Of a stretch of DNA of 64,000 bases, positions 1 to 64,000 are shown piece by piece. A program made the translations under genes and the position numbers. Origin of the DNA: Mobula hypostoma (Eukaryota). The notes beneath the pieces were generated by a model. The model was given only the letters and a program-made list of their open reading frames with translations, had not been told where the DNA came from and searched no databases. Position 1 is the first letter of the stretch; each line of letters begins with the position of its first letter. Location: the NCBI RefSeq assembly GCF_963921235.1, contig NC_086097.1, positions 63,180,001-63,244,000 of the forward strand, written 5' to 3'.

Positions 1-59
1 TACGGTACCAATTCCCAGACGATAGCATCTGGAATACATTATGGTTGGGATGACTCGGG

Positions 60-1067
60 TCTCCAATGATCCTATTGGTCCTTTTTACACACCTGTCTTT
101 GTAAATGTCCTGAATCATGGAAGTTCACAACCACAGATGCGCTGGGCAGTCCGCACCACTCTCTGCAGAGATCTGTGATTAAGGGAGGTACAGTTCCCAT
201 ACCAGGCAGTGATGCAGCCAGTCATGATGCTCTCAATTGTGCCTCTGTAGAAAGTTCTTAGGAATTGGGGGCCCATACCAAACTTCCTCAACCATCTGAG
301 GTGAAAGAGGCACTGTTGTGCCTTTTTCACCACACAGCTGGTATGTACAGACCATGTGAGGTCCTCAGTGATGCTGATGCTGTGGAATTTAAAGCTGTTC
401 ACCCTCTCAACCCCAGATCCATTGATATCAATAGGGTTTAGTCTGTCTCCATTCCTCCTGTAATCCACAACCAGCTCCTTTGCTTTTGCAACATTGAGGG
501 AGAGGTTGTTTTCTTGACATCACTGAGTCAGAGAGATGACTTGTTCCCTGTAGGCCACCTCGTTATTGTTTGAGATTAGGCCAATCAATGTAGTGCCGTT
601 GGCAAATTTAATTAGCAGATTAGAGCTGTGGGTGGCACCACAGTCATGGGTATACAGGGGGTAAAGGAGGGGACTTAGTACATAGCCCTGAGGGGCTCCT
701 GTGTTGAGAGTCAGAGGGGTAAGAGGTGAGGGAGCCCACTCTTACCACCTGCCGGTGATCTGACAGGAAGTTCAGGATCTTGCTGCACAAGGCAGGGTCA
801 AGGCTGAGGTCTCGGAGCTTCCTGTCCAGCTGAGATGGAATTATGGTGTTGAATATTGAACTGTAGTCCAGGAGCAGCATTCTCACATGAGCATCCCTCT
901 TCTCCAGATGTGCAAGGACAGTATGTTGTTCAGTGGCTATTGCGTCATCTGTCGATCAGTTGTGTCGGTAGGCAAATTGTGGGCGGTCCAGTTTGGGTGG
1001 TAGCATGCTGCAGATGTAATCCTTGACCAAAGCATTTGCTGATTATTGAGGTTAGTGCGACAGGACA
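60..1067 (-). mobile_element. Degraded Rex1/Babar-like LINE fragment (RT and C-terminal region)
   Basis: Minus-strand ORFs 644-886 (LLLDYSSIFNTIIP) and 115-468 (LRKFGMGPQFLRTFYRGTIESIMTGCITAWYG); PVALTSIISKC motif near 1032-1066. Confidence 0.8.
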
Positions 1068-1080
1068 CCAGTTAGGGGCA

Positions 1081-1304
1081 TGTACTGTATAGCTACTGTA
1101 TAATATGGGACTACTTTATGTTGTAGGGACACGTCATTGCGTGCGCTATTAGGCACGTATTGAGCATGTGCTATTAGGCGCGTATTGATCTGTTACGTGT
1201 GTGTTCAGTTCGGTTTCAGTCAGTAAAGAACCCTGGTAACTTAGCTTCCATCTCCAGCGTTTTTATTTATAGCTTTGTTGTGTAACCCGGCCACATACAC
1301 AGCA
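1081..1304 (+). repeat. 5' LTR of Gypsy A
   Basis: TGTACTGTATAGCTACTG...CACATACACAGCA, 224 bp, aligns end to end with 14059-14281. Confidence 0.93.
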
Positions 1305-1306
1305 AA

Positions 1307-1318
1307 TCGGCAACGAGG
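1307..1318 (+). promoter_or_regulatory. Degenerate primer-binding site (tRNA-Ser(GCT)-like, consensus TGGCGACGAGG)
   Basis: TCGGCAACGAGG directly after the 5' LTR. Confidence 0.6.
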
Positions 1319-1669
1319 TTATTGAACCTACATCATATCGGAACGTCATGTTTTAATTGATAACGACACTCGGAAGAAGAGCACAAGGTATATGCCAAGG
1401 CAGAGTGAGGTCGCGAGTCCAAAAGGAAACGGAAGCACAGCCGGGGTCAGGAACGTCGGGAGACAAAGAGACAGTCGGAGCCGCAGCACGTCCAGGCGAG
1501 ACCACAGCCGGAGCTGACCCCCAGGGGCTGAGGGTCTGCCTGCCCCAGAAGGGAGATAAAAAGAACGACACACACATCTAGATGGAGTGCGCTCGTGGCG
1601 CTAGCAAGAAGGACAAGTGAGTCAAAAAGGAAAATAAGGGAAGAATGGGGCTTAATTAACATAACAAAG

Positions 1670-2362
1670 ATGGCGATGATCAGAACCATTACAGCATTTG
1701 ATAGTGGCATTGAAGACTGGGCAACTTACATTGAGAGAGTGGAGTTATATTGTGAGGCTAATGGTGTTAATGATGAAAAGAAAGCCAGCGTCTTACTCAG
1801 TATTATGGGAGCGAAAACATACAGCCTGCTACAGAGCTTGTTAACCCCTGAAAAGCTAGCTGACAAAACGTTCAGGCAAATAGTAGACACCCTCCAACAG
1901 TATTTAAACCCCAAACCACTGGTCGTTGTTGAAAGATTTAAATTCCATATTAAACGGAATCAGAGCAAAAATGAAAGCATTTCTGAATATTGTGCTGAAT
2001 TGCGCAAAATATCAGAACATTGTCAATTTGGAGCTGGTCTATCAGACGCATTGAGGGACAGGTTAGTGTGTGGCATGCACTGTGAAACCACACAGAAGCA
2101 GCTCCTGTGTGAAAAAGACCTTACGTTCGAGAAAGTGCTAATCATCTCAACGTCAACAGTCGCACAAGGTGCTTCCGAGATACAACAAAAATCTCTGGAA
2201 CATGCCACAAATAAAACGTCACTGCACAGAAATGAAGGAAAAAAATGCTACTGTTGTGGGAACAGATCACATGACCCTGATGGTTGTTGGTTTAAAGATA
2301 AGGAATGCCGAAACTGTGGCAAACAGGGCCACACTGGCAGAGTATGCAAAGCTGGTAAATAG
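1670..2362 (+). pseudogene. Gypsy A gag with CCHC zinc knuckles
   Basis: EDWATYIERVELY, LRDRLVCGM, CYCCGNRSHDPDGC, CRNCGKQGHTGRVC; TAG at 2360-2362 is in frame with the downstream protease, so probably a nonsense mutation. Confidence 0.9.
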
Positions 2363-2419
2363 CAGGGAAAAGGCAAAATACAGAGAAACAAGAAACCCCA
2401 GAAAGGAAAATACAACAAT

Positions 2420-2872
2420 GTGCACAAAATGAAAGAAAGCAATTCTGATGAAAATGACTCAGACAAAAGTAAATTGTCTTGTCTGCAACTTCACAGCGTG
2501 AGTGAGACAGATGATCAAAGAGTAATATGGATCACTCCACAAGTGGCAGGCGTGAGACTGAAAATGGAGTTGGACACAGGCTCAGCTTTAACAGTGATCG
2601 CTGTACACGACTACAAACGACTGTTTTCTCACATATCTCTGAAACGGACTAAGCTACTGCTAAAGACTTACACAGGACAGAAAGTGTGTCCCAAAGGTAA
2701 AATTAAAGTAACAGTGACCCACGGAGACAAAACACAGCTGCTGAACCTCTATGTACTGAAAAATGGAGGACCACCATTGTTGGGACGTGAATGGCTCAGG
2801 AAAATCCAGTTGGATTGGCACACCATCAAGGCACTAGATGTGTCAACAAAGGAGGACAGCTCAACGGGGAAG
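2420..2872 (+). pseudogene. Gypsy A aspartic protease
   Basis: MELDTGSALTVI active site and GPPLLGREWL motif. Confidence 0.9.
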
Positions 2873-3535
2873 ATATCCGCAGCTCTCCACTCACCCTTTG
2901 TCGACTATTACAATGACGAAGAGGAGCTAGACAGCATTGACGATGAGGACAAACGCAGTATCCGTGGATGTGACTCCGATGAAGTTACAGAGGATGCAAG
3001 GGAGATAGATATTGCTAATAAGTAGGATGATGAAGACTACCTGGCAGTAAAAGAGCAGATGTACCAGGAGAAGTTGACGTCTCTCAAAAGACAGCTACAG
3101 CAGTTACAGGAAGGCACTTTGCAGGAGTATCAGAAAAGAATGAAGAAACTAGGTCAACAATACAAGGAAAGAATATGAAATGCAGAGCTTTTTCTGCAAC
3201 TGGAGACAGAACAAGTTGAAAGGAATTACATTAAAGAGAAGAAAGCAGCAGTGAAGGAATTTGAAGATAAAAAGATTGAGTTAGAAGAAAAAGATGACTT
3301 AGAATGAGAGGCTAACAATGGAACTCACAGGAGATTCTATGGAGGTAAAGCCAATAATAACTAGGAAACTAAGGAGGAGACCTAATGACCCTGTTCCAAT
3401 TACAGACAAAAGATGAAAACCTGCACCTGCGCAGTTAAATTACTTGTTAGCAGATGAACAGATAATGGAAGATCTGTCAACTCTCAATAAGCTTAAATCT
3501 CCGAAAAGACCAGCATCTCCATCTTCTCCTGAACA
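2873..3535 (+). pseudogene. SUDS3: Processed partial copy of Sin3-HDAC corepressor subunit SDS3, captured in Gypsy A
   Basis: Translates to DYYNDEEELDS...[34 protein letters not shown]...[31 protein letters not shown]...[15 protein letters not shown]...[13 protein letters not shown]...[35 protein letters not shown], matching vertebrate SUDS3 as recalled; no introns; several stops and an internal deletion near 3285. Confidence 0.95.
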
Positions 3536-4002
3536 ATTTCCTTGGGAAAGATCCATGAAAATTGGTCACCCCTTAAAAGCTCTTGGACAAAATCAATTCC
3601 ATTCAAACAGAACAGCTTTCGCATAAGGTAAATCTTGAACCAGTCATTTCCTCCATTGAGAATCATACACTTAATCCTTTGCAGGAATGTTTCTTTTGCA
3701 TGTACGAATTTTGAATCCTCAGCCAATGTGTCTTGTTTTGCACAAAGAAGTTGGGAAACAGCATCAAAACAGAGACAAATTCTGGCAACAAATTGTAAGG
3801 TTTCTATAGTTGTATTTTCACACTTGTGCTGAATGTGCATCTGAAGGAATCCTCCCTCTTGAATCAGGTTTCGCAATCTTTTCTTGCACTGTGCACAACT
3901 GGGATTTTTCATACATAGAATCCTCCAAACAATTCAGAAACAGTGCATAGAGTTCAGTCTCAATTCCTTGACCAAGATTTTTTTTGAACTTCAGACAGAT
4001 AG
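3529..4002 (-). pseudogene. RNF213: Processed fragment of RNF213 (mysterin) E3 region, antisense cargo, part 1
   Basis: [45 protein letters not shown]...GIDFVQELL...WIFPKEIVQ, resembling recalled RNF213 TELYMLFINCLEDS, YLQEVARIRLCLD, NDWHRVYLVRKL, WVFPKDVV; frameshifted. Confidence 0.85.
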
Positions 4003-4185
4003 TGTTGTGTTCTTTATATTCATACATGGGTTACTAATAAAGAACCGTCTTTTCTGTCTCAAATAGAACTTTTATTTAACAACAACCACAATATTTTTAC
4101 AATACCATGTTTTTCAATCTTTCTTTCATCCCTGCGCATGCTCAGAACTCTCTCCAATCATGTTCTTACACGTCATATCATCACA
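4003..4185 (-). repeat. 3' LTR of Gypsy B
   Basis: TGTTGTGTTCTTTATATTC...CATATCATCACA, similar to 11983-12170; adjacent polypurine tract on the minus strand. Confidence 0.9.
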
Positions 4186-4243
4186 TCTTCCTTTCCTTAA
4201 AAAGAAAAACAATTAGCAACATTGACCAGAGCAAATGCATAAC

Positions 4244-7200
4244 TTAACATGTCTCTATCAGTCTCTCTGGGGATTTATGAACTCGAGTAGACCTTCTAAG
4301 TGATTCACACAGTTCTTGTGTTTCATTGTTATTTCCATGTTTTGTCTGGTCTGCATTAGTTAACTGAAACTCTGAAGCTGGCCCTTTCTTGAAGTCTTTG
4401 TGATTTCTCCTTAACACTGCTCCTTCTTCTGTTTGGACTATGTATAATCTGGATTGTACTTCTTCAAGTGCTGTAGCTTTCTGTGTCCATGTGATCATTT
4501 TGTCTTGTATCCTTACTTCATCTCCTTGGTGCAGTTCAGGTAATGGACGGGAACATCTGTCAAAGTATGTTTTCTGTTTTGTTTTGTGTTCATCTTTCCA
4601 TCTTTTCACTTGTTCACCTTCCTCTGTTCTCAGAAGGCTCTCATCTATTGGCAGATTGGATCTCAAACGACGTCCCATCAAGAGCTGAGCAGGTGAAAAT
4701 CCATATTCAAGTGGAGTACTGCGATAGACTAACAAAGCTTTATAAAAATCACCTCCACTATCTTTTGCTTTGTGCATCAGTTTCTTGCTAATTCCTACCA
4801 ACTTCTCAACTAATCCATTGGACTGAGGTAAAAATGGACTAGATGTTGTATGAACAAAGCCCCATCCATGAGCAAAATGTCTCATGCATTCACCATTGAA
4901 TTGTGGACCATTGTCTGTGAAAACTTCATCAGGTACCCCTTGTCTGGAAAAAAAACTGATTTCATGCATGTAATTACATTCTCTGCTGTTGTTCTGCTCA
5001 GACCACACACTTCAGGATACAAGAGTAGTAATCCCTTATTAATAAATAATATTTGTTGTCAATTACAAAAAGTTCAACGCCTACCTTCTGATAAGGTCTC
5101 TGAGGACTATGACGTGGATGCAATGGCTCCTTAGGGTTGCTAGGTTGGTATTTAAGGCATATTTGACAAGGAGACACCGATTCTGCAATTTCTTGATTCA
5201 TCCTGGGCCAAAACATCACTTCTCGTGCCCTTCTCTTACATTTTTCAATACCTAGGTGGCCTTCATGAATTTTCCCAAGCTGTTCTTTTTGGAGACTTTT
5301 CGGAATCACAATTCTGCTACCTTTGTACAATATCCCATCCACAACAGAAAGTTCTGATCTGTGGTTCCAATATTCTTGTACTTCTGAGGTACAGTCATGC
5401 TTATTATCTGCCCATCCATCCATCACCACTTGTATTACCTGACTGAGAATTTTGTTCTTCTCAAGATGCAACAGTTCCAACTTTTCGGGAGTAACAGATA
5501 CAGTTTCTATGACCATATCAATAAATACCTGAACATCAACAGCATCCCTGTGACTGTCTTTTGTTGTTGGATCCACAGCTCTGGAAAGTGTGTCAGCCAT
5601 GTACATGAATTTTCCAGGTGCGTATGACACATGCAACGTATATCTTAGTAATTTGATCATCATTTGCTGAATTCGCAAAGGACAGTCACTTAACGGTTTG
5701 TGAAACAATGCAATCAGAGGCTTGTGATCAGTTTCAACATCAATAGATTGACCTGACACAAACTGATGAAATCTCTCACAAGCAAACACAATGCTGAGCA
5801 ATTCTTTTTCAATTTGGGCATACCCTGTTTCTGGATCAGATAATGAATGAGATGCATATGCCACAGGTAGCCAATCCTGATCATGTTTTTGGAGTAATAC
5901 TGCCCCTAAGCCTGCTTGAGATGCATCACACGAGATTTTGATGGGTCTCTCAGCATCACAGAATTTCAACACAGATTCTTTAGTGAGTACTTTCTTGAAA
6001 TTTTGCCTTGCCTTCTCCTGTCCATGGTTCCAGCTCCATTCATTTCTCTTTTCTGTTAGCTGCCTCAATGGAGCGAGCTGTTCCGAGAGATCGGGTATAA
6101 ACTTTCCCATGTAGTTGGCCATTCCCATAAACCTCTGAACATCCTTTTCACATTGCAGTCTTGGCATGTTCTCAATAGCAGAAACCTTCAATGGATCAGG
6201 ACGCACACCCTCTTTGCTGATGATATCACCCACAAATGTAAGTTCAGTCACTCCTAGCTGACATTTGTCTTTATTCAACTTCAGGTTTGCCTTGCGTGTT
6301 GCCTCAAAGACTTGTCTGAGCCTGGCATTATGCTCTTGTTTAGATGATGCCCAAACAATAATCTCATCCATGGATGTATCTACGCCCTCAATGTGCTCAT
6401 ATAACATGTGAGTGGTTTATGGTACACTTCAGGAGCTGATGCAATTCCAAACGGAAGCCAAAGAAAACAGTATCTGGCAAAAGGAGTGTTAAAGGTACAC
6501 AACTTTGAACTCAGTTCATCTAAGTTGCTAGAATTCAGTGGATGCATCTAATTTACTAAAGCACTTTGCATTAGCAAACTGTGACATAATTTCTTCACGA
6601 GCAGGCAATTTGAAATGCTCTCGTTTAATGGCTCGATTCAAGTCTCTTGGATCTAAGCAAATCCTCAGTTTTCCATTTTTCTTATCAACTATGACAAGTG
6701 AATTGACCCATTCAGACGATTCATCAATTTTTTTTATAACTCCTAGCCATTCCGTTCTGTCAAGCTCTGTTTTCAGTTGATGACGTAATGCAAAAAGCAC
6801 TTTTCTACTTGGATGACTACAGTTGGCACTGTGCTATCAATTTTAATCATGTGCTCTCCTGGAAGACAACCAAGCCCTTTGAACAAGTCCTCAGACTTTT
6901 TCATCAAGTCACTGTATTCTGACTCTGTGTCACTGTCCAGGACCAAATCTCTTTTCACCAAATTCAGTCTCTCTCAGGCCGATAAACCCAGTATTGACTG
7001 TACATTCTTTGGCACCACCACAAATGAAAGCGTGTGCACAATAGTTTTGTGTGATACTTTTGCCACACATGTTCCTTTAACTGGAAAGTCTGCACCTGAA
7101 TACCCAGTCACTTTTATATTTGTATTATGTAACTTTGGTCTTGGCTTTAACGCATTAAACTCAGATTCTGCAAGAACATTTACTTGTGCTCCAGTATCAA

Positions 7201-7935
7201 GTTTAAACAGAATATTGTTTTGTTTCACTTGCAATGGAATAGTCCAGTCATTCTTACTTCGTTTTCACAAAGCACATCTATATAAAATTCCTCCAGTTCA
7301 TTTTCAAGTGCTGCATTTATTTGTTTTATTTTCTTTCTACTTCTGCAACAGCGTGAAAAATGATTACTCTTACTGCAGTCGTTGCACATTTTCCCATAAG
7401 CTAGACACTGTTTTGGCCGATGCTGCTCCCCACAATGATCACATAGCTTTTTTCCTCTCAGATGACGTCTTGCTCTCTGTCGGTTTTGTTGTTGTTTTAT
7501 TATTTTTTCTAATATGTTCACGCTTCCTCACAGCATCTACATTGCAGTTCTCAATGAAAAGTTCTTTAGCCTGTGATGTCACAGTTTCCAAAACTTTGCA
7601 GAGCATCAAAGCTTTTTCCATGTCTAAGTCTTGTTCTCTTAACAATCTTTCTCTCAGCGTATTATCCAGAATGCCACAAACAATTCTGTCTTTAATGAGA
7701 GAGTCTGTCAGTTCTCCAAACTCGCATGTTTTACTCTGGTGTCTCAACTCAGTAACATATGGATCAATAGTTTCACCAGCTCTCTGCATACATGTAAAAA
7801 ATCTATGCCGCTCGTATGTCACATTACGCTTCAGTGTACAAAATGCTTCAAGTTTGTCCATTATCGAATATAACTTTAAATTATATTCAAAAATAAAATG
7901 ATTATGTACCTCAATTGCATCGTCACCTATTATGT
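4244..7935 (-). pseudogene. Gypsy B gag (distal part), protease, RT, RNase H and integrase; frameshifted
   Basis: YERHRFF, LIKDRIVCGI, FKLDTGAQVNV, LRICLDPRDLN, CDASQAGLGAVL, YAQIEKELL, IHEGHLGIEKC, TDNGPQF, PQSNGLVE; PR-RT-RH-IN order. Confidence 0.92.
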
Positions 7936-10900
7936 AACATAGAAACATCGAAAATAGGTGCAGGTGTAGGCCATTCGGCCCTTCAAGCCTGCACCACCAT
8001 TCAGTATGATCATGGCTGAGCGATCTGTTTAGCCACAAGGGCCATATCTAACTCCCCCTTAAATATGGCCAATGAACTGGCCTCAACTATTTCCTGTGGC
8101 AGAGAATTCCACAGATTCACCACTCTCTGTGTGAAGAAGTTTTCCCTAATCTCGGTCCTAAAAGGCTTCCCCTTTATCCTCAAACTGTGACCCCTCGTTC
8201 TGGATTTCCCCAACATCGGGAACAATCTTCCTGCATCTAGCCTGCCCAATCCCTTTAGGATTTTATACGTTTCAATAAGATCCCCCCTCAATCTTCTAAA
8301 TTCCAACGAGTATAAGCCTAATTCATCCAGTCTTTCATCATATGAAAGTCCTGCTATCCCAGGAATCAATCTGGTGAACCTTCTTTGTACTCCCTCTATG
8401 GCAAGGATGTCTTTCCTCAGATTAGGGGACCAAACCTGCACACAATACTCCAGATGTGGTCTCACCAAGGCCTTGTACAACTGCAGTAGTTCCTCCCTGC
8501 TCCGGTACTCGAATCCTCTTGCTATAAATGCCAGCATACCATGCGCCTTTTTCACCGCCTGCTGTATCTGCATGCCCACTTTCAATGACTGGTGTATAAT
8601 GACACCCAGGTCTCGTTGCACCTCCCCTTTTCCTAATCGGCCACCATTCAGATAATAATCTGTTTTCCTGTTTTTGCCACCAAAGTGGATAACTTCACAT
8701 TTATCCACATTAAATTGTATCTGCCATGAATTTGCCCACTCACCTAACCTCTACAAGTCACCCTGCATCCTCTTAGCATCCTCCTCACAGCTAACACTGC
8801 CGCCCAGCTTTGTATCATCCACAAACTTGGAGATGCTGCATTTAATTCCCTCATCCAAGTCATTAATATATATTGTAAACAACTGGGGTCCCAGCACTGA
8901 GCCTTGCGGTACCCCACTAGTCACTGCCTGCCATTCTGAAAAGGTCCCGTTTATTCCCACTCTTTGGTTCCTGTCTGCCAACCAATTCTTTATCCACATC
9001 AATACCTTACCCCCAATACCGTGTGCTTTAAGTTTGCACACTAATCTCCTGTGTGGGACCTTGTCAAAAGCCTCTTGAAAATCCAAATATACCACATCAA
9101 CTGGTTCTCCCCTATCCACTCTGCTAGGTACATCCTCAAAAAATTCTGTGAGATTCGTCAGACATGATTTTCCTTTCACAAATCCATGCTGACTTTGTCC
9201 GATCATTTCACCGCTTTCCAAATGTGCTGTTATCACATCTTTGATAACTGACTCTAGCAGTTTCCCCACCACTGATGTTAGGCTAACCGGTCTATAATTC
9301 CCTGGTTTCTCTCTCCTTCCTTTTTAAAAAAGTGGGGTTACATTAGCCACCCTCCAATCCTCAGGAATTAGTCCAGAATCTAAAGAGTTTTAAAAAATTA
9401 TCAATAACGCATCCACTATTTCTTGGGCTACTTCCTTAAGCACTCTGGGATGCAGACCATCTGGCCCTGGGGATTTATCTGCCTTTAATCCCTTCAATTT
9501 ACCTAACACCACTTCCCTACTAACATGTATTTCCCTCAGTTCCTCCATCTTACTGGACCTTCTGTCCCCTACTATTTCCGGAAGATTATTTATGTCCTCC
9601 TTAGTGAAGACAGAACCAAAGTAATTATTCAATTGGTCTCATGTCCTTGCTCCCCATAATCAATTCACCTGTTTCTGTCTGTAGGGGACCTACATTTGCC
9701 TTAACCAATCTTTTTCTTTTCACATATCTATAAAAGCTATTACAGTCAGTTTTTATGTTCCCTGCCAGTTTTCTCTCATAATCTTTTTTCCCCTTCCTAA
9801 TTAAGACCTTTGCCCTCCTCTGCTGAACTCTGAATTTCTTCCAGTCCTCAAGTGAGCCACATTTTCTGGCTAATTTGTATGCTTCTTCTTTGGAATTGAT
9901 ACTATCCCTAATTTCTCTTGTCAGCCACGGGTGCACTACCTTCCTTGATTTATTCTTTTGCCAAACTGGGATGAACAATTGTTGTAGTTCATCCATGCGA
10001 TCTTTAAATGCTTGCCATTGCATATCCACCATCAACCCTTTAAGTGTCATTTGCCAGTCTATCTTAGCTAATTCACGTCTCATACCTTCAAAGTTACCCT
10101 TCTTTAAGTTCAGAACCTTTGTTTCTGAATTAACTATGTCACTCTCCATCTTAATGAAGAATTCCACCATATTATGGTCACTCTTACCCAAGGGGCCTCT
10201 CACGACAAGATCGCTAATTAACCCTTCCTCATTGATCAATATCCAGTCTAGAATAGCCTGCTCTCTAGTTGGTTCCTCTACATGTTGGTTCAAAAAACCA
10301 TCCCACATACATTCCAAGAAATCCTCCTCCTCAGCACCCTTATCAATTTGGTTCACCCAATCTACATGTAGATTGAAGTCACCCATTATAACTGCTGTTC
10401 CTTTATTGCACACATTACTAATTTCCTGTTTAATACCATCCCCAACCTCACTACTACTGTTAGGTGGCCTGTACACAACTCCCACCAGCGTTTTCTGCCC
10501 CTTAGTGTTATGCAGCTCTAACCTTATCGATTCCACATCCTCCCGGCTTATGTCCTTCCTTTCTATTGCGTTAATCTCCTCTCTAACCAGCAACACCACC
10601 CCACCTCCTTTTCTTTCATGTCTATCCCTCCTGAATATTGAATATCCCTGAATGTTGAGCTCCCATCCTTGGTCACCCTGGAGCCACGTCTCTGTGATCC
10701 CAACTATATCATATTCATTAATAACAATCTGCACTTTTAATTCATCCACCTTGTTACGAATGCTCCTTGCATTGACACACAAAGCCTTCAGGCGCGCTTT
10801 TACAACTCTCTTAGCCCTTATACAATTATGTTGAAAAGTGGCCCTTTTTGATGCTTGCCCTGGATTTGTCGGCCTGCCACTTTTACTTTTCACCTTACTA

Positions 10901-11718
10901 CTTTTTGCTTCTACCCTCATTTTACAACCCTCTGTCTCTCTGCACTGGTTCCCATCCCCCTTTGTGAACTAACCTCCTCTCGCCTAGCCTCTTTAATTTG
11001 ATTCCCACCCCCCAACCATTCTAGTTTAAAGTCACCTCAGTAGCTCTCGCTAACCTCCCTGCCAGGATATTGGTCCCCCTGCGATTCAAGTGTAACCCGT
11101 CCTTTTTGTACAGGTCACACCTGCGCCAAAAGAGATCCCAATGATCCAAAAACTTGAATCCCTGCCCCCTGCTCCAATCCCTCAGCCACACATTTATCCT
11201 CCCCCTCATTGCATTCCTACTCTCACTGTCGCATGGCACAGGCAGTAATCCCGAGATTACTACCTTTGCGGTCCTTTTTCTCAACTCCCTTCCTAGCTCC
11301 CTATATTCTCCTTTCAGGACCTCTTCCCTTTTCCTACCTATGTCATTGGTACCTATATGTACCACGACCTCTGGCTCCTCACCCTCCCACTTCAGGATAT
11401 CTTGGACACGTTCAGAAATATCCCGGACCCTGGCACCAGGGAGGCAAACTACCATCCGGGTCTCTGGACTGCGTCCACAGAATCGCCTATCTGACCCCCT
11501 TACTATTGAGTCCCCTATTACAACTGCCCTCCTCTTCCTTTCCCTACCCTTCTGAGCTACAGGGCCGGACTCTGTGCCGGAGGCACGGCCACTGTCGCTT
11601 CCCCCAGGTAAGCTGTCCCCCCCAACAGTACTCAAACAGGAGTACCTATTGTCAAGAGGCACAGCCACCGGGGTACTCTCTAGTACCTGACTCTTCCCCT
11701 TCTCCCTCCTACCCTCCT
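7936..11718 (-). mobile_element. CR1 LINE (5'-truncated within ORF1) inserted in Gypsy B gag
   Basis: ORF1 SGNH esterase (VIGDSIVRG, HIGTND, DGLHLN; 11021-11668); ORF2 APE endonuclease (9625-10920) and RT in frameshifted pieces to 8010; TTTCTATG-type tail; gag frame KAALLLH|IIGDDA is split by it. Confidence 0.93.
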
Positions 11719-11868
11719 GTGGAGTAGAAGTGCAGCTTTTGTTTTCTCTTGCTTTCGATCTGCATCAATCGCCAGTAAATACAATTCAAAATGTTGCTTA
11801 AATTTTCTCCAGTTCTCAGCTACATTCCCAGACAATTGAAGTGTCGATGGAGGCTGCAAACCTTCCAT
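11719..11868 (-). pseudogene. Gypsy B gag N-terminus
   Basis: MEGLQPPSTLQLSGNVAENWRKFKQHFELYLLA...KAALLLH. Confidence 0.85.
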
Positions 11869-11982
11869 TTGTAAAACTGTTAGCAAACACCAAAACAATT
11901 TGAACTCTTTTTTTCAGAAAGTTATTTCCGATTCTCCTGTGTTAGGAAACGTACTATTCTTCTAAATTGAATTCTGACACCA

Positions 11983-12170
11983 TGTTATGTTCTTTATATT
12001 CATACGTACCATGAGTTACTAATAAAGAACCATCTTCTCTGTCTCAAATAGAACTTTTATTTAACAACAACCACAACGGTTTTACAATACCATGTTTCTC
12101 GATCTTTCTATCATCCCTGCACATGCTCAGAACTCTCTCCAATCACGTTCTTATATGTCATATCACCACA
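11983..12170 (-). repeat. 5' LTR of Gypsy B
   Basis: Similar to 4003-4185; followed on the minus strand by PBS TGGTGTCAGAA. Confidence 0.9.
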
Positions 12171-12236
12171 GACAGCACTACAGGTAATCCTTAACATCAC
12201 AAAACTGTACTTTAACAGCAGTTTAAGAACAATGGA
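12171..12236 (-). pseudogene. RNF213: RNF213 antisense cargo, part 2 (continues across Gypsy B)
   Basis: SIVLKLLLKYSF then, after a 1-nt frameshift, DVKDYL; recalled RNF213 has SVILKLLLKYSFHDVKDYI immediately before TELYMLFINCLEDS. Confidence 0.8.
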
Positions 12237-12823
12237 GCCACAAGTGAGAGAGCGACAGCAGCCACACCCCAGTCAACAGCTTCGACAAGACAGCTAAACC
12301 AGGTGAGGGTAGCTGACGGGTCTCAAACCCTTGGTGAGATAGGGAGATGTCTATCCCAGCATGTGAAGACACACAATTCCGGCAGATTGAGCGAACGAGA
12401 CCAATGGAAGGTCCAACGGTCAAGAAAGCGGTTTCTGCAAGCGTCGTGGAACGTGTTGAGCACAGGACACAGAAGACGTCCTGGTCATCCACTGCACCTG
12501 GTCCCATCTCCAGCCATCTCAACTCTGACTTGCCACTGCATCCAGACAAGAATTGGGAAGAGAGAGTGAGACTGACGCTGCGCAACTCTCCCTCACATAA
12601 ATCCAAATCGTGCGCTAGTCTCGACACTATCAATGGTGTCGAGGTCTTCATCGATGATGACAATGGACGAACATGGAAGAACAATGGAATGAACAACAGG
12701 ATTTCGATCAACAGCTTCTTCAAACGGTGAAAGATTACTGGTAAAGACAGCAGATCACCAACCACTTCTTTTGAAAACCAAAGCTACGAAAAATGCATCA
12801 CACCTCTTGTGAAATATGACTAA
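12236..12823 (+). pseudogene. Unidentified captured coding fragment (C-terminal ~195 codons)
   Basis: One frame interrupted only by four TGA codons (12245, 12314, 12335, 12728), consistent with CGA>TGA decay; ends ...TTSFENQSYEKCITPLVKYD-TAA; no TE motif recognised. Confidence 0.55.
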
Positions 12824-12879
12824 TTTTGCTACAGCTTCACTTATTTCTTCTGTTACCACTGGTACATAACCATCATCTA

Positions 12880-12930
12880 GAGAAGTATGGCACAGTGGGC
12901 AAAGTCCCCCTCAGAGACTTGAGTTATAAA
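12880..12930 (+). pseudogene. Probable remnant C-terminus of Gypsy A integrase
   Basis: SPPQRLEL-stop resembles the RxRKPPxRLxL end of fish Gypsy integrases. Confidence 0.5.
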
Positions 12931-13028
12931 TGGGTCTTAGACCAAAAGTAAGAGAAAGGCTTGTTATAATTTGGTATTATTATGTTATTTTGTTATAATT
13001 TGATACTATTAAGTTACTAATGTTACAG

Positions 13029-13948
13029 TGTTACATACCTCATGGATATCTTGTGACTGTCTTATGACCATGATGTAATTGAGTAGCTGATGAGCATGAT
13101 GTAATGGTGTTTTGGAGGTCATCTGATGTAATGTTCCCACCGATGTGAGGTCACGTGATGACATGTCCACCACGGGTATAAAGGGGAAACCCCTGGTGAC
13201 GCAGTTAGTTTTCAGTTAGATCGTCAGTCAGGTACTCCGCTATGCTGCGTATTCGTCCCATGATGCAGTTTAGTTTTAAAACGGAGTTTTACTTTCTATT
13301 GTAAGGTACAGAAGTGTTGGGCTGGTAGTTTCACCAATAGCTGCCAGCTTTGTTGGTGTACCTTTTCAGTAGTATTGGAGAGTGAAGACATTACTAAGGT
13401 ACGGAACCGAAGGGAGTTGAGTAAAGCTGATATCGTTCGGTGGTATTGGAGAGGATCGACCATTATTGAATCTTTGTTCAAGAAAGAGTAATCTGCATGA
13501 GATAACCTCTGCTAAAGCAGAAAAGGTTGTGCAGTGTCTATTCTACAGAGGAAGAGGTCAGTTCCTTTAAACCGTTTTATTTCCGTCGTTGTGAATCCTG
13601 CGGACAAGGCAGGTTCCGGCTGGGATCAGCAGTAACGTCAAGTCTTCGAGGAATTCTTTACTTCAGGAAAGTCTCTCCTAATTGACTGTATAAATCTCTT
13701 GGACTTTCAAATTTACCATTCTAAGAACTGTTTGTTCCAATTTACCACTTTAATACTGTGTTCACATTTACCGCTTTAAGAACTAGTACTGAGTTTGGCA
13801 GTTTGTTAAATGGCCGCATAGCAGTTTACTTCCGGTTAAGGTTTTCGTTTGTTTATCTTTTTACTAATGTTGAGCAGAGTTTAGTAAATGTTTATTTGTT
13901 TATAAAACCTGGCTCATTTCTATATTCATTGTTGCCGGTCACGTGATA
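13029..13948 (+). mobile_element. Probable solo LTR of an unrelated family in the Gypsy A 3' region
   Basis: Starts TGTTAC, TATA-like GGGTATAAAG near 13175, ends ATAAAACC...CACGTGATA; no convincing TSD. Confidence 0.5.
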
Positions 13949-14040
13949 CTATGTAAATAAATGGTAGGCGTTTGTATGTTAGGGGTAAACATATTTGTTT
14001 ACCATAGTGTTCCAGTAAAAAAAACAGTTGATACACTATT

Positions 14041-14058
14041 AAAATAAAAGGGGAGGAG
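14041..14058 (+). promoter_or_regulatory. Polypurine tract of Gypsy A
   Basis: AAAATAAAAGGGGAGGAG immediately before the 3' LTR. Confidence 0.85.
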
Positions 14059-14281
14059 TGTATTGTATAGCTACTGTATAATATGGGACTATTTTATGTT
14101 GTAGGGACATGTCGTTGCATATGCTATTAGGCACGTACTGAGCATGCGCTATTAGGCACGTATTGATCTGTACGCGTGTGTTCAGTTTGGTTTCAGTCAG
14201 TAAAGAACCCTGTTAATATAGCTCCCATCTCCAGCATTTTTATTTATAGCTTTGTTGTGTAACCTGGTCACATACACAACA
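14059..14281 (+). repeat. 3' LTR of Gypsy A
   Basis: TGTATTGTATAGCTACTG...CACATACACAACA, 223 bp. Confidence 0.93.
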
Positions 14282-14760
14282 AGGCACAATTGAGAGCATC
14301 CTGACTGGCTACATCACTGCCCGGTATGAGAACTGTACTTCCCTCAATCACAGGATTCTGCAGAGAGTGGTGCAGACAGCCCAGCGCATCTGTAGATGTG
14401 AACTTCCCACTACTCAGGACATTTACAAAGACAGGTGTATAAAAAGGGCCCAAAGGATCATTGAAGACCCGAGCCACCCCAACCACAAATTGATCCAGCT
14501 GCTACCATCTGGGAAACAGTACCCGCAGCATAAAAGCCAGGGCCAACAGGCTCCGGGACAGCTTCTTCCACCAGGCCATCATACTGCTTAACTCAAGCTG
14601 ACACAACTGTATTTCTATGTTATATTGACTATCTGTTGTACATACCATTTATTATAAATTACTATAAATTGCACATTGCACATTTAGCTGGAGACGTAAC
14701 GTAAAGATTTTTACTCCTCATGTATGTGAAGGACGAGAATAATAAAGTCAATTCAATTCA
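14282..14760 (+). mobile_element. Rex1/Babar-like LINE 3' end (target of Gypsy A)
   Basis: GTIESILTG...VQTAQRICRCELP...HPNHKLIQLLPSG; AATAAA and (CAATT)n tail. Confidence 0.8.
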
Positions 14761-15372
14761 ACACAAGTGTTGGTCATCAACTTCAGGAAGGGACATGAAG
14801 CACATACACCTGTCTTCCGACAATGGTGCTAATGTTGAGGGCTTCAAGTATCTTGGAATGAACATTACCAAATTTTATCAATGCACCATAAAGAGCATCC
14901 TAGCCAAATGCATCACAGCGTGAAATGGCAACTGCTCTGCCCATGACGACAAGAACCTGTAGAGTGGTGGATACAGTCTAGCATATCAAGTAAAACATCC
15001 TCCCCTCCATACACTCGCTGGCTCAGTAAAGAACCCAGCACTATCAAATGCCTCAGCAACATGGGCATCCTCCCCAGGCAGAAGTTACAAAAGCCTGAAA
15101 GCACTTACCGCCATGCTCAAGGACGGTTATAAGACCATTGAAAGATTCTTTAGTATGATAAGATGGACTCTTGAGCTCAATCTATCTCGTTATGATCTTG
15201 CACCTTATTATCTGCCTGCACTGCACTTTCTCTGTAGCTGTTATACTTCATTCTGCATTCTGTTGTTGTTTTACCTGGTACACAGTTGTAATGAATTGAC
15301 CTGAATGAATAGTATGCAAGGCAAGTTTTTCCCTGCACCTCAGATTGTGTGACAATAATAAACCAATTTACC
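14760..15372 (+). mobile_element. Highly degraded Rex1/Babar-like fragment with 3' UTR tail
   Basis: VEGFKYLG, FYQCTIKSILAKCITA; tail is related to 47865-48070. Confidence 0.55.
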
Positions 15373-15791
15373 AATTTGCAATATACAATATGTAGTGGCT
15401 TGTTTGAAAAACAGCAAATTGAAACTGCTTAAGTGATGAGTCCTCATCATTCTGCTGCCCTGAGCTTCTATGACGTTTACATGTTGTAGAGCATGTGCAG
15501 CATAAACTCGCATCACACAAAAAGAGCACCAAGAAAAAATTGTCATCATTTGGAATCCTGTCTTTAGATACTTTTGTGCTACATAATAGAATCTCTAGAC
15601 CATTATATCTGCTCTTTTGGATGGGAATGAACCTGTGATGACTTTGATATTTGTTCAGATTGGGCAATATTAAGCAAACAATAACTCAATGGTAATACAG
15701 AATTTAGTAAAGCCAAAGCTTAATGCATGAAGCAAGGACTTGCAGAGAGTGGAATCAATCCGGGTCCAGGAGGTATTCATGTTAGGAAATG

Positions 15792-16830
15792 ATCAGAATC
15801 AGGTTTATTAACACTGAGGGATACGCGGAACTTATTTGTGGTAGCATGACAAATAAATTACTATAAAGCACAAAAATAAATAAATAAACAAATAGATAGT
15901 ACAAAAGGGAACAGTGAGATAATGTTCAAGGACCAATCAGAAATCTGATGGCAGGGGAAGAAGCTGTTCCTAAAATGTTCAGTGTGAGTCTTCAGGCTCT
16001 GAATCGCCCCCTCAATGGCAATAATGATAACAGAGCAGGTCCCAGACAGTGAAGGCCCTGACGATGGGTTCCACCTTCCTGAAACACCATCTTTTGAAGA
16101 TGTACTCGATGGTAAGGAGGTATCTGCCCATGAAACAGCTGGTTGAATCTACAACCTCTGCAGCTTCTTAGATTCTGCATATTGGAGACTGCATTGCAAC
16201 CAGTGATGCAACCTGGCAAAATGCTCTCCACCGTACACCAGCAGAAATTTGCTGGGGTCTCAAATCTCCTCAAACTCCTCATGTAGTATAACTGTTGGTG
16301 TGTCTTTTTTGTGATGTGTTGGTCCCAGGATAGATTCACTGAATTGTTGATGCACAGAAACTTGAAGCTGCTCACCCTTTCCACTGCTGATCCCCCCCAT
16401 GAGTGTGGGTGTGTGTGCTCCCCAGCTTCCCCTTACTGAAGTCCACAATCAATTCCTGACATTGAGTCTAAGGTTTGTTGTCGTGACACCATTTAACTGT
16501 CAAATCTATCTCAATCTGTACTCTTCCTCATCAACATCTGAGATTCTGCCAACAACACCTGGCAAATTTATAAATGGAGTTTGGGCTGCGCCTAGCCACA
16601 GTCATGAGTGTAGGGAGAGTAGAGAAATGTTATGCATACATTTTTCAAGTACACTTATGTTGATTTTCAACGAGAAAATGTTATTATTGATGCACACTGT
16701 GGTCTCCTGACAACAAAGTAAAGGATCTATTTGTAGAGGAAGGTACAGAAACCCAGGTTTTAGTACTGACAGGGTGATAGTGTTCATCACAATCGATAAA
16801 CAGCAGACTGATATATGTTCAGTACATTGT
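15792..16830 (-). mobile_element. Degraded Rex1/Babar-like LINE
   Basis: ERVSSFKFL, CTVESILPGCIT; ATCAGAATCAGGTTTATT tail. Confidence 0.7.
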
Positions 16831-17939
16831 TGTTGTCCAGGAGCTCCAGAGTCAAGGGGGGAGTCAATGAAATTGCCTTCATTAAAGTACCCTTTGTGGT
16901 GACAGGTATATTGTAGCAGGTTCAGGTTTTAGTACAAGCAGGAGTTAATTTTAGCCATGACCAACATTTCAAAGAACTTGGTAGGTGTGAACACTACTGT
17001 GCAATGGTTGTTAAGACACTTCACTCTGCTCTTCTATGACTGATGCCCTTATGAAACAAGTGGGAAATTCTAACTGGAGTAAGTGAGATTAGAGAAAGAT
17101 TAACTTTATTTGTCATACATATATCAAAATATGCAGTGAGACACACCATTTGTGTCAAATCAAATCAGCAAGGATTGTGCTGGAGACAGCCTGCAAATGT
17201 AATCACAATTCTGAAGCCAACATACCATGCCCAAAACACACTTACAATAACTGCTTGTCTTTGGACTGTGGGATGAAACCAGAGAAAATCCACGCTGTCA
17301 TGGAGAGAACGTACAAAGTCCTTATATTCAGCAGTGGGTATTGAACCCCAATCTCACAGCCATTGCTGTGAAGCATTGCACTCACTACTCCATTGTGCCC
17401 GACTTGAGAGGTTGAAGATGTTCATCAACACTTCGACCAGATGATTGGCACTGGGGCCTGACTCCTTGTGAAGATTCAATCTCTTGAAGGATATTTTGAC
17501 AATAGTCTCCAATCCAATATTGGGTCCCCGGGGATATAAAGTGAAGAGATTGTAGACAATAGGCTGAAACATTAGTGGCTTAAGAACAACATTCTCAGGG
17601 AAGTACAATTACAAAGGTACTTTGCAATGTACAGAAGGTCAAACAGATAGAAACTCACAGAGGAAAAAAAGTACTAAAAGAAAGGTTAAGGTTGCATTTT
17701 CCCAAAGGGAATATCAAGGGAAATAGGAAACTATTTAAAGTTATTTTTTGCAGACAATTAACGATCAAGAATGAGGAAGGTCCTTTGAAGGATGTTTTTA
17801 AAAAGGTTTTAATGAAGGATAAAGAAAAGCTGATTAGCCATAAAGACATTTTAGCCTAGATTCTAAAAAAAAACTATTGCAAAAACTTTACCTACTAGGA
17901 TTGAAGCCTACAAGTTAGTATTACCCATCATTCTGATTC

Positions 17940-18350
17940 CACAGTCATAGTCATACTTTATTGATCCCGAGGGAAACTGGTTTTCGTTACAGTTGCACCA
18001 TAAATAATTAAATAGTAATAAAACTATAAATAATTAAATAGTAATATGTAAATTACACCAGGAAATAAGTCCAGGACCAGCCTATTGGCTCAGGGTGTCT
18101 GACCCTCCAAGGGAGGAGTTGTAAAGTTTGATGGCCACAGGCAGGAATGACTTCCTATGACGCTCTGTGTTCCATCTCGGTGGAATGAGTCTCTGGCTGA
18201 ATGTACTCCTGTGCCCAACCAGTCCATTATGTAGTGGATGGGAGACATTGTCCAAGATGGCATGCAACTTGGACAGCATCCTCTTTTCAGACACCACCGT
18301 CAGAGAGTCCAGTTCCATCCCCACAACATCGCTGGCCTTACGAATGAGGC
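17940..18350 (-). mobile_element. Rex1/Babar-like LINE 3' fragment
   Basis: ILDNVSHPLH...RHRKSFLPVAIKLYN; (GTCATA)n tail. Confidence 0.75.
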
Positions 18351-19304
18351 CTTACGAATTCCAACACATGGTCAGAGCATGGGAAAAGTGTTCCTGTACC
18401 AGAATAGTTTGTTTCACCTGGAACTGGCCTTGGATCTCATTTACTTGAGGTATCATCAGGCTGGTCACTCTCAAAGAGGACTTCAGTTTAGAGCTGTTGT
18501 GCAAATCCTGGGTATGCCATGTGGATGGAGGGGTGGAATCAGGAGTGCAGGGAGTACTGCAGGCAATTTTGAGAAGGTGAGGATTATCCTGCAGGAAGGT
18601 AGCGATCAAGAGATGGTAAACAACCTTGAAAGAGGCCACGAGTGCAAGAGCGTGAGATGAGTTTAAGGTGACATGAAGAAAGAGAGGAGAAAGTCAGTCA
18701 AGTCTGGCCATCAGGCTTTGACACAGCAGTAGATCTGGAAGGAGCAGTCATTAATTACACATTCCTTTGGTATTCAAAACTTTTTGATAACTTCTTACTT
18801 TAAAGGTTATTTTCCAGAATAGACACCTACATCTATTCATCTGAATGGAAATTGTCTTTACAAACTTCCTCTGCTAATTTACACTTCATCACAATCTCAC
18901 CACTTCCATCATACCACTACATTCTCGAAATCATTACCTAAGCTAATTAGAAAATCAAAGTTCAAACCATAAAAATTCTAATAGATACCTTATGTATCTT
19001 ATGGAGTCCTATGGTTACAAACTGAGCTGTATACACACAAGTGGGTTCATCCTTTCTTTCTTAAGTGGCTTCATTCATTTTAGATATTGCTGTCTGTCTG
19101 TATCTTGTTTTACGGCGGTTGGCATCCAGCTTAATGGTGCATTACCGCCACCCTCTGCTGCAGAATGTGCACTAGACATACATTCTAAATCCCTTCACCC
19201 AATCGCACACGCGTATACACACACACACACACATATACAAACCTACACTTCACCCTCCCATCTTTGACCATCCTAGTATCCTATTCCTGTTTATTCGTCA
19301 TATT

Positions 19305-22300
19305 CTATAAAAAACCCCTGTACCCCTTAAAAACGCTAAAAATACCCGGACGTGCTCTCTCACCCATGCCCAGCAACCCTTTTAATGTGAATTCCTGCAT
19401 CCCCAACTCCCTTAATTTATTTCTCATCATCTCTGTCTGTATCCCATACTTCCTGCAACACAAAACTACATGTTCTACTGACTCCTCTTCCTGACATTCC
19501 TCACACAATCCTGTCTGGTGTTTCCCTATTATTTTCAATGTTTTGTTTAATGCACAATGCCCCAGCCTTAACCTAGTCCGCACAATTTCCTCTCTTCTGT
19601 TTCCATTACCTACCCTAGTAACTGCAACACTCTTTTGTATTTGATATAAATGCCTCCCTTTCCCCTCCCTGTCCCATCTTTCTTGCCACATTCGGTTAAT
19701 TTTTTTCCCAGATTACACACTTAACCTCTGCTTTACTGATACTGATGTGCATTTCCACATTTTCTTTCTTTAACGCCCTCTTTGCCAACTCATCCACCCT
19801 CTCATTCCCCTTCACCCCTACATGTGCTGGAACCCATAGAAATTTTACCTGACCTCCCTGATTTGCAATTCTTGTAACTAACTGAAGGACTTCATAAAGT
19901 ACATCTTGCCGACTGTTTGTGTGAAAAGACCTTAAACTTGCTAGAACTGAGGATGAATCTGAACATATCAATGCTTTGGATGGTCTGGCTTTCTGCACCC
20001 ATTGCAATGCAACCAACACTGCCAGCATCTCCACTGTAAACATCCCTAACTTATTAGATGTTCTTCTGCTGATTCCAATTTCTTTTGCTGGTATTACCAC
20101 CTCAAACCCTGTCACTCCTGTTTCAGGTTCCTTCGCACCATCCGTATAAATGTGAGTATAATCACTATACTTTTCCATCACATGACAGTTAAATGCATTT
20201 ACCAAATCTGTTTTATATCTTTCTTTCCTTTTTACCTCTAACAAATGTCAGTCTATGTCAGGCCATACAAGCTTCCATGGAGCTACAACCGGATAAACTA
20301 CTGAAGGACTTATCCTCAGATCAAATACTCCACATTCTTTCACAATATCATTCCCTACCCGACTAAAGGTATCCCTCTGAAACCTCCCATTTTCCCAGCA
20401 CTCCTGCAACACTCCTTTAGTAGGGTGAGAATCATTGTGCCCCTGCAAGTTAGCCCAGTAGTTTGCCATCAGTTGCATCCTTCTTAGTTCCAAAGGCATT
20501 ATTCCCATTTCTACCTGTAGTGCTGACACTGGTGACGTTTTAAAAGCCCCACTGCACACTCTCAAGGCCTGAGCCTGAATCACATCCAGTTTCCTTATAA
20601 GAGACCTAGCTGCTGATCCATATACTATATTTCCATAATCCAATACAGATCTCACTAAAGTCACATACATTCTCTTCAAAGCTGAACAACTTGCTCCCCA
20701 TTCCCTACCAGTCAAACATCTCATCACATTTATTACTTTTTTACATTTCTCCTCAACTTTCCTGATATGGTCTACCCATGTTAATTGTAAATCAAATATA
20801 ACTCCCAGAAATTTAAATGATGCAACCCTTTCTAATTCAACCCCATACATTCTTAACTTCTTCCCTACCTCAACCCTTTTCCTGGTAAAAAATACAGTTT
20901 GAGTTTTATCTACTGAAAATCTACATCCCCAATCATAACCCCACTCCACCACTTCATCAATTGCTTCTTGTAGTTTCCTGATTATATGGTCCATGTTCCT
21001 GCCTCTTTTCCACAAGGCCCCATCATCCGCAAACAGTGACCTACCTATATCCACTGGTACCTTTGTGAAGACATCATAGATCATAATGATGAAAAGTAAC
21101 GGGCTAATCACACTACCTTGAGGTGTGCCATTTTCCACTATGTACTGTTTTGATAATTCTGATCCAATCCGAACTTGAATTTTTCTACCAAACAAAAAAT
21201 CTTTAATCCAATTAAAAACTCTCCCACCAACCCCCATCTTGTGCAGTTTAATTAATAATCCTTCCTTCCACATCATATCATAGGCTTTTTCAATGTCAAA
21301 GAACACTGCCACTACTGACTCTCTATTTGCCTGGGCCTTCCTTATTTCAGTCTCTAACATAATCACTGAGTCCATGGAATTCCTTCCCTTTCTAAAACCA
21401 CTCTGATAACTTGCCAGCATTCCCCTTTTCTCAAGCTCATATGATAACCTTTCTGTTATCATCCTTTCCATTATCTTACATACACTTGATGTTAATGCAA
21501 TTGGTCTGTAGCTAGTGGGTTTTGACAGATCCTTGCCAGGCTTCCTTATTGGAATTACTATTGCTTCTTTCCATGCACTTGGTAATCTTCCCTCCTCCCA
21601 CACTCTGTTATAAAAATGCAGCAACTTCAAGAGCGCTCCTTCTCCTAGATTTTTTAGCATCACAGAGCATATCAGATCTTTCCCTGGGGAGGTTGGTCTC
21701 GATCTCTTTATTGCTCTCACCATTTCTGCTAATGTAAATGGATCATCAATTACATCATCTGTTCCTTCCCTCCTGCTTAACACACCTGGGTGTTGGCTCA
21801 TTATTCTTTCCCTTCTTCTTCTCCCTTCTTCAGACAAATTTTCTGAACTGTGTATCAGTACAAATGACTTGGCCATGACCTCAGCCTTATCCCTACTGGA
21901 GACTGCAGTTTCCTCCTCAGATATCATTACTGGATATTCCCATTCCCTTCTATCTCCTCCCATCCTCTTAATCATTCCCCATATCTCTCCCACAGGTGTT
22001 GTTTTTCCTACCTTGTCGCAAAAACTCCTCCAACTTGCCCTTTTAGCTTGACGTATAGTTCTTCTCACCACTGCCTGTGCTTTCTTATATTGAACCAAAT
22101 GCTGCATATTATGGGTTCTTTTAACTAGCCTGAATGCTCTATTTCTGTTTTTTACAGCCTGACAACATTCCTCTGTCCACCATGGTACCAGTTTTCTATT
22201 CATCCTATTTTTACTCCTAGGTATAGATCCTTCTGCTGCCATGATAATTGCTGAAGGCACCTGACTGTTTAATTCATCTACATTTCCAGAAATATCAATC

Positions 22301-23051
22301 TTTGTCAACCCTTCTTCACTCAACTTCTGGAACTTACCCCAATCAGCTTTTTCAAACACCCACTTTGGGGTTCCGCCACCTGGTCTTACTTCAACTCTTT
22401 CACCCACTGAACACAAAACTGGGTAGTGATCACTGCCTACTGTTGAAGCAGTCCAAACTCCCCAGTTACTAATGCCAGCCAAGGTATTAGACACTAACGT
22501 AATATCTAACACTGACTCAGTTCCTGTTGTTATATCTATCCTTGTGCCGCTACCATCATTCATACACACCAAATCCCTTTCTTCCATCAAATCTTCAATT
22601 ACCTTTCCATTTGGATCTGTAATCTGATCCCCCCATATTGTGCTATGAGCATTGAAATCTGCACACCACACTACTTTATGTCTGTTTTGTCCTTGTATCT
22701 TTAATAGGCTGTCCAAATCCAACCTTTTACATGGATTGTAGTAGTTAATTATAACCACTCCCTCCCTCTCTCCCACACTTCCAACACTATGTATTCCTGA
22801 TCATCTCCTTTTTCCAGTACCCTATATGGTATACCTTGCTTGATTAACATAGCACAACCCCCTCCTCCCCCTAGATTTCTATCTTTCCTTATCATTGTAT
22901 ACCCATATACCACAAAGTCTAAAGTTGGTTTCAACCAAGTTTCCTGAATACACACTACATCCGGTTTTACAACCATTTCTTTAATAAAGTGCTTGAATTC
23001 CTGGCTATTGGCCAGTAAGCTCCTTGCATTCCATTGTAAAAGAATCACCAT
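19305..23051 (-). pseudogene. Nimb ORF2: APE endonuclease, RT, RNase H
   Basis: QWNARSL, DFNAH, GSDHYP, YRPIALTS, GTPQGSVISP, LFADD, IYTDGAK, WVPAHVGVKGNERVDELAK; frameshifts near 22780 and 19700; in-frame stop at 20248. Confidence 0.92.
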
Positions 23052-23119
23052 AATTAGTATTAACCAACACATGACACTTCCTGGCTTGACTGATTACTGA
23101 GGTTCTCCCTCACTTCCTC

Positions 23120-24376
23120 TCATGTCAGTCCTACTAACCCTAAATGGTTTACTGCTGCTTTTACCACCAGCTGAATTTTGTCACTTTTTGACTTTACCTC
23201 AGCCGTACTATTAATCACTCCTGCAATGAATGTTACTAGAGCCTTTTTGTCTACATAAATCCTGTCATTTGTTCTTTGTTGCATCTCTCGTATCCCTATT
23301 GCTCCCTGTTCATTAGGAGCATTATTCTGTTCTCTTGACATTCTTACAGCTTCTGCATAAGTGATCTTTCTTTTCACTCTTATTTCTTGAATCTTAGTCT
23401 CCCGTCTCACAACCTCACACCCACTATATGCAACATTATGAGCTCCTCCACAATTGCAGCATTTTGGTTGAACTCCTGTTCCGCACTTTCCATATTCATG
23501 ATCACCCCCACATCTAGCACATCTCCTCTGCCTTTTACAGATTTTAGCCACGTGTCCAAACCTTTGACAATTATAGCACCTCAATGGCTTTGGCACATAC
23601 ACCCTTACTGGGTAACTCATGAAACCCAGGAACACCTTCCTTGGCACTCTTTTTTCTTCAAATTCAATCAATACAGATTCACTTTCCTTTTTCACTCCTT
23701 CCTTTGTTGTTTTCAGTCTTTGAACATTCATTACTTTCCCTCCTTTGATATTCCTCTTTATCTCCTCCATATTTATACTCATTGGTATCCCCGTGATCAC
23801 TCCTTTACAACCACTGTTTCGTGCTCCCACCCTCCCAGTGTATTCCACCTTGCATTTTCCTACCTCTTTTAGCTTGAGTGCTTTCTCAAGTTGTTCCTCA
23901 TTCGCACATCTTACCAATAAGTTGCCATCATTAAGGACTTTTGCAAATACTATTTCCCCTATCTTATTTGTCAGAGTTGTTGTTAGCACAAACAGGTTAA
24001 TTTTCTTCATATGTCCCTGAGCCTTCTCATTAAACCTAATTATGACAACACCTCCTCTCTGAGCTTGTTCATCTTCCTCACTTTCAGAGCTTTCTCCACT
24101 ATCATTTCTTATTCTTTTATTCCCTTTGTCTTGGTTTTTATTCATCCGACCCCTCACTACCTCCTCATTCCCTTTATTTCTCCCTTCACAATAATCCAGC
24201 TCTCCCCAGCTGCCTACTTCTGGTCCCAAGTCTCTATCCCTCTCCTTCTCCACTTTCTTTCCCTCAACCCCGCCTCTTATCTTGTCCACCATTACCGGAC
24301 CCACACGACCCCCCTCCCAGCAATATCCGTTCCTTCCCCACTCTCTTTCCCTCAACAGGTTCCAAACCACATTCAC
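23120..24376 (-). CDS. Nimb ORF1, Gag-like with CCHC knuckles (probable premature stop near C-terminus)
   Basis: PKPLRCYNCQRFGHVAKIC, CARCGGDHEYGKC, CCNCGGAH. Confidence 0.88.
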   Translation of the reverse strand: MNVVWNLLREREWGRNGYCWEGGRVGPVMVDKIRGGVEGKKVEKERDRDLGPEVGSWGELDYCEGRNKGNEEVVRGRMNKNQDKGNKRIRNDSGESSESEEDEQAQRGGVVIIRFNEKAQGHMKKINLFVLTTTLTNKIGEIVFAKVLNDGNLLVRCANEEQLEKALKLKEVGKCKVEYTGRVGARNSGCKGVITGIPMSINMEEIKRNIKGGKVMNVQRLKTTKEGVKKESESVLIEFEEKRVPRKVFLGFMSYPVRVYVPKPLRCYNCQRFGHVAKICKRQRRCARCGGDHEYGKCGTGVQPKCCNCGGAHNVAYSGCEVVRRETKIQEIRVKRKITYAEAVRMSREQNNAPNEQGAIGIREMQQRTNDRIYVDKKALVTFIAGVINSTAEVKSKSDKIQLVVKAAVNHLGLVGLT

Positions 24377-26943
24377 GCATCAAGCAAAACACAGCCAGCT
24401 TCCAGTCCAGCCAACTCAGCCACTCCCTTCTCAGACGCCGGATTGCCAGGCCACTCCTGAACGGAGCACGACTCCCGACCAGCCTTTAGATATTGCTCCC
24501 ATCTTAAACTGTTTAAAAGCAATTTCTTTGCCAGGTGCTGACGTTATCATTTAATTTAATTGGCCTCCTGACAGCTTGGTTGCTGAATAAGTATGATTGC
24601 AGTAATATTCACCTGTGAGAAGTAGCCAATTAAAAGTTCAAAGCCCAACAAAGGTTTCTCCTCAACCAACATTAGGTTTTAATTTCCAATCAGGAATCAG
24701 CAGTACGAACTGCACCAGTGAAATGGTGCATTTACACACTCATTCATGTGATGTGCAGAGAATCTGCATGAGTCATGGATTTACAGCAGTGCACACTAAT
24801 TCAAGATTTACAGTGGGTTTGCATCAGTTGTGGATTCTTAGAGTTATAGAGTACTACAGCACAGAAACAGGTCCTTCGGCCCATCAAGTCCACGCTGAAC
24901 TGTTATTCCCAATGGCCAGCACCTGGACCATAGCATCCATACCTCTCCCATCCACGTACTTGTCCAAATTTCACTTAAATGTTAAAATCAAACTCAGATC
25001 CACCACTTCCGATGGCAGCTTGTTCCACACTCTCGCCACCCTCTGAGTGAAGAAGTTCACCTTCAGGTTCCGTTTCAATAGGTACAGAGGAGAAGTCGGG
25101 CTAAGTTTTTTACTTAGAGAGTGGTGAGTATGTGGAATGAGCTTCCAGGAACGGTGGCGGAGGCGGAAACGATAGGGTCTTTTAAGAGGCTCCTGGACAA
25201 GTACATGGAGTTCAGTAAAATAGAGCGCTGTGGGCAACTCTAGGTAATTTCTAATGTAAGGACATGCTTGGCACAACTTTGTGGGCCAAAGGGTCTGTGT
25301 TGTGCTGTAGGTTTTCTATGTTTCTAGGTCTATGCTTCTATGTTTCTAAATATTTCACCTTGCACCCTTAACCTATGACTTCTAGTCCTAGTCTCACCCA
25401 ACCTCAGTGAAAAAAGCGTGCTTTCATTTAGCCTATTGATATCCTCATAATTTTGTGTACCTCTATCAATTCTCTCCTCATTCTCCTGTGCTCTAGGAAT
25501 GAAGTCCTAACTTATTCAACCTTTCCCTATAACTCAACTCTTCAAGTGCCAGCAACATCCTTGTAAAATTTCTCTGAACTGTTTCAATCTTATTGATATT
25601 TTTCCTGCAGATAGGTGACCAGAATTACACACTATACTCCAAATTAAGCCTCACTGGCGTCTTATACAACCTCAACATAACTTCCCAACTCCTGTATTTA
25701 GTATTTTGATTTATGAGGACCTTTGTGTCAAAAGCTGTCTTTATGATGCTGTCTACCTGTGATGCCACTTTGATGAAATGATGGATCTGTATTCCCAGAT
25801 CCTTCTGTTCTACCACATCATCAGTGCCCTATTGCTCCCCATGTAAGGCCTACCCTGGTTTGTCCTCTCTCATACCTATCTGCATTAAATTCCATCTGGC
25901 AGTTTTCAGCCCATTTTTTCAGCTGGTCCAAATCCCACTGCAAACATTGACAGCCTACCTCAGTGTCCACTATGCCCCCAAACTTGGTTTACAGTTTACT
26001 ACATTATCATCCAGACCATCGATATAGATAACAACCAACCATCAATATAGATAACAAACAACTGACGCAGCACTAATCCCTGCAGCACATCTCTAGTTAC
26101 GGGCCTCCAGTCAAAGAGGCAACCTTCTACTACCACTCTCAGCCCTCTCATGTGAAGACGATTTGCTGCCTCTTCCTCAATGCCAAGCAGCTGAACTACC
26201 TTGACCAGCGTTCCATGAGGAACTTTGTCAAAGGCTTTGCTGAAATTTGTCAAAGGCCTTGCTGAAGACCATGTGAACAATAGCCACTGACTTTCCTTCA
26301 TCAATTGGTAACCTTCTCAATAAACTTTTTAAAATTGGTTAGACATGACTTACCATGCACAAAGCCATGTTGACTATCCCTAATCAGGCCCTCACTATCC
26401 AAGTACTTATATTTTGTTCCTTAGAATACTTTCCAGTTATTTATCCACTACTGACTTGGGCTCACTGGCCTATAATTTCCCAACTTAATCTTAAAGTCTT
26501 TATTAAGCAAAGGAACAACATTAGCTATCCTCCAGACATCCTCATCTGTGGCTAAGGATGTATTATATGCTTCTACCAGGGCCACTACAATTTCTTCCTA
26601 GCCTCCCACAAGGTCTGAGGGGACACCCTGCAGATTTATCAACCCTAATTTGCCTGAAGACAGCAAGCACCTCATCCGCTATAATCCACATACTGTCCAT
26701 GGCCACTGATGTTTTGCCTCAATTCAATAGACCTTGTGTTCTACAAATGCTTTTCCAAGTGAATACAGATGCACAAAATCCATTTCAGATCTCCCCCATC
26801 TGTTTCGGTTCCATACATAGATAACCACGCTGATATTCAAGAGGCAAACAACAGGAATTCTGCAGATGCTGGAAATTCAAGCAACACACATCAAAGTTGC
26901 TGGTGAATGCAGCAGGCCAGGCAGCATCTCTAGGAAGAGGTAC

Positions 26944-26979
26944 AGTCGACGTTTCAGGCCGAGACCCTTCGTCAGGACT
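26944..26979 (-). ncRNA. Minimal type-I hammerhead ribozyme motif (Penelope terminal repeat)
   Basis: Reverse complement AGTC-CTGACGA-AGGgtctcggCCT-GAAA-CGTC-GACT. Confidence 0.7.
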
Positions 26980-27400
26980 AACTGAAGGAAGAGTTAGTAA
27001 GAGATTTGAAAGTGGGAGGGGGAAGGGGAGATCCAAAATGACAGGAGAAGACAGGAGGGGGAGGGATGGAGCCAAGAGCTGGACAGGTGATTGGCAAAGG
27101 GGATATGAGAGGATCATGGGACAGGAGGCCTGGGGAGAAAGACAAGTGGGGGGGGACCCAGAGGATGGGCAAGGGGTATAGTCATAGTCCCTCTGACTAT
27201 ACCCCTTGCCCATCCTCTGGTCCCCCCCCCGCCCTTGGCTTTCTCCCCAGACCTTCTGTCCCATGATCCTCTCCTATCCCCTTTGCCAATCACCTGTCCA
27301 GCTCTTGGCTCCATCCCTCCCCCTCCTGTTTTCTCCTATCATTTTGGATCTCCCCCTCCCCTTCCCACTTTCAAATCTCTTACTAACTCTTCCTTCAGTT

Positions 27401-27436
27401 AGTCCTGACGAAGGGTCTCGGCCTGAAACGTCGACT
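27401..27436 (+). ncRNA. Minimal type-I hammerhead ribozyme motif (Penelope terminal repeat)
   Basis: AGTC-CTGACGA-AGGgtctcggCCT-GAAA-CGTC-GACT: CUGANGA and GAAA core, stem I AGTC/GACT, stem II AGG/CCT. Confidence 0.7.
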
Positions 27437-27978
27437 GTACCTCTTCTTAGAGATGCTGCCTGGCCTGCTGCATTCACCAGCAACTTTGATGTGAGTTGCT
27501 TGATGTTCAAGAGGACTAATTTTATCCCTTGGTATCATTTTGCTCTTACTATATATCTAGAAGCCCTTGGGATTCTCCTTCACTTTGTTGCCAGAGCAAC
27601 CTCGTGCCTTTTTCTCGGCCTCCTGACTTCCCTCCTAAAGCAGGGTTCATGGCCGGGTCTGCTTTAGTAGCAAACTCAGAGCAAGTTCATATTGTCTGGA
27701 ACTTGAAACAAGTCCCCTTTGGTCTGGAATATATGACAGGTGATAGGGTCATGACAGGGCCTTGACACCTGTTTCATATTAGTTCAGGATATAGAATAGG
27801 TCAGCATTATTCCTGGATGGTCTGGGGCATTAATCAATGATTTACTGTGGGTCTCTATTAGGCCAGGAAGTAGCATGGTTCCATAATAGTTCAGGGTCTG
27901 GACTTGCACCATTTCTGTATTAGCTTTGGATTTACATTGGATTTGTGTTATTCTGGCACTTGAAGTGGATCTACATTT

Positions 27979-29988
27979 GGGGGGGCGTCACGTGATGACG
28001 TGGGATTGAGATGTGTAAATCCAGCTCTCCTGTAAAAAATCAGCAAAGTACCGTTTAAACAAAGTAAAGTTAATAAATACTTTCCAAAAACTACTTATAC
28101 ACTTCGTAAGACTACTCTACGATGTGCCTCGTAAACCGCAACAGAAGAAGTCTGTTGTTGTGAAGTGGCTGCGAGATGGGAAGGAAAAAGGGCCTACTGC
28201 AGCGGTGGAGCCTCGGATTCAGGTTGGATCTCCTTCGGAGGAGACGTATTTTATCTCTGGCGTAGAAGAACAGGGAGCAATGGCGGCGGTAGCGGTCTCT
28301 CAAAAGATGATGCCAGAATTGCGCATACGCAAAGAAGTACGCATGCGTAAATCGACACAATTTAAACTACAAGAACCGACGGCCACTGCAACTGAATGTG
28401 ACTCGGAGTCAGAATTGGATATCGCAGAGAATACAGATGAAGAAGAGGAGGAAGAACTGGAAGAGACTGGAAGTAAAGGAGATGACGGAGACATAAGGGA
28501 GGCTTTATTGCAATTAACGGCTGAACTAAGAAAATTAAGAACAGAGCTTAGAGACGTGAAGATGTGCTATGATAAAGCTATGAAAAGACAGGATAAAATG
28601 GATAAGAAATTTCAGAAGATGGAAAGAACAATGGAGCATATTAACAATAGAGTGGAAAAAACAGAAAATAATGTGCTCGTCTGGAACATGGAAAGAAATC
28701 GACTCTTGGAGAAAGTGGATGTGTTGGAAAATTTTAGTAGACGTAATAATATTAAAATTGTTGGTCTTAAAGAAGGTATAGAGGGAGATAATCCAATAGA
28801 ATTTTTTCAAAGATGGATCCCGAAAACCTTGCAAATGAAAGAGGAAGACCGATCAATTGAAATTGAGCGGGTACATAGAGCTCTAAGACCAAAACCACAA
28901 GATGACCAATATCCACGATCAATTTTAATAAAATTCTTAAGATTTCAAGACAAAGAAAGGATTCTACAGGCGGCTGCCCAAGCTGCCAAGAAGAGAAAAG
29001 GGCCACTGATGATAGAAGGGAAGAAAATTTTTTTCTACCCTGACATAAGTTATGAACTTTTGAAGAGAAGGAAGAAATTTAATCCAGTGGAAAAAGCCCT
29101 ATGGAATCGCGGTTATCAATTTATATTGCGTTATCCTGCAACCTTGAAGATTTTTTTGCCTGGTGGAGAGAAAAGATTTTTTGACGATTACTGGAAAGTG
29201 GGGGAGTTTGTGTGAGATTCTTTGAATATTCACTAGATACAAGAACAAAACCAGGGGAGCAAGATGGATTGAAGATGAAGACTGGATCAAGGATTAGGCC
29301 TGTTGGATTTTTAGGTGGATGAATATATAAATATCTTACTAATTATATGAGGGAGGGGAAGAAAGGTTAAAATTTGAGGAATATTAGCTGGAAATAATGA
29401 CATTAATTTTTTTATATATATACAATTTTTTGTTACGGGGGAGTTGGAAGAAACACTGACCAATCGCTATGTTATTCATGTGTGCAAGCGTGGCAATAGC
29501 CACGACCCGCACAATGGAGGGGGGTAGTGTTGTGTATCTTTTCATTCACAATTAGTGGGGGTATTTTGTTTTTTCTTTTTTTGTATCTTATCTATCTTTT
29601 TTTTTCTTTTTGCCTGGATGATTGGGAGGGAAACACATAGCAACATGGTGAAGTTCAAAGAGATTCCCCAGGGAACTATGAGAGTTGAGGAGCTAAGTAG
29701 TGTTTTAGATTTTAAGAGATAAATATGAAACATTTTTGGATATTTGGAGCCCTTATTTACAGCTCCGATGATGAAGATCTTGGTTCCTTGGGGAAAGTAA
29801 CAAATATATATTAAATTTATTTTTAATCCCATGGAGCGTGTGCAAACCTTCCAATATTCAGGTGGTTCATTTTTTTTCTTCTTTTTTTCTTTTTTCTTTA
29901 GGTAGGAGTATATATCGGGGGGAGGGTAGATATTATTTTCTCATGTATTCACTTTGAAAACTCAATAAAAATTATATATTAAAAAAAA
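27979..29988 (+). mobile_element. ORF1-only L1-clade element (HAL1-like, ORF2 internally deleted)
   Basis: TSD GAAGTGGATCTACATTT(G) at 27962 and 29989; G-rich 5' end; AATAAA and poly-A; ORF2 C-terminal remnant DKYETFLDIWSPYL near 29720-29760. Confidence 0.88.
28124..29215 (+). CDS. L1 ORF1p (coiled coil, RRM, CTD)
   Basis: LENFSRRNNIKIVGLKEG, IERVHR, PRSILIKF, FYPDIS, LRYPATLKI; open 363 codons (start codon uncertain). Confidence 0.9.
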   Translation: MPRKPQQKKSVVVKWLRDGKEKGPTAAVEPRIQVGSPSEETYFISGVEEQGAMAAVAVSQKMMPELRIRKEVRMRKSTQFKLQEPTATATECDSESELDIAENTDEEEEEELEETGSKGDDGDIREALLQLTAELRKLRTELRDVKMCYDKAMKRQDKMDKKFQKMERTMEHINNRVEKTENNVLVWNMERNRLLEKVDVLENFSRRNNIKIVGLKEGIEGDNPIEFFQRWIPKTLQMKEEDRSIEIERVHRALRPKPQDDQYPRSILIKFLRFQDKERILQAAAQAAKKRKGPLMIEGKKIFFYPDISYELLKRRKKFNPVEKALWNRGYQFILRYPATLKIFLPGGEKRFFDDYWKVGEFV

Positions 29989-30379
29989 GAAGTGGATCTA
30001 CATTTGAACTATGCATACAGCTGGTCAGCAATATTCCAAGACTTACACTAATTCTGTACTTTTAAGGAGTTAAAGTGGATATGCATTGGTCCAGAACATA
30101 CACCATGTCAGAGAATTGTGGATTAATACAGCAGGGAGATAGGGTCTTTGGCCTGCCGTGTCTTCTATGCCTGGCATCTGAAGTAATTCTCTAAATGTTT
30201 CTTACATGTAGTGAGAATCTCCAGTTCTAATTCAGGCAGTGCTTTTCAGATTTCAAACAGCTTACTGCCATTCATGAATGAAAATAACATATTTAGTGCA
30301 CCCTAGTCATCTGGCACCTCTTCTGTGGCCAGAGAATGCTGGAAATTTATGTCAGAATCCCAAGAGTTTTGCTGGAAAG

Positions 30380-30610
30380 TGATAGATGAACTCAGGTGAG
30401 AGGGAAGCTAATCTTTCAGTTTGCACTCCTTCCCCTCCCCCATTTTCTTATTCTGGCTTCTTCACCCTTCCTTCCCAGTCCTAGTGAAAAGCCCTGGCTC
30501 AAAATGTCAACTCTTTATTCAGCTCTTTAGATGCTGCCTGACCTGCTGAATTCCTCCAGCGTTTTGTGTGTGTTATTCTGGATTTACAGCAGCTGCAGAA
30601 TTTCCTGTGT
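30380..30610 (+). repeat. Degraded Penelope terminal-repeat / SINE-like fragment
   Basis: TAGATGCTGCCTGACCTGCTGAATTCCTCCAGC similar to Penelope 3' ends in this window. Confidence 0.55.
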
Positions 30611-31654
30611 TTATATTCAAACACCCACCTCACCAAACATTTCTGCCCCTTTGTGCCCTACTGAATCTATACACAATCTGTCTACTAGACAGATTTAATT
30701 TTCCTTCTATGTTTGGTTGTCACTCTACCGACACCCCCCGCCTAACTACCACTCCAGCCCAAGTGCATTGCTACCCTCTGTCTCATTCCCCTGCCAAGTT
30801 AGTTTGTAGTTTCCCCAGAAGTTACTGTAAGCCGTCCCAGAGAGAATTGCAGTTTACGTTTATTTTGGATTCAAGTTGTTCTGGGGTTATAGTGGGATTG
30901 TGATATTCTATATCTTACCGTTAGTTGGGCCAGGATTTAAACATACCTGTGTTAGTTCAATATGTCTACATTACTACAGGAACTGCAGTCAGCCTGTATT
31001 AATCCAGGATTTGCACTCATTTCATGTTAGACTGGGACTCACAACATGTCAGCTATAGTTGGGGATATACTTGCCTGGGTAAGGAAATCCTCCTCTGAAA
31101 CCAAGCTCAATTCTATTTATTGAGTGTTTCAAGTAGCAACGTCTCAGTTTTCTCCACTAACACAATTAAACCTAGATTCCAGGAAATGTTTTTCAAGATT
31201 TAATCAGAACATCTTAAGAGCTTTACACACAATATCTACAAAATAATGGTTCTCTGCCAACCGGCCCATCATTTAGCACCAACAATTAAGGTCCACAAGA
31301 GTTAAGAAAAGTGGACTACCTGTGAGGCCAGCACTCAGCAAAGACAGACAGTGATGACGAAATTCAGTATCACTAGATTGCTACCCCCAACATTATCTCT
31401 GCAACCTCCTCCAAACCACTGGAAGAATGACAGAACTACGTTTGTGTCCTCTTCTAGGCCACCATCCACAACAGCAAGGCTCTAACTATGTTCAGTCAAC
31501 TCCATTATGCAGGCTTAATCAATTACATTCTGACACTGGACTCCTGAAACAGACTACATTCCCCGCTCCATCATGGCTAGAGATAACCAGGAAGACAAAG
31601 GAATATATTCAAACATTTTCTCAAGTACTTGGAAAATGGTAATATCTCCACTCA

Positions 31655-32200
31655 CTACCTGCTGTACCTAAAAAAGTGGCCACTGACTATATGTTTGTGG
31701 ACTTCGCTGCTGTAGCCTATCCACTTCAAAGTTTGACATGTGCATACAGATAAGCTCATCTGCACACCACCGTTGTAACACATGGTTATTTGAGTTACTG
31801 TCACATTCTTGTCAGTTTGAAATATTCTGGCTATTTTCCTCTGGCCTCTCTCATTAACAGGTCATTTTGCCCACAACACTGCTGCTCATTGGATGTTTTT
31901 AGTTTTTCATACCATTCTCTGTAAACTCTAGAGATTGGTCTATGTGAAAATCTCAGGCAATGGGCAGTTTCTGAGGTACTCAAATCACCCCATCTGGCAC
32001 CAACAATTTTTCCACAATCAAAGTCACTTAGCTCACATTTCTTCCCCACTTTGATCTTTGGTCTGAACAACAGCTGAATTTCTTGACCATGTCTGCAGGC
32101 CTTTATGCATTGAGTTGCTGCCACATGACTGGCTGATTGGATATTGGCATTTATGAGCAGGTGTACATGTGGACCTAATAAAGTGGCTACTGAGGGTATA
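31655..32200 (-). mobile_element. Non-autonomous Tc1/mariner-derived element
   Basis: HTH-like GKKCELSDFDCGKIVGAR...SETA...FSHRPISRVYREW; repeated ACCTAA(T/A)AAAGTGG(C)CACTGA motif at ~31666 and ~32173. Confidence 0.7.
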
Positions 32201-32999
32201 CCCAAAATGCTATTGAAAAATCCACATCCCTTAGTTGGGAGCAACCCAGCAAAAAGTGGAAGGAGCTCATTCCCTACCAACTACTCAACCACACCCACCA
32301 CCATCATTCCCGGCACTCTTATGTTTGTAATTCAAGCACATAAAAACTAGTTGAAAGGAAAACAAAGGAGGAGAAAGACGAAAATCTTAGTTTGTTTTTA
32401 CACTTAAGTGAGGTGCGCACGTAACGCGTAGTTTTGTGAAGGCATATGCCATTTACGTACTTTTACATATAACCCACAATGCATTGTGTAAACAACAGAG
32501 AATGCTTAATCAAACAATATAATTACAATATCACTCAAACATTACTGAAATATTAAATACACAAGCACCTCTTGCTCAACTATAGCATTATTAGACACCA
32601 TTATTAGAATCACCGAACAGATGTTGAAGCAAGCCATCCACAATGCTCTGTGGTTACCCAGGAAGTGGAAGGATTGGTAATATCATTGTTGCCACATATC
32701 TTTGCTCTCAGTTGACTCTGTTGGACAAGCCACATCACTCGCATGACTGACTTCAGACTCCTGAAATGAACACTCTATTCATAGCTCTATTTATGGGGAA
32801 ACTACCTGGCAAACAGAAAAAGAGATTCAAGGAAAAGAAGACCTAATGAAAAACCTAGGGATCATGCGTTCAGATTAACATTAATATTTAATAATATGAA
32901 GTCATAATTAAGTCAAACTTCTTCAGCACTGCCAATTTAATTTTACAGCATAGAATTATTGTGAGACATTTAAATCTCTATCCATCACATTCATTATCT

Positions 33000-33170
33000 C
33001 ATTACTACTACTACTAATACCACTACATCGACTCAGGCCTAGGGGGCCAGCGTTGGGCACGATGACGGACTCTCCACTTCTCCCTCTCCCTCATCAGTGT
33101 GTTCAGTTCATCTACATTAGCCGCGCCGCTGTCTTCTAGGAGCGTGTTGACCATAGTCTTGGGAGGGCGC
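33000..33170 (-). mobile_element. RTE-like LINE 3' fragment
   Basis: RPPKTMVNTLLEDSG...LMREREKWR; (TAC)n tail. Confidence 0.6.
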
Positions 33171-33202
33171 TCACTGAGATACCCATAAACAGCCTCAATG
33201 AA

Positions 33203-35472
33203 CACTCTGCTCTCCACTCCCTCCGCACTAATCCTAACCTTATTATTAAACCCGCTGATAAGGGGGGTGCTGTTGTAGTCTGGCGTACTGACCTCTACCT
33301 TGCCGAGGCGCAGCGACCACTCGCGGATACCTCCTCTTATTTACCCCTCGATCGTGACCCCACTAAGGAGCACCAGGCCATTGTCTCCCACACCATCACC
33401 GACTTTATCCGCTCAGGGGATCTCCCATCCACTGCTACCAACCTTATAGTTCCCACACCCCGCACTTCCCGTTTCTACCTCCTACCCAAGATCCACAAAC
33501 CTGCCTGTCCTGGCCGACCTATTGTCTCAGCTTGCTCCTGCCCCACCAAACTCGTTTCTGCATACCTCGACACTGTTTTATCACCCCTTGTTCAATCCCT
33601 TCCGACCTATGTTCATGACACTTCTCACACTCTTAAACTTTTTGATGATTTTAAGTTCCCTGGCCCCCACCGCTTTATTTTCACCATGGATGTCCAGTCC
33701 TTATATACTTCCATCCCCCATCAGGAAGGTCTCAAAGCTCTACGCTTCTTTCTGGATTCCAGACCTAATCAGTTCCCCTCTACCACCACTCTGCTCCGTC
33801 TAGCGGAATTAGTCCTTACTCTTAATAATTTCTCCTTTTGCTCCTCCCATTTCCTCCAAACTAAAGGTGTAGCTATGGGCACCCATATGGGTCCTAGCTA
33901 TGCCTGCCTTTTTGTTGGGTTTGTGGAACAATCTATGTTCCGTGCCTATTCTGGTATCTGTCCCCCACTTTTCCTTCGCTACATCGACGACTGCATTGGT
34001 GCTGCTTCCTGCACGCATGCAGAACTCGTTGACTTTATTAACTTTGCCTCCAACTCTCACCCTGCCCTCAAGTTTACCTGGTCCATTTCCAACACCTCTC
34101 TCCCCTTTCTAGATCTTTCTGTCTCTGTCTCTGGAGACAGCTTATCCACTGATGTCTACTATAAGCCTACTGACTCTCACAGTTATCTGGACTATTCCTC
34201 TTCTCACCCTATCTCTTGCAAAAACGCCATCCCCTTTTCGCAATTCCTCCGTCTCCGCCGCATCTGCTCTCAGGATGAGGCTTTTCATTCTAGGACGAGG
34301 GAGATGTCTTCATTTTTTAAAGAAAGGGGCTTCCCTTCCTCCACTATCAACTCTGCTCTTAAACGCTTCTCCCCCATTTCACGTACATCTGCTCTCACTC
34401 CATCCTCCCACCACCCCACTAGGAATAGGGTTCCCCTGGTCCTCACCTACCACCCCACCAGCCTCCGGGTCCAACATATTATTCTCCGTAACTTCCGCCA
34501 CCTCCAACGGGATCCCACCACTAAGCACATCTTTCCCTCCCCCCCCCCTGCATTCCGCAGGGATCGCTCCCTACACAACTCCCTTGTCCATTTGTCCCCC
34601 CCATCCCTCCCCACTGATCTCCCTCCTGGCACGTATCCGTGTAAGCGGAACAAGTGCTACACATGCCCTTACACTTCCTCCCTTACCACCATTCAGGGCC
34701 CCAAACAGTCCTTCCAGGTGAGGCATCACTTCACCTGTGAGTCGACTGGGGTGATATACTGCATCCGGTGCTCCCGATGTGGCCTTTTATATATTGGTGA
34801 GACCCGACGCAGACTGGGAAACCGCTTTGCTTAACATCTACGCTCTGTCCGCCAGAGAAAGCAGGATCTCCCAGTGGCCACACATTTTAATTCCACATCC
34901 CATTCCCATTCTGACATGTCTATCCATGGCCTCCTCTACTGTAAAGATGAAGCCACACTCAGGTTGGAGGAACAACACCTTATATTCCGTCTGGGTAGCC
35001 TCCAACCTGATGGCATGAACATCGACTTCTCTAACTTCCGCTAAGGCCCCACCTCCCCCTCGTACCCCATCTGTTACTCATTTTTATGCACACATTCTTT
35101 CTCTCACTCTCCTTTTTCTCCCTCTGTCCCTCTGAATATACCTTTTGCCCATCCTCTGGGTCACCCCCCCCCCTTGTCTTTCTTCCCGGACCTCCTGTCC
35201 CATGATCCTCTCGTATCCCCTTTTGCCAATCACCTGTCCAGCCCTCGGCTCTATCCCTCCCCCTCCTGTCTTCTCCTATCATTTTGCATCTCCCCCTCCC
35301 CCTCCAACTTTCAAATCCCTTACTCACTCTTCCTTCAGTTAGTCCTGACGAAGAGTCTCGGCCTGAAACGTCGACTGCGCCTCTTCCTATAGATGCTGCT
35401 TGGCCTGCTGCGTTCACCAGCAACTTTGATGTATGTTGCTTGAATTTCCAGCATTTGCAGAATTCCTGTTGT
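33203..35472 (+). mobile_element. Penelope-like element (5'-truncated): RT, GIY-YIG endonuclease, terminal repeat
   Basis: IIKPADKGG, FYLLPKIHK, MDVQSLYTSIP, GVAMGT, LRYIDD, VIYCIRC...LYIGET; stop at 34832; possible TSD TCAATGAA (33195-33202, 35473-35480). Confidence 0.92.
35341..35376 (+). ncRNA. Minimal hammerhead ribozyme motif (stem II mismatch)
   Basis: AGTC-CTGACGA-AGAgtctcggCCT-GAAA-CGTC-GACT. Confidence 0.6.
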
Positions 35473-37490
35473 TCAATGAAGAATTTCTCTGGTTCCAAGC
35501 AAACCAAGTGCTGCAGCATTTCACCACACCAATTACACCATCAAGCTATTCAAGCTCTGCAAACAAGAAATCTCGGAGTAACACAAAACAGAACACTGGA
35601 AGAATTTAGTGGTCAAATTGATAAATGCTTTAAGCTGATTATTTAGCTTGAGAACTTGCACCAGGACCACTTGACCCACTGACTTCTTCCAGCTTTCTGT
35701 TTTTTGTTCCAGATTCCAATATCTGCAAACTCTTCTGTCTCCAAGTCTCAAAGCTTCCTGACATTTAACAGCCCAAGAGAAAGTAAGACAATTTCAGGAA
35801 ACAGCATTTCTTCCAAACTTGTGGTCACCTCATGGAGATGTGGTACTGAAATACTGAAGACCTCATCTCTCACATTAGTCGATGTTATTGCTGCCTAGTC
35901 CAAATTGAATGATACTGACAGGCTTCAATCAGAAATCAAAAGGTGAACCTGGTTAGTTAAACATATAAAATCCATGTCTTTATTGCCACTTTCAAATATG
36001 ATTTAATACATGATTTCTATTAATATATGTTCTATTCTAAAATGTAATTTTATATACGTATTTAAATGTGTTATGTATTCAATCATAGAGAATTAATAAC
36101 TACGTGTAAAAAAGCTTTGAAAGACAGTAAAATTTATGCATATGTATTCAAGCTAACATTATAATCTACAGTATGCTGTACTTATTAGTTGAATTCACAA
36201 ATAACAGCTTCATTTTTAGAATCCTTTGAATCTTCAATCACTAGCGAGATCTTTTTTCAGGTTTGATTTATTTTCCACATTACTTAATCAAAATGTGGAC
36301 TGTATGCTGAAAATCAGATTTATATATTCATTACTCTGAGGAAAAACTAATTCTGCACCTAGGCAATCTATCCAATGACATGGTTTCAAATTCCAATTGA
36401 CCAATCATATGTAAAGTCTCATTCAAGTTTCTTTTGTGTGATGAAAGCAAGTAGTTATTTCAGCTTCCTTCAGAACATAGAAACTTCAGTGTAAAAGTAA
36501 ACCTGACCTTCTTCTGGGAACCTTAATTTATTGTATTTAAAAACAGAGCATGCTATGTTATCAAGTAGATAGGATTAAAATAACATATGATAACCTATAA
36601 TCAATATCTCTGAATCTGAATTAACGTAACTAATGATGGATTCTCATTAATTGAATGCCCAGTCAATAGTTTTTAACACTCAATGCTTTTGACTTCAAAC
36701 ATTTCAAATTAATACCTCTTCTTTTTTTCCTTATTTTTTAACACAATGTGTGTAGGTTTGATGTGTACTATCTTGACAAGTTTCAGTAATGGGTAAGTCT
36801 TGCTGCGGTAAGTTGATATACACATTTCAAAAAATACTGTTATCAGTTTTGATGGCTCTATGCACAAACGGAAGAATTTTAGTATTTTTGCTTTTTTTAA
36901 TTACTTTCCCTAAGGTACACAGCACTGGTAATGACAGGAAGACATGTTTAATCCAAGTTCCCTTTATCACTTGACATGTCAGGTCAATACAGAGGGCATC
37001 TAAGAATCAGATTGGTTGCCGTTAGGCTGGAGTCACAGATAAAAGCATACTACATGATAACGCCAGTTTGCATTCGGTAAATAATGGTTACAATCATTTT
37101 CAGTTTTTCTGTACTCTAAATACACGTCTTAAGATTTTATTTCTGGTTACCAGGTTCCTGTGGATTGTTCCAGGCTGTTTAGTGGGAAGCACTTGCCTCT
37201 GTGGGCTAGGATTTCTGATACTCCATTCCAATATCCTTACCAAACCAAACCATTTGTGTCAGGTAACACTTCAATCCTTTGTGCAAACTTATCAAAGTGA
37301 ACAGGTCCAGGAACAGTTACGACATCTCAATCATCGTTTGTATTTGCACAGTTTGTTGGCTTCTGCACTCTGGTAGAATGCCCCAGTTGGGAGGTCTTTC
37401 ATTGATTCCGTTATAGTTATGATTCCATAGATTTATTGAGTAAGCCTGCAAGAAAATGAATCTCAGGGTTGTTTATGGTAACATATATGC

Positions 37491-38825
37491 TTATCGGACA
37501 AAGTCAGCATGAAGTCAGCATGGATTTGTGAAAGGAAAATCATGTCTGACGAATCTCGTAGAATTTTTTGAGGATGTGACTAGTAGAGTGGATAGGGGAG
37601 AACCAGTAACCAGTGGATGTGGTATATTTGGATTTTCAAAAGGCTTTTGACAAGGTCCCACACAGGAGGTTAGTGTGCAAACTTAAAGCACACGGTATTG
37701 GGGGTATGGTATTGATGTGGCTAGAGAATTGGTTGGCAGACAGGAAGCAAAGAGTGGGAATAAACGGGACCTTTTCAGAATGGCAGGCAGTGACTAGTGG
37801 GGTACCGCAAGGCTCAGTGCTGGGACCCCAGTTGTTTACAATATATATTAATGACTTAGATGAGGGAATTAAATGCAGCATCTCCAAGTTTGTGGATGAC
37901 ACGAAGCTGGGCGGTAGTGTTACCTGTGAGGAGGATGCTAAGAGGATGCAGGGTGACTTGGAGAGGTTAGGTGAGTGGGCAAATTCATGGCAGATGCAAT
38001 TTGATGTGGATAAAATGTGAGGTTATCCACTTTGGTGGCAAAAACAGGAAAACAGATTGTTATCTGAATGGTGGCCGATTAGGAAAAGGGGAGGTGCAAC
38101 GAGACCTGGGTGTCATTATACACCAGTCATTGAAAGTGGGCATGCAGGTACAGCAGGCGGTGAAAAAGGCGAATGGTATGCTGACACTTATAGCAAGAGG
38201 ATTCGAGTACAGGAGCAGGGAGGTACTACTGCAGTTGTACAAGGCCTTGGTGAGACCACACCTGGAGTATTGTGTGCAGTTTTGGTCCCCTAATCTGAGG
38301 AAAGACATTTTTTGCCATAGAGGGAGTACAAAGAAGGTTCACCAGATTGATTCCTGGGATGGCAGGACTTTCATATGATGAAAGACTGATCGACTAGGCT
38401 TATACTCGCTGGAATTTAGAAGATTGAGGGGGGGGATCTTATTGAAACCTATAAAATCCTAAAGGGATTGGACAGGCTAGATGCAGGAAGATTGTTCCCG
38501 ATGTTGGGGAAGTCCAGAACGAGGGATCACAGTTTGAAGATAAAGGGGAAGCCTTTTAGGACCGAGATGAGGAAAAACTTCGCACAGAGAGTGGTGAATC
38601 TGTGGAATTCTCTGCCACAGGAAACAGTTGAGGCCAGTTCATTGGCTATATTTAAGAGGGAGTTAGATATGGCCCTTGTGACTAAAGGGATCAGGGGGGT
38701 ATGGAGAGAAGGCAGGTACAGGGTTCTGAGTTGGATGATCAGCCATGATCATACTGAATGGCGGTGCAGGCTCGAAGGGCCGAATGGCCTACTCCTGAAC
38801 CTATTTTCTATGTTTCTATGTTTCT
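37491..38825 (+). mobile_element. 5'-truncated CR1, frameshifted, inserted in an older repeat tail
   Basis: RT motifs; same family as 7936-11718; TSD ATATATGC (37483-37490, 38826-38833). Confidence 0.9.
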
Positions 38826-39789
38826 ATATATGCACTCTAATAATAAAATTTAGTTGGAACTTTGAAGTTGATGGAAATAAGGATGAGCATGTGTACATTG
38901 ATATTCTGGGCTCTTTGGACATCAGTGGACAGTAAATGCATATTCCAATTTACCCTAAATTTAAAGTGTTCATTTAAATCATATCTTGTCATTTTAGAAA
39001 ATATGCCCAAATTCTCCCTAAATTTTTATGATGCTACCCACTTATGTAAAAGCACATACCTGAATACCAGCTTACTTTCCCATTTATAACACAATTACCA
39101 TTAATTTCTATTGTGCTCGCCTCCTTTTGATACATACCATTTTGCACGTCTATCCACAGTTCAAGCTTTTGTTAATGTCCAGGTGAATTGAGAACACCAA
39201 CTTAATATTTTGGCTGGTTTGCCACAGGCTTTCTATGACAGAAAAGCTACTGTTAATAAGTTGACTGCTCAACTGAGATTTGAACAGTGGTAAGGTTAAA
39301 GTCAGAGGCTTGAAATGCTATGCTGAAAAAATAGGCTGTACCTGAGTCTAATGGAACATCGTGAACAGAGCAGCTTTGAAAGGGTAAAGCACCAGACCAA
39401 ACTATCTTCTAATAATGTCCAAGCCAAGAGTTTATTAGATTTTGGGACCAAAAACAGGTGTTTTATGCAAATGGTGTAAAAATCGATGTGTCGTTTAAGC
39501 TGGGTTCAGGGGAATCAGTGTTCAAGGTTTCGATGGGGATGGGGAAAAATGTTTGGTGGTTCGTGGCCTTAAGCTTTGTTAACAAGTCTTGGGGATTATT
39601 TTTAGAGGTTCATTTAGTGAGCACACAGATATAAATTCTTAAGTGATGATAATGAAGCTACATTTTATATTTTTCAAACTTGATGACACCAAACTTTTGA
39701 ACTTGCTAATTAGTCAGCTGGAATTGCATATGGATTCAGATCTTAAACTGGCCTCTAAGGTACATTTACCAGCAGTTTTCTTCCATTAT

Positions 39790-41770
39790 TAGCCAGAGAA
39801 AGTGGCTCACCTGAGGACTGGGAGAAATTCAGAGTTCAGCAGAGGAGGACAAAGGGCTTAATTAGGAAGGGGGAAAAAGATTATGAGAGAAAACTGGCAG
39901 AGAACATAAAAACGGACTGTAAAAGCTTTTATAGATATGTAAAAAGGAAAAGACTGATAAAGACAAATGTAGGTCCCCTGCAAACAGAAACAGGTGAATT
40001 GATTATGGGGAGCAAGGACATGGCAGACCAATTGAATAATTACTTTGGTTCTGTCTTCACTAAGGAGGACATAAATAATCTTCCAGAAATAGTAAGGGAC
40101 AGAGGGTCCAGTGAGATGGAGGAACTGAGCGAAATACATGTTAGTAGGGAAGTGGTGTTAGGTAAATTGAAGGGATTGAAGGCAGATAAATCCCCAGGGC
40201 CAGATGGTCTGCATCCCAGAGTGCTTAAGGAAGTGGCCCAAGAAATAGTGGATGCATTAGTGATAATTTTTCAAAACTCGTTAGATTCTGGACTAGTTCC
40301 TGAGGATTGGAGGGTGGCTAATGTAACCCCACTTTTTAAAAAAGGAGGGAGAGAGAAACCGGGGAATTATAGGCCGGTTAGCCTAACGTCGGTGGTGGGG
40401 AAACTGCTGGAGTCAGTTATCAAGGATGTGATAACAGCACATTTGGAAAGCGGTGAAATGATCGGACAAAGTCAGCATGGATTTGTGAAAGGAAAATCAT
40501 GTCTGACGAATCTCATAGAATTTTTTGAGGATGTAACTAGTAGAGTGGATAGGGGAGAACCAGTGGATGTGGTATATTTGGATTTTCAAAAGGCTTTTGA
40601 CAAGGTCCCACACAGGAGATTAGTGTGCAAACTTAAAGCACATGGTATTGGGGGTAAGGTATTGGTGTGGGTGGAGAATTGGTTAGCAGACAGGAAGCAA
40701 AGAGTGGGAATAAACGGGACCTTTTCAGAATGGCAGGCGGTGACTAGTGGGGTACCGCAAGGCTCAGTGCTGGGACCCCAGTTGTTTACAATATATATTA
40801 ATGACTTGGATGAGGGAATTAAATGCAGCATCTCCAAGTTTGCGGATGACACGAAGCTGGGTGGCAGTGTTAGCAGTGAGGAGGATGCTAAGAGGATGCA
40901 GGGTGACTTGGATAGGTTGGGTGAGTGGGCAAACTCATGGCAGATGCAATTTAATGTGGATAAATGTGAAGTTATCCACTTTGGTGGCAAAAATAGGAAA
41001 ACAGATTATTATCTGAATGGTGGCCGATTAGGAAAAGGGGAGGTGCAACGAGACCTGGGTGTCATTATACAACAGTCATTGAAAGTGGGCATGCAGGTAC
41101 AGCAGGCGGTGAAAAAGGCGAACGGTATGCTGGCATTTATAGCGAGAGGATTCGAGTACAGGAGCAGGGAGGTACTACTGCAGTTGTACAAGGCCTTGGT
41201 GAGACCACACCTGGAGTATTGTGTGCAGTTTTGGTCCCCTAATCTGAGGAAAGACATCCTTGCCATAGAGGGAGTACAAAGAAGGTTCACCAGATTGATT
41301 CCTGGGATGGCAGGTCTTTCATATGAAGAAAGACTGGATGAACTGGGCTTGTACTCGTTGGAATTTAGAAGATTGAGGGGGGATCTGATTGAAACGTATA
41401 AGATCCTAAAGGGATTGGACAGGCTAGATGCGGGAAGATTGTTCCCGATGTTGGGGAGGTCTAGAACGAGGGGTCACAGTTTGAGGATAGAGGGGAAGCC
41501 TTTTAGGACCGAGGTTAGGAAAAACTTCTTCACACAGAGAGTGGTGAATCTGTGGAATTCTCTGCCACAGCAAACTGTTGAGGCCAGTTCATTAGCTATG
41601 TTTAAAAGGAAGTTAGATATGGCCCTTGTGGCTACAGGGGTCACGGGGTATGGAGGGAAGGCTGGGTTCTGAGTTGGATGATCAGCCATGATCATAATAA
41701 ATGGCGGTGCAGGCTCGAAGGGCTGAATGGCCTACTCCTGCACCTATTTTCTATGTTTCTATGTTTCTAT
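39790..41770 (+). mobile_element. 5'-truncated CR1 with uninterrupted RT frame (39999-41672)
   Basis: KSPGPDG, NYRPVSLTS, GVPQGSVLGP, FADD; (TTTCTATG)n tail. Confidence 0.95.
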
Positions 41771-42269
41771 TATCTTTATACCGTGAAATGCATTTGGGTT
41801 ATATTATTCATTTTTTCCTGTTGATTGTCAACTTTCTGTAAATTCAGTTGAAATAAATCTCAGTTACTATAGCAATGTTTGCAACATCTGTACTGTTTTT
41901 AGTATAATATTTGAAAATAAGCTAACTAAAATAATTAACTAAAACAATTATTTGAGTCTACACTGATACACAAAATCAGATAGCCTGTGAAGATAATAAA
42001 ACCAAAGTTATGGTCAGGAAATGCCTACAATATCTCTCCAGGACTGGTAACCTGGCACTTCATTGAAGTTTGGAAGTACAGGAGCCTTAGGTTCCACACC
42101 ACCATGTTCAGGAATAATTATTACCTTTCAACCATCAGGTTTTTGAACCAGAATAGATAATTTCACTCAGTTCAATACTGAACTGATTCCAAAAACTATG
42201 ACTCACTTTCAAGGACTCTACAGCACATGTTCTCAATATCATATATTTACTTACTTATTATTAATATAT

Positions 42270-43555
42270 AGATATTGCTGTGTGAGCCTAATTGTTTAAT
42301 GCTATTGTGTAGTGACTTTGGGATGATACTAGTTATTACTATTGAGATAATATGTATACTCTGTTTATGTTCCATAATCTTTCAATTTTCTCTTTTAATT
42401 CAGTGTATCTCTGCTATTCTTCACTTACTGATTTCTGTACGTTATGTGTGTTTGCAATGGCGATTTTCATTAAGTAACTTCTTCTTGCTAGTTTGTCCTG
42501 TAATATTATATCCAGATGGTTATTACGGATTGTCCCATTTGTAATAATGGATCAGTCGTAATATAATATATAGGACTGTCTGCAAAACTGGATTAGGCTT
42601 GTATTTGTAGTAGGGTATGGTTTATTTTATGAGTTTGTATTTTAAAGCAAGATTTAAGTGAATGATGTTTGCCACTTGATTGTGCCCGTGTAGGTAATCA
42701 GATTGAGTTTAAGCTCCTGCAGGATCCTGTAATGTGTTGGATTGTTTCTAGTTTCTCTTGGCATTTTCGCATTTAGCATCTTGAATTTGTTGGTCTTTTA
42801 TTGTAAGTTTTTTGATCGTTTTTTGTGTTATTCACCTAGAACCAAGGAACCCCTCTGTTTCTGGGAAGGGGTCTCCTACTCAGAGACAGGCATTCAACAC
42901 TTCCCTGTTGACATCTGGCCTGCTCAAATCCTGGGGATGTCTTCCATGGAGGGTCATGCTCTTTCAGTGATTAACTTTCTCTTCTGTAAAGATAATATCT
43001 TCATTTTTCTGGGCATGCTTTTATGTGGTGTGTACCTCTTATCAGAACTGCATATGCTCATATGGAGTGCTGAATCCTGTCCTAGGTAGTATGTAAATCT
43101 AGGTATGTTTGAGTATACATAGTGTTTTCTAAAATTTATCATTTCATTTCTTATGTTTCCTTATAAATTTTTCAGGTTGGTTTCAGAAGATGACATTATG
43201 CCAAAAGAATATGTTAATATGGGTGTAGTGAGAGTGTTTATTGCCTTTGTTATATTTTTACTGTTGAGCTCTATTTGGCAGATCTTCTGAAGCCTTGAAG
43301 TAAATTCTGTCGAAAAGTTTTCTCTTTATCACACTATGATCTATTTTCTTTGCTTGTTGATATCCCAGAGACTTATATGTTTCATATTCATGAATCAGCA
43401 GTATTGTATCCTGCTCCTCTGTTTAATATTCTACTAGAGGAAATTCACCTTTCTTTATGTTTAACATTCTGAATTTATCTAGTCCAAAGTTCATTTTATA
43501 TCTACTATTTGAATAAATTACTTCAGTGTTGCTGATGAAGGAGTTTATAATCACA
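42270..43555 (-). mobile_element. Degraded R4/Dong-like RLE non-LTR element
   Basis: KNITKAINTLTTPILTYSFG and a degenerate PDIILQDK...IAI restriction-like endonuclease region. Confidence 0.65.
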
Positions 43556-43975
43556 GATAGTTAATGGAAATAGCCATTCCAAACATACATAGCATACAGA
43601 AACATTAAATGAAAAACAGCAGAAATTTGCTGAATTAAAAGAGGAAATTTAAAGACTTTGGAACATGGACAGGATATACATTGTCTCAATAGTAATATCT
43701 ACAAGTGGTTTCATCACAAAGGCACTACACAATAGCATTAAACATTTAGGCCTACATGGCAATATTTATGTAAATCTCCAAAAAGCCACAATACTAAACA
43801 CTACTAGAATAGTCCAAAAGTTCCTAGCAATTAAGAAATGAATATGCTTGGCTATTCCTGATAAAACCTTAGGCATAGTTTGTCCTGTAATATTATTAGG
43901 TTTTATCAGCTTGAGCCTGAGAAAAAATAATAGTATTAATAATAATTTGAAAATAATAATAATGATTGTTATTAA
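43556..43975 (+). mobile_element. R4/Dong-like 3' end in opposite orientation
   Basis: IAIPN...KFAELKEE...IVIST.G...LQKATILNTTRIVQKFL; (TAA)n tail. Confidence 0.7.
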
Positions 43976-44789
43976 TATTATTGTTTGGTTTTTTTATTTG
44001 CACAGTTTGAACTTTGGTTATTTGTCAGTCTTTGTGATTCTATTATATTTCTTTGTTCTACTCTGAGTGCCTGCAAGAAAATGAATCTCTGAGTAGTATA
44101 TGGTGATGTACATATATCCTTTAATAATAATTTTACTTTGACTTTGTATGTTGGAGGAACTACAAAGTGCTCATGCACAGAAACAAGAATATGAAAAGGC
44201 AGAGGTGAATGCAACCAAAAATATTCAAGCAGTTTATATTCTTCAAAGCTGTTCCTTTTTTAATGGTCACTATTTGCAAAATTAAACATTCAATGAAAAG
44301 TAAAACATTTAAATGAAAAATGAAATGAAATTAAATGAAATTAAATGAAATTAAACATTTCAATGAAAAGTAGACAAATAGTGAATTAATTAAACTGAAT
44401 TTACTCCTAGTGATTCTAGCCATAACAAAAAGATTTCGAAGATAGCTGTCTATCCCTTGAAAGAGGTGATTTATATCTCCCAAGGTAAAAGCCAAAATAC
44501 TATAGAGTCTTTTGCTTTTGAAAAGATCCCATTTAATGAAAAAAGTCCTCAATAAATTGCTGGAAAAATGAATGTGTACTGGAGAGAAAATACTAGTATG
44601 TGTCCCTCCATCTTCATTCCTATATTTGCAATTTAGTGCTATTTTGTACCACGGTACACTTTATTCGGCTATAAAGCTTTGCCAAATCATAAGTCTATCT
44701 TTGGATTTATTAGGAATATTGGTTAAAATTTTGTTAGACATTTGTTAGAAGGAAGCTGCAGGATCTCATTGAAACCTACCAAATATTGA

Positions 44790-45710
44790 TAGAGAATCAG
44801 AATCAGGTTTAATATCACTGGCAAATGTCATCAAATATGTTGTTTTTTGAGGCAGTAGTAAAATGTAATGCATAATAACAATATATAAATTATAATATGA
44901 ATATATTAAATAAGTAGTGCAGAAATGAAAAAAGAACAGAGAGGTAGTGCTCATGGGTTCATTGTCCATTCAGACATCTGATGTTGGCGGGGAAGAAGCT
45001 GCTCCTAAAACATTGAGTATGTCTTGAGGCCCGTGCACCTCCTCCTGATGGTAATTTGAGGAGACTTGCTATGTCACCAAAGAACCCAGCACTCCAGCAA
45101 ATTTCTACAGATGTGTAAGAGGGCATGTCCTGGGTGATGGGGGTTCTTAATGATGGATATCATCCTTTTGAGGTATAGCCTTTGTCCTTGATGCTGGAGA
45201 GGCTATAGACCATGATGGAGCTGGCTGAGTTTGCAACTTTCTACATCTTTTTCTGATCCTATGCAGTAGTCTCCCCATACCAGATGGTCATGCAACCAAC
45301 CAGAATGTCTCCAGAAATTTGCTGGAGTCTACAGTGACGAATGAAGTCTCCTCAAACTCCTAATAACTTACAGCTGCTGCCGTACCTTCTTTGAAATTGC
45401 ATCAATATGTTGGGCTCAGAATAGATTTTCACAGATGTTGACACCCAGAGACTTCAAATTGTTCATTCCTTCCACTGCCGATCCCTTGATGCGGGCTGGT
45501 GTGTGCTCCCTCGACTTCCCCTTCTTGAACTCCACAATCAATCCCTTGATCTTACTGACTTGGAGGTTATTGTGCTGACACCACTCAGCCAGTTGATCTG
45601 TTTTATTCCTGTGCGCCTCCTCATCACCATCCGAAATTCAGCCAACAATAGTTATGTCATCGGCAAAATTTATGGATGCTATTTGAGCTTCGCCTAGCCA
45701 CACGGTGATG
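44790..45710 (-). mobile_element. Degraded Rex1/Babar-like LINE
   Basis: AGAATCAGAATCAGGTTTAAT tail; body similar to 15792-16830. Confidence 0.65.
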
Positions 45711-45749
45711 GGTGAGTATGTAGAGGATGTTTCAAATAACTGGAGATTC

Positions 45750-46050
45750 CATGACCAGAGGGTACAGCTTTGCAACAGAAGTCATCCCTTTAGAGCAAAG
45801 ATGAGGAGGAATTTCTTTAGGAGAGGACGGTGTATCGGTGGAAATCATTGCCACAGATGGCTGTGGAGGCTAAGTTATTGGATTTATTTAAAGCAGTGAT
45901 TGATAGGTTCTTTATTAGTAGCAGCATCAGAGGTTACAGGGAACAGGCAGGAGAATGGGGTTGAGAGGGAAAATAAATCAGCCATGGCAGAACGGTGGAG
46001 CAGACTCAATGAGCTGAAAGAACAGATTCTGCTCCTATGTCTTATGGTCT
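45750..46050 (+). mobile_element. CR1 3' fragment
   Basis: PFRAKMRRNFF; CR1-like 3' UTR. Confidence 0.65.
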
Positions 46051-48069
46051 TGCAGAAAATCTTGTAGAATCCAAGCAGTCAGTAACCAACAACAAATATC
46101 TGTGTAAGTTTAATCAATGCTTCCACGGCAGCCTAACTGAGAATGTTTTCTTTAGATCAAATATTTTCTTTGAATTATTTTGATGTAGAAATTAATATTT
46201 CTGATAAAATTGGTTTAACATTGCAGCAAGCAAGCTTGAGAGCATATGTTGCTGGGGTAAGATTATCATTCTTATCTACCCATATTTTCCCCATTAGTCA
46301 ATTTTAAATATTCATTAAAAGGGACGAAGTTGAAGCCCTGTTGTGCATGTTTGCTACACATGCTCCATTGTTTGATGAGCCCAAGTAAATAATGCTACCA
46401 AGAGACACGTTGTAAAAATGGCTTACTAGGGACTCACTGCAGAACTCATTCATCTTGTGTAGGATTCAGGCTCTCAGGCTATAGCATTCAACTCGTAAAA
46501 AATAATTGACTTTCGTCCATGATTGCATAATTCACATAGCACAAAGTTTCCTGTATCCTTCATTTCAGTGAGTTATTATGTCAAGGCAATAACTTATCAG
46601 TGTCAGGCAATTTACTGGGCATGTACTGTCAAGGTGGCCACCAGTGGTGATTGACCTGAAATGTTTCACTATAAGGATTTCCAAAAATATATTCTGCCTC
46701 ACAGAAAAGATTTTAATGTTGATACTTCAAGCTCACTCTCATTGCAATGCATCTCCTCGCCAAACATTTGCAAGACCATTGTCTGTTAGATATTTTATTG
46801 TGATAACTCTGGTTTATTCATCCTGATTCAAGTTGTTGATAACAAATTATACTGTAGAAACTGACTAGTAAAAAGCTCCATTTGCATCAAATATACTTAC
46901 ACGAGGAGGAATTTGAAGTTCTGATTTTAATGATTACAGAACTCTTGGCATTGCTAACTCAGTTCCATAAGTGAGGAAACTATCACAATGTCATCATTTT
47001 TTTTCCGCATGCAATCAACAAAGAATAAATCGAAAAGCTTTACCTGCAAATTCCATGCCCTTGGAGCACAATGGCAGGAGGACTTTAAACTATGGCCTTT
47101 TCCTATTGGTTATGGGACAGTCCTTGCAAGTTTCGGGTGTCACTTTTGCTGAGTTAATCATTTTCCAGCAGGCATTGTTTGAGTCAGTAACATTCCTGGG
47201 AACTGCTGGCAGTTCTGCAGTGAAGAACCCTGACAAAGACTCTTCGTTCTTTTTTAGACTGGCTGTATCACTGCAAGCTCCAGAAGGTGATTCATGTCTG
47301 CAACATTGCCACCACAACCGCCCAGGGCCGGTGTACACTGATAACAAGACTCTGGTATGCATAGGAAATCTAACAAGGGGATCCTTCTCACTATCAGCCA
47401 AGCAAGGTCTGGATAGTTCTGGTCATGAGGTTTCAGCCAAAAAGCCCACCACAGGCTGCCTGAAACTTGTTGCTCAGGCAAACAACCTAAAGGAATCAAC
47501 CATCTCCTTTCTCTACAGGGCCTCAAGAAACCTCCATGCAAACCACTAAATGATTGACCTGTGGCCAGAGATATGTTTCTACACATCCTTTACTGTGAGT
47601 GACAGGAGGTACAGCACGATCCAAATTAGTAGAATATTACACTGCAATCTGGCTGTTTTTGCACAACTAGGGACAGAATAGCACATCAGCACAGTGTCGT
47701 ATCTGATATCTGCCCATTCAAGGTCTAGGCATAGCACAAAGCAGCCAAAAACATTCGGGTAACTTTGAGTAAATATTGGTAAATCACATTTACCAATCTA
47801 TGTATCTATGTATTCAATCCACTTTTGATAGTCCAGGCATAGCAACTACTGAATGGCTCTCTTGTATGATAAGATGGACTCTTAACCTCTCAATCTACCT
47901 CATTATGATCTTGCACCTTATTGTCTACTTGCACTTTCCTTGTAGCTGTGGCACTTTATTCTGCATCCTGTTATTGTTTTATCTTGTACTACTTCAATGC
48001 ACTGTGCAATCATTTGACTTGTATAAAAGTCTGCTAGACAAGTGTTTCATTGTACCTCAGCACACGTGA

Positions 48070-49900
48070 CAAGGATAATCCAAAGAGCTTTTACAAGTAT
48101 ATTAAGAGCAAAAGGATTGTAAGGGATAAAATTGGTCCTCTTGAAGATCAGAGTGGTCGGCTTTGTGCGGAACCAAAGGAAATGGGGAGATCTTAAATAG
48201 GTTTTTTGCGTCTGTATTTACTAAGGAAGCTGGCATGAAATTGAGGGAATCAAGTAGTGAGACCATGGAAACTGTACAGATTGAAAAGGAGGAGGTGCTT
48301 GCTGTCTTGAGGAAAATTAAAGTGGATAAATCCCCGGGACCTGACAGAGTGTTCCCTCGGACCTTGAAGGAGACTAGTGTTGAAATTGCAGGGGCCATAG
48401 CAGAAATATTTAAAATGTCGCTGTCTACGGGTGAAGTGCCGGAGGATTGGAGAGTGGCTCATGTTGTTCCGTTGTTTCAAAAAGGATCGAAAAGTAATCT
48501 GGGAAATTATAGGCCGGTGAGTTTAACGTCAGTAGTAGGTAAGTTATTGGAGGGAGTACTAAGAGACAGAATCTACAAGCATTTGGATAGACGGGGGCTT
48601 ATTAGGGAGAGTCAACATGGCTTTGTGCGTGGTAGGTCATGTTTGACCAATCTGTTGGAGTTTTTCGAGGAGGTTACCAGGAAAGTGGATGAAGGGAAGG
48701 CAGTGGATATTGTCTACATGGACTTCAGTAAGGCCTTTGACAAGGTCCCGCATGGGAGGTTAGTTAGGAAAATTCAGTCGCTAGGTATACATGGAGAGGT
48801 GGTAAATTGCATTAGACATTGGCTTGATGGAAGAAGCCAGAGAGTGGTGGTAGAGAATTGCTTCTCTGAGTGGAGGCCTGTGACTAGTGGTGTGCCACAG
48901 GGATCAGTGCTGGGTCCATTGTTATTTGTCATCTATATCAATGATCTGGATGATAATGTGGTAAATTGGATCAGCAAGTTTGCTGATGATACAAAGGTTG
49001 GACGTGTAGTAGACAGTGAGGAAGGTTTTCAGAGCCTGCAGAGGGACTTGGACCAGCTGGAAAAATGGGCTGAAAAATGGCAGATGGAGTTTAATACTGA
49101 CAAGTGTGAGGTATTGCACGTTGGAAGAACAAACCAAGGTAGAACATACAGGGTTAATGGTAAGGCACTGAGGAATGCAGTGGAACAGAGGGATCTGGGA
49201 ATACAGATACAAAATTCCCTAAAAGTGTCGTCACAGGTAGATAGGGTCGTAAAGAGAGCTTTTGGTACATTGGCCTTTATTAATCGAAGTATTGAGTATA
49301 AGAGCTGGAATGTTATGATGAGGTTGTATAAGGCATTGGTAAGGCCGACTCTGGAGTATTGTGTTCGGTTTTGGTCACCAAATTACAGGAAGGATATAAA
49401 TAAGGTTGAAAGAGTGCAGAGAAGGTTTACAAGGATGTTGCTGGGACCTGAGAAACTCAGTTACAGAGAAAGGTTGAATAGGTTAGGACTTTATTCCCTG
49501 GAGCATAGAAGAATGAGGGGAGATTTGATAGAGGTATATAAAATTATGATGGGTATAGATAGAGTGAATGCAAGCAGGCTTTTTCCACTGAGACAAGGGG
49601 AGAAAAAAACCAGAGAACATGGGTTAAGGGTGAGGGGGGAAAAGTTTAAAGGGAACATTAGGGGCGGCTTCTTCACACAGAGAGTGGTGGGAGTATGGAA
49701 TGAGCTGCCAGACGAGGTGGTAAATGCGGGTTCTTTTTTAACATTTAAGAATAAATTGGACAGATACATGGATGGGAGGTGTATGGAGGGATATGGTCCG
49801 TGTGCAGGTCAGTGGGACTAGGCAGAAAATGGTTCAGCACAGCCAAGAAGGGCCAAAAGGCCTGTTTCTGTGCTGTAGTTTCTATGGTTCTATGGTTCTA
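48070..49900 (+). mobile_element. 5'-truncated CR1 (second subfamily) with open RT frame 48163-49821
   Basis: RT motifs incl. FADD; (TTCTATGG)n tail; interrupts an older repeat tail. Confidence 0.93.
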
Positions 49901-50204
49901 CTAAACCAACTCAAATTCCAATTCCAAGACCCCTCCACACTCTTGGAATCCAGAAGCGGCACAGTGTCAAATTAGTTTGGTCTTTGGGAGATAGGAGACA
50001 GCGCAGTGTCAAAAGCTCTCAGCTTCAGGAATCTGGAAGCAGTGGTGTTGAAGACAGAAGACAGAAACAGGCAATGATTTAGATTAAGAGCCAAGCAAAT
50101 CTCCCCTCAGTGATATCTCCTTACTGCCGCAGGCCTCAGGTTGTAGGGGAGACGAGGATCTATATCTCAGCCTGGGAAACGGGCAGAGGTTCCCTCATGC
50201 CCTG

Positions 50205-50805
50205 GATGAGATTGTATTGAGAGCATCCTGAGCAGCTGCATCACGACCTGGTTCGGAAATTGCACCATCTCGGATCGCAAGACCCTGCAGCGGATAGTGA
50301 GGTCAGCTGAGAACATCATCGGGGTCTCTCTTCCCGTCATTACAGACATTTACACCATACGCTGCATTCGTAAAGCAAACAGCATTATGAAGGACCCCAC
50401 GCACCCCTCATATAAACTCTTCTCACTCCTGCCATCTGGCAAAAGGCACCAAAGCATTCGGGCTCTCACGACCAGACTATGTAACAGTTTCTTCCCCCAA
50501 GCCATCAGACTCCTCAATACCCAGAGCCTGGACTGACACCAACCTACTGGATTCTACTGTGCCTATTGTCTTGTTTATTATTTATTGCAATGCCTGCACT
50601 GTTTTGTGCACTTTATGCAGTCCTGGGTAGGTCTGTAGTCTAGTGTCGTTTTTGTGTTGTTTTACGTAGTTCGGTGTAGTTTTTGTATTGTTCATGTAGC
50701 ACCATGGCCCTGAAAAACATTGTCTCGTTTTTACTGTGTACTGTACCAGCAGTTATGGTCGAAATGACAATAAAAAGTGACTTGTCTTGACTTGACTTGA
50801 CTTGA
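50205..50805 (+). mobile_element. Rex1/Babar-like 3' fragment
   Basis: KDPTHPSYKLFSLLPSG...SFFPQAIRLLN; (GACTT)n tail. Confidence 0.8.
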
Positions 50806-50889
50806 TCATGGAAGAGTGCACCCCACCAAACCTCACCGACAACTGTCAGAGGTCATAATGGCAGTCTCATGTACAGAATGGAGCTGGGA

Positions 50890-51310
50890 CAAGCCGGCAA
50901 TATCATGAAGGATACTACCCATCTGCTTATGGTCTATTTGACCTACTCCCATCAGAGAAGAGGCTACATAGCATCCACAGCAGGACCACCAGATTCAAAA
51001 GCAGTTTCTTCTCCCAAGAGGTCAGGCTGATCAATATCTCCATGCATTAATCCACCCCTGACCACCTCTGCATGCACATCATCTTGTGTCACTTTATGTA
51101 CATACAATATACAAACCTTATAACAGTTACTTGTATGTTGTGTTTCATAGGATTGTTTTTACATTTACATGTATTATGTTTTATTGTTTTGTTATTGTAT
51201 TCTTTATGTTTATTGTGATTTTTTTATGCTGCATCAGATCGGAGTAACAATCATTTCATTTTCCTTTACACTCATGCACTGAGGAATGACAATAAAGTAT
51301 TTTTAATCTT
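50890..51310 (+). mobile_element. Degraded Rex1/Babar-like 3' fragment
   Basis: Similar to the C-terminal region of 50205-50805. Confidence 0.6.
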
Positions 51311-52349
51311 AAATAGGCAGTCAATCTGTAACAATGCAGCATTTGGTACATTTCCAGCAAGGCTATTCTGCTGTGGAAAGGCAACCTCACTGTCACTCAG
51401 GATAATAGAATAGTTGACAGCTCCCTAATCATAAGAGACATAATGCATAATAATGCTCTGCTCCAGCCTGGTACAAACACATAGCAGTGCCCACTGTCAC
51501 TGGAGATATCCCAGTTAGTTGCTCTAGGTGGTGGCTTCAGTTGCATCCTGAGTTCTGATGAAGAGTCTCAGCCCGACATCAACTGTTGATTCCCCTTCCT
51601 AGATGCTACCTGAATTGCTGAGTTCCTCCAGCATCTTGTGAGTGTATTGCTCAAGATTTTCAGAATCTATAGAATCGCTTGTGTTAATCAATTGGTTCGC
51701 AAGCTGGTCTGCAGGTTTATGAATGGAGTGCCAAAAGATACCAGGCCTTGCAAAGTTTACAGCAAACTTACAGGTGAGACACCACAACAATACAATCCAA
51801 TACGGAAACTAGGAGCAGGAATACGTCAGCCAGGCCCTCGAGGCTCCTCTCCCAGATAATGAGATCATGGCAGAACTAACTGTATTCCCAAGTCCATATC
51901 TCCCCTACCTCTGATATCTTTTTACATAGAACATAGAAGAGTACAACACAGAACAGACCCTTCAGTCTGCGACGTTGTGCCGAGCCAATTAAATTTACCT
52001 CCGTGTTTCTCCAATGACAAAATGCAGTTTCCTGTTTTACGACGTTCGCCATCTTACTATTTTCGAATGAAGTGAAACCTCCTCCATATGGGGGTCGTTA
52101 GCATGGAACAGTTGGACTGATATACCTGTTTTCATACTGTAAGGCTATGTCTTTGGCAGTTAGCAAAATTAAAATCATCGCATCATTTGCCTCACTTCTG
52201 TTGGAGGCTCTCAGTCATAATCTTTTCTGTTAGATATAGACATTAATGATCAGAATATGATATAGGGACAATTACTAATTTTGCAGCTGATAATGAAATC
52301 ACTGTCATTGTTGATTGGGAGGAGAACTGCAGACCAAGACTGACTTGTT

Positions 52350-53860
52350 GGCAAGATGAGCAGAACAACAGCAGTTTGCAGATAACATGAAAGTCGTTGG
52401 CAACGCTAACAGTGAGGAGGGTAGACAAGGACCATGGGAAGATATTGATCACCTAGTAAAATAGGCAGAACAATGGCAGGTGGAATTTTATCCTGATAAG
52501 TGCAAGGTGATCTAATAAACAGAGGACACACACAATGAATGATAGGGCCCTAGGGAATACTGAGTAAAGCAGACCTTGCTGTACATGTCCAAGAATTCCT
52601 GAAGGTGGCAGCACGAGAAGGCAAGACCGTGGCTTACTTCATTAGGAGTTAGAAGAGACTTGGTATGTCAACAAGTACACTCAGAAACTTCTATAGATGT
52701 ACTGTGGAGAACATTCTGACAAGCTGCATCACTGTCTGGTATGCGGGGTGGGGGCTACTGCACAGTACCAAAAGAAGCTGCAAAGGGTTGTAAATCTAGT
52801 CAGCTCCATTTTGGGTACTAGCCTACAAAGTACCCAGGACATCTTCAAGGAGCGGTGTCTCAGAAAGGCAGCATCCATTGTTAAGGACCTCCAGCACCCA
52901 GGGCATGCCCTTTTCTCACTGTTACCATCGGGTAGGAGGTACAGAAGTCTGAAGGCACACACTCAGCGATTCAGGAACAGCTTCTTCCCCTCTGCCATCC
53001 GATTCCTAAATAGACATTGAATCCTTGGACACCACCTCACTTTTTTAATATTTAGTATTTCTGGTTTTTTGCACGATTTTTAATCTACTCAATATATGTA
53101 TACTGTAATTAATTTACTTATTTATTTATCATTATTATAATTTTATTTTATTTTGTTTTTTTTTCTTCTATATTATGTATTGCACTGAACTGCTGCTAAC
53201 AAAGTTAATAAATTTCACGTCACAAGCTGGTGATAATAAACCTGATTCTGATTCTGAAGTAGGTAAGGTGATGAAGCAGGCATTCGGTATACTTGCCTTC
53301 AGTAGCCAGGGAACACAATGTAAAGTTATGTTGGAACTTTATAAAGCTTTTCTTAGGCCGCTTGTGGAGTACTGTGTGCAGTTCTGGTCACCACATTGTG
53401 GAATGAAAGATGTGATCACACTGGAAGGTGTGCAGAGGAGATCCATGAAAACGTTGCCTGGGATAGACAAGGTAGAAAGTAGATATGAAGAAAGTAGATA
53501 TGATGGATTTACTTTCCTTGGAGACTGATAGAAAGTTACAAAATTATGAGGGGTATAAAATGACTAGATAGAAGGAAACCTTTGCCTCTAGCAGAGGAAT
53601 CTAAAACTGGGGCCATTAGTTTAGAGTAAGGGAAGCAGAAACAAGGATGAACCTCTTTACCTCAAGAGAAGCTGAAATGCATTGGCTATGTGACTAGTGG
53701 AGGCAGGCACTCTCACAACAATCACACCCTCGCTTAATTCACCAAACCACAAAGGTCTACTGACCAAGACCTGGTAAATGGAATCAATTTGGATCGATGT
53801 TTTGTGGTCAGTGTGGAGATGGTAGGCTGAAGGTCCTATTTTAATGCTTTATGATTCTGT
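52350..53860 (+). mobile_element. Old CR1 fragment interrupted by a Rex1/Babar-like fragment (~52630-53256)
   Basis: LYKAFLRPLVEYCVQFWSP; insert has HPGHALFSLLPSGRRYRS and (GATTCT)n tail. Confidence 0.7.
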
Positions 53861-56800
53861 GATGTTATTTATGACCCAACATAAAGTTCAAGAGATTGTA
53901 TGATCACGGGTTGCACATTCATCCCTCACCCCAGAGATTAAGGTTGATAAATGAGCTGTTATCTCAGACAAGGTCCATGTGCATCCTTGAATAAGCATAA
54001 ATCCTAAGGTATCAGAAAAAGAAGAGTGTGATATATTCATCACAAAAGCTCCTTCCCTAAAAATAATAAATAACCTGAACGTTTATCTCACTGCTGTTTG
54101 TATTGCAGAAATTGGTCGCTGAGTTTGCCTACAAATCAACAAGTGATTTCTCTTTCAAAGTAATGCATTGCCAATGAAATGATCTGTAAGATCCTGATAC
54201 TGTAGAAAGTAAGACAGTGACTAATTATCCAGATCTCTGTCATGTGCTCATCTTGAAAGTTCAAAGTTCAAAATAAATTTGTTATCACAATACCTTTGTT
54301 ACTATATACGATCTTGAGGTTCAGTTTCTTGCAGGTGTTTACGGGGAAATACAACAGAATTTTATGAAAACTATACATAAACAGATGAAGACTAACAAAC
54401 ACCCCAAAGTGCAAAAGAAGGCAAACTATGCAAATAAGAATAATACTCAGAACATGATTTCTAAAGAGTCCTTGAAAGTGGGTCTCTAGATCGTCAAGTC
54501 AATTCAGATTAGTGGAGAATGAAGTTATTTACACCAGTTCAGGAGCCGAATGGTTGTAGGGTAATAGCTCTTCCTGAACCTGGTGATGTATGACCTAAAG
54601 TTTCTGTGAAACAATGCCAAACTGCGTAGCAGATACTTGAGCTATGTAGCATCTAATTGATGTCAAAGGGCCATAATTTTAAAATCGAAAATTCAGATTC
54701 CAACACCCGGATGCAATTCTGGTAAGATGTCGCCATTAAACGGAGGCTGCATGCAGCTCCAATGGGAGTCATCAAACATTCTCTTTCTGGCCCTCTCTTT
54801 TTGCCTGCACTATGTATATAATTTATTTTTATTTTTTATTTTCTTATTCCAATCTATAGTTTTTATTTTTATGTATCACAAAGTACTGCTGCCACAAAAC
54901 AACAATTTTCACGACATATGCTGGTGAGACTATACCTGATTCTGACTTTGATTATTTAATTCACATACTTGAAGATACTAAGCATCTTCACATACTAAGT
55001 ACACTTAAGTACTTTCAGTAAATAAAGGCAAACTGTGTCTAAACTCAGGAGGAAATGGCAGCACAATGGGGAAAAATTGCATATTTGTCAAAACTCTTTC
55101 CCCTCCCCCCACTAACCCACCCAAGTTAACGGGAACAATTGCTTTGAACTAGGATAGATGCTTGCAGGTTGAACAATTGTGCTAGTATTTGAGAAAAGAT
55201 TGCTGTGTGGGTGGGAGTAACTTGTGACCCGTGCTTTTAGTCAGCTGTTGCTGGAGGATTTGATTGAAACAATAATATGTGCCCTCTCATTTCCCAAATG
55301 TTTGATATTTTTCAAGCTATGTGACAGCCAGGTAAAAATGAGACCATAGAGCAATGCTGTTCTGTAAAATCTTTGCTGCACTATCCATAGAAAGCAAGCA
55401 CAGAACAAAAGAGTGACACAGTAGCAACACTAGTGAGAGTTCCAGTAACTACTGGTCCATCCTGATCTCCGGTGTTGCCTGTGTAGAGTTTTGTCCTTGA
55501 CTCCCTGGCCATCCAGTTTTGAGTCGATCAGTTGACCCTGGTAAGTGGCTGAGCACGCACGTGAATTGTAGAACATAAGGGGAATGCAGAGAGAATTTTT
55601 AAAAAATTGGAATTTGTGTAGAATTTGCATTTGGGTGATTGATGGTTGGCACAGACTAAATGACCTGTTTTAGCAATGACATTGAAGAGTTGTATTTGCA
55701 TATCAGCTTTCCTGATCTTGGTTGTTCCTAAACACACTTGCAACTCATAAGATAACTTTGAATTATAGTCACTCATATAGTGAATCAGAATCGGATTCAT
55801 TATGAGTGACATACTGCGCGTCGTGCAATTTGTTTTGCAGCAGCGGTAAACATTAATATAAGTTACAAAAATAAAGAAACAATGCAAAGATGAATAATGA
55901 GACAGTATTCATGAGTTCATGGACGATACCAATCTGCAGTGACTGTGGTCTCCCGATAAGGAGTCGAGGATCCATCTGCAGAAGAAGCAGATTACCATTT
56001 TATGCTCATTATTTCCCACACTTACCAATGTGATAACCGCCTCAGTGATGTGATTTGAGTGATCTCTTGTCTCTACAGGATGCAGAGTCACAGGAGTTAT
56101 ACCTCATATTATGTTGAAGTGCTTTGCAGTTTGTGTTACCTCTTAATATTCATGAGCATGTGCCTTTCTTTGCCAGCTATTCCAACCTGTTTGCTGCGTT
56201 CCTAGAATATGACTTAATGAACAATTACAAGACTTAATGAACAATTATTCAGTGGTATGCACTGGAGGGAAGCCCTGCCAACTGATGATGTATATTATAA
56301 AATCATTGGCATAGTGTCCATGATATTCTATGCATTTAGTTTAATAGATCGAGATTCATGAGCAGTCCACAATGTAATTCCCGATTTAATCTGTTTCAAT
56401 GATCCCTGCTGGCAACACAAATTAGGACATTACTTCCTAGAGGCCAGGAGGATGTTCAAAGATGTAACATATCAGGAAATGACAACTGCACCATCTCAAA
56501 AATCAATGATGCCTGACATTATTGGAAAAAAATTATGAAGTAATTATCTCCAGAGAAAGACCATTCTCCCTAGTTAAACATAAAGTTTGGATCTATAGAG
56601 TGAAAGAGAAGGGAGGAACATCATCATTTCGGAGTACATTGTAATTACATTGAGTTCCACTTCGGGTATGAATGTGGTTATTATCAGAACTTTGGCTGAT
56701 TTCCTGAGGGTCAATCTACTTTACAATCCAATGCCTACCATTACAATAGGTCAAAAATAGATACCATTTTATTGGTTCTTCACTCAGATCAAGAAAATCA

Positions 56801-58463
56801 GGACAATTAAGATACACACATCAGGGTCCTCCTCTTTGACTACAGCTCAGCATTCAATGTGATCATAACTCATCACTAAGCTCCAAGACCTGGGCTTGAT
56901 AGCTCCCTGTGCAACTGGAACTTAATTTTCTCACTTGCTAAACCCAGTCAGACATCTGCAAAAACATCTTCTCTACAGTCACCATCTGCTGTAGGACTTA
57001 AAGCTCCCTTACTTCCTTCCCGATGGCAGTATAAAGAGGAAAGCATGGCCTGGATGGCCAGGGATCCTGATAATATATGATGCTTTCTTGTGGCTGCTTC
57101 TTGTAGATGTGCTCAAAGGTGGGGAGGCTCTGGAGCAATTATTATTACCATCAGACTCCTGAACCAGTGTGGATAACTTCATTCACCACTACTCTGACCT
57201 GAATAAACTTTCGCGGGCTCTACAACACATGTTCTCGGAATTACTTTTGTTTGCACAATTTGCCTTGTTTTGCACATCGGTGTTTATCAGTCTTTGTCTG
57301 TTTATGCACAGTTTGTCCTAAAATTCTATCAAATTTCTTTTTATCTGTAAATGCCTACTAGAGAATGAATCCAAAGTAGTAAATGGAAACGTATACACAC
57401 TTTGATTATGTTTACTTTGACTTTGAGTTCATTCCCTGGATCCAGGTGTTGTCATCAAAGCCAACATTTTTGGGCCAACACTTATTATCTTTGAAAGAAT
57501 AATGAAAAGCTTTCTTCCTGAACTTCAGCTTGCAAGGTTAAGGACTACCTCACAGCGGTTACATAGTTCCTGGATCTGGACGTGATGGTGATGCAAAGGT
57601 GTCAAGAAACCATGAAGTGTTACTTGGAAAGGTAGTTGGAGGTGATGTCCCTCATGCAACAATCACCCATGGATTTCTAAATTCAGATAGTCCGAGTTTG
57701 GAGCAGCAGATGCCTTTCTGCAAAGGGTTCAGACAATTCATGGATGGCAATACTGACACCCAACAGGAGTGGTTAGCTCCAGCAAAGGCTGAGTGTCTAG
57801 AAGCAAAGGATAATAAGTTCCAATGCAGTGGATTCCCCAGTATCACTTACTCAGTATTGTTACTTATCTGTTTGTTTTTTGTGGGGGGAGGTAGAATTTA
57901 CTGGCAAAGCATGCACTCATTACTCTTTCCTAATTGTCCTTGAGAAGATAATGGTGAGATACCTTCTTGAATGGATGTAGTCCTACTAGCAAATCTATTC
58001 CCACAATACGACTGGTGAAAGAGTTCCGGGATTTAGGCCCAGTGTTGAAGAAACAATGGCAACCTAATTCTATAACTGTGAGCTGGAAGGGAAGCTGCAG
58101 GTGGTGGTGAACCCAAAGGCCTGCTGCTGTCTTCCTTCTCTCTGGTTTGAATTTGGTATTTGCATTTTGAAGGTGCACATGATGGAACTAAACATGCACC
58201 TGGTAATTCGAAAATGGATGTTTAGGGCCTGGATAGAGTTCCAGTCAAGCCAGATGAACGTCACTGGATGGTGTTGAGACTCTTAGATCTTAATGGAGAT
58301 GCCCTCATCCAAGCAAGCGAAGTCTGTTCCAACATGATTCTGATCTGTACCTTGTGGATGATGTTAAGTGTTTTAAGTGTCAGAGCATGATCCAATGCCT
58401 GACTGGTTCGAGTAGCTGCAGTGAGTCAACATTACCTGCAGATGCTTAGGGCCTCCAGAGTTA

Positions 58464-59078
58464 ATAGACAATAGACAATAGGTGCAGGAGTAGGCCATTC
58501 GGCCCTTCGAGCCAGCACCGCCATTCACTGTGATCATGGCTGATCATCCACAATCAGTATCCAGTTCCTGCCTTACCCCCCTAACCTTTGATTCCGCTAT
58601 CTTTAAGAGCTCTATCCATCTCTTTCTTGAAAGCATCCAGAGACTTGGCCTCCACAGCCTTCTGGGGCAGAGCATTCCATATATCCACCACTCTCTGGGT
58701 GAAAAAGTTTTTCCTCAACTCCATTCTAAATGGCCTACCCCTAATTCTTAAACTGTGGCCTCTGGTTCTGGACTCACCCATCAGTGGGAATATGCTTCCT
58801 GCCTCCAGTGTGTCCAATCCCTTAATAATCTTATATGTTTCAATAAGATCCCCTCTCAGCCTTCTAAATTCCAGAGTATACAAGCCCAGTCGCACCAATC
58901 TTTCAACATATGACAGTCTCGCCATGCCGAGAATTAACCTTGTGAACCTACGCTGCACTCCCTCAATAGCAAGAATGTCCTTCCTCAAATTTGGAGACCA
59001 AAACTGCACACAGTACTCCAGGTGTGGTCTCACCAGGGCCCCGTACAGCTGTAGAAGGACCTCTTTGCTCTTATACTC
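58464..59078 (-). mobile_element. CR1 3' fragment
   Basis: LVRPHLEYCVQFWSP...FFTQRVVDIWNALP; (AATAGAC)n tail on the plus strand. Confidence 0.88.
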
Positions 59079-59979
59079 AAAAATAATAATAATAAAATAA
59101 TAATAAAAATAAAATAGTTCCAAAAATGTTTCCTGCCATTTAACAGCTAATTTTTGAAAACTGTCAAAATCTTGCTAAATATATGCAAGCTACTGTTAGT
59201 AGGTTCCAGGACATTGATCTGAGAAACTCTGGCAACCCACCCTTATGATAGGGTTCAGACGAATGACTCCAACAACTACAACCTTGTGAAATATATGAGC
59301 ATAATCAATGGAAAACTTTCCCTTGATGCCCATTGATTGCCGTTCTAAAAGGGCTCCTTGATGCCAAACCTGATCAAAGGATGCCATACTCAATTCTCTT
59401 CTGGAATTCGAGTTTTAGGTCCATGTTTGGACCAGGCCCTTAATGAAACAGGGTGGTCCAGGTGAAATCCAGAGTGACACTTGTGAGCAGGATACTAAGT
59501 GTTAGCATGAAAGCACGCTAAAAGACCACATTCATCATTTTAACAATGAATTGGATTGGATCCATCCTGTTTCCTGTGATCAGGATATGCAGTACTTGGG
59601 CAATATTCCACAAGGTCAGCTGAATGCTGGAGTTGTTACTATTCTGGAATGGTTTGGCCCAATGAACAGTTAGTTCTGTAAGACTGACCTTCAGCCCACT
59701 GTTACCGTGTCCCATGGCCTGTGCTGAATTAAAAAGCCTGAGCCTTTTCTTCATGTTATATCAAGTGAATAAAATTGGCTGAAAGTAAGTTTCAGTGACG
59801 GTGGGAACATCAGGAGGAAACAGAAATGTATCATCCACTCAACGCTCTGTCAGAATATGGGTGCAGATGCTCAGAGTCTTAGGAAGAGTGATGCATATCA
59901 ATGGTTTTGATTAAAGTAGAGTTATGGAGTCATACAGCACAGAAAAAGTATTAAAAGTTTGGTCAGGTGGACACAAAAG

Positions 59980-60625
59980 TGACAAGAGCATTTCAGTCTG
60001 GAGAAGAGTGATGCCTTGGGGAGGGTAAACAAAGCAACAAAATAAACAATGACTACTCTGGATTTGAGAAATTTGGAGCAACAAAAGGGTGGTGGAGAAG
60101 ATAAACGATGTTGAGAAGGCTTAAGGGACATTCTTTTCTAAGCTGTGAACTAGAATATGACAATGTTTTGTATATGCATTATATCCAGTTGTACAAAATA
60201 CTAGATAGGACAGTCAGTCCATGTACTGCATATTGTTCCATTTTAGACTTAACAATGTAGTTGTACTATAGAGGGTATAGAGAGGATTTAGGAGGATGTG
60301 ATCACACCTGGCGAATTCACCATATAGAAAGGTTAGATGGGATGGGCTTTTTCAACAATGAGACTGCGACAAAATGTTATTGGCATGTGTAAAACTATAT
60401 GAGACATACAGTAGATAGGGTAAAAGGAAGGATCTGATCTGTTTTTCCCAGCAGAGAGGTGAATAACCAAGGGACATAGGTGCAAAACAGCTGAGGGATA
60501 AATTAGGGAAAGTAAGGAAGCTTTGGAAGGGTGGAGGGAGTGATGGAGGCAGAAATTATTGTTACATTCAAAAGGGCCTTGATATGTGCTGTAAACTGCA
60601 AAGTGTATGGACCAGGAGTAGGATA
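59980..60625 (+). mobile_element. Very old CR1 fragment
   Basis: Degenerate CR1 RT C-terminal sequence (TTGTACAAAATACTAG...ACATTCAAAAGG). Confidence 0.45.
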
Positions 60626-61175
60626 ACCTAGCCATCTTCTCCTTAAGGAATGCATTTCAGGTGTGCATTCAGAAAAATTGACAAGCATTCAAAGTTTAGA
60701 TAAGCTATTAAAATGTTCATAAAATGCAAAAATCTTAAATGGCTTCAAAATACTGAAACAATTTTAAAAATTCAACTTAACTATTAATGACCAGCAGTTC
60801 CTCTCATTTAAATGAATAGGCAAAGCACTCTCTGTTTCAGATCCAACCTGGAGTGCACAAGCAACCAAGTGTCAGGGAGCAGCACAATTTGAAAGAAACA
60901 ATGCCAAGCTGCAGACACTATCTTCAGGAATTCAATGTATATGTAGCAATCCTAAATCTTCAGATCTCTGCAAAAATTCAGGACCAAAATATAACATCGG
61001 ATTTGTACACAATACTATGATTTTTTGTTGTTCATTTCCTAAATCTCTCAATTTAAATAAATTCTGCTCCAATTAGATGTACACAAATATTGCAGGACTA
61101 ATAGATTAAAATTGACTTTGATGCACACACTACAGTGTTGTTACTCAAACTTGAAAATCTGCTGTTGATGTAAAT

Positions 61176-62388
61176 CAGGGGTCCCCAAACTTTTTTGCAC
61201 TGCGGACCAGTTTCATATTGACAATATTCTTGCGGACCGGCCCACCGGGGTGGGGGGGAGGGGTGGTTGCCAATGGACAAGAGTAGCAGTCAAATACGTT
61301 GCGTTTACCCTGAAAAGAGTACAATGACCATGAAGCCTTGCGCAGGCACCAGTGCACATGCGTGACTTGCAAGTGCCAATTTTTTTTTTTACAAATCGTT
61401 TTTGGCGATTCTGTTCGCACGGTGGGGGGGTAGTTAATCACGACTGGAATATCGGTGATAAGTGGCTAATACGCTCAATTTTGTTTCTAAAAGGGTTTAT
61501 CTAACGAATTTAATATGAAACACACAGCGCATATTTTCCTCGCATGAATATAGTGGTAAGTCAGTGATCAGGGGAGGACAGGAGAGCTTGAAGTAAGTGT
61601 TGAACGAACTTCCAGTAGAAGTGGCAGAAGCAGGTTCGATATTATCATTTAAAGTTAAATTGGATAGCTACATGGACAGGAAAGGAATGGAGGGTTATGG
61701 GCTGAGTACAGGTCGGTGGGATGAGGTGAGAGTAGCGTGCGGCGCGGACTAGAAGGGCAGAGATCACCTGTTTCCGTGCTGTAATTGTTATATGGTTATA
61801 TAAGTAAGTTAATAGCATCATAACATTTTAAGTAACGTTTGGATATTATACACAGAGCACATAATTTCCCCGTATGAACATATAAAATCATTGCAACACA
61901 ACAATATCACTGAATCAGTGGGAGCCCTGGGCTTGTTTTCCTGCAACAAGACAGTGCCATCGAGGGGTGACGGGAGACAGCGATACTCGAAGGGGGTTCC
62001 TCATGTCCAGTCTATTTCGCAATTTAGTTTTTGTTACATTCATCGCAGAGGTATGTTGGAAATGGAAGCAATGTTTTCAGTGCTTCCGTGGCTATCTCAG
62101 GATATGCACCCTTGACTTTGATCCAGAGTGCCAGCAGAGACGTTATGTCAAACATACTTTTCAGCCTGCCGTCATTTCCAAGTCGAGGAGTTGATCTCCT
62201 TCCCGCGCTGACATGGATGACGCACGCGTAATGATCTCACGTGCATTCAAGCTCAGCAGTGGGCGTGACAGGGAATGAGGAAAGGTGCAGCTGACTCATA
62301 TCACCAAAACATATCGTTTCCTCGCGGCCCGGTAGTGCTTGCCTTGCGGCCCGGCACCGATCCACGGCCCAGTGGTTGGAGACCGCTG
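61176..62388. mobile_element. Non-autonomous hAT (Charlie-like) DNA transposon
   Basis: Imperfect TIRs CAGGGGTCCCCAAAC and reverse complement CAGCGGTCTCCAACC; 8-bp TSD ATGTAAAT / AGGTAAAT. Confidence 0.8.
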
Positions 62389-62996
62389 AGGTAAATCAAC
62401 GTTGCTGAGTTTGTGGAGCTCTTACCTGGGAGTAGAATTCACAGTTGTATAATTAACAATGGAATTGATATTTGTTTCATTAGAGCATATAAGTCAGAAG
62501 TGAATAGAGTAAAGCACATTCAGCAAGAATGATATCAAAAATGTCTGTACTTTGATGGAGAGGAGCCTGATTCCTTTTTGGCTTATTGTCAATAGCTATA
62601 CAAAAAGCAAATACTCTTAGAAACTATTACTATAATGAAACTATTATTGTTAGCTGATAAATTAATTTAGTAGAAGAGTTAATAATCAGGCCCAAGTCAA
62701 CACAAACAGCATTCCAAATTGAAGTTGTTCATTGATGAGACATTTTGTTTGGATTCATGGATATCAAATATATTTTAGATTTTCTTGGATTTCTAGACAT
62801 CAATACATGCAGAATTAGGATTTTTGAGCCAATATTCTTCTAGAGTTGTTAGGAACAAAATTTTGTAAAAGTAATTTATATATTCTCTATGCTATCAAAT
62901 TCATAGAGTTATTACACAAAAAGACTAGAAATGTTATAATGTAGTGCAATATTTATCTGTGCTCTGCAGAAATATTTTATCAGATTCAAGCTTGGC

Positions 62997-64000
62997 AGAT
63001 TGAAGGCAGATAAATCCCCAGGGCCAGATGGTCTGCATCCCAGAGTGCTTAAGGAAGTGGCCCAAGAAATAGTGGATGCATTAGTGATAATTTTTCAAAA
63101 CTCGTTAGATTCTGGACTAGTTCCTGAGGATTGGAGGGTGGCTAATGTAACCCCACTTTTTAAAAAAGGAGGGAGAGAGAAACCGGGGAATTATAGGCCG
63201 GTTAGCCTAACGTCGGTGGTGGGGAAACTGCTGGAGTCAGTTATCAAGGATGTGATAACAGCACATTTGGAAAGCGGTGAAATGATCGGACAAAGTCAGC
63301 ATGGATTTGTGAAAGGAAAATCATGTCTGACGAATCTCATAGAATTTTTTGAGGATGTAACTAGTAGAGTGGATAGGGGAGAACCAGTGGATGTGGTATA
63401 TTTGGATTTTCAAAAGGCTTTTGACAAGGTCCCACATAGGAGATTAGTGTGCAAACTTAAAGCACACGGTATTGGGGGTAAGGTATTGGTGTGGGTGGAG
63501 AATTGGTTAGCAGACAGGAAGCAAAGAGTGGGAATAAACGGGACCTTTTCAGAATGGCAGGCGGTGACTAGTGGGGTACCGCAAGGCTCAGTGCTGGGAC
63601 CCCAGTTGTTTACAATATATATTAATGACTTGGATGAGGGAATTAAATGCAGCATCTCCAAGTTTGCGGATGACACGAAGCTGGGTGGCAGTGTTAGCAG
63701 TGAGGAGGATGCTAAGAGGATGCAGGGTGACTTGGATAGGTTGGGTGAGTGGGCAAACTCATGGCAGATGCAATTTAATGTGGATAAATGTGAAGTTATC
63801 CACTTTGGTGGCAAAAATAGGAAAACAGATTATTATCTGAATGGTGGCCGATTAGGAAAAGGGGAGGTGCAACGAGACCTGGGTGTCATTATACACCAGT
63901 CATTGAAAGTGGGCATGCAGGTACAGCAGGCGGTGAAAAAGGCGAACGGTATGCTGGCATTTATAGCGAGAGGATTCGAGTACAGGAGCAGGGAGGTACT
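62997..64000 (+). mobile_element. CR1 RT region running off the window end
   Basis: Nearly identical to 40173-41177. Confidence 0.95.

Follow-up and report, generated by a model that had tools for sequence, protein, structure and literature searches.

A dispersed Ty3/Gypsy-type family of Mobula hypostoma carrying spliced SUDS3 and antisense RNF213 sequence

We analyzed a 64,000-nucleotide stretch of Mobula hypostoma contig NC_086097.1 (the window), in which a Ty3/Gypsy-type LTR element, interrupted by three younger repeats, occupies positions 1081-14281. The 5' LTR (1081-1304, + strand) and the 3' LTR (14059-14281, + strand) both start with TG and end with CA and are 91% identical to each other, and the flanking target-site duplication matches at 4/5 bases (GGGCA at 1076-1080, AGGCA at 14282-14286). 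The polypurine tract (PPT) AAAATAAAAGGGGAGGAG (14041-14058, + strand) lies directly before the LTR, as the same tract does in an autonomous relative, L047. An initial annotation had listed the LTRs, PPT and target duplication as retained, and these parts were confirmed. It had also listed the primer-binding site (PBS). A PBS-like stretch, CGGCAACGAGG, is found three bases past the LTR (1308-1320, + strand), with CGG for TGG. All six sibling copies with the 5' LTR end inside the fetched locus (L002, L006, L009, L011, L018 and L020) have TGGC or TGGT at this position, the sibling reading being TGGCGAC.AGG, and in L002 the stretch is displaced. Therefore, the PBS is real, but mutated in the window copy.

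Downstream, the gag open reading frame (ORF; 1670-2362, + strand) encodes two CX2CX4HX4C (CCHC) zinc knuckles and ends in an in-frame TAG; its sole Pfam match, DUF7083, falls below the curated cut-off. It is followed by an aspartic protease (2363-2855, + strand) with DTG at 2573-2581, and here too the Pfam match (gag-asp_proteas, E 4.4e-05) is below the curated cut-off. As first annotated, both genes are retained, judging from ORF translation and these matches. Between the protease and the 3' end, no RT, RNase H or integrase of the outer element was found in ORF translations, Pfam searches or sibling comparison, again in line with the annotation. The 3' internal sequence consists of 12907-13020 (+ strand), which is untranslated and aligns to positions 3205-3296 of L047, beyond the pol ORFs, and 13947-14040 (+ strand), defined by sibling matches and the L047 alignment. 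A probable integrase tail had been suspected near ~12900. In L047, the last long pol ORF ends 148 nt before this stretch, so it is not integrase coding sequence; the candidate was rejected, and the alignment assigns it to untranslated element sequence.

The first cargo segment is SUDS3 in sense orientation (2857-3532, + strand). An exon-by-exon alignment to the host gene (G000:C78; 12 exons, 59 kb) resolves it into 22 nt of 5'UTR, exons 1-9 and the very start of exon 10. Window 2851-3541 aligns to 10 consecutive host exons, and all 9 intervening introns, including one of the AT-AC type, are gone, as expected from the intronless SUDS3 proposed at first; protein comparison confirmed the identity. 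The segment is in frame with the protease. Its start codon, kept as ATG in most family copies, has changed to ATA in the window (2873-2875), and in-frame stops are present in the window copy and in 22 of 31 sibling copies. A 24-nt deletion common to copies is in frame. In the full-SUDS3 form, the captured stretch begins 22 nt before the ATG and ends within the 3'UTR.

Antisense RNF213 makes up the second cargo. Part 1 (3526-4002, - strand; E 1.6e-13 to human RNF213) joins host exons B and A directly at 3723: window 3526-3723 and 3723-3931 are 94% and 89% identical, respectively, to two host exons 703 nt apart (G000:C68). Part 2 (12168-12236, - strand) is contiguous in sibling copies, and part 3 (12677-12906, - strand) extends to the subfamily's deletion junction according to sibling copies and RNF213 matches. 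Both parts are also identified by a match of the insertion-free copy L010 to human RNF213 4125-4228 (E 3.9e-18). The cargo is a single antisense fragment with at least one intron (703 nt) removed, and both of its ends are internal to the RNF213 mRNA. The antisense RNF213 of the initial annotation was thereby recovered, and the comparison with host loci that it suggested found exon junctions spanned in both SUDS3 and RNF213. Its chain of three, or several, unrelated transcripts reduces to two parental genes. The "third coding fragment" was rejected as a separate transcript, being the continuation of antisense RNF213 plus a SINE-like insertion.

The largest of the younger repeats is a Gypsy element with its own LTRs and PR-RT-RH-IN (4003-12167, - strand), placed outside the family element by ORFs, Pfam and sibling absence. 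It is flanked by AGATAG/AGACAG and holds a CR1-like LINE at about 8010-11800. In 16 of 19 sibling loci it is absent, and matches pass from ~4002 directly to 12168-12169; this count leaves out L016, L017 and L018, where matches end before 4002 or have no adjoining match. The other two repeats are found in this copy alone. One is a SINE-like insertion of 440 bp (12237-12676), bounded by the 12-bp direct repeat AAGAACAATGGA, with a unit of ~424 nt and 4,642 first-look candidates in the genome. The other is a solo-LTR-like insertion (13021-13946) with target duplication TACTA and 4,202 first-look candidates, including match pairs 5.5 kb apart. Insertions had been annotated at 4003-12175 and 13029-13948; both are present within the corrected limits given here, but the SINE-like insertion had been overlooked. 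Without the three insertions, the element measures ~3.7 kb, of which cargo makes up ~1.45 kb, instead of ~4 kb and ~1.8 kb as estimated earlier.

Window 2391-2855 is 93.5% identical to L047 16-480. At base 2855 this match ends, and L047 continues with an RT/RNase H/integrase ORF of 858 aa whose Pfam matches exceed the cut-offs. Similarity between the window and L047 resumes at about 12902 and extends across the PPT as far as the start of the LTR, and the 3' LTR of L047 is 88% identical to that of the window over the 42 nt compared. In this comparison, the ends of SUDS3 fall exactly at the limits of the pol gap. The alignment thus shows that SUDS3 mRNA took the place of ~2.7 kb of pol, which was replaced, not interrupted. 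The earlier view that cargo replaced pol holds for SUDS3 but not for RNF213, which was inserted later into SUDS3 exon 10.

The element/SUDS3 5'UTR junction (2851-2856, + strand), which corrects the protease end placed earlier at ~2872, has three bases (GGG) perfectly in common and 8/10 surrounding bases alike. The window and each of the 22 sibling loci with the anchor motif have this junction in identical form (31 loci searched). Host and sibling alignments place a 7-nt microhomology, CTCCTGA, at the SUDS3/RNF213 junction (3526-3532). The 3' SUDS3/element junction has a short class, with 7 nt in common (GACAGAC), and a long class (5/12 loci), with perfect microhomology of 0-1 nt at most. The deletion junction at 12906/12907 has 1-2 bases in common. 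No poly(A) was found at any end of the SUDS3 or RNF213 segments, and neither segment has a target duplication of its own at either end. With the introns also gone, the idea of processed host mRNA inside a mobilisable Gypsy vector found support.

We then considered how widely these forms occur; the copy numbers are lower bounds, not counts. Query 2800-4000, with 40 of its 666 first-look candidates scored, gave at least 48 matches spread over many contigs at 82-100% identity, and the RNF213 query gave at least 152 (150 of 227 candidates scored). The C-terminal part of SUDS3, missing in the window copy, is contiguous in every one of the 150 places scored, of 384 candidates, giving at least 150 full-SUDS3 copies. 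Fifteen of 19 sibling loci cross the window's deletion junction at 12906. These results bear out the dispersed cargo-carrying family envisaged in the initial annotation. The RT region of L047, a candidate source of enzymes in trans, has at least 40 matches with 88-100% identity (40 scored of 1,734 candidates). The target duplications are CTATC (5/5) in L002 and CTAGG/CTATG in L006; together with that of the window, these independent, differing 5-bp duplications show that the cargo-bearing forms moved.

In locus L027, an RNF213 insert including the RING-coding part is followed by SUDS3, which restarts at the first base of exon 10, and the insert is flanked by a ~25 nt SUDS3 duplication. At no fewer than 14 further loci, match coordinates place antisense RNF213 700-860 nt upstream of the SUDS3 C-terminal match. 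L027, into which a transposon with inverted ends has inserted, is the single sequenced locus of this intermediate form; at the other loci the form is read from coordinate spacing. Judging from these arrangements, the window form is a deletion derivative of the intermediate, in which antisense RNF213 lies in SUDS3 exon 10. The window subfamily lost a third of SUDS3, yet was amplified.

Taken together, the element in the window is very probably an old copy, broken up by insertions, of a non-autonomous Ty3/Gypsy family that gained host cDNA stepwise, spread in trans and carries its cargo as a passenger. The backbone (LTRs, PBS, gag, protease, 3' untranslated end and PPT) would derive from an autonomous family abundant in the same genome, and host cDNA stands where RT-RNase H-integrase should be. 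In the first step, spliced SUDS3 mRNA would have displaced the ~2.7 kb of pol; this anatomy is observed, and the mechanism is proposed, most likely as two reverse-transcriptase template switches between the element RNA and a co-packaged mRNA. We infer such switching from the junction anatomy. In the second step, a ~1.2 kb spliced RNF213 mRNA fragment would have entered SUDS3 exon 10 in opposite orientation, with ~25 nt of SUDS3 duplicated on each side. In the third, a deletion of ~0.7 kb would have taken the RING-coding end of the RNF213 fragment and the remaining SUDS3, producing the window form. Each form would have been transcribed, packaged, reverse-transcribed and integrated with enzymes supplied in trans by autonomous relatives, and this continued mobilisation may explain why each exists as many dispersed copies.

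The same chimeras could have arisen at the DNA level, if free SUDS3 cDNA, and later RNF213 cDNA, was captured during break or deletion repair inside a genomic copy that became a transcribed master. We regard this as unlikely. The antisense RNF213 does interrupt SUDS3 with a ~25 nt flanking duplication and replaces no sequence, the 3-7 nt microhomologies also suit microhomology-mediated end joining, and the deletion junction shares only its 1-2 bases. Against this, SUDS3 is swapped precisely for pol between two element points, which is the signature described for template-switch retrocopies (PMC5131818), and the existence of two 3' junction classes points to recombination with RNA partners on more than one occasion. 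For template switching itself, the fit of microhomology to DNA end joining and the nearly absent microhomology of the long 3' class are points on the other side. The antisense insert is unlike a simple minus-strand switch; it requires either switching to an mRNA while the plus strand is being made or DNA-level capture.

Instead of a passenger, the cargo might be kept as useful: a Gag-PR-SDS3 fusion or free SDS3 could hinder Sin3/HDAC silencing, or LTR-read antisense RNF213 could feed small RNAs against an antiviral E3 ligase. The initial annotation had likewise suggested small RNAs, with SUDS3 and RNF213 as possible targets. The fusion to the protease frame, the ATG kept in most copies and the frame-preserving deletion are in line with this, as is a predicted sense transcript with ~0.85 kb that is 89-94% complementary to RNF213 mRNA. 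Open frames reach 501 aa among the SUDS3 C-terminal matches listed and are at least 500 aa long in 17 of the 150 protease matches listed, at least 4 of which adjoin RT matches and represent autonomous relatives, not the fusion. Copy-to-host distances by codon position are 0.053, 0.036 and 0.076, with an omega of 0.33 in the real frame versus 0.65 and 0.99 in shifted frames. They are structured by codon position and therefore leave room for possible constraint on the SUDS3 frame in an active master lineage, but synonymous change in the host gene alone can explain this shared branch. Copy-to-copy distances are flat (0.085, 0.069 and 0.080) and without a frame effect, omega being 0.57 in the real frame, not lower than in the shifted frames (0.49 and 0.73). 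The copies thus appear to decay evenly over codon positions after insertion, so no selection on the cargo was seen, and it behaves as a passenger. Considering also the in-frame stops and the amplification of a truncated subfamily, we find a useful cargo quite improbable.

That LINE-mediated processed pseudogenes of both genes landed by chance in a Gypsy already without pol is scarcely credible. CR1-like LINEs are active in the genome, one nested in the window, and a 2026 preprint links the numbers of retrocopies to non-LTR elements and, for cartilaginous fishes, places SUDS3 among the five leading retrocopy parents (10.64898/2026.06.26.734816), but the features tested already contradict the idea, namely cargo ends without poly(A) or target duplication, RNF213 ends internal to the mRNA, SUDS3 ends coinciding exactly with the pol gap, and one 5' junction in all 22 anchor-bearing siblings of the 31 loci searched. 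Like processed pseudogenes, the cargo consists of intronless host mRNA copies; unlike them, the copies are LTR-bounded with 5-bp target duplications.

The preferred reading, a passenger-carrying family mobilised in trans, resembles known systems. In the ETn/MusD pair of mouse, a coding-competent relative mobilises the non-autonomous LTR element in trans. This autonomous partner supplies the enzymes and has the LTRs and the two internal ends in common with the defective form, which carries foreign sequence in the middle and reaches high copy number. ETn/MusD belong to the retrovirus-like (ERV) class, and the ETn insert is not known to code for protein or to come from an identified donor, whereas the window family is Ty3/Gypsy, with both donors and their exons identified. 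In acutely transforming retroviruses (v-onc transduction), spliced host coding sequence also replaces viral genes, continues the reading frame of a viral ORF upstream of it and leaves a replication-defective, helper-dependent genome. In contrast, the window family is a germline retrotransposon without env, and no sign was seen of a phenotype of its passenger cargo or of the read-through transcript with which oncogene capture is proposed to start.

The proposed mechanism matches LTR-mediated retroposition, in which retrocopies form by microsimilarity-dependent template switching as described by Tan et al. (2016, Genome Res; PMC5131818). In that account, as here, an intronless host cDNA takes the place of some of the interior of an LTR retrotransposon, short similarity marks the junctions (median 6 bp there, 3-7 nt here), the mRNA copy is partial, with no poly(A) and no target duplication round the cargo, a chimera can draw on more than one parental gene, and it can retropose anew as a pseudo-LTR element. 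The cases it describes are single loci or few copies, whereas the cargo here occupies at least 150 places, gag and protease are kept with SUDS3 fused in frame to the latter, the second cargo, in antisense, lies within the first without replacing element sequence, and three successive forms were each amplified. This ray family, which appears to have lost its own copying enzymes, taken up two spliced host genes and still multiplied, would be a large vertebrate example of a known gene-copying route. Bs1 of maize, as cited in PMC5131818, is likewise a non-autonomous LTR retrotransposon with internal exon sequence from several host genes, in its case pieces of three cellular genes. It is a plant element of one to five copies according to the same source, whereas here a cartilaginous fish carries hundreds of candidates on a Ty3/Gypsy backbone.

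The Ty3/Gypsy copy at 1081-14281 has direct LTRs of about 224 nt (1081-1304 and 14059-14281) that are 91% identical, an LTR divergence of 9% within this copy. Read directly, the LTR termini are TG at the start and CA at the end. The flanking target-site duplication, GGGCA/AGGCA, matches at four of five positions (five of five and four of five in two other loci of the genome, L002 and L006, respectively), and a polypurine tract (14041-14058) adjoins the 3' LTR. The stretch following the LTR is CGGCAACGAGG, starting CGG. Since sibling copies read TGGCGAC.AGG at that place, starting TGG, the window copy would still possess a primer-binding-site-like stretch, though a mutated one. This stretch may resemble the 3' terminus of a serine tRNA. 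No tRNA was found within the window by ARAGORN, and complementarity of at least 8 nt between the post-LTR stretch and the LTR, considered for self-priming, was not found either. In L002 (3471-3510), a PBS-like stretch and then a repeat of the final 14 LTR bases stand between the end of the 3' LTR and the target duplication, an arrangement that looks like the product of aberrant strand transfer.

Translation revealed two CX2CX4HX4C knuckles in a gag ORF (1670-2362) and, after its in-frame TAG, a protease ORF with DTG at 2573-2581. The Pfam matches for both were below the curated cut-offs. The one in-frame TAG between the two ORFs (2360-2362) may be a mutation or a read-through arrangement. Reverse transcriptase (RT), RNase H and integrase were not found in the outer element of the window by translation, Pfam or BLAST against siblings.

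We then used the protease as a query against the genome. Among 13,705 first-look candidates, one top match lay within a 952-aa open frame; this locus, L047, matches window 2391-2855 at 93.5% at the DNA level. Beyond the protease it has an 858-aa ORF with RVT_1, RT_RNaseH_2, Integrase_H2C2 and rve in that order, all over the Pfam cut-offs, and its similarity to the window resumes at about 12902 and extends through the purine tract they have in common to the first bases of the LTR. Because RT, RNase H and integrase are missing from the outer element while present in order in L047, the outer element is a non-autonomous derivative of a Ty3/Gypsy LTR retrotransposon. The supposed integrase tail near 12900 in the initial annotation lies beyond the last long pol ORF of L047, at a distance of 148 nt, and is not integrase. 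The RT region of this autonomous relative had 1,734 first-look candidates, with matches at 88-92% identity, a level of divergence similar to that of the cargo copies. In a protein search with the protease, we found no further cargo fusions; the matches were ordinary Gypsy polyproteins of teleosts and a skate (45-72% identity) and one unnamed 303-residue protein at 87% identity.

Next to the protease, 2906-3295, translated with X for each of two stops, matched vertebrate SDS3, being 91% identical to devil-ray and sawfish SDS3 and matching the solved mouse/human SDS3 fragment with an E value of 4e-27. The host gene was located with a degenerate pattern for the eight residues missing from the element, which had a single genome match, on contig G000:C78. 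Here, host SUDS3 has 12 coding exons over 59 kb, with ten GT-AG introns and one AT-AC intron, and its translation equals the devil-ray protein P0004 exactly once the 8-residue retained-intron stretch GIDCVFLI of P0004 is dropped. The AT-AC intron, between coding exons 7 and 8 (G000:C78:8398853-8395737, in the L039/L040 region), starts with ATATCCTT and ends with AC, and its termini mark it as a minor-class (U12-type) intron. Window 2851-3541 aligns exon by exon to SUDS3 exons 1-10 at 78-100% identity. All nine introns are gone, the AT-AC intron as cleanly as the GT-AG ones, so that nine exon junctions are spanned in the window and 11 in full-length copies; the cargo is indeed a processed SUDS3 mRNA in sense orientation, as first proposed. 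It starts 22 nt upstream of the ATG, is in the same reading frame as the protease, and breaks about 23-30 nt into exon 10. An in-frame 24-nt deletion inside exon 6 is common to the window, the sibling copies and several devil-ray 'SDS3-like' gene models.

The second cargo lies on the other strand. The minus-strand ORF 3493-3933 matched human and mouse RNF213 (E 1.5e-13, residues approximately 4232-4353 of chain 8s24_A). We located host RNF213 exons by a protein search of the genome, which gave two partial matches on contig G000:C68 about 11 kb upstream of an RZ-finger match, and then fetched 2.5 kb. Window 3526-3723 is one host exon (94% identity) and 3723-3931 the preceding exon (89%). These exons stand 703 nt apart in the host genome; in the cargo they abut, spanning at least one exon-exon junction, which bears out the reading of this insert as an antisense processed mRNA. 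The initial annotation also listed a third, unknown coding fragment. In the insertion-free copy L010, the minus-strand translation beyond 3931 matched RNF213 residues 4125-4228 (E 3.9e-18); a second frame gave a weak RNF213 match at about 4070-4168 (E about 0.1), and the third gave nothing relevant. Judging from the L010 translation, this fragment is thus more RNF213, and the stretch beyond 3931 is the continuation of a single RNF213 cDNA, divided in the window by a nested Gypsy and a SINE-like repeat. A large protein search, covering proteins of up to 2,000 residues, found no longer relatives of the RNF213 ORF. A sub-threshold Pfam match to APOBEC3 on the antisense ORF was taken as chance. 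Further RZ-finger loci were noticed at G000:C68:41296529 and G000:C2:218463656. One is probably a second RNF213-like gene on G000:C68; the other sits in an 836-aa open frame, which we assume may be ZNFX1-like.

We fetched 19 sibling loci with a 1.2-kb query and compared them by BLAST. The family element consists of window 1081-4002, 12168-12236, 12677-13020 and 13947-14281, about 3.7 kb, and from this layout three stretches are private to the window copy. The first is a nested Gypsy element on the minus strand (about 4003-12167), which has RT/RNase H/integrase and a pair of LTRs of its own (91% identical). Its gag region is in turn interrupted by a minus-strand CR1-like LINE (8010-11800) carrying a GDSL/SGNH-esterase-type ORF1, an endonuclease and an RT. 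The second is a SINE-like repeat (12237-12676) standing between two copies of a 12-bp direct repeat; its unit measures about 424 nt and has no poly(A) end, and across the genome there are 4,642 first-look candidates, about 89-90% identical. The third is a solo-LTR-like repeat of about 918 nt (13021-13946), starting TG and flanked by the target duplication TACTA, with 4,202 first-look candidates. On contig C1, two of its matches share their orientation and are separated by 5.5 kb, suggesting that the repeat is the LTR of another element family, solo in the window. Nested insertions had been foreseen from the start; the SINE-like repeat had been overlooked.

The junctions show how each cargo sits in the element. 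L047 matches the window on either side of its pol ORF, so SUDS3 has replaced about 2.7 kb of pol (L047 481 to approximately 3190). RNF213, by comparison, replaces no element sequence; it sits inside SUDS3 exon 10, which it interrupts and of which about 25 nt are duplicated. The proposal that captured mRNAs replaced pol thus applies to SUDS3 and not to RNF213. At the 5' junction, GGG is common to element and host, with 8 of 10 surrounding bases alike; this junction does not vary between the window and the 22 sibling loci that have the anchor motif (31 searched, both subfamilies included). The 3' junctions of full-SUDS3 copies fall into two classes. In the short class (7 of 12 loci), the SUDS3 3'UTR joins the element at a common 7-nt GACAGAC, and in the long class (5 of 12) there is about 230 nt more 3'UTR, 15 nt less element and microhomology of 0-1 nt. 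A single deletion would not turn either class into the other, and there must have been at least one additional recombination. The SUDS3/RNF213 junction has 7 nt, CTCCTGA, common to both partners, which are the last seven bases of the host RNF213 exon. The left end of the insert (window 3526, position 1773 of the host RNF213 locus L046) is the last base of that exon (TCAGGAG, followed by gt), where spliced host-like contigs continue with another sequence. This agreement may be fortuitous, given the 7 nt of microhomology, or it may be a clue to the template RNA.

Intronless cargo could also arise as a LINE-mediated processed pseudogene, with its own poly(A) tail and target-site duplication. We inspected the SUDS3 and RNF213 ends for these marks and found neither poly(A) at the cargo junctions nor a target duplication around the cargo itself, which rules against this origin.

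We then asked how widespread the chimera is. The C-terminal 85 residues of SUDS3, missing from the window copy, were contiguous in all 150 places scored among 384 candidates, and copies lie on many contigs, in agreement with the predicted dispersed, cargo-carrying family. In 11 of 12 fetched loci, the context was LTR, gag, protease, full SUDS3, 3' end and LTR. The twelfth, L027, has the RNF213 stretch of the window up to 12906, followed by more antisense RNF213 including the RING motif; after a transposon insertion, SUDS3 resumes with the first base of exon 10 and continues to a short-type 3' junction. Since SUDS3 resumes there, RNF213 is an insertion in SUDS3, bordered on both sides by duplicated sequence of about 25 nt. 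The transposon of L027 (716-1410, about 695 nt) has ends that are inverted copies of a repeat scattered in the host SUDS3 introns, and is MITE-like. At least 14 further loci have an antisense RNF213 match 700-860 nt upstream of the SUDS3 C-terminal match, and these coordinates would fit the same intermediate form as L027. A spacing of about 720 nt was considered as a separate arrangement and rejected, as it equals L027 minus its transposon.

The form in the window lacks the RING part and the remainder of SUDS3. Its deletion junction is crossed in 15 of 19 sibling loci, so this form was amplified after the deletion. By these comparisons of copies, three successive forms appear each to have become multi-copy: full SUDS3, the intermediate with RNF213 inside exon 10, and the deletion derivative. 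Because identical junctions recur in dispersed copies on many contigs, while the target duplications vary between copies, the chimera itself underwent secondary retroposition.

To examine selection on the cargo, we calculated omega against the host coding sequence for 32 copies (the window and 31 loci), with shifted frames and codon positions as controls. The median copy-to-host omega was 0.33. Among copies, omega was 0.57 in the real frame versus 0.49 and 0.73 in the shifted frames, and p-distances at the three codon positions were 0.085, 0.069 and 0.080. This flat divergence, together with omega without a frame effect, indicates that inserted copies decay neutrally. Copy-to-host distances, by contrast, depended on codon position (0.053, 0.036 and 0.076). 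Subtracting half the copy-to-copy distance leaves about 0.011, 0.002 and 0.036 for the common branch, which mixes the host lineage with the master lineage of the element. After these controls, we rejected the value of 0.33 as constraint on inserted copies. A functional SDS3 paralogue or domesticated gene was likewise rejected: purifying selection among copies is contradicted by the flat divergence and the missing frame effect, and in-frame stops interrupt SUDS3 in 22 of 31 sibling copies as well as in the window copy.

We consider it very improbable that the cargo was more than a passenger, that is, that the family succeeded by carrying host defence-related sequence, with a Gag-PR-SDS3 fusion or free SDS3 blunting Sin3/HDAC silencing of retroelements and LTR-transcribed antisense RNF213 giving dsRNA or small RNAs directed at an antiviral E3 ligase of the interferon type. 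If it were so, the family would be a retrotransposon that had captured genes for counter-defence or, the other way round, a piRNA-type trap coupling element silencing to two host genes.

In sequencing data, the 20 listed runs, which come from 11 studies and cover several coded organisms, contained 13-47% of sampled words of 2400-4002; none was recorded as RNA. We examined contigs from four runs that we presumed to be RNA, though not recorded as such. Long contigs were colinear with 3525-3985/4001. At 3525 they switch to a different sequence, whose 30 letters agree in three runs and differ at one position in the fourth, and past 3985/4001 they continue with window sequence located beyond the nested Gypsy. 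These contigs fit spliced host RNF213 transcripts. Other contigs follow the window as far as 2855-2860 and then switch to RT sequence of the autonomous relative. Among the contigs listed for the four runs, none clearly bridged the SUDS3/RNF213 junction, except one low-depth contig with an 85-nt skip. Two contigs (X15 record 3 and X19 record 26) bridge the protease/SUDS3 junction, yet contain the 24 nt that are deleted in the examined genome copies; they may stem from a sister species with an older variant, or be chimeric assemblies.

The feature is real and its first reading mostly right, and it is an unusually prolific and well-resolved case of an already known kind of gene capture. Tan et al. 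2016 (PMC5131818) outline LTR-mediated retroposition by microsimilarity-dependent template switching, including multi-parent chimeras and secondary retroposition, and simulated the microhomology expected by chance when switch points are random. The ray family resembles the retrocopies outlined there in its intronless cargo, SUDS3 replacing element sequence, microsimilar junctions, cargo without poly(A) or target duplication, and secondary retroposition. It differs from them in its scale of amplification (maize Bs1 is cited there with one to five copies), in keeping gag-protease with SUDS3 fused in frame, in an antisense second cargo that interrupts the first without replacing element sequence, and in forming a traceable series of three amplified forms. 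A full-text search, judged by titles and abstract openings, found no description of a SUDS3-carrying LTR element. The family offers a fully dissected vertebrate LTR-retrotransposon gene capture, with donor genes, exon junctions (that of the minor-class AT-AC intron included), autonomous parent and junctions identified, and natural material on how antisense cDNA enters a retroelement.

A 2026 preprint (10.64898/2026.06.26.734816) lists SUDS3 among the top five retrocopy parents in cartilaginous fishes and discusses retrocopy numbers via non-LTR elements; MIPOL1, SDF2L1, SLU7 and ZNF276 are other leading parents that it names. The examined SUDS3 copies of the ray genome sit inside the Gypsy vector, so SUDS3 retrocopy counts stem from the multiplication of a single chimera and not from many separate retropositions of the gene, a concrete explanation for the rank given in that preprint. 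Six 'SDS3-like' models from two devil-ray species (P0005, P0007-P0010 and P0012) share the 8-residue deletion of the family and the changes P>T, S>G and R>Q. Additional upstream sequence is present in P0008 and P0009, and in P0008 it matches element-derived sequence of the window. By these shared changes, the six models look like annotated element copies, not host paralogues, and we flag them as probable annotation artefacts.

Follow-up and report, generated by a model that had tools for sequence, protein, structure and literature searches.

Introduction

Acutely transforming retroviruses that make gag-onc fusions are defective and helper-dependent, and they carry a host coding sequence in frame with Gag, replacing pol. 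The element described here shares with them a helper-dependent, defective genome and a Gag-fused host coding sequence in pol's place, but it has no envelope or infection, its cargo is a corepressor subunit, and it gives no sign of selection on the fusion. LTR-mediated retrocopies, whose switch points have a median microsimilarity of 6 bp in the relevant part of Tan et al. (2016, PMC5131818), are also similar: internal ORFs are replaced by spliced mRNA while both LTRs are kept, there is microsimilarity at the switch (7 nt here), further copying rounds and second cargo genes occur, and the orientation is often sense and in frame. Compared with the retrocopies in that part of PMC5131818, the present case differs in its numbers (~500 copies, over half of the loci sampled from the family) and in having a whole CDS behind Gag-protease, three 3' variants and a presence in several species.

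The nearest vertebrate cases are the endogenous retroviral captures of crocodilians, but these are small. In CrocERV29 (KIT-ligand) and CrocERV31 (nectin3), as presented in part of PMC4299795, a host mRNA likewise resides in a vertebrate LTR element that is old, occurs in several species and has in-frame deletions common to its copies. Those elements are retroviruses with 6-9 copies, in which the cargo is a separate ORF or replaces env and is reported to be under purifying selection, whereas here the carrier is a Gypsy element, pol has been replaced, and no selection was detected. Drosophila telomeric elements with nxf2, aub and piwi are comparable in that part of a silencing gene rides on a high-copy transposon; in the portion of PMC13534243 that deals with them, they are non-LTR elements with repeated captures, a small-RNA mechanism and accelerated host evolution, in contrast to the one capture and unaccelerated host gene found here.

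Here we describe the structure, splicing, junctions, copy numbers, subtypes and decay of a Gypsy family in which SUDS3 mRNA stands in place of pol. We consider it probable that this family was made by template switching and spread on a helper's enzymes, with SUDS3 as a passenger.

Results and discussion

A Gypsy element with SUDS3 mRNA in place of pol

In the window, by which we mean the whole 64,000-nt stretch of Mobula hypostoma DNA that was analysed, a Gypsy retrotransposon spans from one LTR (1081-1304) to another (14059-14281), both on the plus strand, and SUDS3 mRNA takes the place of its RT-RNase H-integrase region. The 5' LTR has TG...CA ends and differs from the 3' LTR by 9.0% mismatch over 223 aligned bases, and the pair is bounded by a target-site duplication (unstranded), GGGCA at 1076-1080 on the left and AGGCA at 14282-14286 on the right. 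A primer-binding-site-like motif (1308-1318, plus), which we take to be of the tRNA-Ser type, lies 5' of gag, as it does in 24 of 57 loci; no tRNA genes were found in the window. Gag and its linker (1670-2539, plus) contain two CCHC knuckles (2246-2347) and a single stop (2360), and are followed in the same frame by an aspartyl protease and the start of the protease-RT linker (2540-2853, plus; DTG at 2573-2581). Next comes a microhomology of 7 nt, at which the linker of the Gypsy element matches the 5' UTR of host SUDS3 (2854-2860, plus; this copy has a single substitution of its own there). The frame then continues through 12 further nt of that 5' UTR (2861-2872, plus) into the spliced SUDS3 cargo (2873-3541, plus), which corresponds to host coding nt 1 to ~690-698, that is, exons 1-9 and the start of exon 10. 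This cargo has stops at 3023 and 3176, a family-wide 24-nt deletion, and a private 5-nt frameshift near 3285.

A previous sequence-only reading of this locus had placed gag, protease and SUDS3 in one frame, and we confirm that a single frame opens with the gag ATG (1670), includes the protease DTG and reaches SUDS3 at 2873, broken by stops at 2360, 3023 and 3176. The codon at 2420, where it put the protease start, is no more than a Met within the linker between Gag and protease, and the Pfam protease stretch lies at 2540-2800. Its suggestion that the ATA at 2873 was once the SUDS3 ATG agrees with the Met codon found at the SUDS3 start in 48/68 copies. The join to SUDS3 is in frame, as it had proposed, but falls 12 nt upstream of the start codon, in the host 5' UTR, and not at the start codon itself. 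Similarly, the deletion that it noted near 3285 does shift the frame, but the gap relative to the host is 29 nt, of which 24 are in frame and family-wide and 5 are private.

The 3' part of the element has been expanded by later insertions. A second cargo, an RNF213-like coding sequence in antisense (3542-4002, minus; matched part 3544-3900), defines subtype A (see below) and is followed by a later-inserted, unrelated Gypsy element (4003-12170, minus; LTRs at ~4003-4185 and 11983-12170; flanks GATAG/GACAG) that is itself broken by a LINE-like repeat at ~7930-11700. The remainder of the subtype A insert (12171-12905, plus) is present as 12171-12236 and 12677-12905 with a 440-nt insertion between the halves. 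Gypsy sequence resumes at 12906-13020 (plus) with the final bases of the integrase region and the 3' leader, and the 3' leader continues to the polypurine tract at 13947-14058 (plus) after a 926-nt insertion that other copies lack. The 13-kb span of the element therefore results from later insertions, namely the minus-strand Gypsy element with its LINE-like repeat and the two smaller ones; relatives without them are ~3-4 kb.

The gag-protease is 58% identical to an intact Gypsy polyprotein over residues 1-404 (58-64% across intact single-ORF polyproteins), and the likeness stops ~10 codons past the protease. The closest polyproteins contain the gag, protease, RT, RNase H and integrase Pfam families in that order within one ORF, with no envelope, which is the Ty3/Gypsy arrangement. 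The Pfam protease match in the window is below its cut-off (22.1 vs 28.2); the Pfam Sds3 match is above its own (31.2 vs 25.4 bits), and ray SDS3 proteins share 91% identity with the cargo of this copy. Gag has two CCHC arrays, as in the Mag clade of Ty3/Gypsy, a pair that is not diagnostic of that clade because Micropia/Mdg3, according to part of PMC2577118, have the same trait.

Several other repeats lie in the window. The 926-nt insertion (13021-13946) starts with TG, contains TATA-like and poly(A)-signal-like words, and is possibly a solo LTR of another family. The Gypsy insert at 4003-12170 has ~30% identity over RT-integrase to relatives of the SUDS3-bearing family, and the LINE-like repeat inside it recurs with 95% identity at 40025-41634 and 62998-64000. 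An inverted repeat (287 nt, 69-nt spacer) occupies 26847-27511, with a related repeat at 35126-35473. The longest stop-free frame in the window, 850 codons at 20251-22800 (minus), resembles a LINE endonuclease-RT ORF.

The cargo is a spliced mRNA with three 3' ends

The host SUDS3 gene (G000:C78:8439639-8380638, minus) has 12 exons and one AT-AC intron. The cargo is its spliced mRNA: all 12 host exons are joined with no intron, identity to the host mRNA is 93-96%, and the copies start 12 nt 5' of the SUDS3 ATG. The AT-AC ends belong to host intron 7 (G000:C78:8398854-8395736), presumably of the minor-spliceosome type, and this intron is precisely absent from the cargo.

Among 68 copies there are three 3' ends, which we call subtypes A (n=14, ending at coding nt ~690-698), B (n=30, nt 1073) and C (n=24, nt 1302); the window copy is of subtype A. 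In subtypes B and C the SUDS3 coding sequence is entire and some of the 3' UTR follows it, and 54/68 copies extend past the subtype A end, all but one (which stops at nt 934) to the end of the CDS or beyond. An ancestor without the SUDS3 C-terminus, as the sequence-only reading had imagined, is at odds with these data: loss of the C-terminus is a later feature of subtype A only (14/68), and the founder had it. Subtype A retains the dimerisation helix (with a gap) and the Sin3-binding segment, has lost the capped Tudor domain, and continues into antisense RNF213-like sequence (E 8e-11 to RNF213 structures). The RNF213 piece has at least 150 matches; being antisense, it cannot code in this orientation, yet it has been amplified. 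The RNF213 parent gene was not found among the matches listed, which are filled by element copies. For many copies the match covers just a portion of this insert of subtype A (3542-4002, 12171-12236 and 12677-12905), suggesting sub-variants.

The in-frame 24-nt coiled-coil deletion is present in 105/105 copies covering the site. It is flanked by 6-nt direct repeats that stand 24 nt apart, so its length is fixed without selection. Alternative splicing as the source of the deletion is ruled out by its position inside exon 6. In the protein, the deletion falls in the dimerisation helix seen in 4ZQA (residues 80-163) but does not reach residues 195-219, the segment whose structure is 2N2H. The same start-codon change is found in 10/68 copies and the host allele at cargo codon 43 in 16/67, in all three subtypes; the patterns at codons 1 and 43 point to recombination among subtypes or mutation hot spots.

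Junctions argue for template switching and not for processed pseudogenes

At the 5' join, GGGCAGC is common to RT-bearing copies and the host 5' UTR. A further 7-mer is shared at the 3' join of subtype B, where the sequence returns to the last part of the integrase region, and at its own 3' join subtype C has only 2-3 nt shared; the chance of at least 7 shared bases at a random join is 0.0007. Both LTRs and the target-site duplication are present. The ~2.7 kb of pol have been replaced and not interrupted, with RT-RNase H-integrase absent and the sequence resuming at the integrase end, and neither poly(A) nor a duplication was found at the cargo ends. These features, together with the microhomologies at the joins and the single 5' join and deletion common to the copies, oppose a LINE-made processed pseudogene landing in a Gypsy element, or many independent pseudogenes. 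Such an origin would accord with the plentiful LINE-like repeats in the window and with the section of a preprint (10.64898/2026.06.26.734816) that ties retrocopy abundance to non-LTR elements and ranks SUDS3 as a top-five parent in cartilaginous fishes, but the junction structure refutes it, and we regard it as extremely improbable.

The same 5' join and the same 24-nt deletion indicate that all copies have one origin. Subtype B has element sequence absent from C, and C has host sequence absent from B; at least one further recombination is therefore needed. Every feature of LTR-mediated retrocopies that we tested was found, namely splicing, replaced ORFs, microsimilarity, LTRs with a target-site duplication, and amplification with a matching helper. 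Under the template-switching model that we favour, reverse transcriptase would have switched template once, at the 7-nt 5' microhomology, the frame being fixed by chance. The shortened element, having kept LTRs, primer site, polypurine tract, Gag and protease, could then have been packaged and copied in trans, spreading on the enzymes of RT-bearing relatives. Later switches would have produced the three 3' ends and the RNF213 cargo and would have swapped gag-protease repeatedly between carriers and helpers. The founder's product would have been a Gag-protease-SDS3 polyprotein with its SDS3 part under no detectable selection.

Carriers and their RT-bearing relatives amplified together

A DNA search gave 663 candidates, of which the 40 scored were all at least 91% alike, and a protein search yielded 1706. 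Across the genome we counted 143 instances of the exact junction motif and 89 of the matching RT-linker motif, against 0 for each in the reversed control. To sample the family without regard to cargo, we took 60 loci, the first of 150 protease-end matches, chosen regardless of the sequence 3' of the protease: 33 continue into SUDS3 (29/33 in the same register), 26 into RT, and 1 belongs to another family, with no cargo besides SUDS3 at the post-protease position. Scaling by the motif match rates (9/33 SUDS3 loci, 8/26 RT loci) gives estimated totals of ~500 SUDS3-bearing copies (rough figure 520) and ~290 RT-bearing copies. We collected 111 distinct SUDS3-bearing copies, a sample that leans to less decayed copies because most were chosen by likeness to the window or the host protein. 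Left out before the counts were L038 and L073 (duplicates), L053 (without the protease end) and L071-L072; copies with gag-protease coverage <90% (15/68 SUDS3 copies, 4/20 RT copies), cargo nt 385-445 (the deletion edge) and codons 230-232 (the subtype A edge) were also excluded.

The RT-bearing family has the same LTRs and gag-protease as the SUDS3 copies. On a star-like gag-protease tree the two kinds are intermixed, only 2 sites set them apart, and distances are 9.7% among SUDS3 copies, 9.9% among RT copies and 10.2% between them; of 28 gag-protease variants that are common among SUDS3 copies, 23 are present in RT copies as well. Mean LTR divergence is 10.5% for 27 SUDS3 copies and 8.9% for 10 RT copies, with one outlier in each. 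Because of the intermixed tree, the common variants and the similar LTR divergence, capture and amplification likely took place within the helper family's own burst, and amplification probably relied on the helper's enzymes.

The numbers bear on whether the cargo conferred an advantage in cis, a short host-like RNA being more stable, less recognised or more easily copied, with the protein irrelevant. Carriers are at least as numerous as helpers, a frame left open through the cargo would presumably spare the RNA a long untranslated tail, and non-autonomous LTR elements often out-proliferate autonomous ones, according to part of Tan et al. (2016, PMC5131818). The 33:26 excess of SUDS3 over RT loci is, however, not significant (95% interval 42-69%), and a cis advantage is not separable from a plain passenger, since any short non-autonomous derivative could match it; we judge it very unlikely.

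Contigs that cross the protease-SUDS3 join were found in runs of organisms A, B and D, and organism E has the subtype A join as a loose contig end. The junction-spanning contigs in runs X1, X2 and X7 may be DNA; none of the 24 runs is on record as RNA, and for 18 of them the RNA status is a guess. Organism F shares five host SUDS3 changes with the host gene that are absent from the family, and the capture therefore likely predates that split. Named 'SDS3-like' proteins of two Mobula species have the same 8-residue gap as the cargo. None of the 120 of 290 matches listed (lengths 295-942) is an annotated protein with both protease and Sds3 domains. One X7 contig (aligned over L012:1507-2124 and L015:1641-2180) runs from the Gypsy linker into SUDS3 but has host-type alleles and lacks the 24-nt deletion. 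It is either a chimera of the assembly or an earlier form of the element that exists in organism D.

The founder's frame was likely open, and all copies examined have decayed

The junction register is kept in 65/68 copies, no stop or frameshift is common to most copies, and no gag-protease frameshift occurs in more than 2 of 53. The commonest stops are at CpG-decay sites (22/68 and 23/68 in the cargo, 26/69 in the protease), and the stops seen here at 2360 and 3023 are found in 4/69 and 3/67 copies, respectively. On these per-copy counts the founder's Gag-protease-SUDS3 frame was likely open, because the register has been kept in 65/68 and the breaks are private or at recurrent CpG-decay sites, in agreement with the ancestral Gag-PR-SDS3 frame that the sequence-only reading had put forward. 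Its caution that a join is in frame by chance one time in three holds but counts only once, because the register stems from a single event. It had also called the window copy dead, as the stops and frameshift bear out. The cargo is unbroken in 7/68 copies, and 0/53 are unbroken from the gag start to the cargo end, so the comparison of copies proposed in that reading speaks for an open founder, with no stop or frameshift shared by most copies, but finds none intact now. Rare differences are neutral in all regions (pN/pS 0.92-1.03).

No selection is detectable on the cargo

Most copies differ from the host gene by fifteen substitutions; 12 of these are synonymous and 3 nonsynonymous, for a naive family-vs-host dN/dS of 0.09 (3N:12S, p=0.0001). 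We rejected strong selection as the meaning of this ratio after polarising the changes with host SUDS3 contigs of other species (three organisms, runs X7, X9 and X11), among the differences listed, including all 30 of X9. Seven synonymous changes are assigned to the host lineage; the element lineage receives 3 nonsynonymous and 2 synonymous ones, and 3 could be placed either way. The element-lineage dN/dS is 0.56 (3N:2S, p=0.49), and when all three ambiguous changes are given to the element the count becomes 3N:5S (dN/dS 0.22, p=0.066 vs neutral). The host's private synonymous divergence of 4.7% leads one to expect ~11 host changes, and 7-10 are observed.

Variants shared among copies (those in at least 6) give a similar picture. 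In the cargo, shared variants are 26N:10S against 471:124 for singletons (p=0.30), which gives no sign of constraint, although chance recurrence dilutes this test and its power is low with few informative changes. The gag-protease control gives 31N:25S for shared variants against 550:164 (p=0.0006), indicating constraint that may reflect the helper pool rather than the SUDS3 carriers. All five cargo variants at ≥10% are nonsynonymous, one of them at the start codon, and the three family-wide replacements hit residues identical in ray and bowfin SDS3. The apparent neutrality of the cargo is an absence of evidence at modest power, not proof.

These data weigh on the Sin3/HDAC decoy proposed in the sequence-only reading. 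In a fuller version of it, the protease would free SDS3, made 1:1 with Gag, to enter Sin3/HDAC complexes and weaken silencing; with its shortened coiled coil and intact predicted Sin3-binding segment, such a protein would help the family spread. The join lies in the linker ~10 codons past the protease end, the founder frame was likely open, the deletion is in the dimerisation helix (4ZQA) with the 2N2H segment spared, carrier copies exceed helper copies, and repression of endogenous retroviruses is SIN3A-dependent in mouse cells (in part of PMC9410877; for Sds3 roles, see part of PMC8800102). Yet no constraint is seen on the cargo, the variants at ≥10% are all nonsynonymous, and the family-wide replacements alter residues that ray and bowfin share. 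Subtype A was amplified without the C-terminal domain, 53/53 copies examined end to end are broken, and a diffusible product would presumably aid helpers as much as carriers. The decoy is thus not supported, the cargo being without detectable purifying selection once host drift is removed, and we think it quite unlikely. The naive cargo dN/dS of 0.09 might have favoured it; the polarised data, although few of the changes are informative, are what that reading had expected of a neutral capture.

Effects at the RNA level, which depend on sequence likeness and not on an open frame, fit neutral protein evolution. By analogy with the Drosophila telomeric captures, small RNAs against the element might also target host SUDS3 mRNA and lower germline Sin3/HDAC function, and the copies are 93-96% identical to the host mRNA, the range of host targeting in flies in part of PMC13534243. 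The host gene, however, is not accelerated (7-10 synonymous changes vs ~11 expected), and the host protein equals the named Mobula and Pristis proteins, isoform differences aside, leaving this proposal just as doubtful as the decoy. The broader idea, that a Gypsy element made polyprotein-released, dimerisation-altered SDS3 or cargo small RNAs into its anti-silencing factor, that the carrier outnumbered its helper, and that the burst was too short for a dN/dS signal, also seems unlikely.

We return to the passenger reading as the probable one. Several points weigh against it: the power of the cargo tests is low, SUDS3 copies exceed RT copies both in the 60-locus sample (33 vs 26, with no other cargo at this position) and by exact junctions (143 vs 89), the founder carried no fixed stop or frameshift, the gag-protease control may reflect the helper pool, and the part that SIN3A takes in repression of LTR elements (endogenous retroviruses) in mouse stem cells, in the relevant portion of PMC9410877, makes SUDS3 a plausible target.

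Implications for SUDS3 retrocopies in cartilaginous fishes

One section of the preprint 10.64898/2026.06.26.734816 counts SUDS3 with the genes most often retrocopied in cartilaginous fishes and reads such lists as transcription bias plus selective filtering. We found no description of a SUDS3-bearing element in the open-access literature; preprint supplements may list its copies. Our data suggest that the SUDS3 retrocopy count here reflects transposon amplification of a single capture. They also expose a trap, in that comparing the copies with the present host gene gives a dN/dS of 0.09 that is mostly host drift. If the decoy were true, a captured corepressor would have been turned against host silencing. 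As it stands, the family belongs to a kind already known, LTR-mediated gene capture, but as a vertebrate case it is unusually large, clean and amplified. One event would account for hundreds of SUDS3 'pseudogenes' and for several ray 'SDS3-like' database entries, which we trace to the capture because they have the same 8-residue gap.
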